From: a phage
NCBI GenBank assembly: GCA_036253495.1
Contig: GCA_036253495.1_4125.1
DNA length: 64,000 nt
Reading direction: 5' to 3' (one strand)
Shown here: positions 1 through 64,000 of the stretch, one piece after another
Layout: every line of letters begins with the position of its first letter
How positions within the stretch are numbered: the stretch's first letter is position 1
The notes under the pieces: model-generated
The model's input: only the letters and a program-made list of their open reading frames with translations
What the model was told of the DNA's origin: nothing
Database searches by the model: none
Program-made: the position numbers and the translations under genes

Positions 1-954
1 CCCGAATTTGATGTTCGTAATTTAGAACTATCAAAAATTTACTATTCAAACACACGTTTGAATATGTTAGATCTCATGAAAGATGAAATTCATTTTAAAA
101 ATATTCAGATTCGTGATTTACCAGTGCCCCCACTTGAGCGTGAATACGAAGCATGGAAAGAAGGTCGTCTTAAACCACGTCCAGAACTTGCAGTGGTTGA
201 AGTGCCAGCACCAATTGTTCTGACTAAAACACCAATTGATCCAGAAGATGAACGCATTGCGGATATCGAACAATGGATGGAATTTCCTGAAACTATTAAA
301 AAGGATTCTGTAAAAGTACTGGATTGGTTCGTAAACTTACCAGTATGTGCACAGGAAGTTGGTGTGAAGATTCAAAAAATTTCAGAGCGTCAATTGGACC
401 TTAATGATGCATTACATAAGCATAGTGATTATGTTAGAACATTAATGAATAACTTAACCACTGCACTTGAATCGTTATTCCCATTGAAACCAACATTTAC
501 ACAAAAACTGTTTGGTAAAGCTGATATAAAGGTTCAACAGGCCGATTTACCTAAAGTAATGAAAGCATTGAATGATGCAGTGAAATATGATACGAATAAG
601 TTTAGTGGTTTAACTTCATTGTTTAATGAAATTCGAACTGAAGTTCGTGATATTAAAGATGAATTAGAATACGGAAAAATTGGGTGTGAGTATGCTATTC
701 GTCGTTTGGATGATGCATTTGAATATGAACTGACTCTTGAACGTATCATGAAAATGAGCATTACCGCCGCAATGACTGAAGCTAGTATCGTTAATGTGAG
801 TAAACAGTATCAGATTGATATGAATAGAATGGTAGATATCCAAACTATTACTATTCCGTTGATTATCAATCGTTTACAGACACAAGTTGGAAAAGCAGTA
901 GACGCAGATACCGCCGCGATCATTCGCAACTTAGCTTACGGCGATAAAGAGTAA
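1..954 (+). CDS. hypothetical protein, 5' end truncated by window edge
   Basis: Frame 1 is open from position 1 to stop at 954; first ATG only at 64 with no RBS, so gene likely continues upstream. Confidence 0.5.
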   Translation, partial: PEFDVRNLELSKIYYSNTRLNMLDLMKDEIHFKNIQIRDLPVPPLEREYEAWKEGRLKPRPELAVVEVPAPIVLTKTPIDPEDERIADIEQWMEFPETIKKDSVKVLDWFVNLPVCAQEVGVKIQKISERQLDLNDALHKHSDYVRTLMNNLTTALESLFPLKPTFTQKLFGKADIKVQQADLPKVMKALNDAVKYDTNKFSGLTSLFNEIRTEVRDIKDELEYGKIGCEYAIRRLDDAFEYELTLERIMKMSITAAMTEASIVNVSKQYQIDMNRMVDIQTITIPLIINRLQTQVGKAVDADTAAIIRNLAYGDKE

Positions 955-963
955 AAATAGTTG

Positions 964-992
964 TTGACATAACTGTGTGTTGCTCGTATAAT
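964..992 (+). promoter_or_regulatory. sigma70-type promoter (TTGACA-17-TATAAT) with 8-bp inverted repeat flanking the -10
   Basis: TTGACA 964-969, TATAAT 987-992; inverted repeat GTGTTGCT 977-984 / AGCAACAC 1004-1011. Confidence 0.6.
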
Positions 993-1039
993 GTTTATCA
1001 CAGAGCAACACTATTTTAAATTAAATGAGGAATAACCTA

Positions 1040-2167
1040 ATGTCCGAGAAAGAAATCAATCCAAAAAAAGCAACTACCAAAACTTCTAAGCGTACTACGA
1101 CCAAAACCAAAGGTAATACTTTTGATGCGAGTGATATTTTCGACCAACAGTCTAAGACGTTACCAGTACTGAAAGATACAAAAGGTAACACTATGTCTTT
1201 AACTGTTCAGAACATTAACACCATTGGAACAACTGCTGGTGCAGGTGTCGGACGACTGGCTGATGAAATCATGTCAAAAGTGAACGTCACTGATGACAAT
1301 ACTGAATTTGGTAAATCAATTACCACAATTTTATCACTAACCCGTGCTGTTGATATTGACAGTCTACAAGATGATAAATCAATTGTAGGTTGGGTCAAAA
1401 AACTCTTTGTCAATGCAAAACAGAAAGTTGGTGATCAGTACAAGAATAGTAAAGAGCAGATTGATGAAATCATGAACACACTCCAGGTTGGTATCAATCG
1501 CCAACATAGTGAATGTGAGTGGTTGGATACTGCTTACAATGAGAATAAAGCCTATCTATTTGAATTACGCGATACGCTGGTTGAATTGGAACAAGTTACA
1601 AAAACTCAAGATGCTAAACTGGAAGAAATGCAAGCGAACCCTGATGTGGATTCTTTCGCAATCCAAGAGCAGAAGATGATTTGTGAAGCATTGTCTAAAC
1701 AGGAAGATAAGATTCGCCGTCTTATCATGATGTGTGAGCTTAGTGGCCCTCGTCTGATGAGTATGAAGAAAGTGAATCTAAACACTGTATCTAAATTTGA
1801 AGATCTGAAATCTGTTGTCATCCCTGCATGGAAATCACAACTAGCAGAACAATTGATTTCTGAACGCCAACGCAAAGATAATGAGTTGGGTAATTTGATT
1901 GATAATGAAACTAACCGTTTACTTGAAGTGAACTCCAAAATGGTAGCAACTAATATGTTAGATGCTGCTAAAGCTAATAACCGTGGTATTGTGGATATTA
2001 AAACATTGCGTAACGTACACAAAACAATGATCGATAGCATCGAAGCAGTACTGATTGAAGAGAAGAAAGGTAAGGAAGAACGTGAACGTGCTAAACATGA
2101 AATTGCACAGTTGTCCTACGAACTTGAAGAAACTCTTCGCGAAATTGCTGACAAAGCTAACAAGTAA
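1040..2167 (+). CDS. hypothetical protein, K/T-rich N-terminus, helical/coiled-coil rich
   Basis: GAGGAA RBS 8 nt upstream of ATG 1040; long ORF; function not recognised (TelA-like only a weak guess). Confidence 0.6.
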   Translation: MSEKEINPKKATTKTSKRTTTKTKGNTFDASDIFDQQSKTLPVLKDTKGNTMSLTVQNINTIGTTAGAGVGRLADEIMSKVNVTDDNTEFGKSITTILSLTRAVDIDSLQDDKSIVGWVKKLFVNAKQKVGDQYKNSKEQIDEIMNTLQVGINRQHSECEWLDTAYNENKAYLFELRDTLVELEQVTKTQDAKLEEMQANPDVDSFAIQEQKMICEALSKQEDKIRRLIMMCELSGPRLMSMKKVNLNTVSKFEDLKSVVIPAWKSQLAEQLISERQRKDNELGNLIDNETNRLLEVNSKMVATNMLDAAKANNRGIVDIKTLRNVHKTMIDSIEAVLIEEKKGKEERERAKHEIAQLSYELEETLREIADKANK

Positions 2168-2170
2168 TAG

Positions 2171-2199
2171 TTGACATATAGATGTGCCCATTGTATAAT
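2171..2199 (+). promoter_or_regulatory. sigma70-type promoter with 9-bp perfect inverted repeat embracing the -10
   Basis: TTGACA 2171-2176, TATAAT 2194-2199; inverted repeat ATGTGCCCA 2182-2190 / TGGGCACAT 2199-2207. Confidence 0.6.
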
Positions 2200-2232
2200 G
2201 GGCACATATTTTATTAATTATCTAAGGATAAT

Positions 2233-2934
2233 ATGATGGCAGATAAAGTTACACACTATGCAGTTGATATTGAATCTTTCGGAACTCCAGAACGTAGTGG
2301 TTATGATATTATCATTCCAAATTACGCAATTGTTTTAGTTCCAACTAACCCAATGAAAGATATCTCACGTTATGCATATGTTAAACTACCATTCCAAAAA
2401 CAAATTGATGCTGGTCTTAAAGTTGATGCAGGTTCAATGAACTTTTGGATGAATATGTGTCAAAATGATCATAAAGGTGCATATGAAGAAGTAGTTAGTA
2501 CACTCACGTTGTCAGAACCTGAGATTATTTCCGGTAGTCAAAACAATTTGTATAAAACAAAAAATGTACTTGATTTGTGGAATGCACTTCGTTATGATCT
2601 TAATGGAAATGAGAACAATATTGAAATTTGGGGTAATGGCTGTCACTTCGATTGTAGTATTCTTCAAGCAAACCATCGTAAAATGTTTGGTGTGGGCGAA
2701 TTGTGGAAATACAATGCACCACAGAATGCCCGAAGTGTTAAGAATCGCCTAACTGAAGATGAAAAATTTGACATGGATTCCATTGTTGATGTACAATTGA
2801 AAAAGTTTGTGGAGATGGTTGCTGATCATGGTCTTTATGGTCTAGAACTTCACCACCCATTATTCGATGCAGCACGTGAAGCTATCCAGGTTTCATATTG
2901 CTTAAATGCAATCAACGAACGCGGAAACTATTAA
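2233..2934 (+). CDS. DEDDh-type 3'-5' exonuclease (DnaQ-like; comparable to T4 DexA)
   Basis: Exo motifs: D-x-E in YAVDIES, FD in GNGCHFDCS, H-x4-D in HHPLFDAA; 233 aa. Confidence 0.7.
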   Translation: MMADKVTHYAVDIESFGTPERSGYDIIIPNYAIVLVPTNPMKDISRYAYVKLPFQKQIDAGLKVDAGSMNFWMNMCQNDHKGAYEEVVSTLTLSEPEIISGSQNNLYKTKNVLDLWNALRYDLNGNENNIEIWGNGCHFDCSILQANHRKMFGVGELWKYNAPQNARSVKNRLTEDEKFDMDSIVDVQLKKFVEMVADHGLYGLELHHPLFDAAREAIQVSYCLNAINERGNY

Positions 2935-2944
2935 AGGTAACACA

Positions 2945-4042
2945 ATGAACTTAGCAATTCTTCTAATACCAAGTTTGATAGTTGTTCTAATCATGAAGTT
3001 CAAATACCATACTGCCATAACAACAAAGGAATTGCTAATTCATACTGGAATTTGCTTTCTTGCAGCGGTGTTGGTATTGGGAACATCATACTTGATAAAC
3101 TACAGCCAACTTCGTGATGTTGAAATTCTAAATGGTCAGGTTACAGAGAAATACAGCCAACGTGAGAACTGCACATCACAATCAAGTTCTTGTAAACACT
3201 ATACTTGGCATGAGCGTTGCTGGACTACCTATGATTCTAAAGGTCGCTCACAACGTGAATGTGAATCTTATAAGGTATTCGACTATCCGTATGAGATTGA
3301 TTGGTACGTTAAAAGCACTGTTGGTAAGTTTGAGATTGAAAGGGTCAATAGACAAGGAACACAAACTCCACCACGCTGGCAAGAAGTGAAAATTGGTGAT
3401 TATGCAGCAGCAGAAAACACATACATAAATTATCTATTTGCAGATAAACACTCATTATTCAGTACTGAAGATTTGATTTCTATGTATGATAAAGAATATC
3501 TGGAATCTTTACCTGAATATCCAAGTATTAGTGATTATTATAAAACACACCACGTTATTAATAAAACTGATTACGATGTGAGTGGGTATGATGAATATTT
3601 ACGTGAAGTGTTAAAAACATTAGGTGCACAAAAGCAAGTAAACATTCAAGTACTAGTATATGATTATCATGACGTGAATTTTGTTGATGCAGTAACCTCA
3701 ATCTGGCGTGGTGGCAAGAAGAACGATGTTATTATGTTCTTTGGTATCAGTAATGATGGTGTCGTTAAATCATTCAATAGTACGTCATTCGCTAAAGGTA
3801 TGAATAATGAAGAATTGCATTCTAAAATGCGAATGGATGCGTTAAATGAAGTATTAACACTTGACTTACTTAAAGTTCAGGTTCATAATATACAGACTAA
3901 GTTTGAACGTCTGTCTAATAAAGAGTTTGAATACATGGCAGTTAAAATGGAACCACGAAAAGATGTTATGATTGCTGCATCGTTGATTCTCATTGTACTG
4001 TCGATTGTTGTTGGTCTTTATATGAAGGAAAATAATGTATGA
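2945..4042 (+). CDS. membrane protein (hydrophobic helices at both termini)
   Basis: ORF from ATG 2945 with AAAGG RBS; N- and C-terminal hydrophobic segments. Confidence 0.55.
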   Translation: MNLAILLIPSLIVVLIMKFKYHTAITTKELLIHTGICFLAAVLVLGTSYLINYSQLRDVEILNGQVTEKYSQRENCTSQSSSCKHYTWHERCWTTYDSKGRSQRECESYKVFDYPYEIDWYVKSTVGKFEIERVNRQGTQTPPRWQEVKIGDYAAAENTYINYLFADKHSLFSTEDLISMYDKEYLESLPEYPSISDYYKTHHVINKTDYDVSGYDEYLREVLKTLGAQKQVNIQVLVYDYHDVNFVDAVTSIWRGGKKNDVIMFFGISNDGVVKSFNSTSFAKGMNNEELHSKMRMDALNEVLTLDLLKVQVHNIQTKFERLSNKEFEYMAVKMEPRKDVMIAASLILIVLSIVVGLYMKENNV

Positions 4043-4593
4043 ATAAGCCTCTGATTTTGTTGGTTGGTGTGTTGGTGATTTTTGTTATTGGTGTGTTTGC
4101 AACTGTAAGTATGTATAGTTCAGCACATGATAGTGCAGTGAATTTTGAAGGTAATATTAAAAAGTACTACGATGCATCTGAAAGTCAACTGAGCAGTTAT
4201 ACACTAACTATTCAAGAAAAGGTTCAAGTATCGGACAAATATAAGGATGCATTGAAAGAGACAATCGAAGCGTACTTTAAGGGACGTGAAGGAGTTGATC
4301 AGAAATTTGTAATGTCACAGATTCAACAGCAAGTTCCAAATCTTGATCCTAAGATTTATCAAGAGTTGATGGTTACAATTGATGCAGGGCGTGAGAAGTT
4401 CAATAACTTGCAGAAAATGAAAATTGAACAATGTACTGATTATGAGAAATTCCGCAAAGGATTCTGGAACTCCAAAATCATCGATTCTAATACATTCCCA
4501 AGTAAAGATATTGAACATTTGTGTACTGTCGTTTCTGATACTCGCACTAAGAAAGCAATGGAAACTGGTATTCAGGAAGTAATTAAATTGTAA
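4039..4593 (+). CDS. membrane-anchored hypothetical protein
   Basis: ATGA start/stop overlap with upstream gene; N-terminal TM helix; LemA-like only a weak impression. Confidence 0.55.
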   Translation: MNKPLILLVGVLVIFVIGVFATVSMYSSAHDSAVNFEGNIKKYYDASESQLSSYTLTIQEKVQVSDKYKDALKETIEAYFKGREGVDQKFVMSQIQQQVPNLDPKIYQELMVTIDAGREKFNNLQKMKIEQCTDYEKFRKGFWNSKIIDSNTFPSKDIEHLCTVVSDTRTKKAMETGIQEVIKL

Positions 4594-4600
4594 GTATTTG

Positions 4601-4627
4601 GGGAGTACATTATTGTACTCCCTTTTT
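4601..4627 (+). terminator. intrinsic terminator hairpin GGGAGTACA-TTAT-TGTACTCCC plus T-run
   Basis: Perfect 9-bp stem 4601-4609/4614-4622 followed by TTTTT. Confidence 0.6.
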
Positions 4628-4644
4628 AATAGGATATATAAACT

Positions 4645-5226
4645 ATGTTTTATAATGAAACTCTTAAGTTGTTCGAGCGTATAGCAGAAATCAAAAAGCG
4701 TGCATATGATAATATAATTCTTCCTTATAGTTTTGAATCAGATACTATAATTTTTAAAATGAAACATCATGCTCGTCATTATGAATTTATTTTAGGGATA
4801 AAAGAACCTAAAATTGAATCCAATGTTCCAAATATATCATCATCTATCGCAGTTCCAAGCGGTGTAAATATTACCCACGGTCATCCAATGACAATTGCGG
4901 CAACTTCATCCAATACGATTATTGAGCGTTATATTAAAGTTTGTACAACAACAGCTATGCAAAATATCATATCAGTTGAGTGGAGTGAACTACCAAGTAA
5001 GTTCATTTACTTCACCAATAGTAATGGTACAACGCCTGAGAAAGAATATATGGGTAATAAGATTATGTCAGCTATGATTCTACATGAAAAAACGCTTATC
5101 AATGGTGAAATATATTCATTAGAAGACAATCCAGATGCATTTATTAAAGACATTGAGGGTTCCAATAAATTTAGTATTTTAGAAGTATTAAATCTTGAAA
5201 AGGATTATAAACATGCAATACGATAA
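4645..5226 (+). CDS. hypothetical protein
   Basis: ORF with ATG 4645 downstream of terminator. Confidence 0.5.
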   Translation: MFYNETLKLFERIAEIKKRAYDNIILPYSFESDTIIFKMKHHARHYEFILGIKEPKIESNVPNISSSIAVPSGVNITHGHPMTIAATSSNTIIERYIKVCTTTAMQNIISVEWSELPSKFIYFTNSNGTTPEKEYMGNKIMSAMILHEKTLINGEIYSLEDNPDAFIKDIEGSNKFSILEVLNLEKDYKHAIR

Positions 5227-5743
5227 TAAAGATCTACCATATCTCCCCGATCTGGAAAGAGGTGTTAATGAGTTCGTTCAGGTAATATCAGAGTGGGATG
5301 TATCAGTATTTTCATATAATCGTAAGAAGGATTTCGAATATAAAGGCGTTCATTTTTTTATCACGGATAATTTAATAACCCTGCAATCTAAAATAGAAAT
5401 GTTTGGATCTTTAGACCCCATATATCGTCAGCCATATTCTGATCCATACAAAGAAAATATTGCAAGAATGTTTGAAAATAGAACAAGACAATATACCCGA
5501 AATTATTTTGGCACTTTCGATTTCACTAAAAAAGGTACATTGGTTGGATATACCATATCAACAGAATCTTTCACATCTATACATAGTGTGATTCTTGGTG
5601 AGAAAAAAATGTTAGTTAATAATGAATATTGGTTAGACCGTGAAAATTTTCATGAATATGCATTTCAGCATTCTGTAGCAAATCCAAAAGAACCATTTGA
5701 TGTGTTCTTTATTTCTAATGTATTAAGAATGTTAGGAGAATAA
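5213..5743 (+). CDS. hypothetical protein
   Basis: In-frame ATG 5213 with AAAGGAT RBS; short overlap with upstream gene end. Confidence 0.5.
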   Translation: MQYDNKDLPYLPDLERGVNEFVQVISEWDVSVFSYNRKKDFEYKGVHFFITDNLITLQSKIEMFGSLDPIYRQPYSDPYKENIARMFENRTRQYTRNYFGTFDFTKKGTLVGYTISTESFTSIHSVILGEKKMLVNNEYWLDRENFHEYAFQHSVANPKEPFDVFFISNVLRMLGE

Positions 5744-5744
5744 T

Positions 5745-6098
5745 ATGTTGATTTACTTATGTGTGCTTTTGGTTTCATTGGTTGTAGCAGTATTAGTACT
5801 GAAAACTATTTCAACTATTCGTTCTAAAATTGATAAACATCAAGAAAATTCTGTTATCGATTTAGTTATGGATTTTCCTAAAATCAGTGCAGCCGTTGTT
5901 TTTGTTGTTATGTTATTTGGAACATACTGCGTAAAAGGCTACCTCTATGGTATGTATGATTGTAGCGTTCGTTCATATTCACAAGGTGTTGAAACTGACT
6001 ATAGCTGGTACTATGGTAAGTGTCGTTTTAAAAATGAACATGGTATTTGGGTAGATTTTGATAAACTACGCGGAACACCATCAGGTGATGAAGAATAA
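5745..6098 (+). CDS. small membrane protein
   Basis: AGGAGA RBS; two hydrophobic segments. Confidence 0.5.
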   Translation: MLIYLCVLLVSLVVAVLVLKTISTIRSKIDKHQENSVIDLVMDFPKISAAVVFVVMLFGTYCVKGYLYGMYDCSVRSYSQGVETDYSWYYGKCRFKNEHGIWVDFDKLRGTPSGDEE

Positions 6099-6592
6099 TG
6101 TTTGAATTTCCTGATGAACAACCAAAAAACTACATTGACTGTACTGAAGATGGATACACGCATATCAATATCTACAGTAAAGGGAAAACTAAGCTAGGGA
6201 GAGATTTATCTAATTTTTCTCCCCATAGCTTTACACTAGAACCATATGGATGGTTTCCTTCGGTTGAGTCTTTTTATTTCTGGTTCCTCACTGGACAACA
6301 GCATGAAGAACTTAGAAAGGTATCAGGAGCCGCAGCGAAAGCCGCTGCAAACAAATATATGCATGACCGTATAGAGATGACACCTGAGCGATTAAATGTA
6401 ATCCAGGATGCGATATGTGCTAAAATAATGCAGAATCCTGAACTTGCTGAACGATTGCGTAAAAGTACTCTGAAGTTTGAGCATTATTATTTGTATGGTG
6501 GTAAGATTATTGATGTTAGTGATGACCACCGTTGGTTTGTTCAGACCTTTGAGGATATCAGAACAGTACTGAAGGAGATGAATAATGGATAA
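6098..6592 (+). CDS. NADAR (YbiA-like) domain protein
   Basis: Motifs NIYSK, LSNFSP, WFPSVESFYFWF, ELRKVSGAAAKAAANKYM align to YbiA-type pattern as I recall it. Confidence 0.65.
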   Translation: MFEFPDEQPKNYIDCTEDGYTHINIYSKGKTKLGRDLSNFSPHSFTLEPYGWFPSVESFYFWFLTGQQHEELRKVSGAAAKAAANKYMHDRIEMTPERLNVIQDAICAKIMQNPELAERLRKSTLKFEHYYLYGGKIIDVSDDHRWFVQTFEDIRTVLKEMNNG

Positions 6593-6860
6593 AGTGAAAA
6601 TTTGTTGTCTTGAATGTGAGATGTTTGTCACTCCGTCTGATACAATGTTGACAATAGAGGAACAAGTCTTTCCATTAAGAGGTGGCTATATAAAATTACC
6701 AACACCATTTTATAGTACATCTTGTTCAATATGTGGTAATGAACTTGTTCTTCATGAGTTGAATTGCGTTAATATTATGGTTGTAAATGCAATTAGTTCG
6801 TATGCAAAAGAATTGGTTAGAAATGACAGTTCATTTGCACATTTATGGGGTTTCAACTGA
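6585..6860 (+). CDS. hypothetical Zn-ribbon protein (CxxC...CxxC)
   Basis: ORF with CCLEC and CSICG motifs. Confidence 0.5.
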   Translation: MDKVKICCLECEMFVTPSDTMLTIEEQVFPLRGGYIKLPTPFYSTSCSICGNELVLHELNCVNIMVVNAISSYAKELVRNDSSFAHLWGFN

Positions 6861-6861
6861 T

Positions 6862-7134
6862 ATGAATCATTCAAGAACTTGTTGGATATGTTACAATAAG
6901 GATGTAGATCATACTCTTGAACTTGAATATATGGAGATGAACTATGCAACAGACGTAAGATCATTTTCTGCTGGTCGTGTTATAATAAAAACACCACAAT
7001 ATCAGTGTTTGTGTTCAGTGTGTGGTGGGAATGGTGTATATCGCAATGAGGTTCAAATGGTAAATGATGCTATTGAGCTTTATTTTGGACAATATGTTTT
7101 GGATTTATATAAAAATGAACAAACTAACATTTGA
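6862..7134 (+). CDS. hypothetical Zn-ribbon protein
   Basis: ATG 6862; CWIC and CSVCGG motifs; likely paralog of upstream gene. Confidence 0.45.
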   Translation: MNHSRTCWICYNKDVDHTLELEYMEMNYATDVRSFSAGRVIIKTPQYQCLCSVCGGNGVYRNEVQMVNDAIELYFGQYVLDLYKNEQTNI

Positions 7135-7345
7135 TGCAACCCCAATAAATGAACTTTTAGTGCCAAGTGAAGGAAGCACTGTTAAAATGAACATGTACTG
7201 GATTGTCAAAGATGGAAACGTATTCAGACATAAAATAACAAAAGTATGGCAATGTAACAAAAATGAAAGTATTGTTAAGATGATAGCTGATACTGTAGAT
7301 GGTGCTGAAGTTGTTTTTATGCCGTATGCATATATTAAGGAATAA
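7115..7345 (+). CDS. hypothetical protein
   Basis: ORF, start uncertain. Confidence 0.4.
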   Translation: MNKLTFDATPINELLVPSEGSTVKMNMYWIVKDGNVFRHKITKVWQCNKNESIVKMIADTVDGAEVVFMPYAYIKE

Positions 7346-7510
7346 ACATGAAAAAAGAGTTGACAATATTCGTCATTCCAACTATAATGTTGATATTGGC
7401 TCTGGTGTTCCCACAATCACATGTGGTTATGCTTAACATCATAGAACTAATTTTATTGGTAATACACTGTATTGTCTGTTACTATTACATTAACAGTAAT
7501 GAGGATCGTG

Positions 7511-7933
7511 ATGAAGTATTATAAAATTCGTATCATTACCAGTTCAGGGGCATCAGCGTGGATTTTTTATGATCTTCCAGATTCATATACCATCGATGAT
7601 GTAAAAGATTTATACTACGAAGATAACAATTGGGTTTTTGATTTAGAATCCAAAAGTGTAGAGATTGATGAGATTACTGAACAAGAATACAAGATTGGCA
7701 CACAAGCTATGAAGTACTTTGAACGTAATCTTAAAATGTTACAGGAAAATGTGTTCCCTGTAAAAGAATGGGCAATTCTCCTTGCTAATTCCAATAAACC
7801 TGTTAGAATTGGTTATCCAAACTTTCATATGGTATATCGTATGAATGAAAATCGTGAATTGAGTTATCAATTTGATTACGATGCTGCTAAGTTTGGTGTT
7901 CTGAAATCGTTTGAAAAGGCATATCCAGTATGA
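7511..7933 (+). CDS. hypothetical protein
   Basis: ATG 7511 with GAGGA RBS. Confidence 0.5.
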   Translation: MKYYKIRIITSSGASAWIFYDLPDSYTIDDVKDLYYEDNNWVFDLESKSVEIDEITEQEYKIGTQAMKYFERNLKMLQENVFPVKEWAILLANSNKPVRIGYPNFHMVYRMNENRELSYQFDYDAAKFGVLKSFEKAYPV

Positions 7934-8265
7934 GTAAAGATAGCAAAGAGTTTATGTTGCGTTGTACTTGTGGTGATAAAAATGAACATTGTGTTCACAT
8001 TGCACAATTTGACTTGACAGAAGAACACGGTGATGATAAACTTGGTCAATGTACAGTCAGTATGCGTTTGAATCCTTTTCTTAAATGGTACAAGCGTGTA
8101 TGGGTTGCAGTGAAGTATGTTTTTGGTCGCAATGACTTTCATTACGTAGAAGCTGAAATTGATGTTGACATTCTTAAAGAAGTTGTGTTACAATTAGATG
8201 ATACACGAACTGATGAGGAAAAGAAAGACGCACGAGATAAACGTACTGATGTGAAGGTTTTATGA
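7930..8265 (+). CDS. hypothetical protein
   Basis: ATGA overlap with upstream gene. Confidence 0.5.
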   Translation: MSKDSKEFMLRCTCGDKNEHCVHIAQFDLTEEHGDDKLGQCTVSMRLNPFLKWYKRVWVAVKYVFGRNDFHYVEAEIDVDILKEVVLQLDDTRTDEEKKDARDKRTDVKVL

Positions 8266-8456
8266 ACGTCGAGTTGATTGAAAAAAAGTACTGTACAAAT
8301 TGCAATACAGCGTATACAATACAAGGTATGTTAGTTTGTACAACATGTCAGGCAACAGAAACAGCAACATTTTTGGTTGATGACCGATTCAGTGATTTGA
8401 AACAATTCAAAGCTAATCGCAATCTCCGTAACTTTAGTGATATGAATAAGGAATGA
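8262..8456 (+). CDS. hypothetical Zn-ribbon protein
   Basis: ATGA overlap; CTNC...CTTC motifs. Confidence 0.45.
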   Translation: MNVELIEKKYCTNCNTAYTIQGMLVCTTCQATETATFLVDDRFSDLKQFKANRNLRNFSDMNKE

Positions 8457-8458
8457 AT

Positions 8459-8890
8459 ATGAATCTTGAACAAGTAATCCGTAACAACCCATTCTTCGCA
8501 GAAAACCCTTCTCGTGTAATTGAAGCGATTAAAGTTGAAGAGCTAATGATTACCGTCAAATATAAAGAAGAAGGTGATGAAATTAGTAGCGTAGTATGTG
8601 CTCTTCGTGCACCTTTCCGTAAAGAAGCAGCTAAGAAACCAGCATATGTACTATCTATCTGCTTGGGTTGTGTAGTTAAACTGGTTGTTGATGAAAATAG
8701 TTTCAACATCAAGGTTGCACCAACTAATGATGATGAGAATGTTGATCTCAACTTTGATGGTGGGTTGCCAGAAGAAGAATTCTTCCAACAGTCACTTGTT
8801 GTAGATTTCCGTTCAGTAACTTATGACCATATCAAACTAATCAATGAAATGGTTGATATCGTCGCTAAGTTCGAAGAAGAAACCGCATAA
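8459..8890 (+). CDS. FQ-motif paralog family protein
   Basis: C-terminal PEEEFFQQSLVVDF...TYDHI module. Confidence 0.6.
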   Translation: MNLEQVIRNNPFFAENPSRVIEAIKVEELMITVKYKEEGDEISSVVCALRAPFRKEAAKKPAYVLSICLGCVVKLVVDENSFNIKVAPTNDDENVDLNFDGGLPEEEFFQQSLVVDFRSVTYDHIKLINEMVDIVAKFEEETA

Positions 8891-8903
8891 TATAAAAAGA
8901 AAT

Positions 8904-8930
8904 AAGGCTCTCAATCGGGAGCCTTATATT
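8904..8930 (+). terminator. candidate intrinsic terminator
   Basis: Stem AAGGCTC / GAGCCTT followed by T-rich tract. Confidence 0.4.
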
Positions 8931-8967
8931 CATTTGTTAAATAAGACAAAGTAAAGGAGTACTTAAT

Positions 8968-9519
8968 ATGATCGAACAAATTCAAAAATTCACGAACCAA
9001 ATTGTAAATTTCCTAGCAGATAAAGAAGGATTCAGTACTGAAGTTACACATCACGGTGTTAACCTTAACGTTACTGCACCAAGCGGTGATGTAACGTCAT
9101 ATGACATGTATGAGTTATTGCTTTATACAATGGCAGTACGCAAAATAGGTTCTGATATAGAGCTAAACATCAATACTGATGACAAAGGGAACAATATTTT
9201 TGCTATTAATACGGATGCTAAACTTGATGTAATTGCAGAAATTCAAAAAATTAACGAGTCATTTATTAATTTCCAACATGATACGATACAATCCGTTTTT
9301 ATTGGTCATCAAACATCTGAAAGTGTTTGCCCTTTTTGTGTAATGACTCTCTATAAGAATGGTAATTGGATGCGTCATGATTTGGCTAAAGCTGAAGTTC
9401 TTTATGCCATTACACATGGTATGAAACTTGAACTAGATGACAGTGCTTTTGTCTTTAAGAAACTAAGAAAATTAACACTAGATGTTCAGACTAAATTAAA
9501 AGAGCTTAATGATAAATAA
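8968..9519 (+). CDS. hypothetical protein
   Basis: AAAGGAG RBS upstream of ATG 8968. Confidence 0.55.
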   Translation: MIEQIQKFTNQIVNFLADKEGFSTEVTHHGVNLNVTAPSGDVTSYDMYELLLYTMAVRKIGSDIELNINTDDKGNNIFAINTDAKLDVIAEIQKINESFINFQHDTIQSVFIGHQTSESVCPFCVMTLYKNGNWMRHDLAKAEVLYAITHGMKLELDDSAFVFKKLRKLTLDVQTKLKELNDK

Positions 9520-9629
9520 TTATGCCAGTAATGGCTAACATATTATTATGTTATTTTTCCTCCCTTCTATAATAAAATTAATTTATTATATTTTCCATTT
9601 CTTATTGTACATTTTATATCTTTTCGTAC

Positions 9630-9652
9630 TGCCCCTCCCAGGGGCATTTTTT
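9630..9652 (+). terminator. intrinsic terminator
   Basis: Stem TGCCCC / GGGGCA followed by TTTTTT. Confidence 0.55.
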
Positions 9653-9667
9653 ATATTAGGATAAAGT

Positions 9668-10063
9668 ATGTTAGGTAGTAGAATAGGCAGCATCGTCACA
9701 ATTAAACTTTCTTATTATCTAAATGATTTTTCAAAGATCGATTTATCAAAATATCAGCAATCATCATTCTATTATGAATCATCTGAGCATAAATTTTCTA
9801 TCAGCAAAGAACCGGTAAAACTAAAGTATCAGGGGGTTGCAGAAAAGAATGAATTCGTGTATGATTATGGTATGGACAAAATTGTATTCACTGAATATAC
9901 TAAGGGTACAAGACCTACATGGAAAGCGGATTATCATAGAAAATCATTCATCAATATACATAAGTATCTTGATGAAGAGCATTACTTTCAACAGTTGCTT
10001 TTGGAGGATTTACCATTCACTATTGATGATCTAAAAACATTATTTAAGTACTATGCGATATAG
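9668..10063 (+). CDS. FQ-motif paralog family protein
   Basis: C-terminal EEHYFQQLLLEDL...TIDDL module. Confidence 0.55.
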   Translation: MLGSRIGSIVTIKLSYYLNDFSKIDLSKYQQSSFYYESSEHKFSISKEPVKLKYQGVAEKNEFVYDYGMDKIVFTEYTKGTRPTWKADYHRKSFINIHKYLDEEHYFQQLLLEDLPFTIDDLKTLFKYYAI

Positions 10064-10080
10064 TACTAAAGGAGATACAT

Positions 10081-10515
10081 ATGATTATATCATTCAAAAA
10101 AGTACTAAAATATTTCCAAAATAATAAACTTAAAGATATGAAAGTACGTGTCAATTTCTTTGCTAAAAGTGTGTGGTTTTGTACAGAGGATGAAATTAAG
10201 GTTAATGTAAGATTAACTGATTCATATGAAATAATTCGCCTGTACGCAACCATTGATGGTGTGGATACCAAGATATCATACATTTCAACTAGTGGTACGT
10301 TGATCATGAGTACGCGAGAAAATGAAACTGATACATTCAATGAAATTAAGATAGAAAACATCCATGAAATCACATCTGAAGAGATACTATTTCAACGTTC
10401 ACTTGTTGACAATGTACTAGATTTAACATATGATAATATCATACTAATTCACAAACTGCATGATGAGGCAAAAGCGTTTGCTCTAACCAAATTCGGAGAA
10501 TTGGATGATAAGTGA
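10081..10515 (+). CDS. FQ-motif paralog family protein
   Basis: AAAGGAG RBS; C-terminal SEEILFQRSLVDNVLDLTYDNI module. Confidence 0.6.
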   Translation: MIISFKKVLKYFQNNKLKDMKVRVNFFAKSVWFCTEDEIKVNVRLTDSYEIIRLYATIDGVDTKISYISTSGTLIMSTRENETDTFNEIKIENIHEITSEEILFQRSLVDNVLDLTYDNIILIHKLHDEAKAFALTKFGELDDK

Positions 10516-10930
10516 CCTGTTGAATATTGATATCACTAAACTAAAAATTACCGATTGTGGTATGTGTGTCAATGATAAACGTAAGATTGATTATGCTATA
10601 CTTACTGATGGCAATAAATCTCTTTGGTATGATAAATCTGTAGGAATTCAATTTAGACATAGTTCTAGTATTGAAAAGTATTCAGAGACATTAGATTACA
10701 TAAGTAATGGTAGTATTATCTATGTAAAATATTCAGAATCTGGAAAAATTACAAATACCATTACATTCAATGAAAAGAAGTACACTGAAGAAGAATTCTT
10801 TATGGTTAGTACTTTGTATGATTTTGGGTGTATCAGATACTGTGATTATGTTAAAACATTGGACATTTCCAATAAGATCTATTCGATACTTGAGCAATAT
10901 GAAAAGGAGATAGTAGATGACAGTAAGTAA
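10505..10930 (+). CDS. FQ-motif paralog family protein (divergent)
   Basis: C-terminal TEEEFFMVSTLYDF module. Confidence 0.5.
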   Translation: MISDLLNIDITKLKITDCGMCVNDKRKIDYAILTDGNKSLWYDKSVGIQFRHSSSIEKYSETLDYISNGSIIYVKYSESGKITNTITFNEKKYTEEEFFMVSTLYDFGCIRYCDYVKTLDISNKIYSILEQYEKEIVDDSK

Positions 10931-11327
10931 ATGTTACATTATCATTCGTGAAGACTTAGATATGCCAGTTGGGAAGCTTGCTGCTCAGGCGGGTCATGCG
11001 GTTGATTCTATCTGGTCCACGATTACCGTTGCTGGTACATCAATTCGTGGTTGTAATGCTGTTGGTGAGAACCCAAGAGATGAAGATGAAAAGATCCTGA
11101 ACGATTTCAGTACTTGGGTACAGGACGGTCGTCGCAAGATTATCTTAAAGGCTAAATCTGAAGAACAGATGCTTAATCTATTCGATAAAGTGAAAGCTGA
11201 AGGATTCACTGCAACTAAGATTCATGATTATGGATTCAACCATTTTGATGGTCTAACATTAACTGGATTCGTTGTGTTCCCGTGCACTGACGAAGTTAAA
11301 GCATTGAAAAGGGTAAGATTATGGTAG
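10917..11327 (+). CDS. peptidyl-tRNA hydrolase, PTH2 family
   Basis: AAAAGGAG RBS; motifs IIIREDLDMPVGKLAAQAGHA and C-terminal LTGFVVFPC...L resemble archaeal/eukaryotic Pth2. Confidence 0.8.
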   Translation: MTVSKCYIIIREDLDMPVGKLAAQAGHAVDSIWSTITVAGTSIRGCNAVGENPRDEDEKILNDFSTWVQDGRRKIILKAKSEEQMLNLFDKVKAEGFTATKIHDYGFNHFDGLTLTGFVVFPCTDEVKALKRVRLW

Positions 11328-11701
11328 ATGAATTGGATAGAAAAATTGATGCTTTGTATAAATCAATTGAAACCAATGAGGTTACTGTATATTATGGGAG
11401 ACAGAGTGTACAACAATCAAATTCATGTTTACGTTTAACCATAACCTTAGATTCAAGAGATAATCCATATACTTGTGTTTTCAAAGAAAGAAACACCATT
11501 GAATGGATTGGTTGGTATATAGATGACCGTCTTTCATACCTTTATGATTTTGAAAATTATGATAGTTCAGAAGTTTACTTGAATTCAACTGAAGAAGAAT
11601 TATTTCAACTATCATTAATTGAAAAACATGTAATGTCATATGACAATTTACAAAAAATCAAGTCAATAATGAATTATGCTCTATCTAAGGTAAAGCAATG
11701 A
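11321..11701 (+). CDS. FQ-motif paralog family protein
   Basis: C-terminal STEEELFQLSLIEKHVMSYDNL module. Confidence 0.6.
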   Translation: MVDELDRKIDALYKSIETNEVTVYYGRQSVQQSNSCLRLTITLDSRDNPYTCVFKERNTIEWIGWYIDDRLSYLYDFENYDSSEVYLNSTEEELFQLSLIEKHVMSYDNLQKIKSIMNYALSKVKQ

Positions 11702-12138
11702 ACATTAAATTAGTTAAAAAATATATCAGTACTTTTAATAAAATTAAATTTATCAACGATGGTTTGACTGATCCTGAAGAACAAATTAAAAATACCACAT
11801 ACGTAGGTCAGAATTGCTTTAAGATTATTATTGAAAATAATGTATTATCATTATCAGTTAATAATCTGGTATATGGTGATCAGATGTATATCGTGCACAA
11901 TGTTAATAACAATAACTTAGAAATTATGCTTCGTGATGATAATGTTATCAAAATATATCAGGTACAAAATGTAAGTGAATGCACTACTGAAGAGGGGTAT
12001 TTCCAGGAATCACTGGTTCAAACATTTAATATTGATTTCAAGGATTTAAAATATCTCATGAGTACGCTAACAAAAATGCGTTCAGCTATCTTTAACATCT
12101 TTTTTATTGATGAACAGCGACAAATGGATGTAAAATGA
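11698..12138 (+). CDS. FQ-motif paralog family protein
   Basis: ATGA overlap; C-terminal TTEEGYFQESLVQTFNIDFKDL module. Confidence 0.6.
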   Translation: MNIKLVKKYISTFNKIKFINDGLTDPEEQIKNTTYVGQNCFKIIIENNVLSLSVNNLVYGDQMYIVHNVNNNNLEIMLRDDNVIKIYQVQNVSECTTEEGYFQESLVQTFNIDFKDLKYLMSTLTKMRSAIFNIFFIDEQRQMDVK

Positions 12139-12557
12139 ACCCAAGAGATTGTTTTGATTTGTTAAAGGGAATGCCTATAGATTCACTAGTACCTGATAAT
12201 AGGTTTGAGCACAATCTTGATTTTCATGGTGAAAATTACAATGTATATATAAGCTACAGTGATGATGAGAGTGAAGAACTAACATTTGTGTTCATTTATA
12301 ATGTTTTTGAAGGTGATAAGTTGTTGGATGTTGAAATTGCATCATATACTGTCACAAATCAATACGTTATCGAAGATGATCTTCGAAACAAATTTGATAT
12401 AACACTGTACAGTACTGAAGAAGAGTTGTTTCAGTTAAGTACTATCAGTGATGTGTGCACAACTGTCGAAGAGTTAGCAGACGTTAAGAAAATCATTGAC
12501 ACTGTGTACAACAAGATATACAATACATTCCATATTGAGAAACAATTAAAAGGGTAA
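12135..12557 (+). CDS. FQ-motif paralog family protein
   Basis: ATGA overlap; C-terminal STEEELFQLSTISDV module. Confidence 0.6.
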   Translation: MNPRDCFDLLKGMPIDSLVPDNRFEHNLDFHGENYNVYISYSDDESEELTFVFIYNVFEGDKLLDVEIASYTVTNQYVIEDDLRNKFDITLYSTEEELFQLSTISDVCTTVEELADVKKIIDTVYNKIYNTFHIEKQLKG

Positions 12558-12561
12558 CAAA

Positions 12562-12822
12562 GTGACTACAGTTGTTCGTAAACGCCACATGATGAATATG
12601 GATGAATTCCGTACATTTGACAAATATCGCACTATGTTTCGTATGCTGACACAGGGGCGACCAATTGTCATTGTAACAGAAAATTACATGTCACCTGAAA
12701 TCATGTTTGGTAATTATGAAAAGGTTTTCATGTTGTATGTGAAGCGTGGATTGTTAACTATCAAGACCTTAGCAGAAGCAACTGATGAAGACATGGATGG
12801 TGATAACACATTCACTATGTGA
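12562..12822 (+). CDS. hypothetical protein
   Basis: GTG start 12562; start uncertain. Confidence 0.4.
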   Translation: MTTVVRKRHMMNMDEFRTFDKYRTMFRMLTQGRPIVIVTENYMSPEIMFGNYEKVFMLYVKRGLLTIKTLAEATDEDMDGDNTFTM

Positions 12823-12898
12823 GGAACTATGAGCGAAAAACCAAAAGAACCATTAGATCGTGATGATGATTACTACGACGAACGTTATGGTGATAAAG

Positions 12899-13150
12899 AT
12901 GAGTGAACATAATGCAGTACTAAAAAAGATTTTAAATGATTTGGGTAGTGAATTTGAAGTTTCAGACGAAGAATATGAATTTTGGAAAAAGGATTTTGAA
13001 CAACTGTCCGAGAGTGATAAAGTGTTCAATATGATTGGTGTTGTCAGTCAGTACTTACTCGGTGGTGGTCGTGCTAGTGCTTCAATCCTTGCATCGGCAA
13101 TCATCTGTACTGCCCGATGGTGTCAAGAAAAAAGTATTGACGCTTTCTAA
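12899..13150 (+). CDS. hypothetical protein
   Basis: ATG 12899; start uncertain. Confidence 0.4.
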   Translation: MSEHNAVLKKILNDLGSEFEVSDEEYEFWKKDFEQLSESDKVFNMIGVVSQYLLGGGRASASILASAIICTARWCQEKSIDAF

Positions 13151-13208
13151 ATTAGGAGATATAATGTTTGTATCAGAGAGAAAGAATGTATAAGGAATTA
13201 TATTTTGC

Positions 13209-13237
13209 TTGACAATGGAGCAATAATATTATACAAT
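13209..13237 (+). promoter_or_regulatory. sigma70-type promoter (TTGACA-17-TACAAT)
   Basis: TTGACA 13209-13214, TACAAT 13232-13237. Confidence 0.5.
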
Positions 13238-13388
13238 TAATCAATCTTATACAACGAGGAAACTCCAATTGAAATATGTAATGCTCCTTATTCCAGTGGG
13301 GTCATTCCGTGAAATTCTACCTACTGATGTACTGGATGGTCTTAAAAAGAGAAATCCACATAAGTTTTAAATAGTATTAAAAAGGACA

Positions 13389-13420
13389 ATACTGGGCGAA
13401 TATTCGTCCAGTATTTTATT
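13389..13420 (+). terminator. long hairpin plus T-run upstream of methyltransferase gene (terminator or attenuator)
   Basis: About 13-bp stem ATACTGGGCGAATA / TATTCGTCCAGTAT followed by T-rich tract. Confidence 0.5.
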
Positions 13421-13436
13421 TTATAAAGGATTATAG

Positions 13437-15335
13437 ATGGAACCGATACGTGTACTATCACTATTCAATGGGATGAGTGTTGGGTATATGGCCTTGCAAA
13501 GTGCAGGAATACCAGTTGAAAAGTACTACTCATCTGAAATTGATAAATTTGCTATAGCTGAATCCCAGGCTAACTTTCCTGATATCATCCAATTGGGTGA
13601 TGTAACTAGATGGAAAGAATGGGATATCGAATGGGACAAGATAGATCTTCTGATGGGTGGTTTTCCTTGCTTCCCAGCAGGAACCATGATCATGACAAAT
13701 GAAGGTCATAAAGATATAAAAGATATAAAAATTGGTGATATGGTTCTTACACACACTGGACAATACCAAAAAGTATTGAGTATTGGTAGCAAGATTGCAC
13801 CAACAAGAATCATCACAGGTCAGGGACATATACCAATTGAATGCACTGATAATCATCCATTTTATGCGAGAAAAATGAGCAAGAAGTGGGATAATGAAAA
13901 ACGACAATATGTTCGTGAATATACAGAACCTACATGGATCGATGCACATGAACTCACAGAAGAACATGCTATATGTAATGTTCGTTGTAATGTGAATTTT
14001 CAACATAACAAGAGTGAAAGCTTTTGGTATTTCATGGGTAGATTTATGGGTGATGGATGGACTTACAAAGTAAAACGACAAAATAGAAAAAATAGTTATC
14101 AATATCGTGTTTTTATTTGCTGTGCTCATGATGAATTTGATGAATTGGTTTCATGTTTTGATGGTATGAATATGAAATATAATTTTGTTAAAGAAAGAAC
14201 ATCTTATAAATTCTATATTTGTTCAAAAGAACTAGTTGAATTTTGTGAACAAATGGGTAAGGGTGCTTCAAATAAACAAGTACACCCCACACTTTTCACT
14301 GAAAGTATCGCTAATCAGAAAGCATTCATTGATGGTTATTTTGACGCAGATGGTCACCATGACAAGAAAGATGATTGTTTAAAATTTACATCAACATCAA
14401 AGAATGTTATTCTTGGTATACAACAACTAATTATGAATGTGTATGGTCGTCATTCTAACATAACATACTTTAAACCGTCTGAAACAAAAGTTATAGAAGA
14501 ACGTGTTGTTAATCAGAAGCCGTATTACGTATTAACATACAAAAAAGAAAAGCACCGAAAAGATGAAGCATTCTATGATGATGGGTCATATTCATGGGTA
14601 AAAGGTGTTAAATCGAACACCACAACCGGAGAATGGAAAACCGTTTACAATATTGAAGTTGCAGTAGATAACACATATACGGCGAACAATATTGTAGTTC
14701 ATAACTGCCAAGCGTGGTCAGTTGCTGGGAAACAAGGCGGTGTGAATGATCCTCGTGGTATGTTATTCCATACAATGGTTGATATTTACCAGCACATAAA
14801 AAGTCTCAATCCTAACTTGAAAGTTCTTTTTGAGAATGTTAAGATGAAGGAAGATTTCAAGGATTATATCAATGGCGTGTTGGAAATGACACCAATTTTG
14901 ATAAACTCCCAGCATTACACGCCTCACTTCAGGCAACGTTACTACTGGTACAGTACTGATAAGTTATTCATACCACCTGCAATATCCAAAGCCCCAAAGC
15001 TTCAAGATATACTTGATGATGGTTGGTACACAGACAGAACCGCTTCGTACTGTATTGATGCCAATTACTTCAAGGGTGGAGATCCGAATCAGTACTTCAA
15101 TAAGTCAAGAAGACAAATCGTTTTCAAAGACCCTGATATCAACAGGAACTTCCTGATTGAGAAGGGTAAACGAAATGTGGACTATCGACATTTGACAGTG
15201 CAAGAGTGTTGCATTTTACAGGGAGTTGATGTAAACTATTTCAAAGTGTCAAGTAACACACAAGCGTACAAAATGCTTGGTAATGGCTGGACAGCACCTG
15301 TTATAGAACATTTACTTCGTGATATATTCTTTTAA
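13437..15335 (+). CDS. DNA (cytosine-5)-methyltransferase interrupted by an in-frame intein
   Basis: N-extein ends GGFP; C-extein starts CQAWSVAG (together motif IV GGFPCQ); downstream ENV (VLFENV), RQR and LGNGWTAPV motifs. Confidence 0.85.
   Translation: MEPIRVLSLFNGMSVGYMALQSAGIPVEKYYSSEIDKFAIAESQANFPDIIQLGDVTRWKEWDIEWDKIDLLMGGFPCFPAGTMIMTNEGHKDIKDIKIGDMVLTHTGQYQKVLSIGSKIAPTRIITGQGHIPIECTDNHPFYARKMSKKWDNEKRQYVREYTEPTWIDAHELTEEHAICNVRCNVNFQHNKSESFWYFMGRFMGDGWTYKVKRQNRKNSYQYRVFICCAHDEFDELVSCFDGMNMKYNFVKERTSYKFYICSKELVEFCEQMGKGASNKQVHPTLFTESIANQKAFIDGYFDADGHHDKKDDCLKFTSTSKNVILGIQQLIMNVYGRHSNITYFKPSETKVIEERVVNQKPYYVLTYKKEKHRKDEAFYDDGSYSWVKGVKSNTTTGEWKTVYNIEVAVDNTYTANNIVVHNCQAWSVAGKQGGVNDPRGMLFHTMVDIYQHIKSLNPNLKVLFENVKMKEDFKDYINGVLEMTPILINSQHYTPHFRQRYYWYSTDKLFIPPAISKAPKLQDILDDGWYTDRTASYCIDANYFKGGDPNQYFNKSRRQIVFKDPDINRNFLIEKGKRNVDYRHLTVQECCILQGVDVNYFKVSSNTQAYKMLGNGWTAPVIEHLLRDIFF
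13668..14705 (+). other. intein (346 aa) with LAGLIDADG homing-endonuclease domain, inserted before catalytic Cys of the methyltransferase
   Basis: Starts Cys (CFPAGTMIM), ends VVHN followed by +1 Cys; internal FMGRFMGDGW and FIDGYFDADGH dodecapeptide-like motifs. Confidence 0.75.
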
Positions 15336-15350
15336 CCATTAGAGGCACAA

Positions 15351-16735
<1,385 letters not shown>

Positions 16736-16739
<4 letters not shown>

Positions 16740-17179
16740 CAGTACTGCACCAATTAAAGAAAGTTAAACATCCGGTAGTTTATAATGATTGGCTACGCCA
16801 GAAGGAGATGGGGGACTTTTACTACCCAAAGTCTAAAGTACTGGCAACGTCAAAAACTATATACCTGAAATATAACGATGAAGATTGTTTGTGTATTCAA
16901 ATGGGATTCCATCCTAAAGTTGGATTGTTTACATCAAATCAAACATTTTATAAATTTAGAATTCAAAAAGATACATTTAGTATTCACATTGAAAAGCATG
17001 ACGTAGAAGATACAATATATCGTGTGGAAAGTGAGCCTTTGAATCTTGTTGGGATTCCGTACAATAATTTAGAAGAAATGTACTTTCAGCAGTTGACAAT
17101 ACAAGAAGACTTTGGTATGATAGGACTTCAAGAGTTAGAGATGATTAAACAAATTCGTGATATCTACTTTAAGGAGTAA
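16736..17179 (+). CDS. FQ-motif paralog family protein
   Basis: ATGA overlap; C-terminal EEMYFQQLTIQEDFG module. Confidence 0.55.
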
Positions 17180-17181
17180 TT

Positions 17182-17325
17182 ATGCCAGTGCGTAACAGTA
17201 CATCACGCTTTACACTTCAACAGAAAGCAGATCTTCTGAATATGGCTAATAAAGATTCTAATTTTTACTATCTAGTACTTGGTGGTTCAGTTGAAAAGAT
17301 TGATCTACGCGAGTGTATGAAATAA
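17182..17325 (+). CDS. small hypothetical protein (47 aa)
   Basis: AAGGAG RBS; below ORF-track cutoff. Confidence 0.35.
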   Translation: MPVRNSTSRFTLQQKADLLNMANKDSNFYYLVLGGSVEKIDLRECMK

Positions 17326-17337
17326 TAAGGGGACAAA

Positions 17338-17508
17338 ATGAGTCTGAGTGAATCCTGGAAACAGTTCAAAGAAGAGATTGGTTATCGTGGTGTATCGAGT
17401 GAACCAATCAATCGTACTGAAAGCATTAAGGCCAGTACTAACGGTACTACCTATGACCGATATGACCCACGATACGGGTTACATGAAGAAGTCAAAAAAG
17501 AAGATTGA
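17338..17508 (+). CDS. small hypothetical protein (56 aa)
   Basis: AAGGGG RBS then ATG 17338; preferred over overlapping track ORF 17348..17548. Confidence 0.35.
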   Translation: MSLSESWKQFKEEIGYRGVSSEPINRTESIKASTNGTTYDRYDPRYGLHEEVKKED

Positions 17509-17571
17509 CAATATATCGAGAGTGTGTGATAATACTCTCGTCTTTTAATTAAACAAAAAGGTAAAATAAAA

Positions 17572-18138
17572 ATGGCTGGATGTGAAAAGATTTGTGAATA
17601 CTGTGATGAATACATTGGACATGAAATGTATCACCATAAACGTAACCATATTCAAGTACTATCTAAGCACAGAAAACATTTCCGTGGTAAAGAGGCAACT
17701 CTTTTTGTTTTTGAAAATGGTTTGAAAGAAGTTTGGAAATCAGGTGGTAAATCCGACGCATCATTGGAATGTGTGAATCCCAATCCTACAGAAGAGAATT
17801 GGGATAATTATGAATACTTCCGCATGTTTAAACGTACACCGTGGGGTAAATCCGAATGCTATGCTGTGTTTTTTGAAAACCTCGATGAATACAAAGCTGC
17901 ACTGAAACAGATCCAGCAACGACTGGTAATGGAATATGCATATTACCTGTATGTACCAGATGTACCAGGTAAAGTCGGTGGTATGTATCTTAACTTCTCA
18001 ACTGATCTGAGTGCAGTTAAGCGTCGTTTGCGTCGTCTGGTAGGCACACGCAATCTTAAAATCAAATACATGAAAGGTGATTTCTGCGATTTCTATAATG
18101 AACAGAAATTGGTTAGAATCGGTTCAGAGGACATGTAA
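17572..18138 (+). CDS. hypothetical protein with Cys/His-rich N-terminus
   Basis: ORF with CEKICEYCDEYIGHEMYHH; possible metal-binding. Confidence 0.55.
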   Translation: MAGCEKICEYCDEYIGHEMYHHKRNHIQVLSKHRKHFRGKEATLFVFENGLKEVWKSGGKSDASLECVNPNPTEENWDNYEYFRMFKRTPWGKSECYAVFFENLDEYKAALKQIQQRLVMEYAYYLYVPDVPGKVGGMYLNFSTDLSAVKRRLRRLVGTRNLKIKYMKGDFCDFYNEQKLVRIGSEDM

Positions 18139-18392
18139 TGGAACATCTTAAAACTATATGGGAACAAGTGAAAATCATCGTTGAATGTGTGGTATTCGCT
18201 CTTATGTCCTTAATCACAATTGTAGTTGCTTTGATTCCATCCATCATTTATCAATATAATGGTGGAACTAACACTGATATTGACTTAGCATTGCGTATAT
18301 TAGGTTTTGTGATTTGGCTCCTATTTGTTGTTTGGGTGATGAACCGTAAAAGTCCATATGAGCAAGATGAGAAATCGGATAATGAGTATTGA
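18138..18392 (+). CDS. small membrane protein
   Basis: TAATG overlap; two hydrophobic helices. Confidence 0.45.
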   Translation: MEHLKTIWEQVKIIVECVVFALMSLITIVVALIPSIIYQYNGGTNTDIDLALRILGFVIWLLFVVWVMNRKSPYEQDEKSDNEY

Positions 18393-19176
18393 AAAGATAT
18401 TAAAAGATAACTTAACAAAGTACTTGATGAATTGCGACCGTGATGTACGCCGTAAATTTAACGGGTACTTAAAACGTTATCCTTACATCATGTTTTGTCC
18501 TATTAAAATTAATAACGAGGAAGAACACGATTGTCTTCACATTGGATTCACAAATCGTGTACTGAAAAAAAGTGAATTGTCTGAATCGGACGTATGGATT
18601 GAAACAGATGCACATGAGACTAATGTTTTCTATCTGTATACTCCATATGCAGAGATTGTACATAACATATGTGATGCTGTATTCATTAGTACTGATGAGT
18701 TTCCAAAACTTTATATAAAGCCAGCACCACTTAAAGTTGCTATCAATGCACCATCTGTCGGGGAGGATGTATTTGGTACAATACAGTACTGTGTAGAAGA
18801 ACATTTGGATCGTGAGATTTCAATTGAAATGGCAGACATGCTTGCTGATGCTGTATCTGAATGTACGGCCCTTGAAAGTTACCTTATATATGATAAATCG
18901 TATTATAATTTGAATAACATTGTTGAAGGTGAAATCACAGTATGTATCAAATACAACAGTGAAGTTATTGGGTTTGTTCATTGTAAAGGGCATGATTTGT
19001 ACCGTAAAAACATATCAGTGGTTGATCTACAGAAATGGAATCAGGTGATGGATTTAATCATTGACAACAGCGGTGTAAATGATATACTCGTTAAACAATA
19101 TAGAGTAATCAACCCTAAAGATGACTGTGATTTGTACTTCCCAGTACAAGGTGTAACTGACGAGGATAAGCGATGA
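18382..19176 (+). CDS. hypothetical protein
   Basis: In-frame ATG 18382. Confidence 0.5.
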   Translation: MSIEKILKDNLTKYLMNCDRDVRRKFNGYLKRYPYIMFCPIKINNEEEHDCLHIGFTNRVLKKSELSESDVWIETDAHETNVFYLYTPYAEIVHNICDAVFISTDEFPKLYIKPAPLKVAINAPSVGEDVFGTIQYCVEEHLDREISIEMADMLADAVSECTALESYLIYDKSYYNLNNIVEGEITVCIKYNSEVIGFVHCKGHDLYRKNISVVDLQKWNQVMDLIIDNSGVNDILVKQYRVINPKDDCDLYFPVQGVTDEDKR

Positions 19177-19436
19177 AAATTTTAGAATACGTATATGGCA
19201 GTGAACATCAAAGCACTCTTTATGTTGGTAATGAATTCAGTCCAGACCCTCTGGATATGTTACAACGCATTCAAGGGTTGAAGAAAGATATCAGTACTAA
19301 GGAACCGTTTGTTAAGCGTGTTGACGTTCAATCACGCAATCCAGAAGAATATATTACCACAGATGCTGATATTAAAAAACTTCTTGCAAAGAATGGTTAT
19401 GTTGAGTATAATCCTCACATCGTCAATCTTCAATAA
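19173..19436 (+). CDS. hypothetical protein
   Basis: ATGA overlap. Confidence 0.5.
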   Translation: MKILEYVYGSEHQSTLYVGNEFSPDPLDMLQRIQGLKKDISTKEPFVKRVDVQSRNPEEYITTDADIKKLLAKNGYVEYNPHIVNLQ

Positions 19437-19446
19437 GGGAAAGCGA

Positions 19447-19722
19447 ATGACTGAATCAACAGAAGTACTGAAAGAACGCCTATCTAAACTCCGTGAAGAA
19501 CGCCGCATTGTTCGTCTGGATTGGGATATTCTTAACCGCAAGGATGAACAATCCTATGCCAACTGGAGTTCAGATAAAGTTCGTAACGAACGTTCTAAAG
19601 AAGATGCTAAACAATTTTCAGCACTGTCCAAGCGTCTATCATGTCTGAATAGTGAGATTACTGGAATTCAAAAAGAAATCACTGAGCGTTTACTATCTGA
19701 ACTGAGATCAATGTATGAATAA
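19447..19722 (+). CDS. hypothetical protein
   Basis: ATG 19447 with GGGAAAG RBS. Confidence 0.45.
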   Translation: MTESTEVLKERLSKLREERRIVRLDWDILNRKDEQSYANWSSDKVRNERSKEDAKQFSALSKRLSCLNSEITGIQKEITERLLSELRSMYE

Positions 19723-20011
19723 ACATGAAGTTCTAGTTTTTGATAATAAGTTCTATGTACCAACATGTGGAAGTACTGAATCATATTATCTAATTAATAA
19801 TATCATGTCAGCAACCCAAACGTGTTGCCGTCAACGTCCAGGTGAGTACGAGTTCAGCCAGACTATCGGGTATTACCGTTATACTGAGTTGGAAAGTTTC
19901 ACAATTGATTCTAAAAAAGTTATTGACGTTCTTATCAGTAACGGTTACAATGAACAAGAATCAAATAACACTGATTTACCTGTAGTTGAGATTGTTCTAA
20001 AAAATTCTTAA
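19715..20011 (+). CDS. hypothetical protein
   Basis: ORF overlapping upstream stop. Confidence 0.45.
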   Translation: MNKHEVLVFDNKFYVPTCGSTESYYLINNIMSATQTCCRQRPGEYEFSQTIGYYRYTELESFTIDSKKVIDVLISNGYNEQESNNTDLPVVEIVLKNS

Positions 20012-20130
20012 GAAGTTGTGGAACAATTTCGAATCCAATGATATAATGTTTTCATCGGCAGATGTTAAAATGCAAATCACTTCCTCAATGATTGAGGGTT
20101 CTATAAAAAAGAAATAAAAGGGTATTAACA

Positions 20131-20340
20131 ATGGCACAAGAAATTAAAGCACAAGTACTAGACGTAACTGATTTTGACCGCACTGTAAACTACATTCAGT
20201 TCCAAATTCACCAAGCGGAAGAAGCACTTGCTCAATTCCACGGTACTGGTGCTAAGCCAATCATGTTCGCTCATCTCATCACTTGGAAGAAAAATCTCCA
20301 AGAAGAACTACACGAACTGCGTAAAGCAAATCGTAAGTAA
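20131..20340 (+). CDS. hypothetical protein
   Basis: ORF with ATG 20131. Confidence 0.5.
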   Translation: MAQEIKAQVLDVTDFDRTVNYIQFQIHQAEEALAQFHGTGAKPIMFAHLITWKKNLQEELHELRKANRK

Positions 20341-20351
20341 TTAGGGTTTAT

Positions 20352-20378
20352 GCCCTGTCCATATGGATGGGGCTTTTT
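20352..20378 (+). terminator. intrinsic terminator
   Basis: Hairpin GCCCTGTCCATATGGATGGGGC followed by TTTTT. Confidence 0.55.
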
Positions 20379-20405
20379 AATCAAAAGTATAGAGGAAAAA
20401 AGAAA

Positions 20406-20945
20406 ATGGGTGTAGAATATTATTTTTTATTTGGATGCCTTAGTGTTCTGGTGTTGATAACAGTAGGATTAATTATTAATACATGCATAAGTGGTTCTAA
20501 ATATTTTCGTTCTTTCCAGTTTCTTATGTCAGCTATGTCATATAATAAAGAAGCTGATACAGCCATTAATCTATTACTAGATAAGACTGAAGCTGGAATA
20601 CTTATTGCGAAATTATCACCATCTGATGACACGATTATGTTTGTCAATCCAAACGATGAAGAAACAACACTTGTAGCAAATCAATATCGCACTAGTCATG
20701 CAGATCCACGTTATGTTAAAGTTCTTAATTCAGAAGGTGAAATCTGGATTGGTTCTAAATACTATGCTTATGGATACATCCATCGTTACTACGGTCAACG
20801 AAAGGAAGAATTTTATAAGAAACGTCCAAGTTTAAATACATTTAAACGTATTCTAAAACTTGAACACGAGTTAAAGAAACCAAGTTCAGAAAACGCAGCA
20901 CCAAATCATGTGCATAAGCGTGATAGTGATATCGTGGAGTTATAA
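20406..20945 (+). CDS. membrane-anchored hypothetical protein
   Basis: ATG 20406 with AGAGGAAAAAAG RBS; N-terminal TM helix. Confidence 0.5.
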   Translation: MGVEYYFLFGCLSVLVLITVGLIINTCISGSKYFRSFQFLMSAMSYNKEADTAINLLLDKTEAGILIAKLSPSDDTIMFVNPNDEETTLVANQYRTSHADPRYVKVLNSEGEIWIGSKYYAYGYIHRYYGQRKEEFYKKRPSLNTFKRILKLEHELKKPSSENAAPNHVHKRDSDIVEL

Positions 20946-21241
20946 TGTCACCAGATGAAGCAAGTAAAGTCCTCGTTGAAGTTCAAAATCGACTTCTACA
21001 CGTAATGGACGCAGTAAAAGATTTACCACAAGGATATCAGTATAAGGTTCGCGAAATGCTTTCTTGTGCTGAAACCGTAGTCTCGATGTATTGTGATGTT
21101 CAACACGGAATTATCCCTGAAGTTCTGAAGAAAGATGTAACAGAAGAACGAGAAATCCCTGAAGAAGTTCAGGTAACACAAGTTGTTAAACAAAAAACAA
21201 TCCTTGATATTAGTGATATCAATCTAGACTTAGGAGATTAA
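20945..21241 (+). CDS. hypothetical protein
   Basis: TAATG overlap. Confidence 0.5.
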   Translation: MSPDEASKVLVEVQNRLLHVMDAVKDLPQGYQYKVREMLSCAETVVSMYCDVQHGIIPEVLKKDVTEEREIPEEVQVTQVVKQKTILDISDINLDLGD

Positions 21242-21243
21242 AA

Positions 21244-21387
21244 ATGAGTTCACAGAAAGTTGATTTGGTTTTAAAACTCCAAGAGATTCAAGCACTTGCA
21301 AAAAATCTCGATGAAAAAAGTACTAAAATGGTAGACGACCTCTGTGCATCTATTTTAGTAGTGTTTGCTGAAGCAGAAAAGAAATAA
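21244..21387 (+). CDS. small hypothetical protein (47 aa)
   Basis: Short ORF between annotated genes. Confidence 0.3.
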   Translation: MSSQKVDLVLKLQEIQALAKNLDEKSTKMVDDLCASILVVFAEAEKK

Positions 21388-21394
21388 AATATAT

Positions 21395-21425
21395 TACCCA
21401 GTACTTAGATACTGGGTATTTTTTT
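21395..21425 (+). terminator. intrinsic terminator
   Basis: Stem TACCCAGT / ACTGGGTA followed by TTTTTTT. Confidence 0.6.
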
Positions 21426-21436
21426 AAGGAAAATTC

Positions 21437-21829
21437 ATGACTGATACTGACTTACAAAAACTCATTGATTACATCTATGAAATGGTTCAAGATAAAAACA
21501 ATATAAATTACATAGCTTCCGGCTCAAAACCAATTGGAAATGTAATGACATATTCTTTGTCTTTGTGGTTACATCAGTACTATAAGGTTGATTGTGTGTA
21601 TTATCGCCCAGATATCAATGCATTTTATTTTGTGAACCCAGCAGTATTGTTTGACCGAACAAAGAAGCTTCCAGATGATGAATCATTTATACCTAGTCCA
21701 TTCTATGTATCCGAATCAGACGAAGACGAGTTCCAAAAAAATACTTCTTTAGAGCGTGATGCGGGATGTATCCCTTATAAACTCAAAGATAAAATTGATT
21801 TCATTGTAGAAGTTATGAAAACATGTTGA
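21437..21829 (+). CDS. FQ-motif paralog family protein (divergent)
   Basis: C-terminal SDEDEFQKNTSLERD module. Confidence 0.5.
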   Translation: MTDTDLQKLIDYIYEMVQDKNNINYIASGSKPIGNVMTYSLSLWLHQYYKVDCVYYRPDINAFYFVNPAVLFDRTKKLPDDESFIPSPFYVSESDEDEFQKNTSLERDAGCIPYKLKDKIDFIVEVMKTC

Positions 21830-21879
21830 TAAGTACAGTGAAACTCTGATATAATACTATGACTTACTAAGGAGAACAT

Positions 21880-22449
21880 ATGAACTTTATTAAATTCAAC
21901 ACATATGAGTCAGAAGCATACTTTAATACAAATAATAAATTTAATATTATTCTTAAAGACGGAACGGTTGTTATCGGAGTATCATTGCTTTCATTTGATG
22001 GCGAAAAACTCAAAACTGTTTATAAATTCACCAATCTTGATGGTGATTACTGGGATACGTCAGATGTATCTAAAATTTGCACACATTATGTATTTGAATC
22101 TATTGAAGTTGGTGATGGCTGGGCATTGACCTGTAATGGTAATAAAGTATTTTCTGGTAACATATTTGGAGTAATTTCCAGTAAAGAAATCGTAGACCAT
22201 CATCTTCATGTTCTCAATAATAACGCCAACACTTATACACCTGATAATATCAAAATTCACGATATTGTAACATACACTGATTATAATGGTTTCAGACATA
22301 AAGCAATCGTAACTGAAGTTAAAAAACCAAAAAATTATTTCGACCACGGTTTAATTGAAGTATATATGGTAGGTGGCGAAAAACAATACTTTGATCATTT
22401 CACTTATACTGGTTGGGATAGATTCCTAACCGTTATTGAGGAATACTAA
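21880..22449 (+). CDS. hypothetical protein
   Basis: AAGGAG RBS upstream of ATG 21880. Confidence 0.55.
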   Translation: MNFIKFNTYESEAYFNTNNKFNIILKDGTVVIGVSLLSFDGEKLKTVYKFTNLDGDYWDTSDVSKICTHYVFESIEVGDGWALTCNGNKVFSGNIFGVISSKEIVDHHLHVLNNNANTYTPDNIKIHDIVTYTDYNGFRHKAIVTEVKKPKNYFDHGLIEVYMVGGEKQYFDHFTYTGWDRFLTVIEEY

Positions 22450-22450
22450 C

Positions 22451-22927
22451 ATGCCGATTCGTGGTGTGCCAGAACCATTAATTGAAGTTATTAAGCATGT
22501 CAATGTTGGAACACGAGAAGTTAATCAGCGACGTGGTAATATATATTACTTTAAAACTACAGGAATGAGTTCTATACAGGTTGTTATTGGCACATCTATT
22601 GCGGTCACGCGTGTTCTTGATGGTAGTACTGACTTCGTTGGATACAATGTACTTACTAATAAAGTAACACATACATATAAATGGAGTGGTTATAAAACCA
22701 TCACATATGAGTTTGACTTAGCTAGAACTGAAGAAGAACGATTTATGTTGAGTACTATTAATCCAGCAAACTATCCTGACCTTGATGCATTTTTGCTAAT
22801 TTTAAAATTGTATAATGAAGCAAATGAGAAAGCTAAAGAGTATGATAGAATCATGTATGAACGTAGAAAAGAACGTTCTCAAAAAAGTTATGATCTGTAT
22901 GAAAGTTACATTCATAGATCCAAATGA
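22451..22927 (+). CDS. FQ-motif paralog family protein (divergent)
   Basis: ATG 22451; C-terminal TEEERFMLSTINPANY module. Confidence 0.5.
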   Translation: MPIRGVPEPLIEVIKHVNVGTREVNQRRGNIYYFKTTGMSSIQVVIGTSIAVTRVLDGSTDFVGYNVLTNKVTHTYKWSGYKTITYEFDLARTEEERFMLSTINPANYPDLDAFLLILKLYNEANEKAKEYDRIMYERRKERSQKSYDLYESYIHRSK

Positions 22928-22965
22928 AATAAATAGTTACCTATAGATTAATCTAAGGAGTAACT

Positions 22966-23316
22966 ATGTTTAAAAGTAATCTTAAAGTAGAATTAATTAA
23001 TAACGAAGGTCAACGTTGGAAAGTTCTAGAAGATCTAGAATACGAGTATAACGGTATTAAAATTGTTGTTCCCGCAGGTTTCAAAACTGATTTTGCAAGC
23101 GTCCCACGTATTCGTGGTATATTTGAACTAGTCGGTAATATGGGTCACGCCGCAGCAACAATACATGACTACTTGTATAGTACTGGTATGCTATCCCGTA
23201 AAGATAGTGATAAGGTGCTACTACAGGCTCTACGTGCTACTGAAGTTGGTAAGCCACGTAGTATGATTATGTATGCTGGTGTTCGTGTATTCGGTTGGTT
23301 GTTTTACAAAAAATAA
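22966..23316 (+). CDS. hypothetical protein, DUF1353-like
   Basis: AAGGAG RBS; GFKTDFASVPR...IHDYLY pattern. Confidence 0.5.
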   Translation: MFKSNLKVELINNEGQRWKVLEDLEYEYNGIKIVVPAGFKTDFASVPRIRGIFELVGNMGHAAATIHDYLYSTGMLSRKDSDKVLLQALRATEVGKPRSMIMYAGVRVFGWLFYKK

Positions 23317-23324
23317 AACTATTT

Positions 23325-23358
23325 ATGAGTACTGCTTGCAGTACTCATTTTTTTTTTA
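23325..23358 (+). terminator. intrinsic terminator
   Basis: 10-bp stem ATGAGTACTG / CAGTACTCAT followed by T10. Confidence 0.65.
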
Positions 23359-23371
23359 CTCCGAGGTACAT

Positions 23372-23587
23372 ATGAAAGTTATTATTAATCCAGCATCAAA
23401 CTTTTTTGGTGAGGTTTTCGGTGCAGACATTATTGTGCATAATTTTCCACGAATTGAAATCGACGGAATTGAAGTCCAACGATATGGCAACCTGTACTAT
23501 GTAATAGATGAAAATGGTTCTATTGTACACGACAGTGCATTCTTTACCGAAGAAGAGATGAAACACTTGATAGTACTGGACAAATAA
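23372..23587 (+). CDS. hypothetical protein
   Basis: ATG 23372. Confidence 0.45.
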   Translation: MKVIINPASNFFGEVFGADIIVHNFPRIEIDGIEVQRYGNLYYVIDENGSIVHDSAFFTEEEMKHLIVLDK

Positions 23588-23588
23588 A

Positions 23589-23774
23589 ATGACACTAGAT
23601 GAATGGCATAAAAGAAACGATAAGCTGTATGAAAATGATATTTTCTTCTTCGCATTCGGTGGTCTTGGAAGTATTTTACGTGATAGTGATGATTACTTCA
23701 ATTCGATCATTAGCTATTATGATTGCTATGGGACTATGTACGCCATAGCACGAACAACGGGATGTTACAAATGA
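23589..23774 (+). CDS. MTxxEW mini-family protein (divergent member)
   Basis: Begins MTLDEWHKRNDKLY. Confidence 0.45.
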   Translation: MTLDEWHKRNDKLYENDIFFFAFGGLGSILRDSDDYFNSIISYYDCYGTMYAIARTTGCYK

Positions 23775-23950
23775 CACATCAAGAATGGTTAGATGAATTA
23801 AAATTCAAACATGATCATTTTGGCTTTGGTGTACGCCAGGGTCATTATGATATTTTAAAAGATAAGAACAAGTTTAAATCATTTATCTTGGATGATGATA
23901 GTAATCGCTGGTTCATCTATGAGCTTGCGGTTAGAGGTAAAAAAAAATGA
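23771..23950 (+). CDS. MTHEEW mini-family protein
   Basis: ATGA overlap; MTHQEWLDELKFKHDHFG...WFIYELAVRGKKK. Confidence 0.5.
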   Translation: MTHQEWLDELKFKHDHFGFGVRQGHYDILKDKNKFKSFILDDDSNRWFIYELAVRGKKK

Positions 23951-23999
23951 CTAGTACTGATATATATGCTATTCTTTTGTTTTAATCAGGAGAACAATA

Positions 24000-24499
24000 A
24001 TGCTCATTACGCATGTACCGGAAAGTATTACTGAAATTTTAAATAAAATTAATGTTAATGAGTTTGAACGAACAGTTCGAAAACAGGGCACTTATCACTA
24101 TAAGCACAAAGATGGTGAACATCGAATAAGCTTAGATCAGAATTATCAAACTTTAACAATTACAATGGTTACTCGCTGGAATTTCGTTCGTAAAGACACT
24201 ATTATCTGTGATTTTGGTAAAAATCTACTTAGAAAATGTTTCTCTGAAACAAATGGCATCTATCCAAACCCGAATAGAATTTTTACATATCGATACATCA
24301 CAGATGAAGATGTACATTTCCAAGAGAGTTTGGTATGCGATAATAAGTACTTTCCCGCATTTTCTGATAATTTGAAGTTAAAAGAACTATATAACTATTT
24401 CTTAAATGACAATATCCTGTGGGATGAAGAATTAAAAAAACGACAGATAGAACGTGAAAAGAAAAAAGTATGGACTGGCTCACATTGGATGCAACGTAA

Positions 24500-24503
<4 letters not shown>
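24000..24503 (+). CDS. FQ-motif paralog family protein
   Basis: AGGAGA RBS; C-terminal DEDVHFQESLVCDNKYF module. Confidence 0.55.
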
Positions 24504-24687
<184 letters not shown>

Positions 24688-24688
24688 G

Positions 24689-24825
<137 letters not shown>

Positions 24826-24838
24826 CGAGGAATCCAAA

Positions 24839-25036
24839 GTGACTAAAGCAGAACTTGTAGCATTATTGGAATCATATCCCGATGATGCATGTATTGAAGT
24901 TGTTCATAGTGCGAGACATTTTGACATTGAAGATGTAGTACGTTATAATGACAAAGGTGTACTCATCATGGAACTATGTATTGGTGAAATGAAAACTGTA
25001 CCCGAATCAGAAAAACGTAAAAATAGTAAACCGTAA
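24839..25036 (+). CDS. hypothetical protein
   Basis: GTG start 24839 after ACGAGG RBS. Confidence 0.45.
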   Translation: MTKAELVALLESYPDDACIEVVHSARHFDIEDVVRYNDKGVLIMELCIGEMKTVPESEKRKNSKP

Positions 25037-25046
25037 GGAAAATAAA

Positions 25047-25265
25047 ATGGAATCTACTCTATTAGAAGTTATTAACTCATTAAACGCTGGCGACAATGTT
25101 CAAGTACTCCTACAGGGATACCGTGTAAAAGGTTCAGTAGTTTTAGTTAATGACACCACTGTTGTTGTAACTGAAACTAACCCGTTTGACAGTAATGAAC
25201 TTGCTAATATCCATATTGATATTAAAAGTATTATTGGTGTTGGTGTAACTAAACCACAAGAATAA
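25047..25265 (+). CDS. hypothetical protein
   Basis: AAGGAAAA RBS upstream of ATG 25047. Confidence 0.5.
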   Translation: MESTLLEVINSLNAGDNVQVLLQGYRVKGSVVLVNDTTVVVTETNPFDSNELANIHIDIKSIIGVGVTKPQE

Positions 25266-25286
25266 CAATTGTTATTGGGGATTACT

Positions 25287-25559
25287 ATGCATTTTGAAAA
25301 ATTCAATACAAATCGTAACACACGCATTGACGTTCTTTATGAAACACAAGACTCAATAAGCATTCGTACACGTAGTGGTGATGTATATCATGACTGTACT
25401 ATTGGTTGGGAACAGGGAAGAACACGTAGTGCAGAATTCGATAACTATCGCTTCTACCAAGGGGACACCACAATCTGGCCTGAAGACGTAGAAGATATTG
25501 CGATTGAAGATGAACATAAAGATGAATTTATAAAATTTAATCCCGAAACCGAATCATAA
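25287..25559 (+). CDS. hypothetical protein
   Basis: ATG 25287. Confidence 0.45.
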   Translation: MHFEKFNTNRNTRIDVLYETQDSISIRTRSGDVYHDCTIGWEQGRTRSAEFDNYRFYQGDTTIWPEDVEDIAIEDEHKDEFIKFNPETES

Positions 25560-25599
25560 ATATTGGAACAGACTATAAAGATGTGATATAATTATTATC

Positions 25600-26018
25600 A
25601 TGATAACAAAATACATGGAACGTAAAATGTGGGGAAACGAATATAAATCAAAACAAGGAAATATTGGAGTTGCTCGTGCAATAGATTACTATGTCACAAA
25701 TGGTTATTCAGTGTCTATACCCATGAATGATACACAATCATATGACTTGATAGTTGATGATAATATTAAATTGTATAGAGTATCAGTAAAACAACATCAT
25801 ATAAAGCACCATCTGGAAATTATAATGTTCAACTAAAAAATAGTGGTGGTTCTAGCGGTAAAAGTGTTATACGAAATTTTGATAAAACATCGTGCGACAT
25901 ACTGTTTGTGTTGTGTGATAACAACGACATATATATCATCCCAATTGATGACATTGATGCACATTCAGCACTTACATTAACTGAAGAACGTAAGAAATAT
26001 ATTAGAAAATTATATTAA
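25600..26018 (+). pseudogene. PD-(D/E)xK / Hjc-like nuclease gene split by a frameshift at an A4 run (25788-25791)
   Basis: Frame 1 ends ...YDLIVDDNIKLYRVSVK; frame 0 continues TTSYKAPSGNYNVQLKNSGG...DILFVLCDNNDIYIIPIDD to stop at 26018. Confidence 0.5.
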
Positions 26019-26025
26019 AAAATAT

Positions 26026-27714
<1,689 letters not shown>

Positions 27715-27717
27715 TTC

Positions 27718-27873
<156 letters not shown>

Positions 27874-27901
27874 CAAAACGAAATGATAATAGGAAATTAA
27901 A

Positions 27902-28087
27902 ATGCAACTTTTAATTCTTTCAATATTGTATATTATTATAATGGTTCCTATATCAATACGTTTAATTATACTTGAACGATTTTTATCGAAACATGGAAAT
28001 AGATCTATGATATTTGTACCAATCGGGCTTATATTGTTTGGTATATTTGCATTTATAATGGGAATTAACGCTACATTCATTTCATAG
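27902..28087 (+). CDS. small membrane protein
   Basis: ORF with two hydrophobic helices. Confidence 0.45.
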   Translation: MQLLILSILYIIIMVPISIRLIILERFLSKHGNRSMIFVPIGLILFGIFAFIMGINATFIS

Positions 28088-28096
28088 GAAACAAAT

Positions 28097-28578
<482 letters not shown>

Positions 28579-28585
28579 AAGAACG

Positions 28586-28618
<33 letters not shown>

Positions 28619-28619
28619 C

Positions 28620-28675
<56 letters not shown>

Positions 28676-28676
28676 T

Positions 28677-28807
<131 letters not shown>

Positions 28808-28808
28808 A

Positions 28809-28883
<75 letters not shown>

Positions 28884-28926
28884 GGTTCAAGAAGAAAACT
28901 GGGGTTTTTAACCTAACGAGGTCAAT

Positions 28927-29069
<143 letters not shown>

Positions 29070-29070
29070 A

Positions 29071-29201
<131 letters not shown>

Positions 29202-29202
29202 T

Positions 29203-29631
<429 letters not shown>

Positions 29632-29639
<8 letters not shown>

Positions 29640-29994
29640 TCTAATAGTACGTATAATGCAAGATGTTCGAAAGAACCTTTATACAGGCAATTTTGACGAT
29701 TCGAACATTAAACTATTATGTTATGATGGTTTTACCTTGGTACATCCATCTGAATCAAATAATATATACATATCATATACTTCCAAAAATCAATTATATC
29801 AATTTGATATATATAGCACAATGGCTAAAATAACTTTGGACGTATCCAAGCAGCCTATTCTTATCGCTGTACCAGAATGCAATTACACTGAAGAATCACT
29901 GTTTCAGTACTCAATGATAAATGACATTGGCGACTTGACATTAGAAGAGATTAACGCTATACTAGATGTATCACGTTTGATTAATGCCTACTAA
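29632..29994 (+). CDS. FQ-motif paralog family protein
   Basis: C-terminal YTEESLFQYSMINDIGDLTLEEI module. Confidence 0.6.
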
Positions 29995-30007
29995 TTTGGA
30001 GATTAAT

Positions 30008-30199
30008 ATGTTCTGGAATTTGTTATGTCTTTTTGGTCGTACCTTTGTTCTTGCAATTATTCATACACCAGGTATTCGTAATTTTGTTTCTTATGAATTT
30101 AAGAAAAATTATCACAACAATACTGAAGTTCGTGCCACTAAAATGTGCAAAGACTTCAATGTAACAGTACCACCATTTAAGAAGTACGAGGATGAATAA
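30008..30199 (+). CDS. hypothetical protein
   Basis: ATG 30008 with GGAG RBS; start uncertain. Confidence 0.4.
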   Translation: MFWNLLCLFGRTFVLAIIHTPGIRNFVSYEFKKNYHNNTEVRATKMCKDFNVTVPPFKKYEDE

Positions 30200-30477
30200 T
30201 GGAATTCATTGTAGCTCCTGAAGAACTCAAGACCTTTAAGTTCAAAGATAATTATACGTATTCAAATCATTCCTTGAATTCAATTCATGTAATTGCAATG
30301 GTTGCATCTGAATATAAAGATAACCCGTGTATTGATTTTAAAACCACTGATGGTGAATATACATGGGTGATCCCACGAGATAAATATAGTTATCAAGGGG
30401 CAGTAGAAATTCGTGACTCGATTCTAAAACAAATCGAAGATGGACATACTCATCCTAAACTAAACATTCAGTACTGA
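30199..30477 (+). CDS. hypothetical protein
   Basis: TAATG overlap; GAGG RBS. Confidence 0.5.
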   Translation: MEFIVAPEELKTFKFKDNYTYSNHSLNSIHVIAMVASEYKDNPCIDFKTTDGEYTWVIPRDKYSYQGAVEIRDSILKQIEDGHTHPKLNIQY

Positions 30478-30727
30478 AAATGTTATACCGATAGCTTCTG
30501 GAGCAGTACTGAATCCTCCTTTTTCTTTCAGAAGCTATCACATATTTTGTCGTAAAATGGTACTGTGAGTGTTTTGTCTTTCCATTCTCTCCAGGTCCAG
30601 TACCTATCATTGTAGTTCTGGAGAGATATAACATGTATAATGTTTTTTACCTCCTGTTTATCATTATATATGTCACTAAACGAGTAATAACTACCCTCCC
30701 TCTAGGTTATTACTTTTGATTTTGGTA

Positions 30728-30756
30728 TTGACTTTCAATGCCGCAAATGTTATACT
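30728..30756 (+). promoter_or_regulatory. sigma70-type promoter (TTGACT-17-TATACT)
   Basis: TTGACT 30728-30733, TATACT 30751-30756. Confidence 0.45.
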
Positions 30757-30758
30757 TA

Positions 30759-30790
30759 AGGCTGATTCAAATTGAATCGGCCTTTTTTTC
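30759..30790 (+). terminator. strong hairpin plus T-run immediately after promoter (terminator or 5'-leader structure)
   Basis: 12-bp stem AGGCTGATTCAA / TTGAATCGGCCT followed by TTTTTTT. Confidence 0.55.
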
Positions 30791-30807
30791 TTTTTAAGGA
30801 GAACACC

Positions 30808-31203
30808 ATGAATTTGGTTGTAGAAGACGATATCTTTTCCGATGCTATTGAGTATATGTACAATCTTGTTAGACTTAATGAATTTGTACAACGTCATACA
30901 TTGACACATAAGGATGGGATTATTACTGTTGGTGCATACAATAATGGATACTTAACCGAGTTTTACAATTGTGATAACATTTTTATAACCATTGATAATA
31001 TCACTACGACTAATGACATATCCATTGATTTATTCAAAGATCATATTGAAATTGATATAGACAAGATGATTGCCATCGATATTGATCCTGTAATGTATGA
31101 GTTACAAGAAGAAATGTATGAGCAATTATGCTTTGTGTATGATTTGAGTAAAATTTCATTCTTTGACTTACGCAGAATCTGTTACGTAGTAGGTAAGTTA
31201 TGA
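30808..31203 (+). CDS. hypothetical protein
   Basis: ATG 30808 with AAGGAGAA RBS. Confidence 0.5.
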   Translation: MNLVVEDDIFSDAIEYMYNLVRLNEFVQRHTLTHKDGIITVGAYNNGYLTEFYNCDNIFITIDNITTTNDISIDLFKDHIEIDIDKMIAIDIDPVMYELQEEMYEQLCFVYDLSKISFFDLRRICYVVGKL

Positions 31204-31673
31204 CAAATATACGTGATGTATTAATGCAGTACGGTATCAGTACTGAAATGCTTTCAGTTGAAATTATTAAAAACTCTAAGATAGAATTTATGTTTAATAG
31301 ACACCGTTATCCAGGTGTTTATATTAATCGATCCTGTTCATTAATTTACTTTGAATACATGGATGAATATGTTATCATTGAAGAAATCAAACTCAATGGA
31401 TGGCACTGTACAATTGAGTTAACGAAACCAAGAACCAAGAACAAAATAGTGATTAGTATTAATATCTATTACGATATTAGTACTGAAGATGGAGCCTCAC
31501 ACTTTGTTCGAGTTTTGTCATCTGATGATAATTTAAAGTTAGATTATAAATCAGAAGAAGAATACTTTCAGGAAAGTTTAATCAATGATTTAGTTTTTGA
31601 TTATAACTTTTATAAAGAACTATCAAAAAACTTCGTTGAATGTATCAAACTATATGAGGAAGAGGACGAATGA
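31200..31673 (+). CDS. FQ-motif paralog family protein
   Basis: ATGA overlap; C-terminal KSEEEYFQESLINDLVFDYNFY module. Confidence 0.6.
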   Translation: MTNIRDVLMQYGISTEMLSVEIIKNSKIEFMFNRHRYPGVYINRSCSLIYFEYMDEYVIIEEIKLNGWHCTIELTKPRTKNKIVISINIYYDISTEDGASHFVRVLSSDDNLKLDYKSEEEYFQESLINDLVFDYNFYKELSKNFVECIKLYEEEDE

Positions 31674-32089
31674 AAAATTATAAGTTAAGTACAGAATACA
31701 ATGAAATGATCATCAATGCACTTGATAATCATGGTGAGTTTCGTTATCCAGGTGAAGGATTGAACGTTTACTTCGGAGATGAAAACTGGTGCTATCTGAA
31801 TAATGGTGTTCTGACTATCCATATTCAGGATATTAAAAGTGATGTATCATTTGGAATTCACCTAGTTCCCGGTACATTGGTTAATGACGCACGTATCAAT
31901 GTTATTGTCAATGAGAACGAATTCTTTCATGATGATTTTGAAGATGTTAAAATGGCAGCTAGTAAGTTGTATACTACTGAAGAAGAGTACTTTCAGGATA
32001 GCACTGTGAAAGATATGCGAATCCCTTATGAGTTGATGGTTTCAGTACAGAAATTTATTGAGGATTTCAGATGCGATTTGATCAAGTAG
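31670..32089 (+). CDS. FQ-motif paralog family protein
   Basis: ATGA overlap; C-terminal TTEEEYFQDSTVKDM module. Confidence 0.6.
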   Translation: MKNYKLSTEYNEMIINALDNHGEFRYPGEGLNVYFGDENWCYLNNGVLTIHIQDIKSDVSFGIHLVPGTLVNDARINVIVNENEFFHDDFEDVKMAASKLYTTEEEYFQDSTVKDMRIPYELMVSVQKFIEDFRCDLIK

Positions 32090-32538
32090 TTAATCGTGAG
32101 TACTTGGGTCGTATGGTGGGTGCTGCAATTGACATGATGGTAAAAAAGATGTGCCGTTATCATCCATCACAATGGAATGCTTCATATAGCATTGAGATAT
32201 ATGCATATAAACTTCATGGGGCTGCAACTTCATTTGAGAAAATTCACTCATTGAGGCTTCACATGTACAGGGGAACCGAACGTACATACACTGTAATTGT
32301 GAATTCCGGTGGTGTTACATTACATTTAACACCATTTAATGCTGTTAATTTGGATTTAAGTTCAGTTATTGAGAGCACAGAAATCTGTCACATTGAAGTT
32401 GGTTCTAATTATCATCCATTAACCGAAGAACAGTACTTCCAGATTCAAACACTTCATGATATCCATGACTTTACATACGAAGAAATTCGTGATTTAATAA
32501 GATTAAGTGCAATGATTCCAAATAAGGGTACAGTGTGA
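32071..32538 (+). CDS. FQ-motif paralog family protein
   Basis: C-terminal TEEQYFQIQTLHDIHDFTYEEI module. Confidence 0.6.
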   Translation: MRFDQVVNREYLGRMVGAAIDMMVKKMCRYHPSQWNASYSIEIYAYKLHGAATSFEKIHSLRLHMYRGTERTYTVIVNSGGVTLHLTPFNAVNLDLSSVIESTEICHIEVGSNYHPLTEEQYFQIQTLHDIHDFTYEEIRDLIRLSAMIPNKGTV

Positions 32539-32641
32539 ACAACCACATAACTGTCTGATTTAAATGGGTTGACATTTGAACAATGTAAAAGAATTGTTTC
32601 TATATGTAATCGAATTACATATGAGTACACGGAGATATAAA

Positions 32642-33088
32642 ATGGCATTTGGTAACATTGAAGAAGTACAACTAGTATTTGAAAACTGTGAAGTTCAAAA
32701 CTTCAAGTTCACTGACATTCTGTACATGTATGTTGGTGATGAATCGCAACGTGCATATCGTTATGCTAATGGTTTGTCAATTGAATCAGTACTGAAGAAG
32801 TTTGCTATTGTCTTTAAGAAAGACACGGAGGCTGATTTTTACAACGGAACTTCATTGGTAGATCGCCTGTCAGAGCGTGATGTTACTCATGTTGTGTTCT
32901 TCGGTGCAAATGACAAAATGGCATCATATGTCATTGACTGGGGTGAATATGATTCATGTAATATGCAGTACTCAATCAATCAGAGGTTGCAATTTACACC
33001 TGATGGACATATCATCTTCACAAGCAGTACAGAAGATATGATTAAGATTGATGCAGAAGAGATTGATTCTTTTGCGAGGTACATGTAA
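32642..33088 (+). CDS. hypothetical protein
   Basis: ATG 32642 with GGAGA RBS. Confidence 0.5.
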   Translation: MAFGNIEEVQLVFENCEVQNFKFTDILYMYVGDESQRAYRYANGLSIESVLKKFAIVFKKDTEADFYNGTSLVDRLSERDVTHVVFFGANDKMASYVIDWGEYDSCNMQYSINQRLQFTPDGHIIFTSSTEDMIKIDAEEIDSFARYM

Positions 33089-33552
33089 TGCGTCCAGTAC
33101 TGAAAGATATTAAATCCAGGAAATATTTTCCTGGGTTTATGGAGTACATCATTGGGTTAGCTGAATCCAAGACTGGACAGAAAGTTGATATCCAACTCGG
33201 TGATGTACTGATTTGTGCAAGATCTTATCGTAATAATTTCATGGACATTTTTGAAAGATCCAATTCGATTCTTGCATCTCTTGATTTAGAGGGCTATTTA
33301 AATGCTAAATTCGTATTGGATATATACAGTCATGGGTTTTCAATAAGACCTTATAATTCACATTACAATGATGATCCCAAAAACTTCTTTGTGCATGTAG
33401 AAAATGTTGACCAATTCACTGACCTTAGTGATGAAAGTTACTTTCAGATGCAGGTGGCATATGACCTACAGGACTTGACACGTCAAGAAATCAATGCTAT
33501 CCTCTATGTATGTTCTAAATTGAAAGAAAATGAGGTAAGCGGTCGTGTCTAA
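33088..33552 (+). CDS. FQ-motif paralog family protein
   Basis: TAATG overlap; C-terminal SDESYFQMQVAYDLQDLTRQEI module. Confidence 0.6.
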   Translation: MRPVLKDIKSRKYFPGFMEYIIGLAESKTGQKVDIQLGDVLICARSYRNNFMDIFERSNSILASLDLEGYLNAKFVLDIYSHGFSIRPYNSHYNDDPKNFFVHVENVDQFTDLSDESYFQMQVAYDLQDLTRQEINAILYVCSKLKENEVSGRV

Positions 33553-33973
33553 TACAGCTAAGATTAAAGTTCATTTTCGTGACACATGGAAAGATGTAGA
33601 TACTGGTAACGTACTAAATGTAGAATACAGTACAGAAACAGTTCATGCCGATGATATGGGAACGGCTAAAGCTCAAGCACAGAAACTGAAAGAAACCGAA
33701 GGTGTTGCCATTTTTGAAGGTGTTGAGCATACTCGTGAATGTATCAATGTAGATGTGATTACTGAAAATGTCACAGTACTATCAAAGGAACAGATGTTTG
33801 ATTTCATTTTAAATCACACTGTATCTATTACACCAGACAACACACTTTGGACCAAAACTGATGGCACAAAGGTACGTAATAAGTACAAAGTTATAATTGA
33901 TGGTATTAACTATCAGGGTTATGACCTGGTAGATGCAATAAATGAACATACTAGTAAGAGTAGAGGTTATTGA
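33545..33973 (+). CDS. hypothetical protein
   Basis: GTG start 33545 after GAGG RBS. Confidence 0.45.
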   Translation: MSNTAKIKVHFRDTWKDVDTGNVLNVEYSTETVHADDMGTAKAQAQKLKETEGVAIFEGVEHTRECINVDVITENVTVLSKEQMFDFILNHTVSITPDNTLWTKTDGTKVRNKYKVIIDGINYQGYDLVDAINEHTSKSRGY

Positions 33974-33975
33974 AA

Positions 33976-34299
33976 ATGTATGCTATAATTATCACTGTAA
34001 TATGTTGTGCTACTATAATCATCTGCCGTTGTATTGAAAAGAATGCACACATTCGTGGTATGGAAATTGAAAAAGAACTATATACTGAAAACATAGCAGA
34101 AAAGAAACCACAATCTCCATATAAACTTCAGAGAGATATGCATAATGAGTCAAAAACATGGGGTTATTGCATTACTCAAAATGGCAGTCGTCTAACATCA
34201 AGTTCTGGACATTATCAAATCATCCATAACATTGATGAAGCAAAAGAACTTGTTTGGGAACTAGAGGATCTTGGTGGCTATGAAAGAACGAAATTTTGA
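33976..34299 (+). CDS. hypothetical protein with N-terminal hydrophobic segment
   Basis: ATG 33976 with AGAGG RBS. Confidence 0.5.
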   Translation: MYAIIITVICCATIIICRCIEKNAHIRGMEIEKELYTENIAEKKPQSPYKLQRDMHNESKTWGYCITQNGSRLTSSSGHYQIIHNIDEAKELVWELEDLGGYERTKF

Positions 34300-34483
34300 A
34301 ATTTACAAAACAATTCAGGAATTAAACGTAAAGCATGATATAATGCTAGATGTAGACAATAAGATTGCTTACATGAAAAAAGAAACTGTTTCAATGCTTC
34401 AGAGATTTTCACAAAAAGCATTTTTAATGAAGTTCTGTGCAGATGAGCATCTCACGGGACGAAAACTCTATAACGAGGCATAA
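34280..34483 (+). CDS. hypothetical protein
   Basis: ATG 34280; start uncertain. Confidence 0.4.
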   Translation: MKERNFEIYKTIQELNVKHDIMLDVDNKIAYMKKETVSMLQRFSQKAFLMKFCADEHLTGRKLYNEA

Positions 34484-34484
34484 T

Positions 34485-34826
34485 ATGGATTTAAGCTCAA
34501 CAATTAATTTTTTGAGTGATAATTACGAAAAGGTCATATCAAGGGGTGGTATTATTATCCACCCTGTAACAAATGAAATGTTCATGGTTCGCTTTGATGC
34601 AAATTCATATGACCAAGTACTTGTAATATCACAATTTATCGATTATAATGAAGTTGTTCAATTTTGCTGTACTGAATTCGGAATCTATCTTAAAGATGCG
34701 GAAACTAATGAGATTGGTCATTACTTATATCAAACTCTGATGGTTACTCTAGATTTTGGACTTACTTTCGAAAATCTGGTACAATGTCACTATATGTTTA
34801 AAAACTTTCCCGCGTCTGGGAATTAA
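34485..34826 (+). CDS. FQ-motif paralog family protein (divergent)
   Basis: GAGG RBS; C-terminal HYLYQTLMVTLDFGLTFENL module. Confidence 0.5.
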   Translation: MDLSSTINFLSDNYEKVISRGGIIIHPVTNEMFMVRFDANSYDQVLVISQFIDYNEVVQFCCTEFGIYLKDAETNEIGHYLYQTLMVTLDFGLTFENLVQCHYMFKNFPASGN

Positions 34827-34836
34827 TGGAGTTCAA

Positions 34837-35679
34837 ATGTCAAACATTATCGTATTCAAAACTGTATCATTCAATAAAGATCTTTATTCTCATTCTTATG
34901 TGTCTTCCAATAATCTCATCATTGAGTTGACAAATGGGGCAACGTTGGCGGTAGAATTCGATTCTAGTCTTGAATCTAACGCTGCACTAAAAGAACTAGC
35001 AATGGTATTAAATGGTGAACCAGTAAACAAATCCAAACCAACTGATGGGTTGGATATGTTGGTCAATAAGATCCTAAATGGCAAATCTTCTGAAATTGTT
35101 GAACTTCTTAAAAATTGTACTGATAAAATCACTGAAACTGTTAGTACTGCAAAATCTAAGGCTGAAGATAAGCTTTATGAAGAAGCATTTAAAGTCGTGG
35201 GGGCCGCAGCAGAATATAAGTTAAATGGTATGATTAATAATCTTGACCAAGTGCTGTCTCATATGTTCACAAAAGAATATGAAACTGAAGAACCTGAATC
35301 CCAAGAACAACCTTCCAAAAAAGAAGATGTAAAATCTAAAGTGAAATCCGCATTTACTGGTGCTAAAAAGAAATTTGGTCTATCTGAAGATATCTTTGGA
35401 TATTCTGATACCACAGCACAAACCGACGATGATTCACAGTCAGATGATATTCTGATTGGTGATATGCTTGATCGTCAGTTGCGTGCTGAAATTTCAGCAT
35501 TCGTTGACAGTGTTGTTAGTTCTGAACGTGCACAAGATATGTTCGAAAGTATCAGTAAGAATTTTGGTGAAGAAGAATCGAAAGCTGCTATTGATGGATT
35601 TAAAAATCTAATTTATTCCGTTGCAGTGCAGCACCAAGATAAAACATTAGAATATGTGATTCGCAATTACTTTATGTAA
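34837..35679 (+). CDS. hypothetical acidic protein
   Basis: GGAGT RBS then ATG 34837; ends at bidirectional terminator. Confidence 0.55.
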   Translation: MSNIIVFKTVSFNKDLYSHSYVSSNNLIIELTNGATLAVEFDSSLESNAALKELAMVLNGEPVNKSKPTDGLDMLVNKILNGKSSEIVELLKNCTDKITETVSTAKSKAEDKLYEEAFKVVGAAAEYKLNGMINNLDQVLSHMFTKEYETEEPESQEQPSKKEDVKSKVKSAFTGAKKKFGLSEDIFGYSDTTAQTDDDSQSDDILIGDMLDRQLRAEISAFVDSVVSSERAQDMFESISKNFGEEESKAAIDGFKNLIYSVAVQHQDKTLEYVIRNYFM

Positions 35680-35686
35680 TGAGAAC

Positions 35687-35715
35687 GAAAAAGCCTCCAT
35701 ATGGAGGCTTTTTTT
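35687..35715. terminator. bidirectional intrinsic terminator between convergent genes
   Basis: Hairpin AGCCTCCAT / ATGGAGGCT flanked by A5 upstream and T6-7 downstream. Confidence 0.75.
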
Positions 35716-36871
35716 ATTGTTTGTCATAACCAATCACTACAATCTTAGCATCAAATGCTTCGGCAGAAGTAATTGTAACATTCTCATCATCATCAAGCTG
35801 AATTTCACATTGAACTGCATCATTGTTATTATCATATACTTGAACAAAAACAAATTCTTTTAAGTGTCCAGTACTGGATATATTAATTTCATACATTTCA
35901 CCATTGCGTGTCCATTCAGAAGAAGAGACATTTTGTACATATGGAGATGTTTGCAATGTACTACCCAATATACTTAGTTTTATAGGTGTATTATCATATA
36001 TTGTTACTGTAATATCACCAGTGGAGCTAACATTAATGCCAGCAGATACCAAATTATTATGATTATCATATACCTGAATAGCTAAGTTATTACCACGCCC
36101 ATGTACATCACCAGGGATTCTTGCACTATACACATCACCAGGCCCAGTACTGAATGTAGTTACTGATACAGTAGTGGTAAAGCCGTCATCATCACCAACA
36201 TCTAATATATTAAAATTAACGCTTTTTGTATTATAAAAATCAGACGTAAGAGTTATAGTTGCAGTTCCGGTTGACATAATTTCCGGTACTGTTATAATGA
36301 ATTCATCATTGACTATTGTACTCGTTGAATACTCGGACCCATCTGAAAATTTTACAGTAATTGTCATTCCTGTTGTGTTGATGGTTTGTCCAGCATTGAA
36401 CAGTTTACCCGATATTTCAGTATCCCCAACATGAACTGGATTAACTAAAATATTATCTATATCACGATCAATAATTGAACAAGTTGGTGTGTACATATCA
36501 AAAGTAACATCGGAGTTTCCAAATATCGTTTTGTGTAATTGGAATTTAGTTACAAACCCTGTTGGATCTGTAGGTTTCAATTGATTAGTGTATCCACGAA
36601 CAAAGAAAGTATTCTTTGCAATAACATCCAATAATTCATCATCGGATTTTTTATAGTTAAGTAAATTTCCTACCTTATCATAAGAAGTAATTTGTACGCG
36701 TCTATATATTTTGTTTGTTACAGGATCTATAATATCAAATAGTTTATAACTACGCTGTCTGTAAATTCTTATATTTTTTAATTTGGTTCCATCGATTAGT
36801 AAAGCACCATCCACGATATAACCACATTCACCGAACTTGTATTCTCCGGCATCAGCTATGGTTCTAGACAT
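35714..36871 (-). CDS. Ig-like repeat protein (possible capsid-decoration or adhesin-type)
   Basis: Only long minus-strand ORF; GAGGGG RBS; repeated V/T-rich units (VQVYDNNND, IQVYDNHNN, TVTIYDNT). Confidence 0.6.
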   Translation of the reverse strand: MSRTIADAGEYKFGECGYIVDGALLIDGTKLKNIRIYRQRSYKLFDIIDPVTNKIYRRVQITSYDKVGNLLNYKKSDDELLDVIAKNTFFVRGYTNQLKPTDPTGFVTKFQLHKTIFGNSDVTFDMYTPTCSIIDRDIDNILVNPVHVGDTEISGKLFNAGQTINTTGMTITVKFSDGSEYSTSTIVNDEFIITVPEIMSTGTATITLTSDFYNTKSVNFNILDVGDDDGFTTTVSVTTFSTGPGDVYSARIPGDVHGRGNNLAIQVYDNHNNLVSAGINVSSTGDITVTIYDNTPIKLSILGSTLQTSPYVQNVSSSEWTRNGEMYEINISSTGHLKEFVFVQVYDNNNDAVQCEIQLDDDENVTITSAEAFDAKIVVIGYDKQ

Positions 36872-36936
36872 AAAACAAACCCCTCATTGTTGAAATGCTT
36901 ATAAAATATTTATGATAAGGAGGGTGAAAATCGGCC

Positions 36937-36964
36937 TTGACAGACCTGTATTTTTGAGTATAAT
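36937..36964 (+). promoter_or_regulatory. sigma70-type promoter (TTGACA-16-TATAAT)
   Basis: TTGACA 36937-36942, TATAAT 36959-36964. Confidence 0.6.
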
Positions 36965-36992
36965 GTACATTAATAGTGAAAAGGAGTATTTT

Positions 36993-37577
36993 ATGAATGT
37001 ATTAGAAAATCGTTTAATTGTTAAAAATGGCAAGATGACTGTGAAACTATACTCTGATGAAGCAGATTCTTTCATGGCGAAGGCAATCGAAAAGTCTGAG
37101 CGATATCAAGTTCTTGCACCTGAAAACAAATCACCTTATGGGTTTAATCACGCTCATAGTCATTTTGTTGGAATGGTTTGTGAACACGCATCGTTTGTAT
37201 TGTTCTCTGAAATTGAAGCCAGTACTGGTATTAAGTTAAACATTGATCCAGCATTCCAATGTGATGGACGTGATGGTGAATGTGACATTAAAGTAAATGG
37301 GTTGCGTATAGAAGTAAAAGGTATTAAGTATAAATCATGGAAAGACTTTGGTCCATGTGTCAGTACTCGACAATTGAAAAACATTCAGAAAAAAGCTGAT
37401 GTTATTCTGTGGGTCTTGTATAATGAGAAAAAACAAGAATTTACGTTTGAGGGATTCAATTACGTAAAAGACATTAGTTCGATTCCAGTAGTATTAACAG
37501 GTGTACCAGGTCGTCCATTAATTGAGAATCACCCAGTTATTAGTATTCTTAAGCCACTACAGGAGCTACCACTATGA
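36993..37577 (+). CDS. hypothetical protein, possible PD-(D/E)xK-like nuclease
   Basis: AAAAGGAG RBS; weak D...EVK pattern (CDIKVNGLRIEVKG). Confidence 0.5.
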   Translation: MNVLENRLIVKNGKMTVKLYSDEADSFMAKAIEKSERYQVLAPENKSPYGFNHAHSHFVGMVCEHASFVLFSEIEASTGIKLNIDPAFQCDGRDGECDIKVNGLRIEVKGIKYKSWKDFGPCVSTRQLKNIQKKADVILWVLYNEKKQEFTFEGFNYVKDISSIPVVLTGVPGRPLIENHPVISILKPLQELPL

Positions 37578-37813
37578 TTAAATGTAATATTGAAGTAAAT
37601 GAATACACTACTAATCAATATAACGGTGAGAAAGAGTTTTCATTTAGTACAGTACAACATGTATTGAATTTCCCAGTACTTCCATCTATTGGTTCAGTAC
37701 TGACAATCACAAATACGTATGATACCCAGTACGAGATCCTTGATATTGAGTACAGAGCAAATCTTAGTTCCAGTGCAGATGTTGAAATCTATATCATCGT
37801 AGAAGAGGTATAA
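37574..37813 (+). CDS. hypothetical protein
   Basis: ATGA overlap. Confidence 0.5.
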   Translation: MIKCNIEVNEYTTNQYNGEKEFSFSTVQHVLNFPVLPSIGSVLTITNTYDTQYEILDIEYRANLSSSADVEIYIIVEEV

Positions 37814-38139
37814 TGATGTTCAAGAACTTCATTGCTATAGTAGCAGTACTATTCTTAACTACGTGCTTCATCAATCCAGTTTATGCTGATAAAGTGCGAT
37901 GGAAGGATGTTAAATCACCATCCTATTGTGCTGGTTATGCTAAGGTAAAGGATGAACAACACAATAAGCAGTACTATAAGGATATGTTTTCATTTTACAA
38001 TTCAATGATTTCAGAAACTGACTTGATGGCAAAGAGAGTTGATCGTGAAGATTTCCTTCAAGGCTATGACATGAATGATGATGAAAAAACATTAGAATGC
38101 GTAGAAGTTTTTAATTACATACGAGGGTTTGATGAATGA
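37813..38139 (+). CDS. secreted hypothetical protein (signal peptide)
   Basis: N-terminal hydrophobic leader ending VYA-DK. Confidence 0.55.
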   Translation: MMFKNFIAIVAVLFLTTCFINPVYADKVRWKDVKSPSYCAGYAKVKDEQHNKQYYKDMFSFYNSMISETDLMAKRVDREDFLQGYDMNDDEKTLECVEVFNYIRGFDE

Positions 38140-38600
38140 CAGCACTGATATGTATTAGTCTATTTGTTATTGTATATCAATTGATTTTTTCTATCATTGA
38201 TGATGTTGAACATATTGCATATAGTAAATCTATATCTAAGTTTGAGGGCAATCTTGCTTTTTTTAAATCATTATTTTGGACATATTTGTTACCCAAAGAA
38301 TTTTTAGTTGTGTCTTCATATTATTCATCATATAATCTAAACTATAGTATTAGTGATTTAGCAAACATTGAACTGGTTTGTCGAAATGCTATCAACAATG
38401 TTAATGGATACAAAGTTGTGATGAAAAATCCAGGGGTGATCCATTTTATAGAACCAGGTAACAGCAGTTCTGAACTAAAACTTAGTGATATGTATCTTTC
38501 ATATAACTCAATGGAAAGATTCGTTTTACCACCGTACTATATTCGTTTGATCCTAAAAGCACTACAAAATAAAACTACAGATGTTCTTGACAGGCTATAG
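38136..38600 (+). CDS. hypothetical protein with N-terminal TM helix
   Basis: ATGA overlap. Confidence 0.5.
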   Translation: MTALICISLFVIVYQLIFSIIDDVEHIAYSKSISKFEGNLAFFKSLFWTYLLPKEFLVVSSYYSSYNLNYSISDLANIELVCRNAINNVNGYKVVMKNPGVIHFIEPGNSSSELKLSDMYLSYNSMERFVLPPYYIRLILKALQNKTTDVLDRL

Positions 38601-38664
38601 GTGAAGTGATAAGATAGTACCAATGAAACACAACACTAATTTATAATCTAATGAGGAACCAATC

Positions 38665-39123
38665 ATGACAGTATTAGCTACCCAATTTAAACGAAATACA
38701 GAGCAACGTGAAGGTTACTTGAGTATCAGTGAAGTGGTTGAAGGAAACTTCAAACAATACATTTTCAATGCTTCTATTAAATTAAAAGCGACAAAATCTG
38801 ATAAAGATCGTGGCTTTACTAAGTGGGTGGCTTACTGGGAAGATTCACCTGTTGCAATTGAAATGACAGTAATGACAACAGTACTGGAAACTGGATACAT
38901 TAAAGCGACCATTGTAGATAAACAAGTACGAACCATTGATGAGATTGGTCCTTACCCAGCACGAAATTCTAAAGTATTTGGTAACTTGATTGATGGTAAG
39001 TTTATGTTGGATAAAGATGCACAAGTTTATGTGATGGATAAGGTAGAAAAAGCGGCAGCTAAAAAAGAAGTTGTAAATCAAAGTCAAATTGACTTAATCA
39101 AACAAGCATGGGGTTTAAAATGA
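38665..39123 (+). CDS. hypothetical protein
   Basis: GAGGAACC RBS. Confidence 0.55.
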   Translation: MTVLATQFKRNTEQREGYLSISEVVEGNFKQYIFNASIKLKATKSDKDRGFTKWVAYWEDSPVAIEMTVMTTVLETGYIKATIVDKQVRTIDEIGPYPARNSKVFGNLIDGKFMLDKDAQVYVMDKVEKAAAKKEVVNQSQIDLIKQAWGLK

Positions 39124-39563
39124 TTTCTATCAAATCCGTAAAATACATTTATCTTCTTGGTATTTTGTCTTGGTTTGCATTACCAGTACTGGACTTCTTT
39201 CAAGTCACAGATGGTAACAAGTACCAAACAGTAGTTTCAGTGTTTTCACTTTTATTTTTTCTTGGTGTCTTTTTTTCTAGTGCTTTTATGATCTTTAGTG
39301 ATGAAGACGATGCAAGACGTTTCTATGCAGTAGTTTTTGAATTTAAACACTATGGGTGGTATCTAACACTCCCGTTCATTCCATGTATCATTTATGCTTT
39401 CAACTATGAATACTATTCATATATGGGCATGGCAATGATTTTGTTTATTATCCTTGAACGTATGCGAACGGTTCAAAACAAGTTTGCACAGGAGTACGAA
39501 GACATGCAAACTGCGGAAGAGATACGTAGGAAGTCAATTCCAACAACAAAGGTAGATTTATAA
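39120..39563 (+). CDS. membrane protein
   Basis: ATGA overlap; several hydrophobic helices. Confidence 0.5.
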   Translation: MISIKSVKYIYLLGILSWFALPVLDFFQVTDGNKYQTVVSVFSLLFFLGVFFSSAFMIFSDEDDARRFYAVVFEFKHYGWYLTLPFIPCIIYAFNYEYYSYMGMAMILFIILERMRTVQNKFAQEYEDMQTAEEIRRKSIPTTKVDL

Positions 39564-39988
39564 TGAGAACATACTATAAACTATTACTCGCTCCCTTTTC
39601 ATTTGGTATTTTATGTCTAATCGACGTATTATGCACAAAGTATTCGATTAGTACAGTACTTAATCCAGCGTGGTTTACTATTGCTATTGTTGGATACTGT
39701 CTGTGTGCGGGTATGGCTGCTCTTATTACGTTACTAACAATTGCAATGGATAATGACGAGAAAGATAAAAACAGCTTTGCGAATGACTTTGGGTGGAAAA
39801 CGATCAGTTCAGTAACTATTGTACCATTTGCATTACTGACAGTTTATTTCATTCAAATGGGTGAGATCATTCCTGGTGTTGCATCATCAATACTTTTGTT
39901 AATGACAATAGTTGTTCGTTCACGACAAAATTCAATAATCCAAGAGTTTCTTGAACGAGAGGCAAGGGAAGGAACAAAAACATCTTGA
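39563..39988 (+). CDS. membrane protein
   Basis: TAATG overlap; several hydrophobic helices. Confidence 0.5.
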   Translation: MRTYYKLLLAPFSFGILCLIDVLCTKYSISTVLNPAWFTIAIVGYCLCAGMAALITLLTIAMDNDEKDKNSFANDFGWKTISSVTIVPFALLTVYFIQMGEIIPGVASSILLLMTIVVRSRQNSIIQEFLEREAREGTKTS

Positions 39989-40042
39989 CATAAAATGTGT
40001 TAAGGGATATAATTATTTTATCAAAACAAAGGAGGGACACAT

Positions 40043-40294
40043 ATGAATCTCGATGTGGTGAAATCATTAACTGAAGCTTTACAGAAAAATGAAGTTCAAT
40101 GTCAAGAACTACGTGACACTATTAAGGTTGAATACGCTCGACTTCAAGGTATGTTACAAGAATCAGAATGGGTAGTTACTAAAAGCATCGAAGGTATCTA
40201 CAAAGATATCGAATCAATGTTCAATAAGAAAAGTAAGATTGAATCAGATTCTTTTAACAAACGTAAAGAACTAAATGCAGTTTTAGGTATCTAA
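40043..40294 (+). CDS. hypothetical protein
   Basis: AAGGAGGG RBS. Confidence 0.5.
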   Translation: MNLDVVKSLTEALQKNEVQCQELRDTIKVEYARLQGMLQESEWVVTKSIEGIYKDIESMFNKKSKIESDSFNKRKELNAVLGI

Positions 40295-40298
40295 GTAC

Positions 40299-40327
40299 TT
40301 GACAGTACTGAAATATAGGAGTACAAT
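40299..40327 (+). promoter_or_regulatory. sigma70-type promoter (TTGACA-17-TACAAT) with -10 inside palindrome GGAGTACA-A-TGTACTCC
   Basis: TTGACA 40299-40304, TACAAT 40322-40327; palindrome 40317-40333 resembles the terminator stem at 4601. Confidence 0.5.
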
Positions 40328-40367
40328 GTACTCCTACTTTAATTGAAAACCAAAAAGGAAAAACACA

Positions 40368-40643
40368 ATGAACTCTATTCTAGTAGCAGTAAACCTAGTT
40401 GCTTCTCCGTCTTTTGATTTTAAAAAAGTTATTTCTAATAATCTTAAAAACATTTGCCCTGATACTGAACTTACTTTTTGTGTATTCGATTCTGAAAAAG
40501 TTACTAAAGTAGATCTTAATTATCTCATGAACGATGTTAAGAGTGTTCAAGGTAAAACTAATTTAGATGTAGTACGTTCTGTTGCTGACGACTACGATGA
40601 TGCTCTGATCATTTCTGAATCTTTTGAAGAGGGTGTACTGTGA
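40368..40643 (+). CDS. hypothetical protein
   Basis: AAAAGGAAAAA RBS. Confidence 0.5.
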   Translation: MNSILVAVNLVASPSFDFKKVISNNLKNICPDTELTFCVFDSEKVTKVDLNYLMNDVKSVQGKTNLDVVRSVADDYDDALIISESFEEGVL

Positions 40644-41107
40644 ATAAATTAGTTCAATGGGTAGAAAAAACTAAGGTCTATCCACCGTCTGAATTGTTTT
40701 TCCAAGCAGACTCTAAGCAAGCCAAGGCAGAAAAACGCGTTGTAGCCATTTGTGAAGACCTTTATAAACTTGAAGTACATACTCTTAGTGATATGCATAC
40801 TGCGTTCACAGTGCTTGCCAACGCAGCTAAACGCGATATTCATAACATGAAGATGAAGTACATTGAAGAACTATGCGGTGTGCTTGCATTCCATGTTGAT
40901 TATTCGGTTAATGCATTAGATGCTATGCATAAGAAAGATCCTATCCTCCAAGCTTATTACAAAGGATGGTCCGTAAAAGCTAAAGAGCTAAAGGATGAAA
41001 TCAAAGCATTACTTATTGAATCATTCCCTGATATTGATAAGGCAATGTTACTTTCGGAGATGCAGTACTATTATGATTCTGAAAAAGATAAGGTACTTTC
41101 TAAGTAA
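40640..41107 (+). CDS. hypothetical protein
   Basis: GTG start overlapping upstream stop (GTGA). Confidence 0.5.
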   Translation: MNKLVQWVEKTKVYPPSELFFQADSKQAKAEKRVVAICEDLYKLEVHTLSDMHTAFTVLANAAKRDIHNMKMKYIEELCGVLAFHVDYSVNALDAMHKKDPILQAYYKGWSVKAKELKDEIKALLIESFPDIDKAMLLSEMQYYYDSEKDKVLSK

Positions 41108-41504
41108 ACTAATTCTAAGTAAGCCCAAAGTACAAATACAAGCTCAAGAGGCTTTTGATATATACGAGGCATTGAATAATTGTAATTATGATTTACTCAA
41201 TAAGCATTGTAGATCCAAAGTAGCTGTTGATTTGATTTGTGAACAAATGACAGTTAGTAACTTTTCAAAAAATTACAACATTCACTATTTTGGATTTGAT
41301 GGTTCACCTACAAAATTTGATTATAATTATGCTTATGCAGAATTGGTTAAGAGTAAGGAAAACATCAAAATAACTGAATTCATTGCCTTGTATTTTTTCA
41401 CAAAACTTGGTATAGTAACTGGATGTAAAGATCCCTTCCCATTTGATAAGGTATTGAAAGGAAGAGAACTTGATATATATTCCGCATTCTTAGATAAGGT
41501 GTAG
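41073..41504 (+). CDS. hypothetical protein
   Basis: In-frame ATG 41073; overlaps upstream gene by 35 nt; start uncertain. Confidence 0.4.
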   Translation: MILKKIRYFLSKLILSKPKVQIQAQEAFDIYEALNNCNYDLLNKHCRSKVAVDLICEQMTVSNFSKNYNIHYFGFDGSPTKFDYNYAYAELVKSKENIKITEFIALYFFTKLGIVTGCKDPFPFDKVLKGRELDIYSAFLDKV

Positions 41505-41505
41505 A

Positions 41506-42003
41506 ATGACTACAGTATATGTTGACAAGCGTGTTGGATTATTGCTCACTGATTCACGAGTAACAACCACTACTGAGAGGTACTTTCTCGGATTATTCCC
41601 GTTAAAACCAAAAAAACAATATGGTGTAGTTACTCAAAAATCATTATACATTCATGATCGTCTGTTTAGTGCCGCAGGTTCAGTGAATGAAATCAATAAA
41701 GTATTGATGTATTTGATATATGGTGATATAGTACTGCCCAGTAGAAAAGAGAACTGCCATTGTGTCTTGTTGTCCAAAGATTATTGTATTCACTTAGGAA
41801 CAAAGAACGGGAAGTTTTTTAAGTACCTTGAGTTCATGCATGAGGAATATGTATTCTTCATGGGAAGTGGTGGAGAGTACATGGTTGATGCTGCTGTGCA
41901 TGAGAACCAAGACACACTACTTCAAAAAATATTCAGTACTTTCAAAGAGGTAAAAAACCACGATGAATATACTGACGACAATATTAATGTATACCAATTT
42001 TGA
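41506..42003 (+). CDS. hypothetical protein
   Basis: ORF with ATG 41506. Confidence 0.5.
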   Translation: MTTVYVDKRVGLLLTDSRVTTTTERYFLGLFPLKPKKQYGVVTQKSLYIHDRLFSAAGSVNEINKVLMYLIYGDIVLPSRKENCHCVLLSKDYCIHLGTKNGKFFKYLEFMHEEYVFFMGSGGEYMVDAAVHENQDTLLQKIFSTFKEVKNHDEYTDDNINVYQF

Positions 42004-42024
42004 TTTTTTCATTAGGAGAAGTAA

Positions 42025-42987
42025 GTGAAGAAACTAGACTTAAACGCAATTTCCGAAGAAGTACTGGATGAATGTTTTGCGAATGAAGAAGTCAATCCAT
42101 TGGAAGCAATTGAACCATCAGAAGTTATTGAAGATGATATTCCACATAAAGTTCGTAGTAAAAGTAACATTAGTCTCAAGCGTCCAGTAGGTGTGACTAA
42201 TGAATCCATCATCGAAGAGATTCGTGCTGGAATTAATGTAAAAAAGAACACTGACCTATTACTTCGTTATAACTATGGTATGATCGTTGATGTTGCTTCA
42301 AAGTGTACATGTTATATTCCGTTTGAAGATAAAATTGCATATGGTGTAGAAGGTTTTATGCGAGCACTTAAAACCTTTGATCTTAGTAAGAATGTCAAAT
42401 TCATTACATATGCAACAACGTCCGTTTATATGACTATGTATAATGAAAGTTCAGATGCAAATTACATGGTGTACTTACCACGTTATATGAGCGTTCATAA
42501 CATCCAAGTACGTCGATTTAATGAATCATATCAACGTGAACACGGTAAGCGACCTACACCAGAATTAATCTCTGAGAGTACTGGTATCGAGCTTCAGCAC
42601 GTTAAGAACTGTTTGTTATACCAGAATGCATATACGACTCTTGATGCACAACTGGGTTCAGATTCAGACGGAACCCTTGGGGATATTCTGAGTTCATCTG
42701 CTCGTGATTATAACCTTAATGTTGATAGCATTTGTAATCCATTACGTTATGCAATCACAGAAATCATTGACGAATTGAGTACTAAAGAACGAGAAATTAT
42801 CATGCGTGTTCATGGTCTGGGGGATTACAAAGCAGAAACCCTTCGTGAAATTTCTGATAATGGATATGTTGATGATAAAGGAAACATTGTTAAGTCCCGT
42901 TCATCTGTGCACCGAAAATATAGTGAAGCTATTCAAAAGCTTAAAAAAATAGTACTTGAAAAAGGGTACGAATACGAAGATTTCTAA
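42025..42987 (+). CDS. sigma-70 family RNA polymerase sigma factor-like protein
   Basis: AGGAGA RBS, GTG start; region-2-like LLLRYNYGMIVDVASK...FMRALKTFDLSKNVKFITYATTSVYMT; region-4-like TKEREIIMRVHGLGD...ETLREIS...KYSEAIQKLKK. Confidence 0.7.
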   Translation: MKKLDLNAISEEVLDECFANEEVNPLEAIEPSEVIEDDIPHKVRSKSNISLKRPVGVTNESIIEEIRAGINVKKNTDLLLRYNYGMIVDVASKCTCYIPFEDKIAYGVEGFMRALKTFDLSKNVKFITYATTSVYMTMYNESSDANYMVYLPRYMSVHNIQVRRFNESYQREHGKRPTPELISESTGIELQHVKNCLLYQNAYTTLDAQLGSDSDGTLGDILSSSARDYNLNVDSICNPLRYAITEIIDELSTKEREIIMRVHGLGDYKAETLREISDNGYVDDKGNIVKSRSSVHRKYSEAIQKLKKIVLEKGYEYEDF

Positions 42988-42994
42988 AGAACAA

Positions 42995-43021
42995 GGGTTG
43001 ACTTAGGTCAGCCCTTTTTTT
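42995..43021 (+). terminator. intrinsic terminator
   Basis: Stem GGGTTGAC / GTCAGCCC with loop TTAG, followed by T7. Confidence 0.7.
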
Positions 43022-43545
43022 ATGGGACAAAATGGATGTTCATGATACAATGATATTGTACAATTCTGTTGGCATGGATGACATGAACCTGATCCACTCG
43101 AAAATGTAGAGGGCAGTTGAGCAGTCCAGCAGTGCGAAGTGCAGAAGAAACCCGTCAGATGTGGGCATATTATGAACCCCTCACGGCAATGCGGCACTAT
43201 AAAGAACCACGTTAGGATGGCTGGTGGTTCCTCGATAGACATATAAGGATAACACCTTACAAATTATCTAAGGGAGAGTTATCAAATTTTGTACAGGAAA
43301 GTTGCGTCCAAAATTTGAGTACTCACATTAAGTATTTGATTGCATAGATACTTAATGAAGATACACTATGTTTAAAAGTGTAGACCGTCATATGAAACTG
43401 AAGTAGAGAGAAACAGGATGACCCGCTTTCGTACTCATTAAGAGTAATCTTCAATGCAATAGCTCTGATACCATCAGCGTCAAATTCCCCTCCCAGCGGG
43501 GGGAAGAAAAATCCCTTCCTCAAATCCCGTCAATATTAAAAGTCC

Positions 43546-43574
43546 TTGACAGTTATTAATCATTCGCGTAGAAT
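43546..43574 (+). promoter_or_regulatory. sigma70-type promoter (TTGACA-17-TAGAAT)
   Basis: TTGACA 43546-43551, TAGAAT 43569-43574. Confidence 0.5.
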
Positions 43575-43638
43575 ACGTAGTATTAGAAGCGAACAGACAT
43601 CTCGAAGAGATGGATGACTAACTATTAAGGAACATTCA

Positions 43639-43848
43639 ATGAATACTACAATCTTTTTAGTAGTTGCTCTTTCAATGCAATCCGGTGTACAAATTACCCC
43701 TATGAATTCATTAAACCAATGTTTTTCTGTACGTGATAGTACATACGAACAAGTAAACAAAAATTCTTGGATGACAGTTAGTGAAGAACAAATGTGGTGT
43801 TACAAAAGTGATATTAAAGCGAAATTTATTGTAGGACAAACTCAATGA
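43639..43848 (+). CDS. secreted hypothetical protein (signal peptide)
   Basis: N-terminal hydrophobic leader. Confidence 0.45.
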   Translation: MNTTIFLVVALSMQSGVQITPMNSLNQCFSVRDSTYEQVNKNSWMTVSEEQMWCYKSDIKAKFIVGQTQ

Positions 43849-44039
43849 TTTATCGAGTGAGGTTTGAAGTTTGTAAAATTGTTTTCAATAGCAAAGGTGA
43901 AGCCTCACTCGATGAAACTCTGCACATATATAATCTCCAATTTAGGGCAAAAACAGAAGCTGATGCATTAGTAAACATGTTTAATTTCAACCATAGGTGC
44001 GGGTATCATTTAGTAAGAGTTATAGAGGTTAAAAAGTAA
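43845..44039 (+). CDS. hypothetical protein
   Basis: ATGA overlap. Confidence 0.45.
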   Translation: MIYRVRFEVCKIVFNSKGEASLDETLHIYNLQFRAKTEADALVNMFNFNHRCGYHLVRVIEVKK

Positions 44040-44069
44040 TCACCGAATGCAGTGAAGAGGAAATCTAAA

Positions 44070-44864
44070 ATGAGTACTATCGATGAATTGATTCGACGGA
44101 ATTCAAAATATTACCAACCATCAGAAATTGTGGATAATATTACTAAATCTGAGTTTGGACCTAATACTCGCAAACTCATTCATGTAATGTCTCGTGACGG
44201 CTTTAAATGTGATTGTTGTGGTGAATCCAATGTAGTATTCACTTTACATAAGCACAGTACTAAAGAACGTTATAAATTCAGACCTTATGTACTTAAAGGG
44301 AAACGTCTTGTACGCATGACGTTAGACCATAATGTACTGGACTGTCTCCAGGGTGGTAATGATAAAGAGAACATGACTGCACTGTGTGAGGATTGTAATG
44401 CCTTACGCCAGCATAAGTTCGCAGAGTACAGCGAGTTTAAGTACTGGTATCATAATGCAGACCGTTCAATTGAGCCTAATGTAAACTACTGCTTCATTGA
44501 GTACATCAAGAATGCAAAAGATACATACATTCTTAAATCCATGTCTCCGATTACAGTGTTTCCTGAGAATCTATTCAGTACTATGGAGCGTGATTTCAAG
44601 CGTGGTATCATCAATGCATTCAAGCACTTAGACAAAGGTATCAAGCACTTTGATGTTGAATGTTTAAATTCAGGTATGAATCATTTAGTACAAATTTACA
44701 TGAAATCGTTTATAGGTATTGACAGTGCACGACTACCAGTATATAATTACTTTATTGAAAGCGTAGAAGGTGAATCACTTCGTGATTATGGTGAAAGATT
44801 TAATAAGAAAGTTTTCACTGCAATAGCAAATGAGATTCATTACTATAAACCATATGTAATTTAA
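44070..44864 (+). CDS. HNH endonuclease-like protein
   Basis: CDCCGE ... DHNVLDCLQGGNDKENMTALCEDCN pattern (Cys pairs around His/Asn). Confidence 0.55.
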   Translation: MSTIDELIRRNSKYYQPSEIVDNITKSEFGPNTRKLIHVMSRDGFKCDCCGESNVVFTLHKHSTKERYKFRPYVLKGKRLVRMTLDHNVLDCLQGGNDKENMTALCEDCNALRQHKFAEYSEFKYWYHNADRSIEPNVNYCFIEYIKNAKDTYILKSMSPITVFPENLFSTMERDFKRGIINAFKHLDKGIKHFDVECLNSGMNHLVQIYMKSFIGIDSARLPVYNYFIESVEGESLRDYGERFNKKVFTAIANEIHYYKPYVI

Positions 44865-44878
44865 TTAGAGGAACTATC

Positions 44879-45046
44879 ATGCAAATCATTATCTTAATCG
44901 TTGGTATCGGTTTGGGCATCTATGGACATTCATGGGTAACTGAGAAGTTTCCTGACACCCGTCCAGATTACTGTACAACTAAAACTGAAAGTACTGAAAG
45001 TATTGGAACTAAGATCGATAAAGTAATCGAGGTGATTAAACAATGA
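44879..45046 (+). CDS. small membrane protein (55 aa)
   Basis: Short ORF with hydrophobic N-terminus; below ORF-track cutoff. Confidence 0.35.
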   Translation: MQIIILIVGIGLGIYGHSWVTEKFPDTRPDYCTTKTESTESIGTKIDKVIEVIKQ

Positions 45047-45134
45047 TGAAACTTAATATATTTCTGGTTGTATTCACTGTCGTTGTTATCGGTATTGGTG
45101 CACTGGCATATATCCAACCTTAAAGGAAAAATAA

Positions 45135-45335
45135 ATGTTTAAATCGAATACAAATGTTGGTAAGCAGGTTCAATTACTTGAAGACGTATCCACTATGAGT
45201 GGAACCTTCACTAAAGGTCACATCATGACTATTATTGCCGAAACATCCCGTGGCTGGGACTTGGAAGATGCTGATGGTAATCGCATCCTTGAGGCTGGCT
45301 TCTATGGTCATCGTGAATATAAAATCATTGATTAA
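45135..45335 (+). CDS. hypothetical protein
   Basis: AAAGGAAAAA RBS. Confidence 0.5.
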   Translation: MFKSNTNVGKQVQLLEDVSTMSGTFTKGHIMTIIAETSRGWDLEDADGNRILEAGFYGHREYKIID

Positions 45336-45433
45336 GGATGCAAACGTGACTTTAGAGATTATCGTTGGTATTGTTAGTTTTAGTCATCTGTGTTGGTTGG
45401 TTTGGGTATATGATGATTTTTAGTGATTAATAC

Positions 45434-45461
45434 TTGACAGAAGATATCAGTACTGTATAAT
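45434..45461 (+). promoter_or_regulatory. sigma70-type promoter with GTACTG-TATAAT extended -10
   Basis: TTGACA 45434-45439, TATAAT 45456-45461. Confidence 0.6.
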
Positions 45462-45506
45462 GTTTATATCAAACGAAATCCACTTTAACAAATGATAGGA
45501 AATATT

Positions 45507-45785
45507 ATGTCTTTTACCAAAGAAGAACGTGACCTTATTAAAAAAGCAATCTGGTTTTATGCTAATGAAGGGGAGTGCGATGAAGAAAAAGCACGTGAAC
45601 TGTGTAATATCCTTGAGCAGAAACAAGAACTGAAAGTGTATCGTATCCGTGTTTTGGATGAAGGGGATCGTATTGTCCTAGCTGAAACAAAAGAAGAAGC
45701 AGAACAAATCTTCACTGATAAAAACGAAAATCCACATTGGATGGAAGAAGTCTGTGAAGTAAAAAAAGGTACTTATATCGATTGA
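45507..45785 (+). CDS. hypothetical protein
   Basis: ATG 45507 with AGGA RBS. Confidence 0.5.
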   Translation: MSFTKEERDLIKKAIWFYANEGECDEEKARELCNILEQKQELKVYRIRVLDEGDRIVLAETKEEAEQIFTDKNENPHWMEEVCEVKKGTYID

Positions 45786-45810
45786 CTGTACTGAATAATA
45801 GCAGTATAAT
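45782..45810 (+). promoter_or_regulatory. sigma70-type promoter (TTGACT-17-TATAAT)
   Basis: TTGACT 45782-45787, TATAAT 45805-45810. Confidence 0.6.
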
Positions 45811-45903
45811 GTTTATATCAAAGGGAATGCAGTGAAAGGAAAGACAGCATAATCGTACTCGTCACTGCGTTCCCGCCCTTTTAAATTAAATGAGGAATTA
45901 ACT

Positions 45904-46212
45904 ATGTTTCAAACTAACACTCAAGGTTTTGTAATCATCGATTTGAATCAAAACAGCGGTTATTGGATGAAACCTACTGACGCATGTATGCAGTTTGATT
46001 TTTTAGGTTACAGGATTAGTGTAAGTACTGGTGCTTCTGTACTGCGTGGTGGTTGTATCGTTGAACATCTGGTAACTGATCCAGAAGGTCGTGAGTATGA
46101 AATCGCAGGTTCAGTACAAGATGCCATTATGTTTGTATGTCAGCGTGAAATGAATGGTTCGAATTCAAATGCACTGACTCATGCTCTTTCTCAAGAAGTG
46201 GAGGTTCGTTAA
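45904..46212 (+). CDS. hypothetical protein
   Basis: GAGGAA RBS. Confidence 0.5.
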   Translation: MFQTNTQGFVIIDLNQNSGYWMKPTDACMQFDFLGYRISVSTGASVLRGGCIVEHLVTDPEGREYEIAGSVQDAIMFVCQREMNGSNSNALTHALSQEVEVR

Positions 46213-46457
46213 TGAAATATATTGTAGCAGTACTAATTGCTTTCCTACTCACTGCATGTGATGCTTCAACAAAAGAACGAACTGGTGAGTTTGTTTTACC
46301 AACTGAACTCAAAGAAGCAGGGTGTAAGATTTATCGTATGCAACAGGAAGGTGCAGGTGCAACTTTGTACACTGTTTACTGTCCTAATGCAAACACTACT
46401 ACGTCTTATATGAGTGGTAAAGTTCGCGTGGATACATCTGTGGTTCATGGAGAATAA
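46212..46457 (+). CDS. putative lipoprotein
   Basis: TAATG overlap; signal peptide with lipobox-like LLTAC. Confidence 0.55.
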   Translation: MKYIVAVLIAFLLTACDASTKERTGEFVLPTELKEAGCKIYRMQQEGAGATLYTVYCPNANTTTSYMSGKVRVDTSVVHGE

Positions 46458-46459
46458 CA

Positions 46460-46828
46460 ATGAGTCTTGATACTACTCGTTCGGCAAATATCTTGGAACG
46501 TTTGAATGATGAAGAATATCTTGCTAATGCAAAATATCAGCTTGAAAAACTCATTCGAAATGTAAAATATGTTGATATCACTACACAGCTTCCACTAGAT
46601 GAATATCACAAGTTAAACGAAGATATTGTATATCACCCAAATGAAATTTGGATTGAGTGGGAATCATGGACTCATTCGGTTCTCCGTATCGAAGGATATT
46701 GTGTGAAATATGAAAGTTCACCAGGTGATTTTACAAAAAAACTGTCGATATTGTGCACTGACACACATGAAATAGTTGAGGTGAATTTGAATCATATGAA
46801 GGGTTGCCGTTGGGGAGATGTTAAATGA
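46460..46828 (+). CDS. hypothetical protein
   Basis: ORF with ATG 46460. Confidence 0.5.
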   Translation: MSLDTTRSANILERLNDEEYLANAKYQLEKLIRNVKYVDITTQLPLDEYHKLNEDIVYHPNEIWIEWESWTHSVLRIEGYCVKYESSPGDFTKKLSILCTDTHEIVEVNLNHMKGCRWGDVK

Positions 46829-47100
46829 TTAAAAAACTCTTGACGGTGTTTGTTGTATTCTGTACAATGTTTCTTACAGCATGTAATGATGACGGCAGGT
46901 TCAGTGCAAAAGACTTAGTTCGTCAGGATTGTACATTCACAGGTAAGTCTTTTATTAACGAATATGAAATATGTACACAAGCAGGACGTATTTGTGGGGG
47001 TTGGGAAAAACGTCAGGAGCGTCTGTATGTATATGATTGTCCAGGACACCTCAACAAAGTACTAAGCACACACAAACTTGTTTATGATAAGGTTGAATAA
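46825..47100 (+). CDS. putative lipoprotein
   Basis: ATGA overlap; signal peptide with lipobox-like FLTAC. Confidence 0.55.
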   Translation: MIKKLLTVFVVFCTMFLTACNDDGRFSAKDLVRQDCTFTGKSFINEYEICTQAGRICGGWEKRQERLYVYDCPGHLNKVLSTHKLVYDKVE

Positions 47101-47309
47101 TGACTACCAATGAAATGATGCAGGTTATTTGGAATAAAGGTTGTGATATTAAAATCACTAGTACTGATGTTCGTGTATTCAAAACTGAATACATGGAATA
47201 CTTGGACCTTGATACTTATAATAATATTGTATCAATTGAACACAAAGGTGCAGTACTGGAAACAATTGACGTTGTTCTCAAGAAAGCAACGGATTTATTG
47301 GGAGCATAA
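47100..47309 (+). CDS. hypothetical protein
   Basis: TAATG overlap. Confidence 0.5.
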   Translation: MTTNEMMQVIWNKGCDIKITSTDVRVFKTEYMEYLDLDTYNNIVSIEHKGAVLETIDVVLKKATDLLGA

Positions 47310-47310
47310 G

Positions 47311-47457
47311 GTGAACAATAAAGAATGGGAAGAGTACCGCAAGAAGTGCCGAGAGTTTGATAAAGAACTCACTGGTACTGTGAACGCAGTAATGTGGGTA
47401 TCTGCAATAATTGCAGTACTGGGACTGTTTGCAGTTATCATTAATAAGTTTTTTTGA
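47311..47457 (+). CDS. small membrane protein (48 aa)
   Basis: GTG start after GGAG RBS; C-terminal TM helix. Confidence 0.35.
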   Translation: MNNKEWEEYRKKCREFDKELTGTVNAVMWVSAIIAVLGLFAVIINKFF

Positions 47458-47466
47458 GGAATACAC

Positions 47467-47667
47467 ATGTTTACTTTATATCTAGCCGTAGTACTAACAA
47501 ATGGTGAAATCACACGTACATTCGGTGACGGTGTATATAAAACACCTGAGCAGTGTTATTCTGCGACACACTGGCCTCGTGATGCTGGTGAAGAAACTCG
47601 TACCGAATACAAATGTATGAAGGTCAAAGGTGACTTTGTTAACCTTAAGGTCATTGAGGTGAAGTAG
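47467..47667 (+). CDS. hypothetical protein with N-terminal hydrophobic segment
   Basis: GAGGAA RBS. Confidence 0.45.
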   Translation: MFTLYLAVVLTNGEITRTFGDGVYKTPEQCYSATHWPRDAGEETRTEYKCMKVKGDFVNLKVIEVK

Positions 47668-48173
47668 TGAATCTTAGTACTGATAAGTTTGTAAAGTTCA
47701 TAGAGTTTATCAACTTCAATGAGAGCTACAATGGTACGTACAATACTATGAATATTGTATCTGATAAAGTATTTGATAGTACAATGTTCTATTTGTATGA
47801 TACAAACGGTGATAAGCTGTGTGATGTTACATTCGGTATTGGTGATCTTTTTGAATCTGCGGTTTATCTATCTAAACCAACGGTGCGTGATACATATGAA
47901 ATTCACTTTCATAATAGACCGAATCACAAAAACATTGTAGAATATGATATACCATCATCACACGAACTGTTCATTGTAGATTACAGTACTGAAGAGGGTG
48001 TATTTCAAAGTTCATTGCTATACAACTTTGAACTACACGATCCTGATATTCCTAAAGTACTGGCAATTTCCAATAAGGTATGTGAATTGCCATATAACAT
48101 ATACATGTCAGTTCCTGGTAAAAGAGTAGGTAATTTCTGTAAAGCCTTTGACATACAAGCGGATGATAAATGA
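47667..48173 (+). CDS. FQ-motif paralog family protein
   Basis: GTG start; C-terminal STEEGVFQSSLLYNFELHD module. Confidence 0.55.
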   Translation: MNLSTDKFVKFIEFINFNESYNGTYNTMNIVSDKVFDSTMFYLYDTNGDKLCDVTFGIGDLFESAVYLSKPTVRDTYEIHFHNRPNHKNIVEYDIPSSHELFIVDYSTEEGVFQSSLLYNFELHDPDIPKVLAISNKVCELPYNIYMSVPGKRVGNFCKAFDIQADDK

Positions 48174-48394
48174 ACAGATACGTGATTGAATACGTGGGTA
48201 TATCTGAATTTGATAACATTCGTGGCTATGAAAAGGTCATGAGTGAACGCACGATATATGTTAGGGGTCGCGATGAAGCCCATGTTCTCTCTTTACTGTT
48301 AAATGACCTGACAAAGTTCAATACAACAAAGACACAACGTTATATTGAAACAATTAAATCTATTAAACTTTTAGACGAGGATGATGAAGAATGA
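48170..48394 (+). CDS. hypothetical protein
   Basis: ATGA overlap. Confidence 0.5.
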   Translation: MNRYVIEYVGISEFDNIRGYEKVMSERTIYVRGRDEAHVLSLLLNDLTKFNTTKTQRYIETIKSIKLLDEDDEE

Positions 48395-48603
48395 ATTTAT
48401 ATCTAGTAGAAGGTACAGTGCAGGTTTTCCGTTTTGATGGTGATCGTGGTATGCGTTTCTCACATGTTGAAGAATTTAAATTTGTCGTACATGCAGAAGG
48501 TGAGTACGAAGCAGAGATTAAAGTATCTGAATCCTTTGATAAGAAAGAAACAGTAGATGTACAGTATCAGCAACTACAATTTAAAGTGTGGCCTACGCTT
48601 TAA
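48391..48603 (+). CDS. hypothetical protein
   Basis: ATGA overlap. Confidence 0.5.
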   Translation: MNLYLVEGTVQVFRFDGDRGMRFSHVEEFKFVVHAEGEYEAEIKVSESFDKKETVDVQYQQLQFKVWPTL

Positions 48604-48607
48604 AAAC

Positions 48608-48636
48608 TTGACACGCATGTAAAAAGCGAGTATTAT
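48608..48636 (+). promoter_or_regulatory. sigma70-type promoter (TTGACA-17-TATTAT)
   Basis: TTGACA 48608-48613, TATTAT 48631-48636. Confidence 0.5.
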
Positions 48637-48667
48637 ATCTGTATTATGAATTAACTGAGGAATACGT

Positions 48668-49333
48668 ATGCTCGCCAATTTAAGTTACATTATTAGTGAT
48701 GATATGGTACAAAGTCGTGGTATGTATCTTGAGAAAGTTCCATACGATAGCGATGGTATCAAAGGAACTTTATACGAAAGTCGTTTTGACAGAAAGCATC
48801 CATTCTGGGAAAAGGCTAATCTAACGGAAGAAGATAGTAATCGTTTATTTTGTGCTGTGCAGACGCCTACACCTGGTATATTAGCGGGTTATGGTATAGA
48901 TAAAGTCATTAACTTTATGACAGACTATGAAGTTATTAAAAGTCTGCAATATATTAATACGAACAATGGTGAGTTCTATAATTCTGATGATTTTCTTGCT
49001 ATGTGTAGTGCTTCATATGAGAGTGAATTATTGCCAAGTGGTAGACCATTCCCATTGTCAACACATTGTAATTCCCCTTACGGTGTAGCTGACAACTTAC
49101 AGCAGATCCTTAAGAAACATAAGAATGTTCTTACATCTGAAATGGAAGTTGTTATTGGATTTCATCCAGTGTACAAGGAAGATCAACCTGAACATGGTGG
49201 GTGGCGTTGGCATAAGCACGGCACATACATTGGTACTCATAAGAAAAAGCATGAGTACTTGTATGATGAAGAAGGTATTGATGTTGTTTATTGTTACGAA
49301 CTAATCCCAGTAAAGAAAAAGGAAACACTATAA
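48668..49333 (+). CDS. hypothetical protein
   Basis: GAGGAA RBS. Confidence 0.55.
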   Translation: MLANLSYIISDDMVQSRGMYLEKVPYDSDGIKGTLYESRFDRKHPFWEKANLTEEDSNRLFCAVQTPTPGILAGYGIDKVINFMTDYEVIKSLQYINTNNGEFYNSDDFLAMCSASYESELLPSGRPFPLSTHCNSPYGVADNLQQILKKHKNVLTSEMEVVIGFHPVYKEDQPEHGGWRWHKHGTYIGTHKKKHEYLYDEEGIDVVYCYELIPVKKKETL

Positions 49334-49575
49334 TGTTAATTTTATACGTTGTACTGATTTTATTAGTTAACTTTTCTCCAACTATTTTAACTTTAGTATG
49401 GGGTAAATTTTATGATGCTGTAAAAGTATTTCTCTTGAATACTGCATGGGTATTGGTAAGTCTGACTCTTTATTGGTCTACTGATTGGATGATGATTGTG
49501 AGTCATATACTACTATATATTTCATTCCTAATGTTGTTCCAAGAAAAAGAAGTACTTGACAAACTTGAAGGTTAG
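49333..49575 (+). CDS. small membrane protein
   Basis: TAATG overlap; hydrophobic helices. Confidence 0.45.
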   Translation: MLILYVVLILLVNFSPTILTLVWGKFYDAVKVFLLNTAWVLVSLTLYWSTDWMMIVSHILLYISFLMLFQEKEVLDKLEG

Positions 49576-49607
49576 ACCTATAATATCCTTCTACTAAGGG
49601 GGATATT

Positions 49608-49868
49608 ATGGCAGTAGGGTTTGGTTCACCAGATAACCACCAAGAAACGATACAAGCAACTATTGATAATGCTATTGACTTTGCTCGCTCAAATCTGTAT
49701 AGTGGTGAGTCTGAAGAGTACTGCATCGACTGTGACTGTGAGATACCAGAGAAGCGGAGGTTAGTACTGAAGGGTGTAAAACGATGTGTTCAGTGTCAAT
49801 CAAAGGTTGACAAGGTATATCAAGAGCGTTATAATAGACGTGGAAGTAAAGACAGCCAACTCCGTTAA
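49608..49868 (+). CDS. hypothetical Zn-ribbon protein
   Basis: GGGGGA RBS; CIDCDC...CVQC motifs. Confidence 0.5.
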   Translation: MAVGFGSPDNHQETIQATIDNAIDFARSNLYSGESEEYCIDCDCEIPEKRRLVLKGVKRCVQCQSKVDKVYQERYNRRGSKDSQLR

Positions 49869-49888
49869 ATTAATATGAGGAACTACTA

Positions 49889-50221
49889 ATGTTATCATTT
49901 ATTCTTTCTATCCCTTGTTTTGTTCTTCTTTTTGTATTACTTTTTGAAGCATTCCAGAAAGATGAAGAAGTTAAAAATGACCTACGTAAACTATTCAATC
50001 TGGATAGTCCAGTAGTTGGGATCTTTTATGTTTTAGTATGTGTGTATGCTGTTGTGTGGCTATTGGGCTTTTTATTACCACTATCTACTGTACTTGCATG
50101 GATTTCCGTTGTTGAAAATTTAGTAGCTATTGTATGGTTTATTCAATGTTTGTTTAGTGGTTTGGTTTCTGATTGGATTTTCTTACTTAAAGTGAAGTTT
50201 AAATCAAAATCTGATAAGTAA
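49889..50221 (+). CDS. membrane protein
   Basis: GAGGAA RBS; multiple hydrophobic helices. Confidence 0.5.
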   Translation: MLSFILSIPCFVLLFVLLFEAFQKDEEVKNDLRKLFNLDSPVVGIFYVLVCVYAVVWLLGFLLPLSTVLAWISVVENLVAIVWFIQCLFSGLVSDWIFLLKVKFKSKSDK

Positions 50222-50312
50222 TAACCAAGTACTCATATAAAATACAGAATAGTATTAAATACTTGTGTACTAGTTAAGTACGCAAGTATTTTTTTATTAT
50301 TTTGAGGTTAAT

Positions 50313-50678
50313 ATGGGAAAGCTTACAATTATAATAGCCATGATAATGGCACTTAATGTTATGCCAGTTGAAGCTAACGAGGACGTTGCGTGGTTCGATT
50401 GCATAGGAAATGATGGACAGTGGCATACGTTTTCCAGTGATCCATATAATGGTACTGATATACTAATAGATGGTGAAAATTATCGTTTTGTTAGTGAAAG
50501 TAAAATTGGCAACAAAAAGGTATCGACATTTAGAACTGATTCTGGTATAATTGCTAATGTCATACTGATAGTTGATCCTGAAAATAATACAGGGGATATA
50601 TATGTAGTGGTTTACCGTGATCATTCCAATAAAAGAAGTCTGGATCTTGATAAACTTCATTTACATTGTCAAATATAA
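50313..50678 (+). CDS. secreted hypothetical protein (signal peptide)
   Basis: GAGG RBS; likely paralog of 51064..51417 (shared IDGxxY pattern). Confidence 0.55.
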   Translation: MGKLTIIIAMIMALNVMPVEANEDVAWFDCIGNDGQWHTFSSDPYNGTDILIDGENYRFVSESKIGNKKVSTFRTDSGIIANVILIVDPENNTGDIYVVVYRDHSNKRSLDLDKLHLHCQI

Positions 50679-50692
50679 TTTAAGGTAAATCT

Positions 50693-51067
50693 ATGTTCAA
50701 TAGTATCATTGGGTTCTCATTAGTACTTCCACAAATCATTTTTGGTATTTGTTTTGTAACTTTTATGATGGGGTCAATCTATGGTATATGGTATTACATT
50801 TTAAAACAATCAGATGGAATCATTTTAAAAATAACAATGCATTTTGATGTGGATTCACCAGCATGGAATTCATCTATTATTACCAATACATTGTATTTTA
50901 TGATGATCATTTTGGAACAATTGGGATTTGTATCTAATAGTAATGTTTCTATGACCGCAGGTATGGCAAGTATTTGTTGTTTGTGGTATATTGTTTATAA
51001 GATTGATGTGTTGTATAATATGTATCGTGAAATGGTATTGAACAGAGATATGCAGAGGAAAAAATGA
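50693..51067 (+). CDS. membrane protein
   Basis: AAGG RBS; hydrophobic helices. Confidence 0.5.
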   Translation: MFNSIIGFSLVLPQIIFGICFVTFMMGSIYGIWYYILKQSDGIILKITMHFDVDSPAWNSSIITNTLYFMMIILEQLGFVSNSNVSMTAGMASICCLWYIVYKIDVLYNMYREMVLNRDMQRKK

Positions 51068-51417
51068 TGAAAGTTATATTATTTTTTATGTGTATTATTA
51101 TGTGTGGTGTCTCTTATGCTGCACCCTTAGCCGGATTGCTTTGTAAAGAGAATTCTGAACAACACATATTCCAAGGGGATTCAGATGACCTTGATATCAT
51201 TTACATCGATGGTACTGAATATACATACGTTAAAGACCATACTGTTGGTGATATCAGTTTCACTGAATATGCAAAAACAGGTGACACTGATTATAGAGCC
51301 TACCTTCAAGTGAATATGATAGAGGGTGAAGACGGAACACAAGAAGTCAAACTCGTACTTAAACGTATTGGAGATAAGGAGGCTGATTTTGGAGGTGAGT
51401 GTACATATGATGATTGA
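51064..51417 (+). CDS. secreted hypothetical protein (signal peptide)
   Basis: ATGA overlap; likely paralog of 50313..50678. Confidence 0.55.
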   Translation: MMKVILFFMCIIMCGVSYAAPLAGLLCKENSEQHIFQGDSDDLDIIYIDGTEYTYVKDHTVGDISFTEYAKTGDTDYRAYLQVNMIEGEDGTQEVKLVLKRIGDKEADFGGECTYDD

Positions 51418-51425
51418 TTAAAAAA

Positions 51426-51457
51426 GGTTGACTAACGTCAGCCTTTTTTGTTATACT
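51426..51457 (+). promoter_or_regulatory. terminator-promoter composite cassette
   Basis: Hairpin GGTTGAC-TAAC-GTCAGCC plus T6; embedded TTGACT 51428-51433 and TATACT 51452-51457. Confidence 0.55.
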
Positions 51458-51596
51458 GATCCCAATATGCTTGCATTTCTTCAAGTTGATGTATATGAAG
51501 AAAGTAATGGCGAACAGTATGTTAAACTTGTGATGATGCGTAAGGCAGCAAAACAGGCAACATTCGGTGGCTTGTGTAAATATGAGGACTAAACAT

Positions 51597-51788
51597 ATGT
51601 TGATTTATCAATGTGATAACATTCGTGTTATACAGCATCCCTACTTACAAATCTTTGATGTGCAGCAGTATATGGAAGGTGATGACCCAAGAACCTATGG
51701 TCGTAAGTATGATTACTTCACTGTAAAGCAGTGTCGTAACATCAAAGAAGTACGACAATTAGTTCAAGAACTTCAAAATAAAGGTTGA
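51597..51788 (+). CDS. hypothetical protein
   Basis: ATG 51597 after GAGGACT RBS; track start 51567 is a non-ATG codon. Confidence 0.45.
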   Translation: MLIYQCDNIRVIQHPYLQIFDVQQYMEGDDPRTYGRKYDYFTVKQCRNIKEVRQLVQELQNKG

Positions 51789-51814
51789 CTTCGGTCAGCC
51801 TTTTTTGTTATAAT
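51783..51814 (+). promoter_or_regulatory. terminator-promoter composite cassette
   Basis: Hairpin GGTTGAC-TTCG-GTCAGCC plus T6; embedded TTGACT 51785-51790 and TATAAT 51809-51814. Confidence 0.65.
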
Positions 51815-51843
51815 CATTTCATCTACTACTGGGGATTTTAATT

Positions 51844-52284
51844 ATGTATGTATATCGTTTTGAACTTAAATTCAGTTATATTGAACCTAACTTAGATCCT
51901 GCAAAAACAGTAGGACCGTTCGCACGGTACTCTTCGCGATACAGTACTAAAAATGGATTTGAACGTTTGTGTATGACTACACCTTCGCAATTCCAACCTG
52001 AGCCAACTGAAGATGGGATCTATTCAATCAAACGTGGCTGGGCATTTGGATGCCAAAGTTTAAACGACCTGTTCAGATTCTTTACAATGGACTTAGGTAA
52101 ACTTCATCGTTCAGGATTTTCTGTTTTTGTGTATGAAGTTCCTGATAACCATGTAGACATTGGACATAACCAAGTGCAGTACTATTGTGGTAGTGCAAAA
52201 CTACTTCGTATTATGTCAGTAAAGGAAGCTAAAGAAGAATTTCGTGCTACAAGATTTAATAAGGAAGAGATGGCATATGGATAA
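51844..52284 (+). CDS. hypothetical protein
   Basis: GGGGA RBS. Confidence 0.5.
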   Translation: MYVYRFELKFSYIEPNLDPAKTVGPFARYSSRYSTKNGFERLCMTTPSQFQPEPTEDGIYSIKRGWAFGCQSLNDLFRFFTMDLGKLHRSGFSVFVYEVPDNHVDIGHNQVQYYCGSAKLLRIMSVKEAKEEFRATRFNKEEMAYG

Positions 52285-52633
52285 AACATCAACACGATTT
52301 GCAAAGTTCTTGAGTTATGAGATACCACAAGATCCGTATTTCGACCAACGTGACGATGAAGATTACATAAAGTTAACTCGTGAACTACGAAATAAGTTCC
52401 AACAGATTTTAAGTTCATACACTAATACACATCCACATTTAAAGTACTTCATTAAGGCAGATATAGATTCAGATGATTCTGAACTATCATTCCTTGAATA
52501 CACAGTTGAGTGTGTTGGGTATGTACCTGATAATAGTGTAATTAATCACAACAAAATAAAGTTCGACTTGTACGTTATTTGTGTTATAATGAACTTAATT
52601 GCACAAATGAACAACTATTCAATAGGGGATTAA
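52277..52633 (+). CDS. hypothetical protein
   Basis: In-frame ATG 52277; start uncertain. Confidence 0.45.
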   Translation: MDKTSTRFAKFLSYEIPQDPYFDQRDDEDYIKLTRELRNKFQQILSSYTNTHPHLKYFIKADIDSDDSELSFLEYTVECVGYVPDNSVINHNKIKFDLYVICVIMNLIAQMNNYSIGD

Positions 52634-52897
52634 ATGAAACTGAAATTGAACTATCATGGTTTTCGTCTGCGTGATGATGTGGAGTTCCTTCGTCGCACAC
52701 CAGGTGCTGAGTTGTTTTTAACTGAAATGGGTGTCCCATTTAAAGTCGAGCACATTGGTGACAATGACTGCCTGGTATATGATAATCAACCGGATATCAA
52801 CGTTCCGTGGTATTCTGAACATATGTACATTGATATGGCGGCTCGCTACAACTGTACGTTTGAAATTACATCTAAAGGTATTGCTATTCAATTCTAA
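52634..52897 (+). CDS. hypothetical protein
   Basis: GGGGA RBS. Confidence 0.5.
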   Translation: MKLKLNYHGFRLRDDVEFLRRTPGAELFLTEMGVPFKVEHIGDNDCLVYDNQPDINVPWYSEHMYIDMAARYNCTFEITSKGIAIQF

Positions 52898-52918
52898 TAG
52901 TCTGATGGACACGAGTAA

Positions 52919-53143
52919 ATGAAATACATGCTGGTGGCATTAATGTTTGTGAGCACAATAGTACAAGCCAGAATCAAGTACTTTGTGAAGTGTACAAACG
53001 TTAGCGGTGGCTACACAGAGACATATCAGGGTAAGTCGGTTAAGATGGCAATACACAATGATAGAGGAACAGTGATTTTCCTTGTGAATGATATAATCAT
53101 TTTGTACAAACCAGATGTACCATGTGAAGTAAAAAGATATTAA
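52919..53143 (+). CDS. secreted hypothetical protein (signal peptide)
   Basis: N-terminal hydrophobic leader ending VQA-R. Confidence 0.5.
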   Translation: MKYMLVALMFVSTIVQARIKYFVKCTNVSGGYTETYQGKSVKMAIHNDRGTVIFLVNDIIILYKPDVPCEVKRY

Positions 53144-53148
53144 ACTAC

Positions 53149-53180
53149 GGGGTTGGCATAAGTCAGCCCTTTTGTATAAT
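53149..53180 (+). promoter_or_regulatory. terminator-promoter composite cassette (degenerate copy)
   Basis: Hairpin GGGTTGGC-ATAA-GTCAGCCC plus T4; TTGGCA 53153-53158 and TATAAT 53175-53180. Confidence 0.5.
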
Positions 53181-53188
53181 GGTGACTT

Positions 53189-53767
53189 ATGAACCGTAAA
53201 GGTAAGTTTAAAGTATCAAAGAAGAATAAAAGTGGAAGGTTCAATGATATATGCTTAGGTTTTATCAAAGCACACAATAAACTTTCTGCCCTGAGTAGAA
53301 AGATAGTATCTAACAAGATTGATATTAGATATATAAGTACTAACAATAGTACAGGGAAAGATGCACATCCAACTGAAAATATTATTTCAGTATCCTTCGT
53401 ATACGATGGTCTGGACATTACGATAGATGATTACAGACGATACGGTACTGGGTTTATACGTATCTATTGCAGAGATGCATCTGATAAGCCGGAACGTATT
53501 CGTATTATCGGTACATTGAGTGCTGGTATATTTGAGTGGGAGATTGTTCAACTTAAAACTATCGATGAGTACACCACAAGTTCTAATATTATTGAGTTGA
53601 ATTGCAATGTGAAAGACCTCCCAAACTTGAGCGAAGAAGAATATTTTCAAGAAAGCTTGCTAACGCCAAATTTGGATGATATAATTAAACAATATAAGAC
53701 GATGGTGTACTTCTTCAAATGTATCAAACCTAAGACTTGTTTGATGAATATTGTCCGTGATCTATAA
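53189..53767 (+). CDS. FQ-motif paralog family protein
   Basis: C-terminal LSEEEYFQESLLTPNLDDI module. Confidence 0.55.
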   Translation: MNRKGKFKVSKKNKSGRFNDICLGFIKAHNKLSALSRKIVSNKIDIRYISTNNSTGKDAHPTENIISVSFVYDGLDITIDDYRRYGTGFIRIYCRDASDKPERIRIIGTLSAGIFEWEIVQLKTIDEYTTSSNIIELNCNVKDLPNLSEEEYFQESLLTPNLDDIIKQYKTMVYFFKCIKPKTCLMNIVRDL

Positions 53768-53778
53768 CAGGAAAAAAT

Positions 53779-54210
53779 ATGTGGGTTAACGTTAATAGTA
53801 CTGAACTTAATGAAATTGATATCTTTGCATTTGTTAATCTGGAAACTGATACCTTTGTTCGTGGACGTTTGTTCATGAGTTCTTCCTGTGTTCGCAGTAT
53901 TGCAGTTATGGATGAACTCGGTCAGGTAATTGAGTGTCTACCATTACCTGCATGGGCATATAGCAGTACTGAAGAAGATGTAATGCATAAGATCTTTGAA
54001 GGTATCAATAAGCTACCTGGTGCAGATGTGAAGAATAAGATATTCAACATTGAGAATAAGAACTACAGTGCAGATGTACTGCGTCCTTTAGTTGATTCAG
54101 TACTGCAAGCTGCATTAGCTAAACCTAAGTGCATTATTTTAAAGTACATTCCAGAACTTTCCCTAACTAAAGAGGATATGAAAGGATTTATATTCTCATC
54201 GGAGTTGTGA
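53779..54210 (+). CDS. hypothetical protein
   Basis: ORF with ATG 53779. Confidence 0.5.
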   Translation: MWVNVNSTELNEIDIFAFVNLETDTFVRGRLFMSSSCVRSIAVMDELGQVIECLPLPAWAYSSTEEDVMHKIFEGINKLPGADVKNKIFNIENKNYSADVLRPLVDSVLQAALAKPKCIILKYIPELSLTKEDMKGFIFSSEL

Positions 54211-54434
54211 TGAAAAGGTATAAAATTGAATACCTACTTAAAGTAAGAGAGAAAAGTATTAGTAGTGAGAAATACACCAGTGAGATATTCGTCAGAGATG
54301 AGTATTACATTGGTGAAAATGAAGTTGAAGTACTGTTACAATGCATAGAAAATGAATTTCGAGATATGACACGTTATATGTCATTTGAGATATCGTGTGC
54401 AAAAGTTACATTCTTGAACAATACTTCATATTAA
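54210..54434 (+). CDS. hypothetical protein
   Basis: ATG 54210 overlapping upstream stop. Confidence 0.5.
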   Translation: MKRYKIEYLLKVREKSISSEKYTSEIFVRDEYYIGENEVEVLLQCIENEFRDMTRYMSFEISCAKVTFLNNTSY

Positions 54435-54438
54435 AAAA

Positions 54439-54478
54439 GGGTTGACTTTTGTTGACCCTTTTTGCTATTCTATAAATA
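54439..54478 (+). promoter_or_regulatory. terminator-promoter composite cassette with downstream TATAAATA (T4 late-promoter-like)
   Basis: Hairpin GGGTTGAC-TTTT-GTTGACCC plus T5; TTGACT 54442-54447; TATAAATA 54471-54478. Confidence 0.5.
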
Positions 54479-54524
54479 TAGACATAGAGAATATATAACA
54501 TGAAATCTATGGAGAGAAATCAAA

Positions 54525-56063
54525 ATGCCAGGTAAATTCACTGACAAAAACGGCGGCAATATGGCTGGACACTCTGATAAATGGAGTGATGAGAATCGTC
54601 GCAAAAATAGTTTCCAAGCGGGGCAAGGTTCCCGTGGCTCTCGCAACCAAGGAACGGGAGAAGCTGGGAAAGCAAACACAGTTGCATCACAGGGTCTTGA
54701 TACTTCAAACATGTCCCAGCATGAAAAATTGAAGTACTTCAATAGTCTTGGTCTTTTAAATCCGCAGCAGAAGCAACAACTTGCTGCTCTGGATAAAGCA
54801 CAAGAACAACCTAAAGCAGCACCTGAAGCACCTGCACAGCCTAAAGCGGCTAATCCGGTAAAAGAACTAAGTGATAAACTTGGGAAGATCTTTGCTAACA
54901 AACCACAACTAATTCAAGGTATCGTAAAAGCACTTCAAGCGGTTCCTAAAGAACAACTCAAGGATAAAGCACAAGCTGTTCTTGATAGTATGAAAGGGAA
55001 TACCAGTACTGAACCAACTGAAGTATTCAGTACTATCATGCGTGCACTTGAAGGTAAGCCACAGGCCGATGATGATATTGAGTTTGATGAACCTGCACAA
55101 GAAGTAGCAAATCTTGACTCAATCGTTTCTACATTTGGAAAAATTGGTGCAGAAGATAAGACTAATGCACAACAAGTTAAGAATGTACAAGCTAAGTTAC
55201 AAAATCGTCTTGAAGGTAAAGATGAAAAGATTAAACTTGCAGCAGATGCGTTGAAGAAAGCATTAGAATCATATAAACCTGGTGAGAAATCTCGCTTCAT
55301 TACTGCAATGAATGCAGTATTCGGTGCAATGAAAAAGTATGAAGCTGAACACGGTGAGAAAGTAACTCCTGATGGATATCTCCTTCGAAAAGATGAAGAA
55401 GGTGCTGTTGACCAGAAGGACGCTGAACCAGACTATGGTGATTTACCGGATACAGTTGATATGGATGGTTACATTCATCGTCCTGATATGCAAGAATTTG
55501 GTTCAGACAAAGAAGGTTTTGAACATGCTATGGCTGTGTACAAAGCATTAGTCGATAATCCACAATATGCAAATAGTTTTGTAGATGAGTTTGATAGTGC
55601 ATGGAACAACTACCAAGACAAAGGATATGATTTCCCAGCAGAAGCAGCATTCTTTGAACTAGGTAAACTTCTTGCTAAAAATGGTATTAATGTTGGTTCT
55701 AATGGTGAAGCAAACACTTCAGAAATGGACGCTGAATTGGCTAAAGATCGTGAAATGACTGATAAGTCAATTCATGAACTACAAAAGCTAATGATGTGGA
55801 TTGCTGAAATTGGTAAGAAAGCTGGTGCAGATCCTAAGAGCATTAACAGCAATATTAGTTGGATTAAACATAAGGTTGATAACAATGCCCGTAAATTACA
55901 AAAGGCATGGACCGACCTAGTGAATGGTGCAGACGATGTTGATATCGATTCACCGGAAGCATACGAGTACGCATTGAACACACTTGATAACTCTTTCCAG
56001 GATTACGAAAATGGTAACGTAACTGATTGGGAAAAGGATATCATGCATAAGTACGGTAAATGA
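54525..56063 (+). CDS. Ala/Lys/Gln-rich low-complexity protein (possible virion internal protein)
   Basis: 512-aa ORF, GC-richer codon usage than neighbours; flanked by strong terminator-promoter cassettes. Confidence 0.6.
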   Translation: MPGKFTDKNGGNMAGHSDKWSDENRRKNSFQAGQGSRGSRNQGTGEAGKANTVASQGLDTSNMSQHEKLKYFNSLGLLNPQQKQQLAALDKAQEQPKAAPEAPAQPKAANPVKELSDKLGKIFANKPQLIQGIVKALQAVPKEQLKDKAQAVLDSMKGNTSTEPTEVFSTIMRALEGKPQADDDIEFDEPAQEVANLDSIVSTFGKIGAEDKTNAQQVKNVQAKLQNRLEGKDEKIKLAADALKKALESYKPGEKSRFITAMNAVFGAMKKYEAEHGEKVTPDGYLLRKDEEGAVDQKDAEPDYGDLPDTVDMDGYIHRPDMQEFGSDKEGFEHAMAVYKALVDNPQYANSFVDEFDSAWNNYQDKGYDFPAEAAFFELGKLLAKNGINVGSNGEANTSEMDAELAKDREMTDKSIHELQKLMMWIAEIGKKAGADPKSINSNISWIKHKVDNNARKLQKAWTDLVNGADDVDIDSPEAYEYALNTLDNSFQDYENGNVTDWEKDIMHKYGK

Positions 56064-56072
56064 TAAAAAAGA

Positions 56073-56104
56073 GGTTGACTTCGGTCAGCCTTTTTTGCTA
56101 TAAT
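56073..56104 (+). promoter_or_regulatory. terminator-promoter composite cassette
   Basis: Hairpin GGTTGAC-TTCG-GTCAGCC plus T6; TTGACT 56075-56080 and TATAAT 56099-56104. Confidence 0.65.
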
Positions 56105-56131
56105 ACTCACATAACCTAAAGGAGAAACTCT

Positions 56132-56407
56132 ATGAACACATACGAACGTTTAGTTGGCTCAATGCGTTATGAAGAAATTTTAAGTGATATCGAAGAACTG
56201 AAAGACTCGAAAAGTTACATCCACTTAGATGAACTTATCGTGAAGTATGGGGAGGTTGGTGCAAAAGAATTAATTTGCTTTATGGTTCATGTTCGAAATT
56301 TAAATTACTTTGATCTTTCATCGAAGAACGGTGAACCGAATCTTTATTATCTATATTATTTGAAACATAAAGATGCATGTAATAAATTATTCTTAGAACT
56401 TTTATAA
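56132..56407 (+). CDS. hypothetical protein
   Basis: AAGGAGAA RBS. Confidence 0.5.
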   Translation: MNTYERLVGSMRYEEILSDIEELKDSKSYIHLDELIVKYGEVGAKELICFMVHVRNLNYFDLSSKNGEPNLYYLYYLKHKDACNKLFLELL

Positions 56408-56420
56408 CTGGAGATATCTA

Positions 56421-56681
56421 ATGCAAAACCCTGAATTGAAAATGTTTACACAAATCCGTCTTGCTCGTGTTGAACATGACACTAACTATGTACTGAACGA
56501 TGGTCCTCCACAACGCGTTGAAGTTGGTTATATTGACGTTGATAATTCACAATCTCTTCTGATTACCATTGGTTCTAACTCTTACAGTGTTGCTACACTG
56601 GAGAGTGTATTGTCCTTGGCACAATCCGCAAGGATTGCCCGTAACGCTCTTATGAACTGTGATGAACCTGATAATGAATGA
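56421..56681 (+). CDS. hypothetical protein
   Basis: GGAGAT RBS. Confidence 0.5.
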   Translation: MQNPELKMFTQIRLARVEHDTNYVLNDGPPQRVEVGYIDVDNSQSLLITIGSNSYSVATLESVLSLAQSARIARNALMNCDEPDNE

Positions 56682-57012
56682 TTATATGTATGAATTAAAC
56701 ATGATATCGTTTGTTTTATCGGGTATCGGATGGATGTACTATATGCTTGGGTATATTTTATTATTCTTCCGATACAATACATTCTACAAACGCTATTGGG
56801 ATGATGCACCAATTCACTTCTTCGCATTTGTATTCTTAACTATGGCAGTGGGTGAAGTACTGCTAACTGGTATCCAAAATACTGGTGGAATGATGTGCAC
56901 ACTAACAACATTCTTTGTTGTTTTTGGGACTGTAGTTTGGTTTTTCGCGTGGGGACTCTTCTCTTTGATTATGAAACTTGAGAAACTCCGAGACAAATTA
57001 CCAGAGCGTTGA
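56674..57012 (+). CDS. membrane protein
   Basis: ATG overlapping upstream stop; hydrophobic helices; start uncertain. Confidence 0.45.
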   Translation: MNDYMYELNMISFVLSGIGWMYYMLGYILLFFRYNTFYKRYWDDAPIHFFAFVFLTMAVGEVLLTGIQNTGGMMCTLTTFFVVFGTVVWFFAWGLFSLIMKLEKLRDKLPER

Positions 57013-57013
57013 T

Positions 57014-57041
57014 GAAAAGTATTTGACAAACTCAACTAGTA
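57014..57041 (+). promoter_or_regulatory. sigma70-type promoter with GTACTG-TATAAT extended -10
   Basis: TTGACA 57014-57019, TATAAT 57036-57041. Confidence 0.6.
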
Positions 57042-57097
57042 CTGTATAATGTTTATCAAGGGGATGAACTTCTCATCCCTACAATCGAGGAACTACC

Positions 57098-57652
57098 ATG
57101 ATTACTTTTAAGAAAACTGCCAACCACATCCATGAAATCTACATTAACGGTCACAAAGCTGGCCTTCTTCGTTTACTCGCCCATCATCCTGATGCTACCG
57201 TATCTGATAATGAACCTAAAGATTGGCGTGTCTTTTTCTTTGGGAAGTACAGTGATTTTCAAGTATCAAACCTGAAGAACATTCGTTCAGTATGCACGTT
57301 AACTGAAATTAAAGAAAAGTTAGCCAAAGCATTGAAAACTAATCCAGATGGTGTTCTTCCACCTGATAACTTTGTAGAGAAAGGATATGCCTTAGCTCAT
57401 TTCAAAGATGGTACTATTCAATCTATCAGTACTGAATATGAATACCAATGGACTGAGTACTTCACTTATGGCTCCCGTGATACTTTGATGGCTTCACGTA
57501 GTAAATTGGAAGAAGTACTGACTCGTATGAATGAACGCGAGCGTCAGTACTATGACAAACCAGAAATGTGGAGTTCAACTTACATTGACCGTATTGACTA
57601 TGTTATGATGACTCCAATCTTTGACACTGCTTACTATGATTCTTTGAAATAA
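57098..57652 (+). CDS. hypothetical protein
   Basis: GAGGAA RBS. Confidence 0.55.
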   Translation: MITFKKTANHIHEIYINGHKAGLLRLLAHHPDATVSDNEPKDWRVFFFGKYSDFQVSNLKNIRSVCTLTEIKEKLAKALKTNPDGVLPPDNFVEKGYALAHFKDGTIQSISTEYEYQWTEYFTYGSRDTLMASRSKLEEVLTRMNERERQYYDKPEMWSSTYIDRIDYVMMTPIFDTAYYDSLK

Positions 57653-57663
57653 GGATAACTTAT

Positions 57664-57840
57664 ATGAAACTACGTACTCGTAATCGACTGATGGATGCCC
57701 TATATCATGAACAGTGTTCATTAAATGAAGTAAAGCGTCAGTTAATGTACACATATCAGTTACCCGCTCGTGTTGCAAAACAACGTGCTAACGAATTGCT
57801 GAAAGAAGCAATCGAGTACTGGGAATCTGATTCGTACTAA
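57664..57840 (+). CDS. small hypothetical protein (58 aa)
   Basis: AAGGATAA RBS; below ORF-track cutoff. Confidence 0.4.
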   Translation: MKLRTRNRLMDALYHEQCSLNEVKRQLMYTYQLPARVAKQRANELLKEAIEYWESDSY

Positions 57841-57879
57841 TATTACGTGATATGTCACGTTAATTAAGTGAGGCGATAA

Positions 57880-58131
57880 ATGAAAATTTTATTAGTTCTA
57901 ATACTACTAATTGTTTTACCATTTACTTTAGTATCCCCTGAACTTGCATGGAATGTGTTTGTGTACTTAGTATGTACTATTGTAGTAAATGGTATCTTGT
58001 TCTTAGTTCTATTCATAAATGGAATAGGACACGGTGGAGGATGGACCAGTACTGCTGATATTGTACATAAAACCACTATGTCTTTATTTGTAGTGTGGAA
58101 TTTATTCTGGACTTGGTTTGTGTTCTTCTAA
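57880..58131 (+). CDS. small membrane protein
   Basis: GAGGCG RBS; hydrophobic helices. Confidence 0.5.
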   Translation: MKILLVLILLIVLPFTLVSPELAWNVFVYLVCTIVVNGILFLVLFINGIGHGGGWTSTADIVHKTTMSLFVVWNLFWTWFVFF

Positions 58132-58140
58132 TTAAAAAAT

Positions 58141-58512
58141 ATGAATATAGATTTGAAAGGTGCAACACGAACTGTCATACTCATTGGGGAATATGCTATC
58201 AAGATTCCAACCTTCAAAAGCTGGAAGTTATTCCTAATTGGAATGATAGCTAACCTCAATGAACGCTCATGGATGCAGTACTCCAAGCGTAGTGATAGTG
58301 GGATATGTCCTACTCTGTGGTCATCGCGAACTGGCTTAATAACAGTACAGAAACGTTGTAAGCCAGTACAACATAGGGGTTTGTTTTGGGTGGAGTTGAG
58401 TGCATTAGCATTGAATTCAGAGTTGAGTACTGACTTCTTCTATTCAGATGCGAAGCCAGAAAACTTTGGATATTTGAATGGTAAGTTAGTTAAGCTTGAT
58501 TATGGAGATTGA
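58141..58512 (+). CDS. mini protein-kinase-like ORF
   Basis: G-rich loop then AIK; later DAKPEN and LDYGD resembling catalytic-loop and DFG-type motifs; only 123 aa. Confidence 0.4.
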   Translation: MNIDLKGATRTVILIGEYAIKIPTFKSWKLFLIGMIANLNERSWMQYSKRSDSGICPTLWSSRTGLITVQKRCKPVQHRGLFWVELSALALNSELSTDFFYSDAKPENFGYLNGKLVKLDYGD

Positions 58513-58597
58513 TAAGTTTATGGAAATTGTTTTAATCGTTGCATTTGTTACATTAGTATGTACTACCATTTAATATATTTTACGAGGATAATGTGAA

Positions 58598-58927
58598 ATG
58601 AAAAAACTACTAACTATTTTAGTACTATCTGCTATTACGTTGACGGCTGGATGTACCGTTAAAAAAGATTTATTCCCTGTTGGTGGAAGTAAAGCTGATG
58701 GTGTTATTAGGCTTGGATACACATTCGACCAGCGATCTGAAATTCCATTAATTGATTTGGAACAGGGATTGTATGTAGCTACTAAACGATGCCAAAAGTG
58801 GGGATATTCAGGTGCTGAAATTTTTGGTGGCTCCACAACAATGTGTTCTGACCAACGTCCACTGGGGTGTGTTGCAACAAATGTCACATATGAATATCAA
58901 TGTACTGGTGACTTAAAAGAAAAATAA
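58598..58927 (+). CDS. putative lipoprotein
   Basis: GAGGATAA RBS; signal peptide with lipobox-like LTAGC. Confidence 0.55.
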   Translation: MKKLLTILVLSAITLTAGCTVKKDLFPVGGSKADGVIRLGYTFDQRSEIPLIDLEQGLYVATKRCQKWGYSGAEIFGGSTTMCSDQRPLGCVATNVTYEYQCTGDLKEK

Positions 58928-58937
58928 TCTTTTACAT

Positions 58938-58970
58938 GGGTTGACTTCGTTCAGCCCTTTTTGCTATAAT
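58938..58970 (+). promoter_or_regulatory. terminator-promoter composite cassette
   Basis: Hairpin GGGTTGA...TCAGCCC plus T5; TTGACT 58941-58946 and TATAAT 58965-58970. Confidence 0.65.
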
Positions 58971-58998
58971 TATTTCATCAAGACGAGAGGATGAATAC

Positions 58999-59436
58999 AT
59001 GACCCGCATTAACTTAGTACACGTTAAAGAACTTGCTGACCAACATCTGATGGCTGAATATCGTGAACTTCCACGTGTATTTGGTGCTGTACAAAAACAT
59101 GTTCAAGCACGTAAGCGTGTACGTGATTTCAAAATTAACAGTACTTATCTGTTAGGTTCAGGTCATGTAACATTCTTCTACGACAAGTTACTATACTTAC
59201 AGAAGCGTCATATTGATATTGTTAACGAATGTTTGCGTCGTGGTATGAAGATTCAAAACACTGAAGTAAACGACATTAGCGGCTTCCCTGCTGAGTTTTG
59301 TAATGACTACGTACCATCGGAGTCCGAGATTAAAACATCACGCGAGCGTTTGATTGAGAAGCTTCAGATGAAGCCTAAGTGGTATAAGTTTACTGATGTT
59401 GAGCTACCTATATATTATGTTGATATGATACAATGA
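58999..59436 (+). CDS. denV: endonuclease V (pyrimidine-dimer DNA glycosylase/AP lyase), T4 DenV homolog
   Basis: Near-identical N-terminal block MTRINL...[21 protein letters not shown] and [10 protein letters not shown] core match T4 endonuclease V as I recall it; GAGAGG RBS. Confidence 0.9.
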
Positions 59437-59660
59437 ATGATGAAGAATTCAAAAAATATGCGATTGCGAAGCTTGATTCATACAAGTCACGCGAAACGTA
59501 TAAATTTAATCCTGATAAAACAAAAGCATCTATAAGATGGATGATTAATTCACCCAAATATACATTTGACGAAAAATATTCATGGATAGTGCAATGTAGT
59601 GATTATGAGGATTTGGTATATAATATTAAACTGTGTTGGTATGAATACAACAATAAATGA
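59433..59660 (+). CDS. hypothetical protein
   Basis: ATGA overlap with denV. Confidence 0.5.
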
Positions 59661-59666
59661 TATAAG

Positions 59667-59699
59667 GGGTTGACTTCGGTCAGCCCTTTTTGCTATAAT
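59667..59699 (+). promoter_or_regulatory. terminator-promoter composite cassette
   Basis: Hairpin GGGTTGAC-TTCG-GTCAGCCC plus T5; TTGACT 59670-59675 and TATAAT 59694-59699. Confidence 0.7.
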
Positions 59700-59725
59700 C
59701 ATTTCATCAACTCAAGAGGTAATAC

Positions 59726-59965
59726 ATGAAACTATCTTTTATACGTTTAGCAGAATTCTTCGGTACTGATATAATTACTTTACAACAAATTGCAGACAAT
59801 ACTTCATTAAGCACACAAGAAGTACTTGACTTAGATGTGATAGAGTGTGATAATACTTCTATCGATTATAAAGAAGGTCTTGTCGAAAAAGATAAGATTC
59901 AGGCTAAGATTAATGGTGCTGGACGGGTTCAGTACTGGAAAGGGGTTTTAAGTAATGCGTGTTGA
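59726..59965 (+). CDS. hypothetical protein
   Basis: GAGG RBS. Confidence 0.5.
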   Translation: MKLSFIRLAEFFGTDIITLQQIADNTSLSTQEVLDLDVIECDNTSIDYKEGLVEKDKIQAKINGAGRVQYWKGVLSNAC

Positions 59966-61289
59966 TATTAAAGTACCTTTTAAATGTGAACCACTGAAAT
60001 TTGTCCAAGATTATGAAATATCTAAAACTATCGAATTTAGTGAAACCGCTTCAAAACTTGATATTAGTAGGAAAATTTTAGGTGAAAAGTATCCAGATGT
60101 AATATGGGATGATTTCAATCCATATAATATGGAAAAAGATGAAATGTGTAAAGACGAAATTATTGGCTTTGTTCGTATGGGAGTTCAAAATCTAAAATAT
60201 TATGCATATATATGTCAAAAATGCTCGACAAATTCAAAACAAAATGGTTTAGGTATATTTTTTACATTAAAAAGATATATTAAAAATAAAATTACATGTA
60301 TGTGCTCAAAAACACCACTATATACAAATTATCAACGAACTATACAACTTCATAATAAATCTATAAGTTTAGGTTATGTGTTTATTGGATATAATAAAGA
60401 AAAACAAATAACTTCGGATGCTAAAATAAAACTAGGATGTTATAATCATGGTATGTGGGATACTATAACAATAAATTCGTATAACACCAACTCACGCGGC
60501 TGTTCAAAATGTGCTGGTGTTCATTCACCATCACAGGAAGAAGCAAATGAAAAAATAAAACAAATTTGTAATGAAAATAAATTAGTATTTCAACCTTTCC
60601 TATATAAAAATAATAAAACTAAAATTTTTGTAAGATGTTTGGTATGTAATGAATCATGGGAGTCAAACTATTTTAAACTTTATACCATGAAATATGGTTG
60701 CCAACGTTGTGTAGGAACAAAAAAGTTAACTACTGAGATTTCTACAGGAATTGTATCAGATTATTGTACAAAATATAAGTTGACTTTCATTCCATTTGTG
60801 TATGATAATAATAAGATGAAAATATCTCTACGTTGTGATATTTGTTCACATGAATGGATAACACCATTCAATGGTATTACTAATAGAATGGGGTGTCCAA
60901 GATGTAATCCAACTGAAGCAATACGTATTTCTAAAGATTTAGATCCATTAATAGATGATTTTCAGCCGGAAAAGAAATTCCTTGAACTTGGAAAGATGCG
61001 ATTTGATAGATTCAGTCAACGATTAAACATTCTGTTTGAATATGATGGGGAACAACACTTTATTTCCAATAGGGTTTGGCATTCTACTACATCTAAGTTT
61101 GAATCTTCTCGTGAACGTGACAGTATAAAAACAGAATACGCAATAAAAAATGGATATAACTTCATTCGTATTGCGTATTATGAAGACCATATTGGAGCAT
61201 TGAAATCTTTCCTTAAACTCATTGAAGAGAATCCAGGAAAGCAAATCGTACAGATCTATGGTGATGTTCAAATCTTAGACAAGAAATAA
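59955..61289 (+). CDS. putative homing-type endonuclease with tandem Zn-ribbon repeats and C-terminal Vsr/DUF559-like nuclease domain
   Basis: Repeated CxxC modules (CQKC, CSKC, CQRC, CPRC) in about 45-aa repeats; C-terminal FDRFSQRLNILFEYDGEQHF...RDSIKTEYAIKNGYNFIRIAY. Confidence 0.55.
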   Translation: MRVDIKVPFKCEPLKFVQDYEISKTIEFSETASKLDISRKILGEKYPDVIWDDFNPYNMEKDEMCKDEIIGFVRMGVQNLKYYAYICQKCSTNSKQNGLGIFFTLKRYIKNKITCMCSKTPLYTNYQRTIQLHNKSISLGYVFIGYNKEKQITSDAKIKLGCYNHGMWDTITINSYNTNSRGCSKCAGVHSPSQEEANEKIKQICNENKLVFQPFLYKNNKTKIFVRCLVCNESWESNYFKLYTMKYGCQRCVGTKKLTTEISTGIVSDYCTKYKLTFIPFVYDNNKMKISLRCDICSHEWITPFNGITNRMGCPRCNPTEAIRISKDLDPLIDDFQPEKKFLELGKMRFDRFSQRLNILFEYDGEQHFISNRVWHSTTSKFESSRERDSIKTEYAIKNGYNFIRIAYYEDHIGALKSFLKLIEENPGKQIVQIYGDVQILDKK

Positions 61290-61299
61290 CAATACAAAA

Positions 61300-61332
61300 G
61301 GGTTGACTTCGGTCAGCCCTTTTTGCTATAAT
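61300..61332 (+). promoter_or_regulatory. terminator-promoter composite cassette
   Basis: Hairpin GGGTTGAC-TTCG-GTCAGCCC plus T5; TTGACT 61303-61308 and TATAAT 61327-61332. Confidence 0.7.
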
Positions 61333-61360
61333 TATTTCATCAACTGATGAGGACAACGAA

Positions 61361-62131
61361 ATGACCAGAGAAGCACGCAGCATTCAAATTCAGAAAAACT
61401 TCAACTCCATGATGGTTGCTCTTGAGTGTTTGCTCGATGATAGCAGTACTGTAAAAAGTATGGTTGTCAGCGGTGCTCCTGGTGTTGGTAAGACTTACAC
61501 CCTCTCTAAACGCCTCCAGAAAGCACATGACGCGGCAGAATGGAACGTAGCTACCATCAGTGGTAAAATGACCACTCTGGCTCTGTACGAAGTTCTGTAC
61601 AAGAATCGTCATAGCACCAACGTGTTAGTACTGGATGATATGGACAGCATCTTTGATTCAGAAGACGGTATGAACCTGCTCAAAGCAGTACTGGATAGTG
61701 GCAAGCGTACTGTTTCTTATATGACTAGCTCGAAGTATCTGAGCAGCAACGGTATCCCTAACAGCTTTGATTTTAATGGTCGCATCGTATTCATTACTAA
61801 CAAAGATTTAGCACTGAATGCTAAAGCTAAAACTAAAATGTCTGCTCACTATGCTGCTCTTATGTCTCGCTCTGTATACGTTGACTTACAGATCCAGACC
61901 AAAAGCGATATCATGATTCACATTGAGAACGTGATGAACCAGACCAACATTCTGGAATCTAAGGGTATTAACAGTAATGGTAGTAAAGCAATCCTGAACT
62001 GGATGTTGAAGCACGAAGATTCACTTCGTTCACCTTCACTGCGTATGCCACTGTTGATTTCGGCAGTATATAACAACAACCCATACGATTGGGAAGAGCA
62101 ATGTGAAAACTTGTTCCTGGAGAAAAATTAA
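61361..62131 (+). CDS. P-loop NTPase (AAA-like ATPase)
   Basis: Walker A GAPGVGKT, Walker B VLVLDDMD; GC-richer codon usage (CTG, CGT, ACC) than neighbours. Confidence 0.65.
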   Translation: MTREARSIQIQKNFNSMMVALECLLDDSSTVKSMVVSGAPGVGKTYTLSKRLQKAHDAAEWNVATISGKMTTLALYEVLYKNRHSTNVLVLDDMDSIFDSEDGMNLLKAVLDSGKRTVSYMTSSKYLSSNGIPNSFDFNGRIVFITNKDLALNAKAKTKMSAHYAALMSRSVYVDLQIQTKSDIMIHIENVMNQTNILESKGINSNGSKAILNWMLKHEDSLRSPSLRMPLLISAVYNNNPYDWEEQCENLFLEKN

Positions 62132-62158
62132 TTGATAACATATAACATCGATAAGGTC

Positions 62159-62350
62159 ATGTTATTATATGCATGTATTAACATGATTGTCGTTTTAGTT
62201 AAAGTTTATAGATGGTTTCATACACTTGATATTGATACTGAAAAGGAGTATAATCCTCAAGAAGCACCACTGGGTTTAAAAGTTATTGTTTTAATTACTG
62301 TAGTGTCTGTATACATGGTATTACTATCAACTATGATTAAGTTCACTTAA
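62159..62350 (+). CDS. small membrane protein
   Basis: ATG 62159 (track start 62132 is TTG); hydrophobic helices. Confidence 0.4.
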   Translation: MLLYACINMIVVLVKVYRWFHTLDIDTEKEYNPQEAPLGLKVIVLITVVSVYMVLLSTMIKFT

Positions 62351-62360
62351 CGAGGAACAT

Positions 62361-62693
62361 ATGATTAATTTATTTTCAACTGAGGTTATGATTAAAATTA
62401 CATTAGTATACATGTGTCTATTCGTATACTACCACGCTCTCATCGGAATCTTGTGGTTCTTTAAGAAAGGTCGTCTTCTTGAGAAATTGTACCCAGACTA
62501 TATGATATTGTATACAATTGTCCAGGGTGTAGGAATAGTACTGGGAATTCTAGTGCACTTGATATATTTGTTTGAACCACACCTTCCGTGTATTACACAA
62601 TACATTGTATTCGGAACTACTATTATGTGGCTTGTAATGATGGGTGTGTATGGTCTGTATTTGTACAGGAAACGTATAGTGGGAGATTTCTAA
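62361..62693 (+). CDS. small multi-TM membrane protein (tandem paralog array)
   Basis: GAGGAA RBS; WFFKKGRLLE motif. Confidence 0.5.
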   Translation: MINLFSTEVMIKITLVYMCLFVYYHALIGILWFFKKGRLLEKLYPDYMILYTIVQGVGIVLGILVHLIYLFEPHLPCITQYIVFGTTIMWLVMMGVYGLYLYRKRIVGDF

Positions 62694-63046
62694 TGCAAGA
62701 GATTATAAAATGGTTGACAACCAGTGATATTGCTAGTACACTGAACTATGTACTCATTATCTTATATCCGTTTTTGATGGTTCTAAACTTCATTGGATGG
62801 TATTTCAAACGTCCAATTTACTACAAGATTAATAATTCAGAGTACTATGAAAGTGTTGTAATTGCAACCTCAATCACGTATACTATGGGTGCAGTTCTTA
62901 CAGTCATAGGATTAGGTCAAGGTGATAATCTTAACTTTATGCTATGTACCTTTGTTATGATATGTATTCCAACACTAATTGTAATTCTATCGAATATTGT
63001 GTGGAAAAAAATGTTATTTGCACGCAACAAAATACCGGAGGCATAA
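62693..63046 (+). CDS. small multi-TM membrane protein (tandem paralog array)
   Basis: TAATG overlap; WYFKRPIYY motif. Confidence 0.5.
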   Translation: MQEIIKWLTTSDIASTLNYVLIILYPFLMVLNFIGWYFKRPIYYKINNSEYYESVVIATSITYTMGAVLTVIGLGQGDNLNFMLCTFVMICIPTLIVILSNIVWKKMLFARNKIPEA

Positions 63047-63381
63047 TGGAGTACTTTATCAGTTTACTACCGTGGTACTTGAAAGTAAGTACAATTTACT
63101 ACATCATTTCCGCTGGGTTTTATTTCTTGATGTGGTTCTTTAAACGTCCAATCAGTGAATTCATCGATAATAATCTGTTGGATGTTAAACTTCACTGCTG
63201 GTTTTGGACATCGACTGTGATGCCATTCATCCATTACGGAATTATCAGTACTGGTAACCGTTCTAATGGTGAAATCATTTCCTTTGGTTTTTACTGGATA
63301 TCGACTATTGTTTACATTGGTGTGCTTTTGTATCCATTTGTAGTTAAACTACGAAACTCTATCCCAGATCACAGGAAATAA
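63046..63381 (+). CDS. small multi-TM membrane protein (tandem paralog array)
   Basis: TAATG overlap; WFFKRPISE motif. Confidence 0.5.
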   Translation: MEYFISLLPWYLKVSTIYYIISAGFYFLMWFFKRPISEFIDNNLLDVKLHCWFWTSTVMPFIHYGIISTGNRSNGEIISFGFYWISTIVYIGVLLYPFVVKLRNSIPDHRK

Positions 63382-63382
63382 T

Positions 63383-63703
63383 ATGAAGATTGAATTGATT
63401 CTTTTCACAGTAAGTGCATTCTACTTTTGGGTTTGCTGGATTGGTTTTCTCTTTGCACTAAAACCATTTGACTTCTATGCAAAGCAGTGTAAAAATGCTG
63501 CTGTTGGTAATGTAGCTTTTACATTGCTTAGTACATTATGGGTAGTACTGCTTATATTCAATCCACCTGATAATGATTTGGAAATGTCATTGTGTACATT
63601 ATTTGCAGTCCTGTGTGTATTCGCAGCATTCTGTAGTTATATTGGAAAGTTATGTTCTTTGGTATCAAATTTCCATCGTAAACAAAAAGATAAGAGGGTA
63701 TAA
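63383..63703 (+). CDS. small multi-TM membrane protein
   Basis: ATG 63383; hydrophobic helices. Confidence 0.5.
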   Translation: MKIELILFTVSAFYFWVCWIGFLFALKPFDFYAKQCKNAAVGNVAFTLLSTLWVVLLIFNPPDNDLEMSLCTLFAVLCVFAAFCSYIGKLCSLVSNFHRKQKDKRV

Positions 63704-64000
63704 TGTACACAACAATATATGTTATTCTTAATATCCTAATTGCATTTCTAACAATAGGTGCATTACTATACATTGGAAAGTTCTTTTGTGTAAAGTTCGT
63801 CGAAGATGTGTATGATGATATTGAATCCGACTACGAATCTAAGTGCTTCTTCCATGTTGGATATATCATTTGCTTAGTAACCACTATCCTCACATGGATT
63901 GTATACGTATTCGGGATTGGAATCACTTCAATTGGTGAACCAGTACTGTGCATTATTGGATTAGTGTTTTCTTCAATGTTCGGGTTATTGTTCATGATTA
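63703..64000 (+). CDS. small membrane protein, 3' end truncated by window edge
   Basis: TAATG overlap; ORF runs to window end. Confidence 0.45.
   Translation, partial: MYTTIYVILNILIAFLTIGALLYIGKFFCVKFVEDVYDDIESDYESKCFFHVGYIICLVTTILTWIVYVFGIGITSIGEPVLCIIGLVFSSMFGLLFMI

Follow-up and report, generated by a model that had tools for sequence, protein, structure and literature searches.

Genomic setting of the sigma gene

The window analysed here, a stretch of 64,000 nucleotides of phage DNA (contig GCA_036253495.1_4125.1), carries an open reading frame whose product belongs to the sigma-70 family, together with the promoters, terminator and structured RNA collected in Table 1. The reading frame, its GTG start and the ribosome-binding site ahead of it, all pointed out in a preliminary description of this DNA, are borne out, and so is the placement of the gene in an early-type block of small plus-strand ORFs. 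Near-perfect sigma70 promoters in the window number 41 on the plus strand and none on the minus strand (3.3 expected), and in the genome of Escherichia phage A4 such sites cluster at 0-90 kb and 280-340 kb. Each of the five small ORFs that share the transcription unit of the sigma gene belongs to a PHROG family of unknown function. The sigma gene is the last of an early operon, which is headed by a host sigma70 promoter that matches the consensus perfectly and is closed by an intrinsic terminator; given these boundaries, its transcription by the host holoenzyme is to be expected from the outset of infection.

Table 1. Features of the sigma locus and the promoters discussed in the text (window coordinates)
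Feature	Coordinates	Strand	Remarks
Candidate promoter 1, TTGACT-N16-TATAAT, GTACTG in spacer	26630..26657	+	host sigma70 consensus type
Candidate promoter 2, TTGACT-N16-TATAAT	27039..27066	+	tRNA gene 10 nt downstream
tRNA gene	27076..27148		begins 10 nt past candidate promoter 2
Host-type sigma70 early promoter, TTGACA-N17-TATAAT, 12/12	39985..40013	+	nearest strong one upstream of sigma operon
Five small co-oriented ORFs	40043..42003	+	upstream of sigma gene, same transcription unit
Second host-type promoter, TTGACA-N17-TACAAT, 11/12	40299..40327	+	within operon
Shine-Dalgarno sequence AGGAGA	42014..42019	+	5 nt before GTG start
Sigma-70-family protein gene	42025..42987	+	320 aa; orthologue of A4_181
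Sigma domain 2, regions 2.1-2.4, residues 79-141	42259..42447	+	Pfam, alignment to sigma70
Sigma domain 3, residues 161-225	42505..42699	+	Pfam Sigma70_r3 above cut-off
Sigma domain 4, residues 248-307	42766..42945	+	Pfam, BLASTP, model
8-residue insertion D282-K289, turn of region 4.2 HTH	42868..42891	+	D283, G286 invariant
Intrinsic terminator, 10-bp stem, then T run	42993..43023	+	closes sigma operon
Class-M promoter: GGGACA 43024-29, 13 nt, TGA 43043-45, TACAAT 43046-51	43024..43051	+	heads RNA gene
Structured non-coding RNA, conserved core, ~450 nt	43086..43531	+	one of four paralogues per genome
Host-type promoter, TTGACA-N17-TAGAAT	43546..43574	+	serves next early genes
Candidate promoter 3, TTGACA-N16-TATAAT, 12/12	45434..45461	+	
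Candidate promoter 4, TTGACA-N16-TATAAT, 12/12	57023..57050	+	
Class-M promoter of A4_588			TGGGACA-N13-TGCTATAAT

The locus had been read against T4; the window is instead about 99% identical to A4, a RaK2-like jumbo phage (Asteriusvirus), and the sigma protein differs from A4_181 in one residue (99.7% identity). Orthologues are present in all RaK2-like jumbo phages, including 121Q gp167, RaK2 ORF244, GAP32 and CBB_513, at identities from 99.7% down to 33%, and they resemble the window protein in length, domain order, region 4.2 insertion and position in the early block, with no difference in kind. The gene as such was already known: the GenBank record of A4, almost identical to the window, annotates it as a sigma factor, and it has been discussed in print, where the RaK2-like sigmas were named as likely host-takeover sigma factors both in the description of CBB (PMC5259590) and in a comparative study of jumbo phages from 2021 (PMC7824862). 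In the literature that we searched, the transcription programme of these phages is uncharacterised and no paper ties their sigmas to a specific promoter class. The useful outcome here is a concrete wiring diagram, open to test, for a group with members under characterisation as candidate therapeutic phages: host-type early promoters, a defined candidate middle class whose -35 element varies with the clade, and late promoters resembling those of T4.

The preliminary description had taken the protein as a sign of a takeover mechanism different from that of T4, but A4 encodes, outside the window, the gp55-like late sigma A4_588 (PHROG 12791 at 1e-151, PHROG 234 at 3e-17), so that the sigma-70-like protein is an addition to a gp55-type system and no replacement of it. 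Two other A4 proteins with sigma annotations were set aside: A4_187 (window 45492..45785), the second "sigma-70 family" protein of the GenBank record, has no Pfam match and belongs to a PHROG of unknown function, and A4_529, a "putative sigma 54", is a ribosome hibernation factor of the S30AE/HPF type (PF02482 at 3.8e-10).

A divergent three-domain sigma factor

Profile, sequence and fold matches of the product of ORF 42025..42987 all indicate sigma factors. Judged from its sequence, it is a divergent member of the sigma-70 family with three domains, and it is specific to the RaK2-like jumbo phages. Among the Pfam models, Sigma70_r3 passes its cut-off (residues 161-225, E 2.9e-11, 43.7 bits against 25.3), Sigma70_r2 lies 0.6 bits below (residues 81-141, E 5.1e-5, 23.4 bits against 24) and Sigma70_r4 is likewise slightly under (residues 248-278, E 2.3e-3, 17.8 bits against 24.1), its match spanning region 4.1 and the first helix only. 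This is the profile check that had been suggested; it supports regions 2, 3 and 4, and the region 2-like and region 4-like segments first picked out by eye both fall inside the profile matches. PHROG 351, "RNA polymerase sigma factor", matches at 2.4e-50, and domain sigma2 is covered both by the NCBIfam model RpoD_Cterm (2.3e-26) and by phmmer alignments to SigA in the PDB (3e-18). BLASTP aligns residues 379-599 of E. coli sigma70 at 2e-17 and 22% identity and reaches residue 599 with an eight-residue gap at the HTH turn. The top Foldseek matches are sigmaS structures (6omf_F, 5ipl_F, E 4.8e-11), and the AlphaFold model has a pLDDT of 80-90 across residues 50-142, below 50 at residues 143-154 and above 80 in each of the sigma4 helices (253-263, 273-279, 292-312).

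The best sequence and fold matches are thus E. coli sigma70 (RpoD) and sigmaS (RpoS), with which regions 2.1-4.2 are collinear, and the architecture is that of the sigma-70 family, with domains sigma2, sigma3 and sigma4 and a region 4.2 HTH. Unlike RpoD and RpoS, the phage protein has neither region 1.1 nor the non-conserved region, and its first 50 residues form an acidic stretch that carries the conserved motif MKKLDLNxIxEEVLDECF. It scores far under all NCBIfam equivalog cut-offs, including the curated ones of the primary and stationary-phase factors (TIGR02393, 92.8 bits against 354; RpoS, 71.8 against 378.7). The clear sigma3 domain and the score for TIGR02937 (40.1 against 42.9) place it outside the ECF factors (group 4), and since PHROG 351 is its only PHROG match it does not belong to the gp55 late-sigma family. 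Full-length similarity, the N-terminal LDLNxIxEEVLDECF, the insertion with D283 and G286, and the early-block location assign it to the RaK2-like subgroup of PHROG 351, a family in which identity ranges from 99% down to 33% and 33 residues are invariant.

The description of this protein as "canonical-looking" does not survive residue-by-residue comparison. In sigma70, Q437 and T440 read position -12, H455 and E458 read -14, E585 and R588 read -33, and W433 and W434 act in melting (PMC2613000). The phage sigma2 retains the equivalents of F427, Y430 and N383 as well as the A-11 pocket residues (F419, E420 as D, Y430), with TS in place of W433W434, M for Q437 and Y for T440; the sigma70 stretch YATWWIRQAI of regions 2.3-2.4 reads TYATTSVYMTMY, which is not the sequence of a primary sigma. 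H455 and E458 align with Y and V, in a stretch where confidence in the model is low. Region 2.2 keeps its hydrophobic pattern, D..I..G..G(F/L)M.A...F, with the equivalents of Q406, E407 and N409 replaced. The recognition helix reads S-R-S-S-V-H-R-K-Y against T-R-E-R-I-R-Q-I-E in sigma70, so that of the -35 readers the R584 equivalent alone is retained (E585 to S, R588 to H), and the HTH turn carries an eight-residue insertion, which is modelled as a beta-hairpin. With the readers of -12, -14 and -33 and the melting residues all replaced, the promoter specificity of the phage sigma would be expected to differ from that of sigma70.

These replacements also suit a protein that does not initiate at specific promoters at all, a sigma mimic for host shut-off that competes with sigma70 for core or joins another complex: the melting tryptophans are missing, the core-contact residues of region 2.2 are changed and the HTH turn is interrupted. 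However, conservation within the clade extends to each of the three DNA-facing domains, the A-11 pocket is kept, and R297 and Y299 of the recognition helix are invariant, with H296 nearly so. Since this conservation fits a DNA-reading factor better than a pure competitor, we consider a mimic improbable.

Host-type early promoters

The preliminary description had offered promoters with GTACTG immediately upstream of TATAAT as targets of the phage sigma. The word GTACTGTATAAT is real, with four exact sites (beginning at 26646, 27055, 45450 and 57039) and two with one mismatch, six in all against 0.75 expected, and three of the positions given for these promoters, 26630, 27039 and 45434, are the starts of -35 hexamers; the fourth hexamer begins at 57023 and not at 57014. 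All four sites, however, carry TTGAC(A/T) 16 nt upstream of TATAAT and so are 4 of the 41 host-consensus promoters of the window. GTACTG is spacer sequence only, part of CAGTACTG, a word that is 60-fold over-represented genome-wide and occurs within ORFs as well. Promoters of host type must fire ahead of any phage protein, and the phage sigma is without the residues that read TTGACA. These are host-read early promoters and not targets of the phage sigma, because the same promoter type drives the sigma gene itself; that the phage factor reads this class at 26630, 27039, 45434 and 57023 has very little probability left.

The class-M promoters

A second class, T(G/A)GGACA-N13-TGn-TATAAT, which we call class M, occurs at 23 sites in A4 by regular-expression search, all on the plus strand, against 2.8 +/- 1.0 expected. 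The xGGACA element at -35 is coupled to TGA or TGC ahead of TATAAT, a coupling that TTGACA promoters do not have. Downstream of these sites lie the genes for SSB, primase, topoisomerase II, an exonuclease, the DNA polymerase region, PNK, Clp proteins and A4_588, as well as four copies of a structured RNA of about 450 nt. The architecture is also found in a distant genus, as "Promoter 1" of CBB, TGAAACG-N13-TGnTATAAT, which includes a site ahead of the CBB gp55-like gene (PMC5259590 Table S6). Among 35 distinct RNA copies across clades, 31 stand behind a readable promoter of class-M architecture and two more depart from it only in lacking TGn; none has TTGACA as its -35 element. Class M is a real promoter class, and the order of sigma gene, class-M promoter and RNA is kept in A4, 121Q, UE-S1 and RaK2.

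The -35 element of class M varies between phage clades together with the region 4.2 helix of the sigma. Phages whose sigma has Ser or Thr aligned with E585 (Asteriusvirus, L084 clade) carry G at -33 and those with Ala or Gly there (the CBB/BF/GAP32/Yersinia type and RaK2) carry A, a co-variation that spans few independent lineages, with RaK2 contributing a single promoter. A simpler rule, in which G at -33 would go with His in the place of R588, fails in RaK2; the correlation at the E585-aligned residue is weaker. Sigma4 helix and -35 element thus form a naturally occurring pair of variants, the A4 type (helix SRSSVHRKY) and the CBB type (helix SKATLSRRY), which would offer a compact system for studying the evolution of sigma specificity and could also serve the building of orthogonal promoters in E. 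coli.

A proposed early-middle-late cascade

From these observations we infer a pairing of the phage sigma with class M, within a proposed cascade. The host sigma70 holoenzyme would transcribe the sigma gene early; the phage sigma would then take the place of sigma70 on the host core RNA polymerase and guide it to a "middle" class, T(G/A)GGACA-N13-TGn-TATAAT, which shares the geometry of sigma70 promoters but departs from them in its -35 hexamer and in that TGn is mandatory. The middle regulon would comprise genes of replication, recombination and nucleotide metabolism, the gp55-like late-sigma gene and the four structured-RNA copies, and the sequence of factors would run from host sigma70 (early) through the phage sigma-70-like factor (middle) to the gp55-like sigma at ATAAATA promoters (late). 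"Middle" timing is here deduced from gene functions only. That the phage sigma directs host core polymerase to class M in such a cascade appears, from promoter and protein sequences, on balance probable. The fuller proposal, in which the phage sigma is devoted to a middle class common to the clade, the -35 code of this class has evolved together with the region 4.2 helix, and the regulon includes the late sigma and a new class of ~450-nt RNA, is more tentative, and we put it forward as possible and somewhat short of probable.

Class-M promoters could also serve E. coli sigma70 without any helper, being extended -10 promoters of good quality with a perfect TATAAT, TGn and 4/6 matches in the -35 hexamer. 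They always carry TGn, which sigma70 reads by H455 and E458 (PMC2613000), yet the phage sigma is without these readers. Host sigma70 might accordingly read class M through regions 2 and 3, alone or with a phage activator at -35, leaving the phage sigma other targets or another role; the RaK2 example promoter, TTGAAC-N17, is indeed near the sigma70 consensus. T4 supplies a precedent, its middle promoters being controlled by sigma appropriation through AsiA and MotA and its late ones by gp55/gp33/gp45. Against this, the non-consensus -35 element is held fixed at the exact sigma4 spacing in the 23 A4 promoters and in 31 of the 35 RNA copies, which an extended -10 promoter has no need of, and nowhere has it become TTGACA, a hexamer that these genomes do use in perfect form at other promoters. 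Single-sequence searches, of limited sensitivity, of every A4 ORF of 40 aa or more detected no homologue of AsiA or MotA (best E 0.9 and 1.0), nor did a further, fourth type of promoter come to light for the phage sigma to use. We regard reading of class M by host sigma70 as unlikely, though a more serious contender than a sigma mimic.

The proposed use of class M by the phage sigma resembles the logic of SPO1 gp28 and phiEco32 gp36, sigma-70-family phage factors that retarget host core to middle or late promoters (cited in PMC13401047, PMC7318152), in that an early product of the sigma-70 family supplants the primary sigma of the host and recognises promoters particular to the phage. SPO1 gp28 and phiEco32 gp36 are small sigmas, with two domains or strongly diverged, and their promoters are unlike host ones, whereas the A4-type sigma is a full three-domain protein of the RpoD/RpoS kind and its putative class-M promoters keep host geometry and TATAAT, differing mainly in the -35 hexamer and TGn. 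Like T4, A4-type phages would have three stages, with middle promoters that combine a sigma70-type, often extended, -10 element with a non-host element near -30/-35, and late promoters of TATAAATA type read by a gp55-like sigma; they differ in having a full sigma-70-like protein, with no homologue of AsiA or MotA detected by the A4 searches above. As to the late partners, the authors of the CBB study found no homologues of gp33 and gp45 in CBB (PMC5259590), and a gp33 orthologue in group 2 phages was reported by Iyer et al. (PMC7824862).

A structured RNA beside the sigma gene

The most unexpected item at the locus is the RNA directly downstream of the sigma gene, whose transcript probably starts near 43058. 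Copies were searched with nhmmer over a core of about 450 positions, and phages carry three to five per genome; in A4 there are four, each behind a class-M promoter. Between phages, identity of the RNA is about 94% where that of the genes beside it is about 80%, and its structure has strong covariation support. Rfam gave no match on the element at the gathering threshold, and Rfam 15 none when the limit was relaxed to E<=5 for the window or to E<=10 for eight copies taken from different phages; no description of it was found in the literature searched. A visual resemblance of ACAG..AACCCGCUU to conserved regions of RNase P was not matched by any model. ncRNA001 and ncRNA002, seen by RNA-seq in the related Pseudomonas jumbo phage PA5oct, were considered as homologues, and nhmmer found nothing. 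GC skew in A4 tracks gene orientation only and has no inflection at the four RNA copies, so that it speaks neither for nor against a replication origin there. If the indications from promoters and conservation hold, this would be a new class of large phage RNA with its expression wired to a sigma switch. Candidate roles are those of a scaffold or ribozyme, of a partner of RNA polymerase or sigma, and of a primer RNA like ColE1 RNA II or those of T4 origins.

Phage identity and prior annotation

This DNA belongs to a jumbo myovirus of the RaK2/121Q type and not to T4, the type assumed in the preliminary description. Positions 41000-44000 are 99.6% identical to Escherichia phage A4 (ON286972.1; megablast), an Asteriusvirus of 355.5 kb infecting E. 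coli LF82, and the whole window matches A4 at 98.5-99.2% identity with a few indels. Segment 44090-44609, with the HNH endonuclease ORF, is missing from the otherwise 99%-identical A4 and is probably a mobile homing-endonuclease insertion. Further indels lie at 24770-26292, 58515-58937 and 59959-61287, and a tRNA gene belonging to the tRNA cluster 26026-29190 is absent from the A4 feature table.

Features discussed in the text (window positions unless A4 is named)
Feature	Position	Strand	Remarks
tRNA gene	27076-27148	+	Rfam 56 bits; begins 10 nt 3' of promoter 27039-27066
Host-type promoter	39985-40013		12/12; heads operon ending with sigma gene
AGGAGA	42014-42019		5 nt ahead of GTG start
Sigma ORF	42025..42987	+	GTG start, 320 aa
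Terminator	42993-43023		3' of sigma gene
Class-M promoter	43024-43051	+	sole one in window; heads RNA element
RNA element core	43086..43531	+	~450 nt, conserved
HNH endonuclease ORF	44052-44864	+	PHROG 35175 at 2e-148
A4_187	45492-45785	+	92-97 aa
Terminator-promoter fusion modules	51785-51814, 56075-56104, 58941-58970, 59670-59699, 61303-61332		sequence GGTTGACTTCGGTCAGCCCTTTTTTGCTATAAT
RNA-element paralogues (A4 coordinates)	65073-65641, 125681-126302, 205545-206114
A4_529	33644-33976 of A4 segment L006		outside window

Full-length orthologues of the phage sigma are found in 71 jumbo phage records (tblastn), from Escherichia (33), Klebsiella (10), Salmonella (8), Erwinia (8) and Yersinia (4), with 2 records each from Serratia, Pectobacterium, Cronobacter and Xanthomonas. 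Most already carry a sigma-factor annotation; in A4 the ORF is A4_181, 'sigma-70 family RNA polymerase sigma factor'. The paper on phage CBB names early-region CBB_513 as a likely takeover factor and reports ATAAATA late motifs, a gp55-like gene and a promoter termed 'divergent RpoD-like' (PMC5259590). According to Iyer et al., every 'group 2' jumbo phage encodes a minimal and/or an RpoD-like sigma (PMC7824862). As the gene is thus already annotated and discussed, its finding as first stated is not novel, and the added value lies in a specific, testable cascade model and in an RNA family next to the gene that had not been described. The literature search brought up no experiments on any of these sigma factors. 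Two other A4 annotations were rejected as sigma factors. The 'sigma-70 family' label of A4_187 looks unsupported, since this protein has no Pfam match and falls in PHROG 24324, of unknown function, and A4_529, 'putative sigma factor (sigma 54)', is instead a homologue of the S30AE/HPF ribosome hibernation factor (Pfam PF02482, 3.8e-10).

A divergent sigma-70 family protein

The start codon and ribosome-binding site proposed earlier for the sigma ORF were confirmed, and so was its membership of the sigma-70 family. The ORF matches PHROG 351 'RNA polymerase sigma factor' (2.4e-50) and NCBIfam RpoD_Cterm (2.3e-26), although the curated NCBIfam RpoD, RpoS and SigA models all stay far under cut-off. 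As predicted, Pfam profiles for regions 2 and 4 both match, but neither reaches its cut-off (Sigma70_r2, E 5.1e-5, 23.4 bits against 24; Sigma70_r4, E 2.3e-3), and it is Sigma70_r3 that passes (E 2.9e-11). Searching PDB sequences with phmmer returned sigma factors only, headed by cyanobacterial SigA (3e-18), with E. coli sigma70 at ~1e-13; in BLASTP, residues 79-307 align to sigma70 residues 379-599 at 22% identity. An AlphaFold model built with 17 homologues has confident helical domains at 50-142, 153-200 and 240-312 (pLDDT 80-90), joined by low-confidence linkers, and its top 50 PDB matches in Foldseek are all sigma factors, the first being sigmaS (E 4.8e-11).

The protein is not, however, the 'canonical-looking' sigma it had been taken for. 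Aligned to E. coli RpoD, it keeps the A-11 pocket (F419, E420 as D, Y430) and N383, whereas W433W434 become T-S, Q437 becomes M, T440 Y, H455 Y, E458 V, E585 S and R588 H. In sigma70, Q437/T440 read position -12, H455/E458 the -14 base pair of the TGn motif, E585/R588 position -33 and R584 position -31 (review PMC2613000); R584 alone among the listed promoter-reading residues is retained. An 8-residue insertion, D282-K289, modelled as a beta-hairpin, occupies the turn of the region 4.2 helix-turn-helix, with D283 and G286 invariant. Region 1.1 and the non-conserved region are lacking, and the 50 N-terminal residues are acidic and open with a conserved MKKLDLNxIxEEVLDECF motif. All of these features persist from 99% down to 33% identity, so the protein is a distinct, selected sigma subfamily rather than a copy of rpoD taken from the host.

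Host-type early promoters

The GTACTG-TATAAT word put forward as the target of the phage sigma is indeed enriched (GTACTGTATAAT, with four exact matches and two more at one mismatch, where 0.75 would be expected), yet the assignment fails. At every GTACTGTATAAT site a TTGAC(A/T) precedes TATAAT at a spacing of exactly 16 nt, and the proposed sites (26630, 27039, 45434 and 57014, the last with its -35 hexamer in fact starting at 57023) are four of the 41 plus-strand promoters of host type (the sigma70 consensus TTGACA-N16-18-TATAAT, allowing one mismatch among the twelve positions) in the window, against 3.3 expected and none on the minus strand. They are host-read early promoters. Such a promoter heads the sigma operon, and since it is needed to express the phage sigma, host-type promoters cannot be the targets of that protein. 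The proposed early-type block is upheld. Across the A4 genome these sites cluster at 0-90 kb and 280-340 kb, in early regions of small ORFs.

GTACTG is contained in CAGTACTG, the most over-represented word of the genome (224 in A4 against 3.7 expected; 41 in the window against 0.6), which occurs inside ORFs too. This palindrome, ~60-fold over-represented, the reverse of restriction avoidance, lies within two of the proposed promoters (26644-26651 and 45448-45455), and CAGTAC, GTACTG and AGTACT are the top three enriched 6-mers genome-wide, in ORFs and spacers alike. In each terminator-promoter fusion module, the -35 TTGACT is built into the stem of the terminator and TATAAT comes after the T run; the sigma gene's own terminator is a variant of this module. 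At A4 6000-25000, outside the window, ~19 near-identical promoter modules (AAAAAGTACTTGCA-N17-TATAAT) form a repeated immediate-early array, in which a conserved leader (TTTACATCGAGGGGGG) and then a very small ORF come after each promoter.

A candidate middle promoter class and its proposed reader

When the A4 genome, put together from nine segments, was screened for upstream motifs, the host type, a T4-late-like ATAAATA and T(G/A)GGACA-N13-TGn-TATAAT (class M) were recovered. The expression [GA]GACA-N13-TGnTAnnnT finds 23 A4 sites, all on the plus strand (2.8 +/- 1.0 expected), and TGA or TGC ahead of TATAAT goes together with the xGGACA hexamer, a coupling that TTGACA promoters do not show. 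Downstream lie genes for SSB (two sites), primase, topoisomerase II, exonuclease, the DNA polymerase region, polynucleotide kinase, nudix hydrolase and Clp/ClpA-like proteins, and one site adjoins A4_588, the gp55-like late sigma gene (PHROG 12791 at 1e-151). From these functions we infer a middle class. The CBB 'Promoter 1' list (TGAAACG/TGGAACG-N13-TGnTATAAT) has the same architecture and includes a site ahead of the CBB gp55-like gene.

The phage sigma may read class M. The class-M -35 is conserved at canonical sigma4 spacing and is never TTGACA, either in the 23 A4 promoters or in RNA-gene promoters across clades, while early genes of the same genomes carry perfect TTGACA; in the alignment, the protein departs from sigma70 at exactly the -35- and -12-specifying residues. 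The -33 base is G where the E585-aligned residue is Ser or Thr (Asteriusvirus and L084 clades). It is A in the CBB, BF, GAP32 and Yersinia types, which have Ala there, and also in RaK2, which has Gly (one promoter). This co-variation rests on few lineages. Also against the link, sigma70 alone seems able to use class-M promoters, and TGn never varies in them even though the phage sigma has lost the equivalents of H455 and E458. In its favour, no AsiA or MotA homologue is detectable in A4, and the motif search gave no further promoter class that the phage sigma could serve.

A structured RNA beside the sigma gene

A 650-bp ORF-free gap 3' of the sigma gene holds the class-M promoter and then a structured RNA element. 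The A4 genome has the element at four loci (65, 125, 205 and 321 kb), paralogues that all come immediately after a class-M promoter; they account for the four class-M sites lacking an ORF close by. By blastn the element occurs in 71 records at 3-5 copies per genome, and its genus counts equal those for the sigma gene. In 121Q-type phages it shows 94% identity, against ~80% for the genes flanking it, and CBB and BF, whose sigma protein is at 33%, still retain ~70% identity across 440 nt.

Covariation in the element is strong. Applied to 34 distinct copies, RNAalifold gave a predicted structure of 64 pairs, of which 39 show compensatory changes. Standard pairs fill 96.8% of cells, against 38-45% with partners slid, and the covariation score of 0.535 drops to 0.06-0.11 on sliding and to 0.19 on shuffling, with 0/500 shuffles reaching 0.535. 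The element lacks annotation in every GenBank record, eight copies matched no Rfam 15 family even at E<=10, the PA5oct ncRNAs proved unrelated, and no paper describing it was found in the literature. That so many unpaired blocks are invariant suggests a ribozyme or ribonucleoprotein scaffold, while the dispersed copies, middle promoter and invariant G6 run allow a primer-RNA or origin role. GC skew along A4 simply tracks gene orientation, with no inflection at the four copies, and speaks neither for nor against an origin. In RaK2 the element likewise lies directly 3' of the sigma gene, overlapping ORF245, which is probably spurious.

Follow-up and report, generated by a model that had tools for sequence, protein, structure and literature searches.

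An unannotated gap in an Escherichia coli jumbo phage holds a probable gene for a large structured RNA

The gap and its boundaries

The window analysed here, a 64,000-nt stretch of DNA from a jumbo E. coli phage, contains a gap of about 520 bp between a sigma-70-family gene and the next transcription unit. This gap very probably corresponds to an independently promoted gene that specifies a noncoding RNA (ncRNA). It is delimited by the following features:

42993-43021, + strand: intrinsic terminator closing the sigma-70-family gene at 42025-42987 (as annotated in A4, 121Q and UE-S1), a 10-bp stem (42993-43016) and then a T-run; the left boundary, outside the RNA
43024-43051, + strand: promoter of the RNA gene, with a -35-like GGGACA (43024-43029) and an extended -10 TGATACAAT (43043-43051); 9/12 matches, with the TG
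43058-43534, + strand: structured ncRNA of about 477 nt, from the nhmmer match (43080-43533), conservation and covariation, its 5' end (43058) placed from the promoter position and its 3' end (43534) where conservation stops, after CGUCAAU
43546-43574, + strand: promoter serving the following transcription unit (ORF 43639-43848), TTGACA-17-TAGAAT, 11/12 matches; the right boundary, outside the RNA

The flanking terminator and promoter had both been called in the initial annotation and are both present. The segment had also been described there as GC-richer than the rest, and the GC content of 43020-43545 is indeed 40.9%, while the window as a whole averages 34.5%; among 526-nt segments this ranks at the 98.8th percentile, a level matched at only two further places in the window; the hairpin singled out at the time, CCCCUCCC-AGC-GGGGGG, lies at 43487-43503. 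The extended -10 (TGnTAnAAT, 43043-43051) is invariant in 67 of 67 homologues, with T43043, T43046, A43047, A43049 and T43051 fixed in every one, and the -35-like box is conserved as GGGACA or GAAACA. The + strand as sense strand is supported by the terminator T-runs, which fall on it, and by an excess of G-U over A-C cells (437 vs 231).

The + strand of the gap has only ORFs of 32 and 35 aa, bearing out the earlier view that nothing plausible is encoded there. The ORFs of the minus strand (79, 42 and 66 aa) had been taken for shadow ORFs, correctly so, since no conserved open frame was found on either strand across the 67 homologues, whose longest runs without a stop have median lengths of 53 aa (+) and 72 aa (-). 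That the gap is a missed protein-coding region, or else a decayed pseudogene or deletion scar, is extremely improbable: the minus-strand ORFs and the tiny ORFs annotated at the element in some records speak for it, but homologues keep no frame open, substitutions are compensatory in stems instead of falling at third codon positions, and the neighbouring genes are less conserved than the segment.

Conservation and paralogous copies

The element is the most conserved DNA of its neighbourhood: over 534 nt it is 92.7% identical to the 121Q group, compared to ~82% in the flanking genes. The alignment with related phages that had been proposed as a check thus shows no deletion scar. At ~70% identity over ~440 nt, the element is found in Mimasvirus, Eneladusvirus, RaK2-like, Klebsiella and Salmonella jumbo phages, in every case within a gap left without annotation. 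Rak2-like jumbo phages carry 4-5 diverged paralogues per genome, scattered along it. In phage A4, which is 99.5% identical to the window, there are four of full length (c1-c4); all of them lie on the + strand, at 65, 126, 206 and 321 kb. The idea of a remnant or scar is hence refuted, as the segment outconserves its flanking genes and is kept as 4-5 paralogues. The genes downstream differ among c1-c4, and c3 sits between opposite-strand genes, so that the RNA is not the leader of a downstream gene.

Single copies also occur in a few enterobacterial integrated elements, from Citrobacter, Serratia and E. coli, with E. coli LR-29-1 and Citrobacter amalonaticus P55 among the carriers; their neighbours are serine recombinases or CI-like repressors, and in E. 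coli the setting is an island. Apart from a serine recombinase, two ParB-like genes and the RNA copy, one Serratia element contains little else. A search for plasmid copies in PLSDB gave no match. Two Citrobacter matches from a genome scan were set aside as chance, as were 65 extra motif loci from ordinary-sized contigs of a viral collection, which have no nhmmer match and show PK2 complementarity (see below) in 5 of 65 cases, against 20 of 20 true members.

We looked for a conserved protein partner beside the copies and found none. The candidates, a ~265-aa gene downstream in Mimasvirus/Eneladusvirus, the HNH gene of the window and an ORF of the E. coli island, are mutually unrelated and were discarded. 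In that island, the only PADLOC call was PDC-M45, a candidate defence system that lies 2.5 kb away and is unrelated.

A covarying fold with pseudoknots

Conservation across phage genera and strong compensatory covariation set this segment far beyond chance. The full model, derived from 67 non-redundant homologues, comprises 114 pairs in 22 helices, five of which are pseudoknots or long-range pairings, covariation not separating intramolecular from intermolecular pairing. Between 87 and 90% of cells are paired in the model, compared to ~70% in shuffles and ~40% when partners are slid. Pairing in the 100-pair model stands at 87.1%, a value that falls to 70.6% on shuffling (0 of 500 shuffles reach 87.1%) and to 37-42% on sliding; both sides change in 75 of the model's pairs, with 978 compensatory cells vs 271, and the four additional helices are 89.7% paired vs 68.9%. 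RNAalifold gave 43 compensated pairs out of 90; the closing helix with which it joined the 5' end to the 3' tail was dropped for H1, which is far better supported. Folding of the single sequence was unremarkable (z = -2.1 for the + strand and -2.8 for the - strand) and did not discriminate the strand. A structured RNA, the first option offered by the initial annotation, is therefore strongly supported by the conserved promoter, the covarying pairs and the pseudoknots and long-range pairings. Its elements are:

43066-43135, + strand: 5' domain; H1 is an 8-bp stack with 6 covarying pairs, next to a 3-bp helix that is 100% paired (2 pairs covary)
43138-43198, + strand: domain 2; H4 (43138-42 with 43194-98), H5 (43152-55 with 43183-86) and H6 (43158-65 with 43177-82)
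43189-43242, + strand: long-range pairing of AUG (43189-91) with CAU (43240-42), 100% paired; GC:49/AU:18, UA:63/CG:4
43204-43269, + strand: hairpin H7 (43204-10 with 43224-30), 7/7 pairs covarying, 91.5% paired; hairpin H8 (43244-48 with 43255-59), from the covariation model
43215-18 with 43266-69, + strand: H7-loop pseudoknot, 4/4 pairs covarying, 78% paired, just upstream of the Shine-Dalgarno-like box
43269-43276, + strand: Shine-Dalgarno-like UAAGGGAG, single-stranded and invariant (A273-A278 invariant)
43276-43324, + strand: modular hairpin; outer helix 43276-79 with 43321-24, H9 43283-94 with 43306-17, 11-nt loop of consensus AAUAUAGAUCC
43326-43460, + strand: 3' core from the covariation model, made of H10, H11, H13-H15, PK1 and PK2
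43326-35 with 43348-57, + strand: H10, from the covariation model
43339-45 with 43454-60, + strand: pseudoknot PK1, H10 loop AUUGCAU with AUGCAAU, 99.3% paired, 7/7 pairs covarying
43362-67 with 43377-82, + strand: H11, from the covariation model
43387-91 with 43418-22, + strand: PK2, GUCAU with AUGAC in the H14 loop, 100% paired
43399-403 with 43449-53, 43406-10 with 43426-30 and 43433-36 with 43442-45, + strand: three-way junction of H13, H14 and H15
43467-43481, + strand: H16, a small hairpin ending in invariant CGUCA, weak (GC:11, AU:11) and in the A2 alignment poor, 29.7% paired
43486-43504, + strand: H17, GC hairpin (UCCCCUCC/GGGGGGA), with G-C to G-U changes
43521-43533, + strand: conserved tail CAAAUCCCGUCAA; A525-A527, C529, G532, C534 and A535 invariant

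In the 5' domain, the 5' end forms H1 (43066-72 with 43126-32) by pairing into the loop of the 3-bp helix (43121-23 with 43133-35), which makes a pseudoknot; H1 encloses a variable hairpin, H2 (43073-85), and H3 (43089-43116), with the conserved loop GAAAAUGUA. The helices of domain 2 are 100% and 97% paired, H4 has three covarying pairs and the internal-loop sequences are invariant, while a longer arm takes the place of H6 in other paralogues. The AUG/CAU pairing joins the loop of this domain to the invariant GAUAGACAUAU junction. Downstream of UAAGGGAG there is no conserved ORF, and a start codon follows in just some lineages. The modular hairpin varies in position: in other copies it is found inside H15 instead, or at both sites. 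Pairing in the three-way junction reaches 99% for H13 and H14 and 94.6% for H15. At H17, the G-C to G-U changes preserve pairing on the + strand only, and the G-run is invariant in the 67 homologues. Conservation stops after the tail, where an AT-rich spacer begins.

Just upstream of H17, 31 of the 67 homologues have an intrinsic terminator, absent from the copy in the window; 23 copies lack an internal terminator. Wherever the terminator precedes them, H17 and the tail must act in read-through transcripts or at the DNA level. Additionally, a hairpin followed by a T-run comes directly after the promoter in 17 of the 67 copies, an observation left unexplained by the reading that we favour below.

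Known RNA families and competing explanations

Large, highly structured RNAs are rare in bacteria and phages, the known ones including the ribosome, RNase P, group I/II introns, OLE, GOLLD, ROOL, HEARO and raiA. We scanned Rfam 15 (4227 models, including GOLLD, ROOL, OLE, HEARO, raiA, 6S, pRNA and ribozymes), a search that the initial annotation had put forward. It returned tRNAs only at the gathering threshold over the whole window, noise matches only at E<=10 over 42950-43650, and no match over the element at E<=5 in nine homologous loci. The scan assigns the element to no family because this family is absent from Rfam. ARAGORN found no tRNA or tmRNA at the element and no tmRNA in the window, and a tmRNA was discarded on these grounds together with the Rfam result.

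Short resemblances (CGAUAGACA; ACAG..ACCCGCUU) had given rise to group I intron and RNase P readings, which were both ruled out by topology, by variation among paralogues and by the lack of covariance-model matches. For RNase P RNA there is no RF00010/11/373 match, the 5' end pairs ~60 nt downstream (H1) and not with the 3' end, and a tentative P4-like pairing fails in paralogues c3 and c4. As for a group I intron, no gene is interrupted, a stop codon and then a terminator close the upstream gene, transcription of the element has an invariant promoter to itself and the flanks vary by paralogue; the order of covarying helices is unlike P3-P4-P5-P6-P7-P3'-P8-P7', and the pseudoknots link other elements. 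The introns of T4-like phages do share with the element a similar size, pseudoknots, a phage host and nearby HNH genes, but the element has neither an RF00028 match nor exons, and its helices do not follow P3-P9. A 9-nt identity to loop B of the hairpin ribozyme (AGAGAAACA) was taken as chance.

The element meets the description of a large ornate ncRNA, being >400 nt long, with multiple pseudoknots and invariant junctions, in a free-standing gene of phages and mobile elements, a likeness of functional analogy only. GOLLD and ROOL (PMC12286853) are likewise several hundred nt long, with many helices and pseudoknots, and are free-standing genes of phages, prophages or mobile elements. Yet their Rfam models match the element in neither sequence nor structure, their hosts are Lactobacillales or come from rumen and lake samples whereas ours are Enterobacterales jumbo phages, and only the present family has 4-5 diverged paralogues per genome and lies away from tRNA genes. 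The pRNA of phi29 is also a phage-encoded structural RNA, transcribed early and working as an oligomer, but it is 174 nt long and a single gene; for the element we found no Rfam match and no portal or terminase link. In PA5oct, a related jumbo phage, RNA-seq has defined four ncRNAs (ncRNA001-004), one of them 451 nt long and accounting for ~5% of phage reads throughout infection (PMC7318152). Two of these long ncRNAs, ncRNA001 and ncRNA002, were considered as homologues and rejected, nhmmer having found no similarity in the region where they lie.

Judging from the sequence data, 43024-43534 is probably a free-standing + strand gene for an ncRNA of ~480 nt that acts in trans, early, as an RNA or RNA-protein core. 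Host sigma-70 RNA polymerase would start at the conserved extended -10 promoter, and the transcript would adopt a compact fold of several domains, with 22 or more helices, of which five are pseudoknots or long-range pairings, and with invariant junctions. The folded RNA itself would be the product, expressed early in infection and constitutively from islands. Its complexity and context suggest that it may form the core of a trans-acting particle, of RNA alone or of RNA and protein, that works as a catalyst, a scaffold or a decoy, presumably in the biology that opposes phages or mobile elements to their hosts. Its mode of working might resemble that of GOLLD and ROOL, to which it is unrelated. 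A simple trans-acting RNA does not explain H17 and the tail beyond the terminator in 31 of the 67 copies, which counts against this picture. A possible alternative, to which we give clearly less credence, is that these large RNAs make up a class of their own, new and either catalytic or self-assembling: the 4-5 paralogous, multi-pseudoknot early RNAs of ~500 nt, possibly as a hetero-oligomer, would form a machine or cage directed against components of the host or of rival phages, and islands and prophages would owe their single copies to capture, for use in defence or in exploiting infecting jumbo phages.

The main rival to a trans-acting RNA, though an unlikely one, is an RNA-primed origin analogous to ColE1 RNA II or to the R-loops of T4 oriF/oriG. 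The promoter would drive a folded primer of ~480 nt, the G6 run (43498-43503) would hold a persistent hybrid with the template, and processing at the tail (43521-43533), just before the AT-rich spacer, would release the primer of the leading strand. On this view a 350-kb genome would have several origins, one at each of its 4-5 copies, and island copies would let islands replicate or be hijacked. The layout does recall ColE1 RNA II, whose fold also matters and whose sigma-70 promoter lies ~500 nt upstream of a G-rich/C-rich segment with a conserved end point: here a sigma-70 promoter precedes the G-run/C-run and invariant tail by ~480 nt, with AT-rich DNA beyond. The copies are spread round the genome, and the number of origins in T4 is comparable. 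The minimal Serratia element fits too, H17 and the tail past the terminator hint at a role in cis or at the DNA level, and jumbo phages are able to mobilise genomic islands (PMC12595487). However, half of the copies have a terminator ahead of the G-run, at which primer transcription would stop, no plasmid in PLSDB carries the element, no conserved promoter for an antisense RNA I was seen (just one 9/12 match, on the - strand), and the structure is far more elaborate than known primer RNAs need. The GC-skew and DnaA-box analyses proposed initially showed no inflection and no enrichment: skew tracks gene orientation without a switch at the copies, and no copy has more than a single DnaA-box-like site within 1.2 kb. 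An oriC-like, chromosome-type origin is discarded on both counts; yet neither feature would be expected at an RNA-primed origin like those of ColE1 or T4, and in a T4-like phage these negatives are weak evidence against one. Iterons, also proposed, were dropped, as downstream ACGA(A/G) repeats form clusters of >=3 in only 6 of 66 copies. In the initial three-way interpretation, the structured RNA stands and the remnant of an acquired element falls.

Self-processing is a still less probable reading, in which a ribozyme would cleave or ligate at repeated CGUCA sites, or an intron-like mobile RNA would insert itself. Complexity and invariant junctions are of ribozyme grade, CGUCA is found at 43478-82 and again at 43528-32, and such activity would account for the like ends (5' ACAAUYCUG, 3' ACAAAUCYCGU) as well as for the nuclease genes beside the copies. 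Nucleases are also at hand: all annotated HNH/endonuclease VII genes in the examined parts of A4 lie <=3.3 kb from a copy, and the HNH gene of the window (44052-44864) is absent from A4. These neighbours are nonetheless better explained as homing endonucleases aimed at very conserved DNA. No group I, group II, RNase P or self-cleaving ribozyme model matches, no gene is interrupted by this independently promoted element, and orthologous sites are stable across genera: A4 and Salmonella phage 7t3, for example, both keep a copy between the genes for endonuclease VII and the baseplate hub. We think it very unlikely that the element is a cis-regulatory leader (riboswitch or attenuator) governing read-through into H17, the tail and downstream genes. 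There are terminator-like hairpins within the unit, the G-run has two possible partners (the upstream C-run or the downstream UCYCGU) and no terminator separates the RNA from the genes from 43639 on in the window; but downstream genes differ at each paralogue, with opposite orientation at c3, the next gene in the window has its own strong promoter (43546), the internal terminator is missing in 23 of the 67 copies, and ~480 nt is far above the size of known leaders.

To our knowledge, every known class of large structured RNA has revealed new biochemistry, and this family has a structural complexity comparable to that of ribozymes. It stands out by its several paralogues per genome and by being common to phages and bacterial mobile islands, and it is present in cultivable jumbo phages of E. 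coli, Salmonella, Klebsiella, Serratia and Erwinia that are under development for therapy. The family can thus be tested directly, in a host amenable to genetics, and could expose a hidden layer of jumbo-phage takeover, replication or inter-element conflict. Phage annotations leave such conserved RNA genes as gaps or place spurious small ORFs there. Our literature searches found no description of the family, which is apparently undescribed in the literature as in Rfam; fragments of it may be among the anonymous short RNA candidates, of mean length 67 nt, that have been reported (PMC10690425).

The non-coding gap and its flanks

The window shares 99.5% identity with Escherichia phage A4 (ON286972, Asteriusvirus, 355 kb) and ~82% with the 121Q/PBECO4 group. 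The initial annotation described a GC-richer, non-coding island here, and this observation is confirmed. The element is bounded by a sigma-70-family sigma-factor gene (42025-42987) and by small ORFs from 43639. The terminator reported on the left lies at 42993-43016 and is followed by a T-run, and the next promoter (TTGACA-17-TAGAAT) lies at 43546-43574. No plausible + strand ORF exists (32 and 35 aa only), while the - strand ORFs measure 79, 42 and 66 aa. GC content is 40.9% vs 34.5% for the window (98.8th percentile), and the hairpin noticed near 43490, CCCCUCCC-AGC-GGGGGG, occupies 43487-43503. The gap (650-720 bp) is unannotated in A4, 121Q and UE-S1, the last carrying only a 'repeat_region'.

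Elsewhere in the window, GC is as high only at ~54421-55177 and 61151-62107, two stretches that could be protein-coding or contain additional RNA genes. A tRNA cluster (Gly, Ser, Met, Asn, Thr) spans 26026-29191, with a sixth, weak tRNA-like Rfam match at 26026-26104 (32.6 bits) where ARAGORN makes no call. The terminator hairpin after the sigma-factor gene, AAGGGTTGACTTAGGTCAGCCCTTTTTTT, is a member of a family repeated in the window's right part.

Near-identical copies of the AAGGGTTGACTTAGGTCAGCCCTTTTTTT terminator hairpin
51420-51454
51777-51811
53150-53173
54434-54463
56073-56096
58934-58962
59667-59691
61298-61324

Conservation and covariation of the RNA

Sensitive blastn with 43017-43550 as query matched 71 phage records, at 3-5 places in each. 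In the 121Q group the element is 92.7% identical vs ~82% over the flanking 2.9 kb, which refutes a scar as well as the remnant of an acquired element that had been proposed. Identity is ~70% over ~440 nt in Mimasvirus (GAP32, CBB, XbC2), Eneladusvirus (Serratia BF, Yersinia fHe-Yen9-03/04, Erwinia pEa_SNUABM), Klebsiella phages, and Salmonella phages Munch and 7t3. At all fetched loci the match sits in an unannotated ~600-bp gap or beneath tiny dubious ORFs.

An alignment of 11 sequences displayed hairpins with covarying arms between invariant blocks, from which RNAalifold derived 90 pairs, of which 43 show compensatory substitution. Scans of viral, metagenome and genome collections, with matches screened by nhmmer, enlarged the set to 67 homologues (<94% identity). 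The main model, assembled from covarying stacks, holds 100 pairs in 18 helices and was compared with shuffled controls and with controls whose partners were slid by 1-3 columns.

Support for the main model: observed; shuffled; slid
Standard-pair cells: 87.1%; 70.6% (observed value reached in 0/500); 37-42%
Pairs changed on both sides: 75/100; 59.9; 35-45
Compensatory cells: 978; 271; 113-208
Covariation score: 0.416; 0.151; 0.06-0.09

A mutual-information scan of 'unpaired' columns added four helices (89.7% paired vs 68.9% shuffled). Strong purifying selection acts on the fold, which lies on the + strand. Terminator T-runs lie on this strand, G-U cells outnumber A-C cells (437 vs 231), favouring it too, and H17 substitutions run from G-C to G-U, which indicates a + strand RNA hairpin. 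Single-sequence folding energy gave a modest gain over shuffles and no choice of strand. The gene has a conserved sigma-70-type promoter, whose extended -10 TGnTAnAAT (43043-51) is invariant in 67/67 homologues, with GGGACA/GAAACA upstream. The structured RNA suggested initially is thus upheld by covarying helices and an invariant promoter, and the element is almost certainly a structured RNA gene.

Architecture of the RNA gene (+ strand)
43066-72 with the loop of a 3-bp helix (43121-23 with 43133-35): H1, pseudoknot around H2 and H3
43138-43198: H4, H5 and H6, nested domain
43189-91 with 43240-42: long-range AUG/CAU pairing
43204-30: H7, its loop pairing with 43266-69
43244-59: H8
43269-76: UAAGGGAG, invariant, single-stranded, SD-like
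43276-43324: modular hairpin
43326-57: H10, its loop pairing with 43454-60 (PK1; 99.3% paired, 7/7 pairs covary)
43362-82: H11
43387-91 with 43418-22: PK2, 100% paired
H13, H14, H15: three-way junction, 95-99.7% paired
H16: weakly supported
43486-43504: H17, GC hairpin
43521-33: tail CAAAUCCCGUCAA, invariant

The RNA contains five pseudoknots or long-range pairings, and its long junctions (GAUAGACAUAU, UAAGGGAG, GACCGU and GAAACAG..ACCCGCUU) are invariant. These features suggest a compact tertiary structure, as known from ribozymes and from the ornate RNAs GOLLD and ROOL, which are associated with phages. No ORF follows the SD-like UAAGGGAG. The 5' start, ACAAUYCUG, is similar to the 3' tail, ACAAAUCYCGU.

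An intrinsic terminator stands between H16 and H17 in 31/67 copies, and a hairpin with T-run directly after the promoter in 17/67; both features are lacking in 23/67, among them the window copy. H17 and the tail are kept although they lie 3' of a terminator in about half of the copies. The promoter-proximal hairpin, seen in A4 copy c2 (16091-16137 of A4 record L014) and 16 other homologues, precedes 6-10 T and lies between promoter and conserved RNA 5' end; it may double as the upstream gene's terminator. Small C-GUA-G-loop hairpins (e.g. AAUAC-GUA-GUAUU) and scattered (A/G)CGAA motifs occur at 43574-43600 and in other copies, 40-110 nt 3' of the tail in phage and bacterial copies alike; general clustering of (A/G)CGAA (>=3) was not found (6/66 copies).

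Several known identities were rejected. The element is absent from Rfam 15, ARAGORN finds neither tRNA nor tmRNA at it, a group I intron is contradicted by the lack of exons, an own promoter and a wrong helix order, and RNase P RNA was discarded too. Expression of abundant ~450-nt RNAs by a jumbo phage is documented in PA5oct, a related phage (PMC7318152); among its lncRNAs, kinship was rejected for ncRNA001 and ncRNA002, the ones compared. No published description of this RNA family was found. That it is a real family of large structured RNAs, apparently undescribed, is strongly supported, and its novelty lies in the RNA class.

Paralogues and bacterial copies

An nhmmer search of the whole A4 genome returned four copies, each full-length and each encoded on the + strand.

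RNA copies in phage A4 (+ strand)
c1, ~321 kb (the window copy): just 3' of the sigma-factor gene
c2, 65,169-65,643: gap following A4_403
c4, 125,756-126,304: gap following A4_510
c3, 205,621-206,116: flanked by the genes for endonuclease VII and the baseplate hub, which both run antisense to it

Salmonella phage 7t3 has a copy at the position equivalent to c3, and the paralogues are therefore older than the split of these phage lineages. There are four copies in 121Q, CBB and GAP32 and five in Serratia BF. Paralogues are mutually ~70% identical and retain the complete fold, with variation in peripheral arms: H2 and H6 occur in variant forms, and a module (UUUGUAC-AAUAUAGAUCC-GUCCAAA) changes place, being found after UAAGGGAG, within H15, or both. 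Several paralogues are maintained independently. Several copies have phage sigma-factor genes nearby (A4_181, A4_187, A4_588, A4_529; EJP2 EJP02_431): c1 is flanked by them directly upstream and at 1.4 kb downstream, while the distance is 3.9 kb upstream for c3 and 2.3 kb upstream for the EJP2 copy at 293 kb. The proximity may be coincidental.

The genome-collection scan revealed true homologues in bacterial chromosomes, which retain promoter, core, H17 and tail.

Chromosomal copies and gene order
Citrobacter amalonaticus P55: host hofB/ppdD, large serine recombinase, RNA, CI-like repressor
Serratia sp. 2723: host gene, serine recombinase, RNA
Serratia fonticola GTA-SR07: serine recombinase, two ParB-like genes, RNA, host tilS
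Enterobacteriaceae MAG: host thiM, RNA, CI-like repressor
Serratia sp. L9: truncated RNA copy adjoining a truncated resolvase

Among complete E. coli genomes, 2/5,426 carry a copy, on an ~11-kb island adjoining ffs and within an unannotated 1.4-kb gap. The LR-29-1 island holds, at 23035-24766 of record L234, DuOB, DUF488 and DUF4326 genes that match the PADLOC candidate defence system PDC-M45; a DUF4326 protein is annotated in A4 too (A4_492). The RNA is present on several kinds of mobile element. The many extra matches to ordinary phage contigs from a second motif scan were dismissed as chance, and on present evidence only Rak2-like jumbo phages and a small number of integrated elements in enterobacteria carry the family.

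Possible function and nuclease neighbours

The presence of the RNA on a lytic phage, on prophage-like elements and in an island of defence type suggests that it takes part in conflict between phage, mobile element and host, or in takeover. The functional product would be the folded RNA, transcribed by host polymerase immediately upon infection, and constitutively from islands and prophages, and would act in trans. We lean towards such a trans-acting particle mechanism as the probable one. The function of the family is directly testable in E. coli.

The main rival is an RNA-primed replication origin, which we consider unlikely: the terminators themselves, the excess of structure, the absence of any plasmid match and the lack of a skew signal weigh against it, even though the element's geometry is like that of a ColE1 RNA II replicon, the number of gene copies and the distances between them are compatible, the H17 hairpin and tail are conserved beyond the terminators, and one minimal element consists of recombinase, ParB genes and RNA. 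A self-processing or mobile ribozyme, a class with compact structures of this kind, seems somewhat less likely still. A cis-regulatory leader is improbable; the RNA gene is independent of its neighbours, no conserved protein neighbour of the copies was found, and a leader of a fixed downstream gene was rejected. A coding region or scar has hardly any chance of being right, no reading frame being conserved across the homologues.

Nuclease genes adjoin each of the four copies in A4: A4_397, A4_402, A4_508 and A4_591, annotated as HNH or endonuclease VII genes, all lie <=3.3 kb from a paralogue. In the window, a 270-aa HNH-motif ORF (44052-44864) has no Pfam match at E<=0.01 and is annotated 'HNH endonuclease' in 121Q. 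It is shared with the 121Q group and missing from A4, otherwise 99.5% identical, and for this reason resembles a mobile gene for a homing endonuclease. Most economically, the nucleases near RNA copies would be homing endonucleases aimed at the most conserved DNA.

Also in A4, a 2-kb stretch (4139-6138; record L013) lacks annotated genes, and nhmmer detects no homology between it and the RNA family. The large terminase subunit (230273-232584; 34273-36584 of record L017) is annotated as two ORFs, A4_29 and A4_30, 275 bp apart, a separation that could reflect an intron or a frameshift.

Follow-up and report, generated by a model that had tools for sequence, protein, structure and literature searches.

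The window analysed here, a 64-kb stretch of DNA, is 98.9% identical to Escherichia phage A4 and constitutes an early-gene region of a jumbo coliphage in the genus Asteriusvirus, the nearest records being classified in Caudoviricetes and Asteriusvirus. The whole region consists of + strand early genes, and TTGAC-type promoter matches number 45 on the + strand versus 6 on the - strand. The initial annotation had described eight short elements combining a terminator with a promoter, plus one terminator-only copy at 42995; all nine sites are found where it placed them, on the + strand and between genes (Table 1). A search with GGGTTGACTTCGGTCAGCCC allowing at most three mismatches returned six sites versus 0.00 expected from 100 dinucleotide-preserving shuffles, and visual inspection together with a pairing-based scan confirmed the three remaining, more divergent copies. 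No Rfam covariance model matched the element in the window, where the gathering score was reached by tRNAs only.

Table 1. Elements and associated genes in the 64-kb window.
Feature	Position	Strand	Sequence, fold or domains	Neighbouring gene or start codon
Phage sigma-70-family sigma factor gene	42025-42987		Sigma70_r2, r3 domains	Stop codon 8 nt before 42995 copy
Terminator-only copy	42995..43021	+	GGGTTGAC-TTAG-GTCAGCCC, T7; -17.3 kcal/mol, z -5.0; -10 score 3/6	
Degenerate composite	51426..51457	+	GGTTGAC-TAAC-GTCAGCC, T6, TGT, -10 TATACT; -16.2 kcal/mol, z -6.25	ATG 51467, 9 nt past -10; predicted nearly leaderless mRNA, 41-aa ORF
Canonical composite	51783..51814	+	AGGTTGAC-TTCG-GTCAGCCT, T6, TGT, TATAAT	SD, then ATG 51844, 30 nt past -10
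Degenerate composite	53149..53180	+	GGGGTTGGC-ATAA-GTCAGCCC, T4, TATAAT; -13.9 kcal/mol	ATG 8 nt past -10; predicted nearly leaderless mRNA
Altered-3'-arm composite	54439..54471	+	GGGTTGAC-TTTT-GTTGACCC; -16.1 kcal/mol, z -6.1	ATG 54525, 512-aa gene; 121Q and ELP22 counterparts annotated virion structural protein
Canonical composite	56073..56104	+	AGGTTGAC-TTCG-GTCAGCCT, T6, TGC, TATAAT; -16.7 kcal/mol	SD AAGGAG, ATG 56132
Plain sigma-70 promoter, no hairpin	57023..57050	+	TTGACA, 16-nt spacer, TATAAT	
YecR-like lipoprotein gene	58598..58927	+	PF13992, E 9e-22	Within 423-bp segment 58515-58937
Canonical promoter half, weak hairpin	58938..58970	+	3'-arm G>T; -10.2 kcal/mol	Pyrimidine-dimer glycosylase (endonuclease V)
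Canonical composite	59667..59699	+	GGGTTGAC-TTCG-GTCAGCCC, T5, TGC, TATAAT, then CATTTCATCAA	ATG 59726
Hypervariable gene slot between two elements	59955..61289	+		444-aa CapR + treble-clef zinc-finger protein
Canonical composite	61300..61332	+	Identical to 59667 copy over 33 nt save one base after -10	ATG 61361, AAA-type ATPase gene

The elements share a common layout: an A-tract, a hairpin of 8 bp whose loop is usually the tetraloop cUUCGg, and T4-T7 directly after the stem. The 5' arm holds the -35 hexamer TTGACT; the spacer is taken up by the T-run and a TGn extended -10, and beyond it come TATAAT and a conserved YAT start. Five copies (51783, 56073, 58938, 59667 and 61300) are canonical, with TTGACT, an 18-nt spacer, TGn and TATAAT, and an SD and ATG 27-30 nt downstream of the -10. 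The copies, described as near-identical, are not uniform, those at 51426, 53149 and 54439 being degenerate. The 53149 copy has a -35 of TTGGCA (TTGACA in A4), a 16-nt spacer and no TGn. At 54439, the 3' arm GTTGACCC retains its 8 pairs by means of two G.U wobbles, and the -10, TATTCT, is weak (4/6 matches). Likewise, the claim of a transcriptional restart at every element is firmly backed by sequence at only five of the eight, the promoters of the three others being weak or oddly placed. The flank ATTTCATCAA reported as common to 58938, 59667 and 61300 is real. The regularity of the elements is not unusual, contrary to the initial view, as the same hairpin-promoter recurs throughout the RaK2-like clade and in unrelated phages.

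The eight composite copies occupy 45-90-nt gaps between + strand ORFs, with a proper SD-containing leader in five or six of them. Seven start 4-11 nt past the upstream stop codon, and the eighth, at 51783, contains within its TTGAC the TGA stop of the upstream ORF. They were thought to insulate single genes; however, the inter-element intervals hold 2, 4, 3, 1, 8, 2 and 2 annotated genes, so that only one interval is a single gene, and what the elements delimit are short operons (1-8 genes). The complete A4 genome (355.5 kb) has 13 copies, all on the + strand and confined to 15-24 kb and 320.9-338.6 kb; just 27-46% of these stretches is covered in Megablast comparisons with other Asteriusvirus genomes. 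In 121Q, seven of the eight exact-hairpin matches fall in two (L031 and L024, covering the same region) of the three loci returned. Conservation differs from copy to copy: the 51783 element has an orthologous copy in all five relatives, annotated as a terminator in G17, and a counterpart of 51426 was not found at the same position in 121Q, G17, slurp01 or ELP22.

Synteny at the cassette boundaries, compared with relatives, bears out their association with rearrangements, as indels and mosaic blocks start or end at elements. Over 64 kb, the window differs from A4 by just four indel or replacement events. Two of these end at composites, one 12 nt before 61300 and the other exactly at 58938, where the 423-bp segment carrying the YecR-like gene, missing from A4, comes to its end; a third begins 7 nt upstream of another promoter's -35, and the other indel edges are not at elements. 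The 58938 element with its leader is 83.8% identical to A4, versus 99.3% for the gene that follows, and its parts match different relatives; judged from these matches, it is a recombinant patchwork and a recombination joint. Blocks with 94-95% identity to the 121Q group begin at 57023, 58938, 59656 and 61284, all of which correspond to promoter elements, the plain promoter being the left edge of one such block. Among six genomes, three slots between element-led genes show 4, 3 and 6 different lengths, the hypervariable slot having a different length in each.

Such coincidences could also be explained by elements that are regulatory only, the boundaries reflecting selection for between-gene junctions or a homing-endonuclease-like mobility of the gene in the variable slot. 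Part of the breakpoint coincidence is indeed expected, because viable indels fall between genes and the elements take up most of the intergenic space. Moreover, neither of the two nearby indels has its left edge at an element, and the counterparts of the variable gene, with its CapR and treble-clef domains, bear the annotation endonuclease in 121Q and homing endonuclease in ELP22. This explanation is nevertheless considered unlikely, since the 58938 element mixes alleles of different relatives amid an otherwise 99% identical background and four separate high-identity blocks begin at most 16 nt from an element. It is also opposed by two neighbouring elements of slurp01: both have the leader ATCGAAACGAGAGG, but the corresponding 121Q elements are unlike one another, which suggests conversion within a genome.

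The elements could, on the other hand, be ordinary intrinsic terminators only, their promoter look being a by-product of a TTGAC-containing stem set in A+T-rich intergenic DNA. Bacteria do use the same hairpin and T-run as a plain terminator, as in Acinetobacter, Vibrio, Exiguobacterium and Bacteroidetes genomes. Published annotations give terminators alone, these sites being recorded as Rho-independent terminators in the G17 GenBank record and in the supplement of the CBB paper (PMC5259590). The -10 is absent from the 42995 copy, correctly described as a terminator only with its hairpin and T7, and from several orthologous copies. Orthologs of the 56073 element in 121Q, G17, slurp01 and ELP22 have lost the -10 while retaining the hairpin, and such losses in relatives mean that certain sites can do without the promoter half. 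Against this, a good -10, defined as at least 5/6 matches at a 16-19-nt spacer, is present in 87 of 115 distinct phage copies, whereas of 18 bacterial copies with the identical hairpin just one has it. In the 87 phage copies aligned on their -10, the T and G of TGn are present in 81 and 70, respectively, and the A of the YAT start stands exactly 7 nt past the -10 in 75. TGn and YAT, conserved at the positions that a promoter requires, are promoter-specific signals for which a terminator has no need. As TTGAC is also kept in the 5' arm while variation falls in the 3' arm, a terminator-only nature appears highly improbable.

The terminator half itself is well marked, every copy following a gene in the same orientation and having the G+C-rich hairpin and U-tract of an intrinsic terminator. 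The + strand RNA folds at -10.2 to -17.6 kcal/mol (z -3.5 to -6.25), and reverse-strand folds are weaker by 4-7 kcal/mol (-16.3 on the + versus -9.2 on the - strand at 59667, -17.6 versus -13.3 at 61300). Among 41 distinct hairpin types, stems stay paired despite more than 15 tetraloop variants, and 98.2% of cells are paired, a percentage inflated by the selection of the covariation set at at least 6/8 pairs. Compensatory changes occur at pair 1 (GC, AU, UA) and pair 3 (GC, AU), the rest being G.U-compatible transitions, and the double-sided changes (n=10) were equalled by 0/500 shuffles. Weakest of all is the idea that the inverted repeat is not an RNA hairpin but a DNA operator over the early-promoter -35 for a dimeric phage regulator, for instance in early shut-off: an inverted repeat across the -35 is a classic operator layout and symmetric half-site changes would mimic covariation, but the half-sites are asymmetric in DNA, the conserved T.G and the G.U-type variants GTCGG, GTTGG and GTTAG pair only in + strand RNA, an A-tract and a T-tract always flank the repeat just past a stop codon, bacteria devoid of such a phage regulator have the identical hairpin at the ends of genes, and no candidate binding protein was identified.

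The preferred reading, to which a probability of about 0.8 is given, is that these elements are PeSL-type cassettes of an Asteriusvirus jumbo coliphage, in which a predicted intrinsic terminator and a predicted host sigma-70 promoter are written on the same bases. A PeSL is defined as a sigma-70 promoter accompanied by a stem-loop, and overlap of the stem-loop with the -35 box characterizes one of the five subclasses (PMC2839356). Folding, covariation, the strand-specific wobble, the bacterial -10 control, the TGn and start-site signals and the breakpoints are the tests behind this reading. They agree with the initial proposal of a terminator and a sigma-70 promoter combined in an element of ~33 nt that serves as a recombination joint, termination and initiation remaining predictions.

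For termination, an incoming RNA polymerase would read the A-tract, the 8-bp G+C-rich stem, the cUUCGg loop and U5-7, whereupon the transcript would be released. For initiation, the same duplex would present matched signals to the sigma-70 holoenzyme, including an A-rich UP-like tract upstream. The final five bases of the 5' arm would make up the -35 TTGACT together with the first loop base, and the remaining hairpin and the T-run a 17-18-bp spacer, followed by the TGn extended -10, TATAAT and, 7 nt on, YAT. With promoter signals carried by the hairpin duplex, the new mRNA would thus start past the hairpin and carry a leader of 20-25 nt as well as a Shine-Dalgarno sequence. The sigma-70-family factor encoded by the phage counts against a settled assignment of the promoters to one holoenzyme. 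The conserved U.G wobble makes the hairpin good in + strand RNA only and probably also keeps the opposite strand from acquiring a second TTGAC. Downstream of each element, a unit of 1-8 genes would be transcriptionally reset, so that genes could be gained or lost without polar effects. As the genome comparisons show, the 45-70-nt element, owing to its repetition, also serves as a homology patch for cassette exchange between paralogous sites and with co-infecting relatives.

In phages RB49 and phi1, promoter and terminator activity of PeSLs and their mediation of indels were shown (Arbiol et al. 2010, PMC2839356) with lacZ fusions and inverse PCR, mini-circles being found between neighbouring copies. 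A consensus A3-4 G3-loop-C3 T3-4 was given for PeSLs of the nt-1/KVP40 type in a study that also covered PST/T4 (Comeau et al. 2014, PMC4122927). Like the PeSLs of RB49/phi1, PST/T4 and nt-1/KVP40, the elements described here combine a sigma-70-type early promoter (five strong and three weaker) and an A-rich upstream tract with a stable 8-bp stem-loop over the -35. They also lie between genes, with a stop codon 5' and an SD and start codon 3'. They are repeated in variable early regions, as the two A4 stretches illustrate, and stand at indel or replacement junctions of close relatives, an association to be read with the fact that between-gene junctions are favoured anyway. They fit the nt-1/KVP40 stem consensus, and the KVP40-like Vibrio phage VH7D carries an identical hairpin-promoter copy.

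The likeness to PeSLs noted at the outset thus stands, but the host is not a T4-type phage: it is a ~355 kb jumbo phage of the genus Asteriusvirus (RaK2/121Q-like). T4-like functions are annotated in this genome (UvsY, RecA, baseplate wedge and late sigma factor), and the restriction of PeSLs to T4-like hosts reflects the place of their first description, not their mechanism. Whereas RB49 and phi1 have five mixed subclasses, a single uniform one dominates here, with the hairpin over the -35, the T-run in the spacer and TGn. The promoter and terminator activities shown for RB49/phi1 are predicted from sequence for the present elements. In the literature, neither a PeSL-type description nor a demonstration of such activities or of mini-circles was found for this clade, where annotations give these hairpins as terminators and nothing more. 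The elements are therefore a new example of a kind known from T4-like phages rather than a new principle.

Terminator hairpins with a C(UUCG)G tetraloop were reportedly noted in T4 intercistronic regions by Tuerk et al. in 1988. Like the present elements, such Rho-independent terminators lie just past a stop codon and consist of a G+C-rich stem with the extra-stable cUUCGg loop and a U-tract. Here, however, the -35 hexamer forms the core of the stem and a full promoter comes next, whereas plain bacterial copies have no -10. In lambdoid phages, morons are genes with their own flanking promoter and terminator (PMC2839356). Both they and the units described here are self-contained in transcription and could be added without disturbing their neighbours, the YecR-like lipoprotein gene being moron-like in this respect. 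Unlike in lambdoid morons, the regulatory element is here a conserved repeat that is itself the joint.

The 51000-62000 region shares 98.9% identity with Escherichia phage A4, an Asteriusvirus with a genome of 355.5 kb, and aligns to 121Q, PBECO4, slurp01, G17 and other jumbo coliphages at 84-90% identity across 29-46% of its length. Because of this kinship with A4, the location of almost all genes of the window on the + strand with mostly hypothetical annotations, and the 45 matches to TTGAC-N16-20-TAnnnT on the + strand versus 6 on the - strand in a simple pattern search, the window is, as judged from its sequence, an early-type, sigma-70-promoter-rich region of a RaK2/121Q-like jumbo phage, and not of a T4-type genome. 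The 51-62 kb part was considered as a more divergent portion of the window, an idea rejected on megablast coverage by other Asteriusvirus genomes, which is 29-46% there and 27-30% for 1-25 kb; the whole window is therefore variable. It also contains a tRNA cluster at 24770-29191, in which ARAGORN recognizes tRNAs for Gly, Ser, Met, Asn and Thr and Rfam adds a weak sixth match at 26026.

The initial annotation placed eight composite elements, in which a hairpin and T-run share bases with a sigma-70 promoter over about 33 nt, at 51426, 51783, 53149, 54439, 56073, 58938, 59667 and 61300, together with a terminator-only copy at 42995, and all nine sites were recovered. When up to 3 mismatches are allowed, a 20-mer search gives 6 sites in the window versus 0.00 in 100 shuffles, and three more divergent copies were verified directly. 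The 42995 copy carries the hairpin and seven Ts without a -10, and the flank ATTTCATCAA reported as shared between copies is present. The uniformity ascribed to the composites did not hold: five of them (51783, 56073, 58938, 59667 and 61300) are canonical, each combining TTGACT with TGn and TATAAT at a spacer of 18 nt, and three are degenerate, namely 51426 (-10 TATACT, loop TAAC), 53149 (16-nt spacer, -35 TTGGCA) and 54439 (-10 TATTCT, 3' arm GTTGACCC). Nor do they delimit single genes, as the successive intervals between elements contain 2, 4, 3, 1, 8, 2 and 2 genes. Thus, the core of the first interpretation stands, and its genome type, single-gene arrangement and regularity of copies are to be given up. 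Seven elements start 4-11 nt past a stop codon, and in 51783 the TGA stop sits within TTGAC. One element of 33-40 nt, located between a stop codon and the next Shine-Dalgarno sequence (SD), accommodates the hairpin with its U-tract together with the -35, TGn, -10 and start site. The 42995 copy directly follows a phage gene for a sigma-70-family sigma factor (42025-42987, Pfam Sigma70_r2 and r3).

The complete A4 genome, assembled from nine stretches and scanned, contains 13 copies of the family, all on the + strand, four at 15-24 kb among very small ORFs and nine at 320.9-338.6 kb, where A4 corresponds to the window. The scan returned no copy in the roughly 300 kb between both clusters, which is occupied by replication, nucleotide-metabolism and virion genes. 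The four copies of the first cluster (15077, 17843, 21152 and 23911, locus L068) have TGG/GGA stem variants and a TATTAT -10, and are followed by a conserved leader with an extra small hairpin-like repeat, e.g. GCCCACAGGG. This cluster lies outside the window, and gaps of about 85 nt separate the very small ORFs around it.

The terminator half is recognizable in the predicted folds. RNA of the + strand folds at -10.2 to -17.6 kcal/mol (z -3.5 to -6.25), and reverse-strand folds are weaker by 4-7 kcal/mol because a conserved U.G pair turns into a C.A mismatch. Every copy has 4-7 Ts directly 3' of the stem. Among 41 distinct hairpin types collected from the window, five relatives and IMG/VR loci, standard pairs occupy 98.2% of pair cells, a figure inflated because the set admitted no hairpin with fewer than 6 of 8 pairs, a preselection that leaves pair-type switches unaffected. 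Depending on the type, pair 1 is G-C, A-U or U-A and pair 3 is either G-C or A-U, giving 10 double-sided changes, a number matched in none of 500 shuffles; the rest of the stem variation consists of G.U-compatible transitions. More than 15 kinds of tetraloop were found, TTCG being far the commonest. The identical hairpin with T-run is also present in 17 bacterial loci of Acinetobacter, Vibrio, Exiguobacterium and Bacteroidetes. An Rfam search of the window returned tRNA matches only and none at the elements. The GenBank record of G17 annotates the sites as Rho-independent terminators (ARNold predictions), and GGGTTGACTTCGGTCAGCCC hairpins appear as Torf39, 515, 518 and 520 in the terminator table of the CBB supplement, in which the hairpin matches detected all lie outside the promoter table (PMC5259590).

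The promoter half distinguishes phage copies from bacterial ones. A -10 with at least 5 of 6 matching bases at a spacer of 16-19 nt follows 87 of 115 phage copies versus 1 of 18 distinct bacterial copies of the same hairpin, and the -10 is therefore no by-product of the terminator. When these 87 phage copies are aligned on the -10, a TGn motif just 5' of it has its T in 81 copies and its G in 70, and a YAT motif has its A in 75, exactly 7 nt past the -10, which is the canonical position of a start site. The five canonical copies have an SD and ATG 27-30 nt past the -10, so the predicted transcript begins 3' of the hairpin with a normal leader. The annotated ATG stands just 8-9 nt past the -10 in 53149 (53149-53191) and 51426 (51426-51469), whose promoters would therefore give near-leaderless mRNAs or may go unused. 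A ribosome-binding-like GGTGA at 53181-53185 would occur in read-through transcripts only.

Other promoters of the window were also inspected. One family, at 26630, 27039, 27589, 45434, 45782 and 57023, shares AGTACT close to the -35, with CAGTACTGTATAATGTTT at the -10, and two of its members lie directly 5' of tRNA-Gly (27076) and tRNA-Ser (27624). The AGTACT plus CAGTACTGTATAAT promoters were dropped as a second hairpin-promoter family, since most fold no better than shuffled sequences (z +1.6 to -1.7); two unrelated hairpins in the vicinity, at 36259 and 40287, fold well. Two consensus promoters, TTGACA...TATAAT at 964-1011 and 2171-2207, have their -10 within a strong hairpin with T-run (-13.1 and -15.8 kcal/mol). 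They look like the subclass of promoter-early stem-loop (PeSL) cassettes with the stem-loop over the -10, and their hairpins would fall partly within the promoter's own transcript.

Taken together, both halves would operate on the same bases. Incoming transcription would end in the U-tract, within the promoter spacer, and sigma-70 holoenzyme would start again about 7 nt past the -10, so that the new mRNA would lack the hairpin. The conserved U.G wobble would confine both the hairpin and TTGAC to one strand, which would make the element directional and avoid an antisense -35.

The hairpin-promoter core, GGGTTGAC-TTCG-GTCAGCCC followed by a T-run, TGn, TATAAT or TATTAT, and YAT, recurs in several phage groups. 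IMG/VR has 56 exact copies of the wobble-containing 18-mer GGTTGACTTCGGTCAGCC, spread over 39 stretches, versus 5 of the perfectly paired variant (GTCAACC), and a T-run and -10 follow nearly all of the 56. Carriers are IMG/VR contigs that putatively belong to the RaK2-like jumbo phages RaK2, GAP32, CBB and 121Q, further contigs of 354-366 kb, the KVP40-like Vibrio phage VH7D (100% match), Cronobacter phage CR9 (96%) and Brochothrix phage A9, which has a Gram-positive host (100%). Many copies in different phage families (loci L010, L018, L040 and L044) also begin their leader, at the predicted start site, with CATCGAAAC or a closely similar sequence; at 58970-58985, the leader is CATCAAGACGAGAGG in the window versus CATCGAAACGAGAGG in A4. 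Leaders of the CATCGAAAC type may reflect the context of the start site, a signal shared by leaders or a remnant of common ancestry. The simpler explanation for the likeness across families is convergence, as the design is heavily constrained by a -35 ending in C, a UUCG loop and a G-rich stem base. That the hairpin-promoter goes beyond a local PeSL variant, as a cassette moving horizontally between unrelated phage families, as a device for on-the-spot re-initiation by the terminating polymerase, or as both since these readings are non-exclusive, seems rather improbable. In the re-initiation reading, a release site placed inside the promoter would take advantage of a polymerase that stays on the DNA after termination, as is reported for E. 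coli RNA polymerase (bioRxiv 10.1101/663534). Selfish MITE- or REP-like repeats were rejected, because all copies are co-oriented with transcription and restricted to intergenic stop-to-start gaps, and because terminator and promoter signals account for the element sequence.

The PeSL-type reading is also consistent with the positions at which genomes have been rearranged. Just four indel or replacement events separate the window from A4 across 64 kb, as listed in the table.

Indel and replacement events between the window and phage A4, with the position of their edges
Coordinates	Event	Edges
24770-26292	1.5-kb segment replacing 240 bp of A4, adjoining the tRNA cluster	Begins 7 nt before the -35 of promoter 24776
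44090-44609	520-bp indel relative to A4, microhomology (TATC..AAT) junction	Inside ORF 44052-44864, unrelated to any promoter or terminator
58515-58937	Segment with a YecR-like lipoprotein gene (PF13992), absent from A4	Right edge exactly at the 58938 element
59959-61287	444-aa CapR/treble-clef gene; A4 has a 565-aa gene without Pfam match	Left edge at the start codon, right edge 12 nt before 61300

The 58938 element and its leader are 83.8% identical to A4, versus 99.3% over the initial 400 nt of the gene that follows. The window allele is that of 121Q and G17, whereas A4 follows slurp01/ELP22 in loop and leader and 121Q in the 5' flank; the element is itself recombinant, a chimera. Compared with the 121Q group, blocks of 94-95% identity begin at 57023, 58938, 59656 and 61284, each at a promoter element, and other segments show 67-86% identity where aligned, the remainder being unalignable. 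Three slots between conserved element-led gene starts have 4, 3 and 6 different lengths in six genomes. By comparison of these genomes, elements coincide with recombination junctions, a coincidence limited by the fact that viable junctions would be intergenic anyway and that other event edges are not at elements.

Two genes occupying these positions deserve mention. The YecR-like gene (58598-58927), absent from the 98.9%-identical A4, has a lipobox signal LTAGC and is inserted moron-style just 5' of an endonuclease V cassette; its product may have an envelope or exclusion function. The 59955-61289 slot, between two elements, has 6 lengths in 6 genomes and encodes here the 444-aa protein, in which a treble-clef zinc finger is combined with a CapR homology domain. 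As its counterparts are annotated as an endonuclease in 121Q, where the CapR domain is also present, and as a homing endonuclease in ELP22, self-mobility of the slot gene may add to this variability.

For annotation, such sites should be marked as transcription-unit boundaries and likely recombination joints, the same sequences having been listed so far in the RaK2/121Q-like clade as terminators only. Phage engineers could take them as natural sites at which to insert cargo genes, and as a compact 33-nt part that is predicted to shield a gene from transcription entering from upstream and to drive that gene's own expression. Their strict regularity and the bacterial terminator-only copies, usable as controls, make them a convenient test system for a terminator and promoter sharing bases.

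PeSLs were defined in the T4-like phages RB49 and phi1 as repeated intergenic cassettes in which a near-consensus sigma-70 promoter, preceded by an A+T-rich tract, is joined to a stem-loop and to an SD with start codon, the stem-loop lying between the boxes, over the -35 or -10, or just outside; they were shown to have promoter and terminator activity, occur at indels and form mini-circles (PMC2839356). In nt-1/KVP40, the stem consensus is A3-4 G3-loop-C3 T3-4 and the promoter TTGYVH-N17-TAWWAT (PMC4122927), a consensus that the window element fits. The resemblance to PeSLs initially noted is borne out, as all of their sequence-level features are found in the element, known here from its sequence. 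Full-text searches of the open-access literature, where absence is no proof, returned no description of a PeSL-like composite in Asteriusvirus or RaK2-like phages, and the element is for this reason counted as new: a clear further example of an established kind, a predicted PeSL-type cassette. Among the sequence-level and host features that define PeSLs, the one that departs is the host genome, here an Asteriusvirus and not a T4-like phage, which extends PeSL-type cassettes and the linked modular gene shuffling from T4-like to RaK2/121Q-like jumbo phages.

Follow-up and report, generated by a model that had tools for sequence, protein, structure and literature searches.

The stretch of DNA analysed here, referred to as the window, comprises 64,000 nucleotides (64 kb) and is 99.2% identical to Escherichia phage A4, an Asteriusvirus jumbo phage of 355 kb that belongs to the 121Q/RaK2 group. 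Given this identity, a source phage that is T4-like in the narrow sense was rejected. The gene under study, taken from the list of open reading frames, occupies positions 54525..56063 on the + strand and encodes a protein of 512 aa (56.6 kDa, pI 5.0) that is orthologous to A4_214 (99.6% identical), 121Q gp201 and phAPEC6 gp035c. Its ATG at 54525 is validated as the start codon, since M1 and P2 are invariant in 24 of 24 homologues (alignment A1). The product matches PHROG 20398, 'virion structural protein', with an E-value of 2.9e-201, as well as PHROG 16530 (E = 1.2e-46). In the A4 record, the orthologue is annotated merely as 'hypothetical protein', and the phAPEC6 record labels gp035c 'chromosome segregation protein'. 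A Pfam search of the 512-aa product returned sub-threshold noise alone; thus, the latter label is unsupported, and a chromosome segregation/SMC identity was dropped for gp035c. The gene is sited within the early region, well away from the clusters of head and tail genes, and its genomic neighbourhood is the same around 121Q gp201, phAPEC6 gp035c, RaK2 ORF275, K64-1 gp344, GAP32_032 and CBB_38. Identity among Asteriusvirus orthologues ranges from 64 to 78%, and the K64-1 homologue is 39% identical over its full length. Between A4 and 121Q, the orthologues share 73.5% amino acid identity, as compared with 90% nucleotide identity for the head genes. Family lengths vary from 155 to 606 aa, and whole modules of the middle region differ among relatives.

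The gene is preceded by a composite element that combines a terminator with a σ70-type promoter, and that can be defined by a GC-rich hairpin plus T-run, a TTGACT in the 5' arm of the hairpin and a -10 hexamer located 17–18 nt downstream. The window contains seven copies of this cassette, all on the + strand and spread through the early region, and Asteriusvirus, K64-1 and Hallingskeid share the same cassette upstream of this gene. A preliminary description of this DNA had placed such a composite cassette at 54439, which is confirmed by an intrinsic-terminator hairpin, AAAAAGGGTTGAC-TTTT-GTTGACCCTTTTT (54434..54463, + strand; terminator scan and RNA folding), that would end the upstream early unit and whose 5' arm holds the -35 element. 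The hairpin folds at -16.1 kcal/mol (z = -6.5), with none of 200 shuffles being as stable. The predicted σ70-type early promoter (54442..54471, + strand) consists of the -35 hexamer TTGACT (54442-54447), an 18-nt spacer, a TG dinucleotide at 54463-54464 and the -10 hexamer TATTCT (54466-54471), and scores 9/12 in a promoter scan with its extended -10 TG. All the defining parts of the cassette are therefore present, with TATTCT, a weaker -10 than the TATAAT of the sister cassettes, in place of the latter; orthologous cassettes retain TAT..T at 17–18 nt in the forms TATACT, TATTGT and TATGCT. The next cassette (56067..56104, + strand; folding and promoter scan) comprises a hairpin at 56067-56096 (-16.7 kcal/mol, z = -4.9), predicted to end the transcript of the gene, and a canonical early promoter for the next gene, TTGACT-18-TATAAT, at 56075-56104 (score 11/12).

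The octamer TATAAATA lies at 54471..54478 (+ strand) and is predicted to be a T4-type late promoter, that is, a -10-like element for a gp55-like σ factor, on the grounds of its rarity, its invariance and its association with late genes. Its exact coordinates had been reported correctly, together with a distance of about 45 nt to the ATG at 54525, the gap being 46 nt. The octamer overlaps the last T of the σ70-type -10 hexamer TATTCT by one base, and it is separated by 23 nt from the first TTGAC and by 13 nt from the second, both outside the 16–19 nt range. When the start-site distance of T4 late promoters is applied, an invariant ATAG at 54484..54487 (+ strand; 5–8 nt downstream of the octamer, columns A60, T61, A62 and G63 of alignment A2) would be the initiation region of the late transcript. 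Downstream of it, the conserved leader ATGAAATCTATGGAGAGAAATCAAA (54500..54524, + strand), near-identical in A4, 121Q, JNE01 and EJP2, includes the Shine-Dalgarno sequence GGAGAG at 54511-54516, and RNA folding of the leader predicted no stable structure.

In the 64-kb window, counting both strands, TATAAATA occurs once versus 10.5 +/- 3.3 expected copies, and each of 100 shuffled windows holds at least one; the 7-mer ATAAATA occurs 11 times versus 37.8 +/- 5.5 expected. About 4% of the window consists of positions that precede a coding-strand gene start by 31–70 nt. The same picture emerges in 121Q, where 17 copies of the octamer are found in 348.5 kb, the lowest count among all 56 orderings of A5T3 (mean 67). 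Of these 17 copies, 12 lie upstream of gene starts on the coding strand, 11 of them at about 10–55 nt and one at about 140 nt, and they precede gp54, gp199, gp201, gp499, gp586 (baseplate hub), gp590, gp594 (endonuclease VII), gp596 (hub), gp602 (scaffold), gp603 (major capsid), gp614 and gp472/471. In A4, TATAAATA is found before the scaffold gene and before A4_587, a structural gene, and CATAAATA before the major capsid gene; the first base is not strict, with C/A-ATAAATA lying upstream of the genes for the A4 major capsid protein and protease. The capsid, scaffold and baseplate genes that follow the octamer do so without a -35 element.

Upstream of the gene itself, the octamer is invariant amid varying flanks in 6–7 phages from three lineages (A4, 121Q, phAPEC6, JNE01, EJP2, K64-1 and Hallingskeid), and RaK2 and Salmonella phage 7t3 keep ATAAATA before the orthologous gene. 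In the more distant relatives GAP32, CBB, Serratia phage BF and Yen9-04, a canonical TTGACA-17-TATAAT promoter with at most a CTAAATA in its spacer precedes the short homologue, and late control is therefore not obviously family-wide. For CBB and GAP32, ATAAATA late promoters have been predicted before structural genes (PMC5259590). The RaK2 paper neither analyses promoters nor has an entry for ORF275 in its text, and a literature search found no Asteriusvirus transcriptome. A candidate reader of the octamer is encoded by 121Q gp591, a gp55-like σ factor that matches PHROG 12791 at 2.7e-154 and PHROG 234 at 8e-18 and that retrieves cyanophage gp55 in a tblastn search. Its A4 counterpart, A4_588, is 92% identical to it, is annotated as late σ factor and is encoded outside the 64-kb window. 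The T4 co-activator gp33 and the sliding clamp gp45, which tie late transcription to replication, have been reported as not detectable in CBB (PMC5259590), and therefore the mechanism of late activation may differ from that of T4. Taken together, depletion, invariance across lineages, placement before capsid, scaffold and baseplate genes and the presence of a gp55-like σ factor bear out the T4 late-promoter-like character proposed in the preliminary description, and support the view that, in this phage lineage, the octamer acts as a late promoter of the T4 type. Dual early and late promoters, proposed as well, are a fair reading of the overlap between the octamer and the σ70-type promoter, in so far as promoter activity, start sites and timing of the gene are what we infer from the DNA sequence.

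Composition calls for a different reading from the one first offered, according to which the gene uses GC-richer codons than its neighbours. Its GC content is indeed 0.400 versus a mean of 0.343 (sd 0.033), yet a codon comparison across the window gives a GC3 of 0.273, below the mean of 0.289; the excess resides in GC1 (0.577 vs 0.442) and in GC2, which is also raised. An excess at the first and second codon positions points to amino acid content rather than codon choice, and, since GC3 is below average, a foreign origin deduced from GC content was rejected for this gene. Likewise, the grouping of the gene with denV and the ATPase at 61361 does not hold, because the three differ in GC3: a real excess (0.471) is seen in the P-loop ORF at 61361 and only a slight one (0.342) in denV. 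As for the description of the product as Ala/Lys-rich and of low complexity, Ala (10.9%) and Lys (10.7%) are its commonest residues, but low complexity is confined to the linker at residues 84–108 and the disordered N-terminus, the rest being predicted to form ordered helices. Codon usage was also considered as proof of late expression and rejected as such: it is clearly late-gene-like for 121Q gp201 and gp199, and intermediate for the gene in the window, whose late-versus-early score is -0.017 (late mean +0.049, early mean -0.077).

The protein can be divided in two parts on the basis of alignment A1, an AlphaFold2 model and pI values. The conserved basic N-terminal module (54525..55055, + strand) comprises residues 1–83, which are rich in Gly, Ser, Asn and Arg (pI 9.9) and mostly disordered, a Pro/Ala/Lys/Glu linker at residues 84–108 and a helical domain at residues 109–177 that carries the invariant motif NPVKELSD...VPKE. 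These N-terminal ~180 aa are common to all family members and are the only part conserved outside Asteriusvirus, save residues 397–512 in the Klebsiella-phage homologues. The module is also present in 121Q gp199, a paralogue of it (E = 6e-11), in phAPEC6 gp037c and in the 155–175-aa forms of GAP32, CBB and Serratia phage BF. When the N-terminal 180 aa were used in an exhaustive phmmer search of 1.84 billion representatives, 30 matches were obtained; in all but one weak match, the domain begins no further than ~25 residues into the matched protein, and these positions revealed no informative domain fusion. The remainder (55056..56060, + strand) is variable, acidic (pI 4.5–4.8) and all-alpha: residues 178–396 are modular, with insertions and deletions between relatives (alignment A1), and residues 397–512 form the helical bundle common to the Klebsiella-phage homologues, with a pLDDT of 80–94 for residues 397–510. 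Overall, the model describes an all-alpha protein with a 'beads on a string' arrangement and a disordered conserved N-terminus. Its fold appears to match none that is known: the best Foldseek match in the PDB was serum albumin (E = 0.59), reflecting generic helical similarity; Foldseek against the BFVD viral models retrieved family members alone; and a PDB profile search had no match below E = 0.04.

That the product is packaged in the virion, as had been suggested, is supported through its orthologues. For instance, mass spectrometry of virions detected phAPEC6 gp035c with 8 peptides and 28.8% coverage (PMC7247149, Table 1) and CBB_38 with 9 peptides and 56.6% coverage (PMC5259590), and GAP32_032 and RaK2 ORF275 are marked as virion-detected in the tables of the CBB paper (PMC5259590). 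Virion association of the 512-aa product itself is thus a supported, orthology-based prediction. Residence within the head, whether in the inner body or among the ejected proteins, is plausible, at a likelihood approaching an even chance. An inner body has been reported for 121Q and phAPEC6, its components not being identified (PMC5646251, PMC7247149), and the all-alpha 'beads on a string' architecture, the disordered conserved N-terminus and the fast divergence hint at such a location; the acidic character of the whole protein speaks against it, and neither the Foldseek searches (PDB and BFVD) nor the PDB profile search found any resemblance, in structure or in sequence, to internal or ejection proteins.

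A related question is whether the protein is processed. The absence of a T4-like N-terminal capsid-targeting sequence, already remarked upon in the preliminary description, is mirrored in the conservation pattern: the N-terminus reads MPGKFTDKNGG..., and alignment A1 contains no conserved L/I-x-E protease site near it. The 121Q major capsid protein holds L41-T42-E43|S44, which fits the reported processing from 42.2 to 37 kDa, and so a preference of the protease for Leu or Ile at P3 is probable. Capsid targeting or cleavage at QGTGE46|A, which holds the only early Glu in a G-x-E context, was rejected because E46 is variable among homologues. V112-K113-E114 is invariant, 114 residues in and with Val at P3, and VKE114 as a cleavage site is speculative.

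These observations are best accommodated by a self-contained transcription unit that encodes a virion protein and lies within the early (host-takeover) region of an Asteriusvirus jumbo phage, a reading to which we assign a probability of roughly three in four. The hairpin terminator would block read-through from the upstream early genes, and its 5' arm would at the same time provide the -35 TTGACT of a host σ70 promoter whose -10 is weakened to TATTCT. The octamer would be read by the host core RNA polymerase carrying the gp55-like σ factor (A4_588/121Q gp591), so that late transcripts would begin about 6 nt further on, near 54484-54486, carry a leader of ~40 nt with a strong Shine-Dalgarno sequence and end at the cassette at 56067. 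From the late promoter and the cassette layout, it would follow that the gene is expressed late, as virions are being assembled, and probably also weakly at early times. The product would then be built into the particle, with the basic N-terminal ~180 aa presumably anchoring it there and the fast-evolving acidic C-terminal part being the functional, variable one. An extension of this scheme, in which residues 1–177 are a RaK2-like virion-incorporation signal, the family supplies inner-body or ejected proteins, the C-terminal modules act in the next host and the dual promoter reflects a need in both cell and particle, is regarded as doubtful.

Two alternatives concern the octamer. Its being a chance AT-rich word without function is the least probable of all: a genome with 34.5% GC makes AT-rich words common in general, but the roughly ten-fold depletion in the window, the lowest rank among the 56 composition-matched orderings in 121Q and the invariance across three lineages in spite of changing flanks effectively refute this idea, and the class of positions in which the octamer falls covers only ~4% of the window. 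It is also improbable, albeit less extremely so, that TATAAATA merely supplies the -10 (TATAAA) of a host σ70 promoter, the gene being early only and its detection in virions reflecting carry-over of an abundant protein. The early genes surrounding it, the plain σ70 promoters of the distant homologues and the position of the octamer in EJP2, exactly 17 nt after TTGACT, would agree with that. Nevertheless, the octamer in the window lies outside the range of proper spacing from either TTGAC, in the window, as in 121Q, JNE01 and K64-1, the proper -10 slot is filled by a separate TAT..T hexamer, genes for capsid, scaffold and baseplate proteins follow this octamer with no -35 element, and four independent virion proteomes detect the family, with a coverage of 29–57% where reported.

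A late virion-protein unit could also encode an external or a tail or neck component of these unusually ornamented virions (for example hairs, whiskers, decoration or neck) rather than a head-packaged protein, which would leave the reading of the promoter unchanged. Mass spectrometry tells only that a protein is present in the particle, many fibres and decoration densities of phAPEC6 and 121Q are unassigned, and the 512-aa protein is acidic and has no conserved protease-processing signal. Nonetheless, such a role is considered rather unlikely in view of the all-alpha fold, devoid of any beta-rich, Ig-like or fibre-type domain, the position of the gene inside the early region at a distance from the head and tail clusters, and a C-terminal part that is modular and fast-evolving behind a conserved N-terminal module.

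If the preferred reading of a late virion-protein unit is correct, the 'hypothetical' gene of A4 could be relabelled as a late-transcribed virion protein, and a working definition of the Asteriusvirus late promoter becomes available, namely (T)ATAAATA ending ~45–50 nt before a start codon and strongly avoided elsewhere, by which hundreds of unknown genes in 350-kb phages can be sorted into temporal classes. The gene and the 121Q paralogue gp199 would then represent two 'late islands' in the early region, both of which are sensible first candidates for inner-body or ejected proteins of 121Q-type phages.

Several known systems offer points of comparison. The internal proteins IPI, IPII and IPIII of T4 are likewise non-essential-looking, fast-evolving and encoded outside the head and tail clusters, and their genes have both early and late promoters, as predicted here; they are small and basic, in contrast to the 512-aa acidic protein, and possess a 10-residue capsid-targeting sequence ending in L/I-x-E that the latter lacks, and PHROG and Pfam searches found no homology to any of the three. 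A phiKZ-like inner body is seen in bubblegrams of 121Q and phAPEC6, for which the present product is a helical virion protein without an assigned place; Foldseek against viral models gave no structural match to phiKZ inner-body proteins, and none of the phAPEC6 proteins is reported to resemble them (PMC7247149). A further parallel is provided by the T4 late promoters, which consist of the same octamer, have no -35 requirement and are located ~45–55 nt ahead of where the coding sequences for head and baseplate proteins begin, in a genome that, like this one, encodes a gp55-like σ factor and strongly counter-selects the motif elsewhere. They differ in that the present phage is an Asteriusvirus jumbo phage and not one of the Tevenvirinae, and in that the element here is fused to a terminator/σ70 cassette with whose -10 it overlaps by one base. 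As a late virion-protein gene, it is unremarkable but well documented, and it does not overturn current understanding.

The octamer TATAAATA, which the preliminary description placed at 54471-54478, is indeed found there, upstream of ATG 54525, which opens a 512-aa ORF ending at 56063 on the + strand. This start codon can be considered secure, as judged from a Met-Pro pair invariant among 24 aligned homologues and from a preceding Shine-Dalgarno sequence, GGAGAG. The conserved leader (window 54500-54535; 6063-6095 in the 121Q locus L002) holds another ATG. In 121Q this ATG shares the reading frame of the gene and stands 24 nt before its start; in the window an additional A puts it out of frame, so that it opens an upstream ORF of 11 codons running over the start codon. 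When both strands of the 64-kb window are counted, TATAAATA is present as a single copy, while dinucleotide-preserving shuffles predict 10.5 ± 3.3 copies and never contain fewer than one; the 7-mer ATAAATA is also depleted (11 found, 37.8 ± 5.5 expected). Since the octamer is a word avoided by the genome, is present once and falls within the approximately 4% of window positions located 31-70 nt before a gene start, its occurrence is real and non-random, and a chance origin is ruled out.

The most satisfactory interpretation of the octamer is a T4-type late promoter that has been grafted onto a cassette of terminator and early promoter, because four lines of evidence converge: its conservation, its genome-wide behaviour in phage 121Q, its association with late genes in Escherichia phage A4 and the presence of a gp55-family sigma factor. 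TATAAATA is invariant 5' of the orthologous gene, amid varying bases, in the window phage and its fellow Asteriusvirus members 121Q, phAPEC6, JNE01 and EJP2, in the Alcyoneusvirus K64-1 and in Erwinia phage Hallingskeid, and RaK2 and Salmonella phage 7t3 retain ATAAATA at this place. The whole 121Q genome (348.5 kb) contains 17 copies, making TATAAATA the rarest of all 56 words composed of five A and three T (mean 67). Twelve of these lie on the coding strand 5' of a gene start, the distance from octamer end to gene start being about 10-55 nt for 11 of them and about 140 nt for gp472; the genes behind them include those for the major capsid protein, the scaffold, two baseplate-hub proteins, endonuclease VII, several structural proteins defined by mass spectrometry, gp201 (the orthologue of the 512-aa protein) and gp199. 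In A4, TATAAATA precedes the scaffold gene and the structural gene A4_587, and CATAAATA lies about 45 nt before the major capsid gene, a spacing equal to that of the window's gene. The motif would be read by a late sigma factor of the gp55 family, represented by A4_588 and 121Q gp591. An ATAAATA late motif has also been predicted upstream of structural genes in two relatives, CBB and GAP32 (PMC5259590).

The composite cassette noted at 54439 is real and one of seven near-identical copies in the window (42995, 51426, 51783, 54439, 56073, 59666 and 61300), all on the + strand, with none on the minus strand. The unit consists of GGTTGAC-TTCG-GTCAGCC followed by five to six T and GCTATAAT; it is a terminator hairpin that supplies, in its 5' arm, the -35 element of a sigma-70 promoter. 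By these cassettes the early region is split into short units of transcription. The copy before the window's gene (from 54434) deviates in one respect, its -10 element being TATTCT with the upstream TG kept, and the last T of TATTCT is the first T of TATAAATA. Orthologous cassettes have a like layout, with TATACT, TATTGT or TATGCT followed by ATAAATA; in EJP2 only, the octamer itself occupies the -10 slot. In the window such a role is excluded by distance, since 23 nt separate the octamer from the first TTGAC and 13 nt from the second, which argues for a separate element. The proposed dual early and late promoter is thus a fair reading, with activity and timing inferred. The sequence TTGACA-17-TATAAT stands 5' of the short homologue in Serratia phage BF, GAP32, Yen9-04 and CBB (about 520-600 in loci L009, L010 and L011, respectively, and about 320-400 in L020). 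Its spacer contains CTAAATA, a variant listed among CBB late promoters, and from the spacer a long inverted repeat, AATCCCCTAA...TTAGGGGATT, extends to the ribosome-binding site. In RaK2 (locus L004 1261-2500 = 202456-203695), the homing-endonuclease gene ORF274 lies immediately 5' of the homologue, which is without the hairpin cassette, yet keeps ATAAATA 39 nt before its start codon.

Two further sites in the window deserve mention. A distance of 37 nt separates AATAAATA at 22928 from ATG 22966 of ORF 22966-23316 (116 aa; Pfam DUF1353 and PHROG 1158, 'tail assembly chaperone'; Shine-Dalgarno AAGGAG), a case that supports the late-motif rule. Codon usage in this ORF is more late-like than in any other of the window, so that it is probably a second late gene within the early region. 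Within 24770-25036, TTGACA-17-TATAAT followed 7 nt on by ATAAATA stands directly 5' of the GTG-initiated ORF 24839-25036 (PHROG 19687, annotated unknown function), a possible further early-plus-late pair.

The claim of GC-richer codons holds for the GC content of the gene (0.400 versus 0.343 ± 0.033) and fails for codon choice. As the excess resides at codon positions 1 (0.577 versus 0.442) and 2, position 3 being under the mean (0.273; mean 0.289), it reflects how much Ala, Gly, Asp, Glu and Val the protein contains and no preference among codons. The P-loop (AAA/STAND-like) ORF at 61361-62131 (PHROG 1250, annotated unknown function), which had been likened to it, differs in kind: its GC3 of 0.471 is about 3 sd high, a true codon-level excess for which recent acquisition is the more likely origin. 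By a codon score trained on 121Q to tell late from early genes, gp201 and gp199 of 121Q group with late genes and the window's gene takes an intermediate place; for this reason the score is not leaned on for late expression.

The gene product belongs to a family of virion proteins previously described in RaK2-like jumbo phages, and the predicted presence in virions is borne out in relatives. Purified phAPEC6 virions yielded 8 unique peptides of the confirmed orthologue, gp035c, covering 28.8% of it (PMC7247149 Table 1); the CBB homologue CBB_38 was detected with 9 peptides and 56.6% coverage in published CBB data, and GAP32_032 and RaK2 ORF275 are likewise marked as detected in the CBB supplementary tables. 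The protein matches no Pfam family and falls in PHROG 20398, 'virion structural protein'; its homologues, which form 68 clusters at 90% identity and number 30 representatives in a set of 1.84 billion proteins, are confined to jumbo-phage genomes and contigs. Five segments can be told apart in the alignment: an N-terminus (residues 1-83, pI 9.9) that is rich in Gly, Ser, Asn and Arg and strongly conserved; a Pro/Ala/Lys/Glu linker (84-108) that varies; a helical domain (109-177) that is invariant; an acidic, modular middle in which whole blocks differ between relatives; and a C-terminal helical bundle, again conserved. In the AlphaFold2 model, small domains follow one another along an all-alpha chain whose first ~57 residues are disordered (mean pLDDT 73, pTM 0.30), and no structural likeness outside the family was found among solved and predicted structures. 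A paralogue of the N-terminal core (residues 55-156, E = 6e-11) is the 127-aa virion protein gp199 of 121Q (101502-101929; 1502-1929 in locus L015), equivalent to phAPEC6 gp037c (48% mass-spectrometry coverage) and preceded by its own TATAAATA 36 nt upstream; the window has no gp199 counterpart, its place being taken by ORF 54207-54434 (75 aa, without PHROG match).

An internal, in-head location of the protein, to which we assign a probability of roughly 0.4-0.5, agrees with the early-region position, both promoter types, the all-helical build, the rapid, modular divergence seen downstream of a conserved N-terminal module, and the phiKZ-like inner body of 121Q and phAPEC6 (PMC5646251, PMC7247149), of which the protein is a candidate component. 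The main rival is an external, neck or tail role; against an internal location count the acidic character of the whole protein (pI 5.0), the lack of a conserved T4-type cleavage signal and, as the preliminary description had it, the lack of a T4-type targeting signal, and the internal proteins of T4 and phiKZ bear no similarity to it. A late promoter and a virion-protein gene are known kinds that would not surprise a specialist; the gene is of use in annotation and may point the way to inner-body or ejected proteins.

The window phage is a relative of A4 (ON286972; 99.2% identity over 54200-56300) and not A4 itself, because it carries an extra ~399 bp with a YecR-like lipoprotein ORF and a shorter homing-endonuclease gene. 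The former (58598-58927; PF13992, E = 9e-22; lipobox LTAGC), placed between a small ORF and denV, appears to be an insertion, to judge from the shift of its coordinates relative to those annotated in A4; the latter, an HNH/homing-endonuclease gene (59955-61289), is very AT-rich (GC about 0.27) and 363 nt shorter than A4_225. The label 'endonuclease V' on A4_227 (window 62132-62350, a 72-aa hydrophobic ORF) seems to be a labelling error of the database entry, since the true denV homologue lies at 58999-59436. A4, with 355 kb, is an Asteriusvirus and thus one of the RaK2-like jumbo phages of the 121Q/PBECO4 group. The phage initially assumed was T4-like; this lineage is only distantly akin to T4, but has head, tail and replication genes of T4-like type in common with it.
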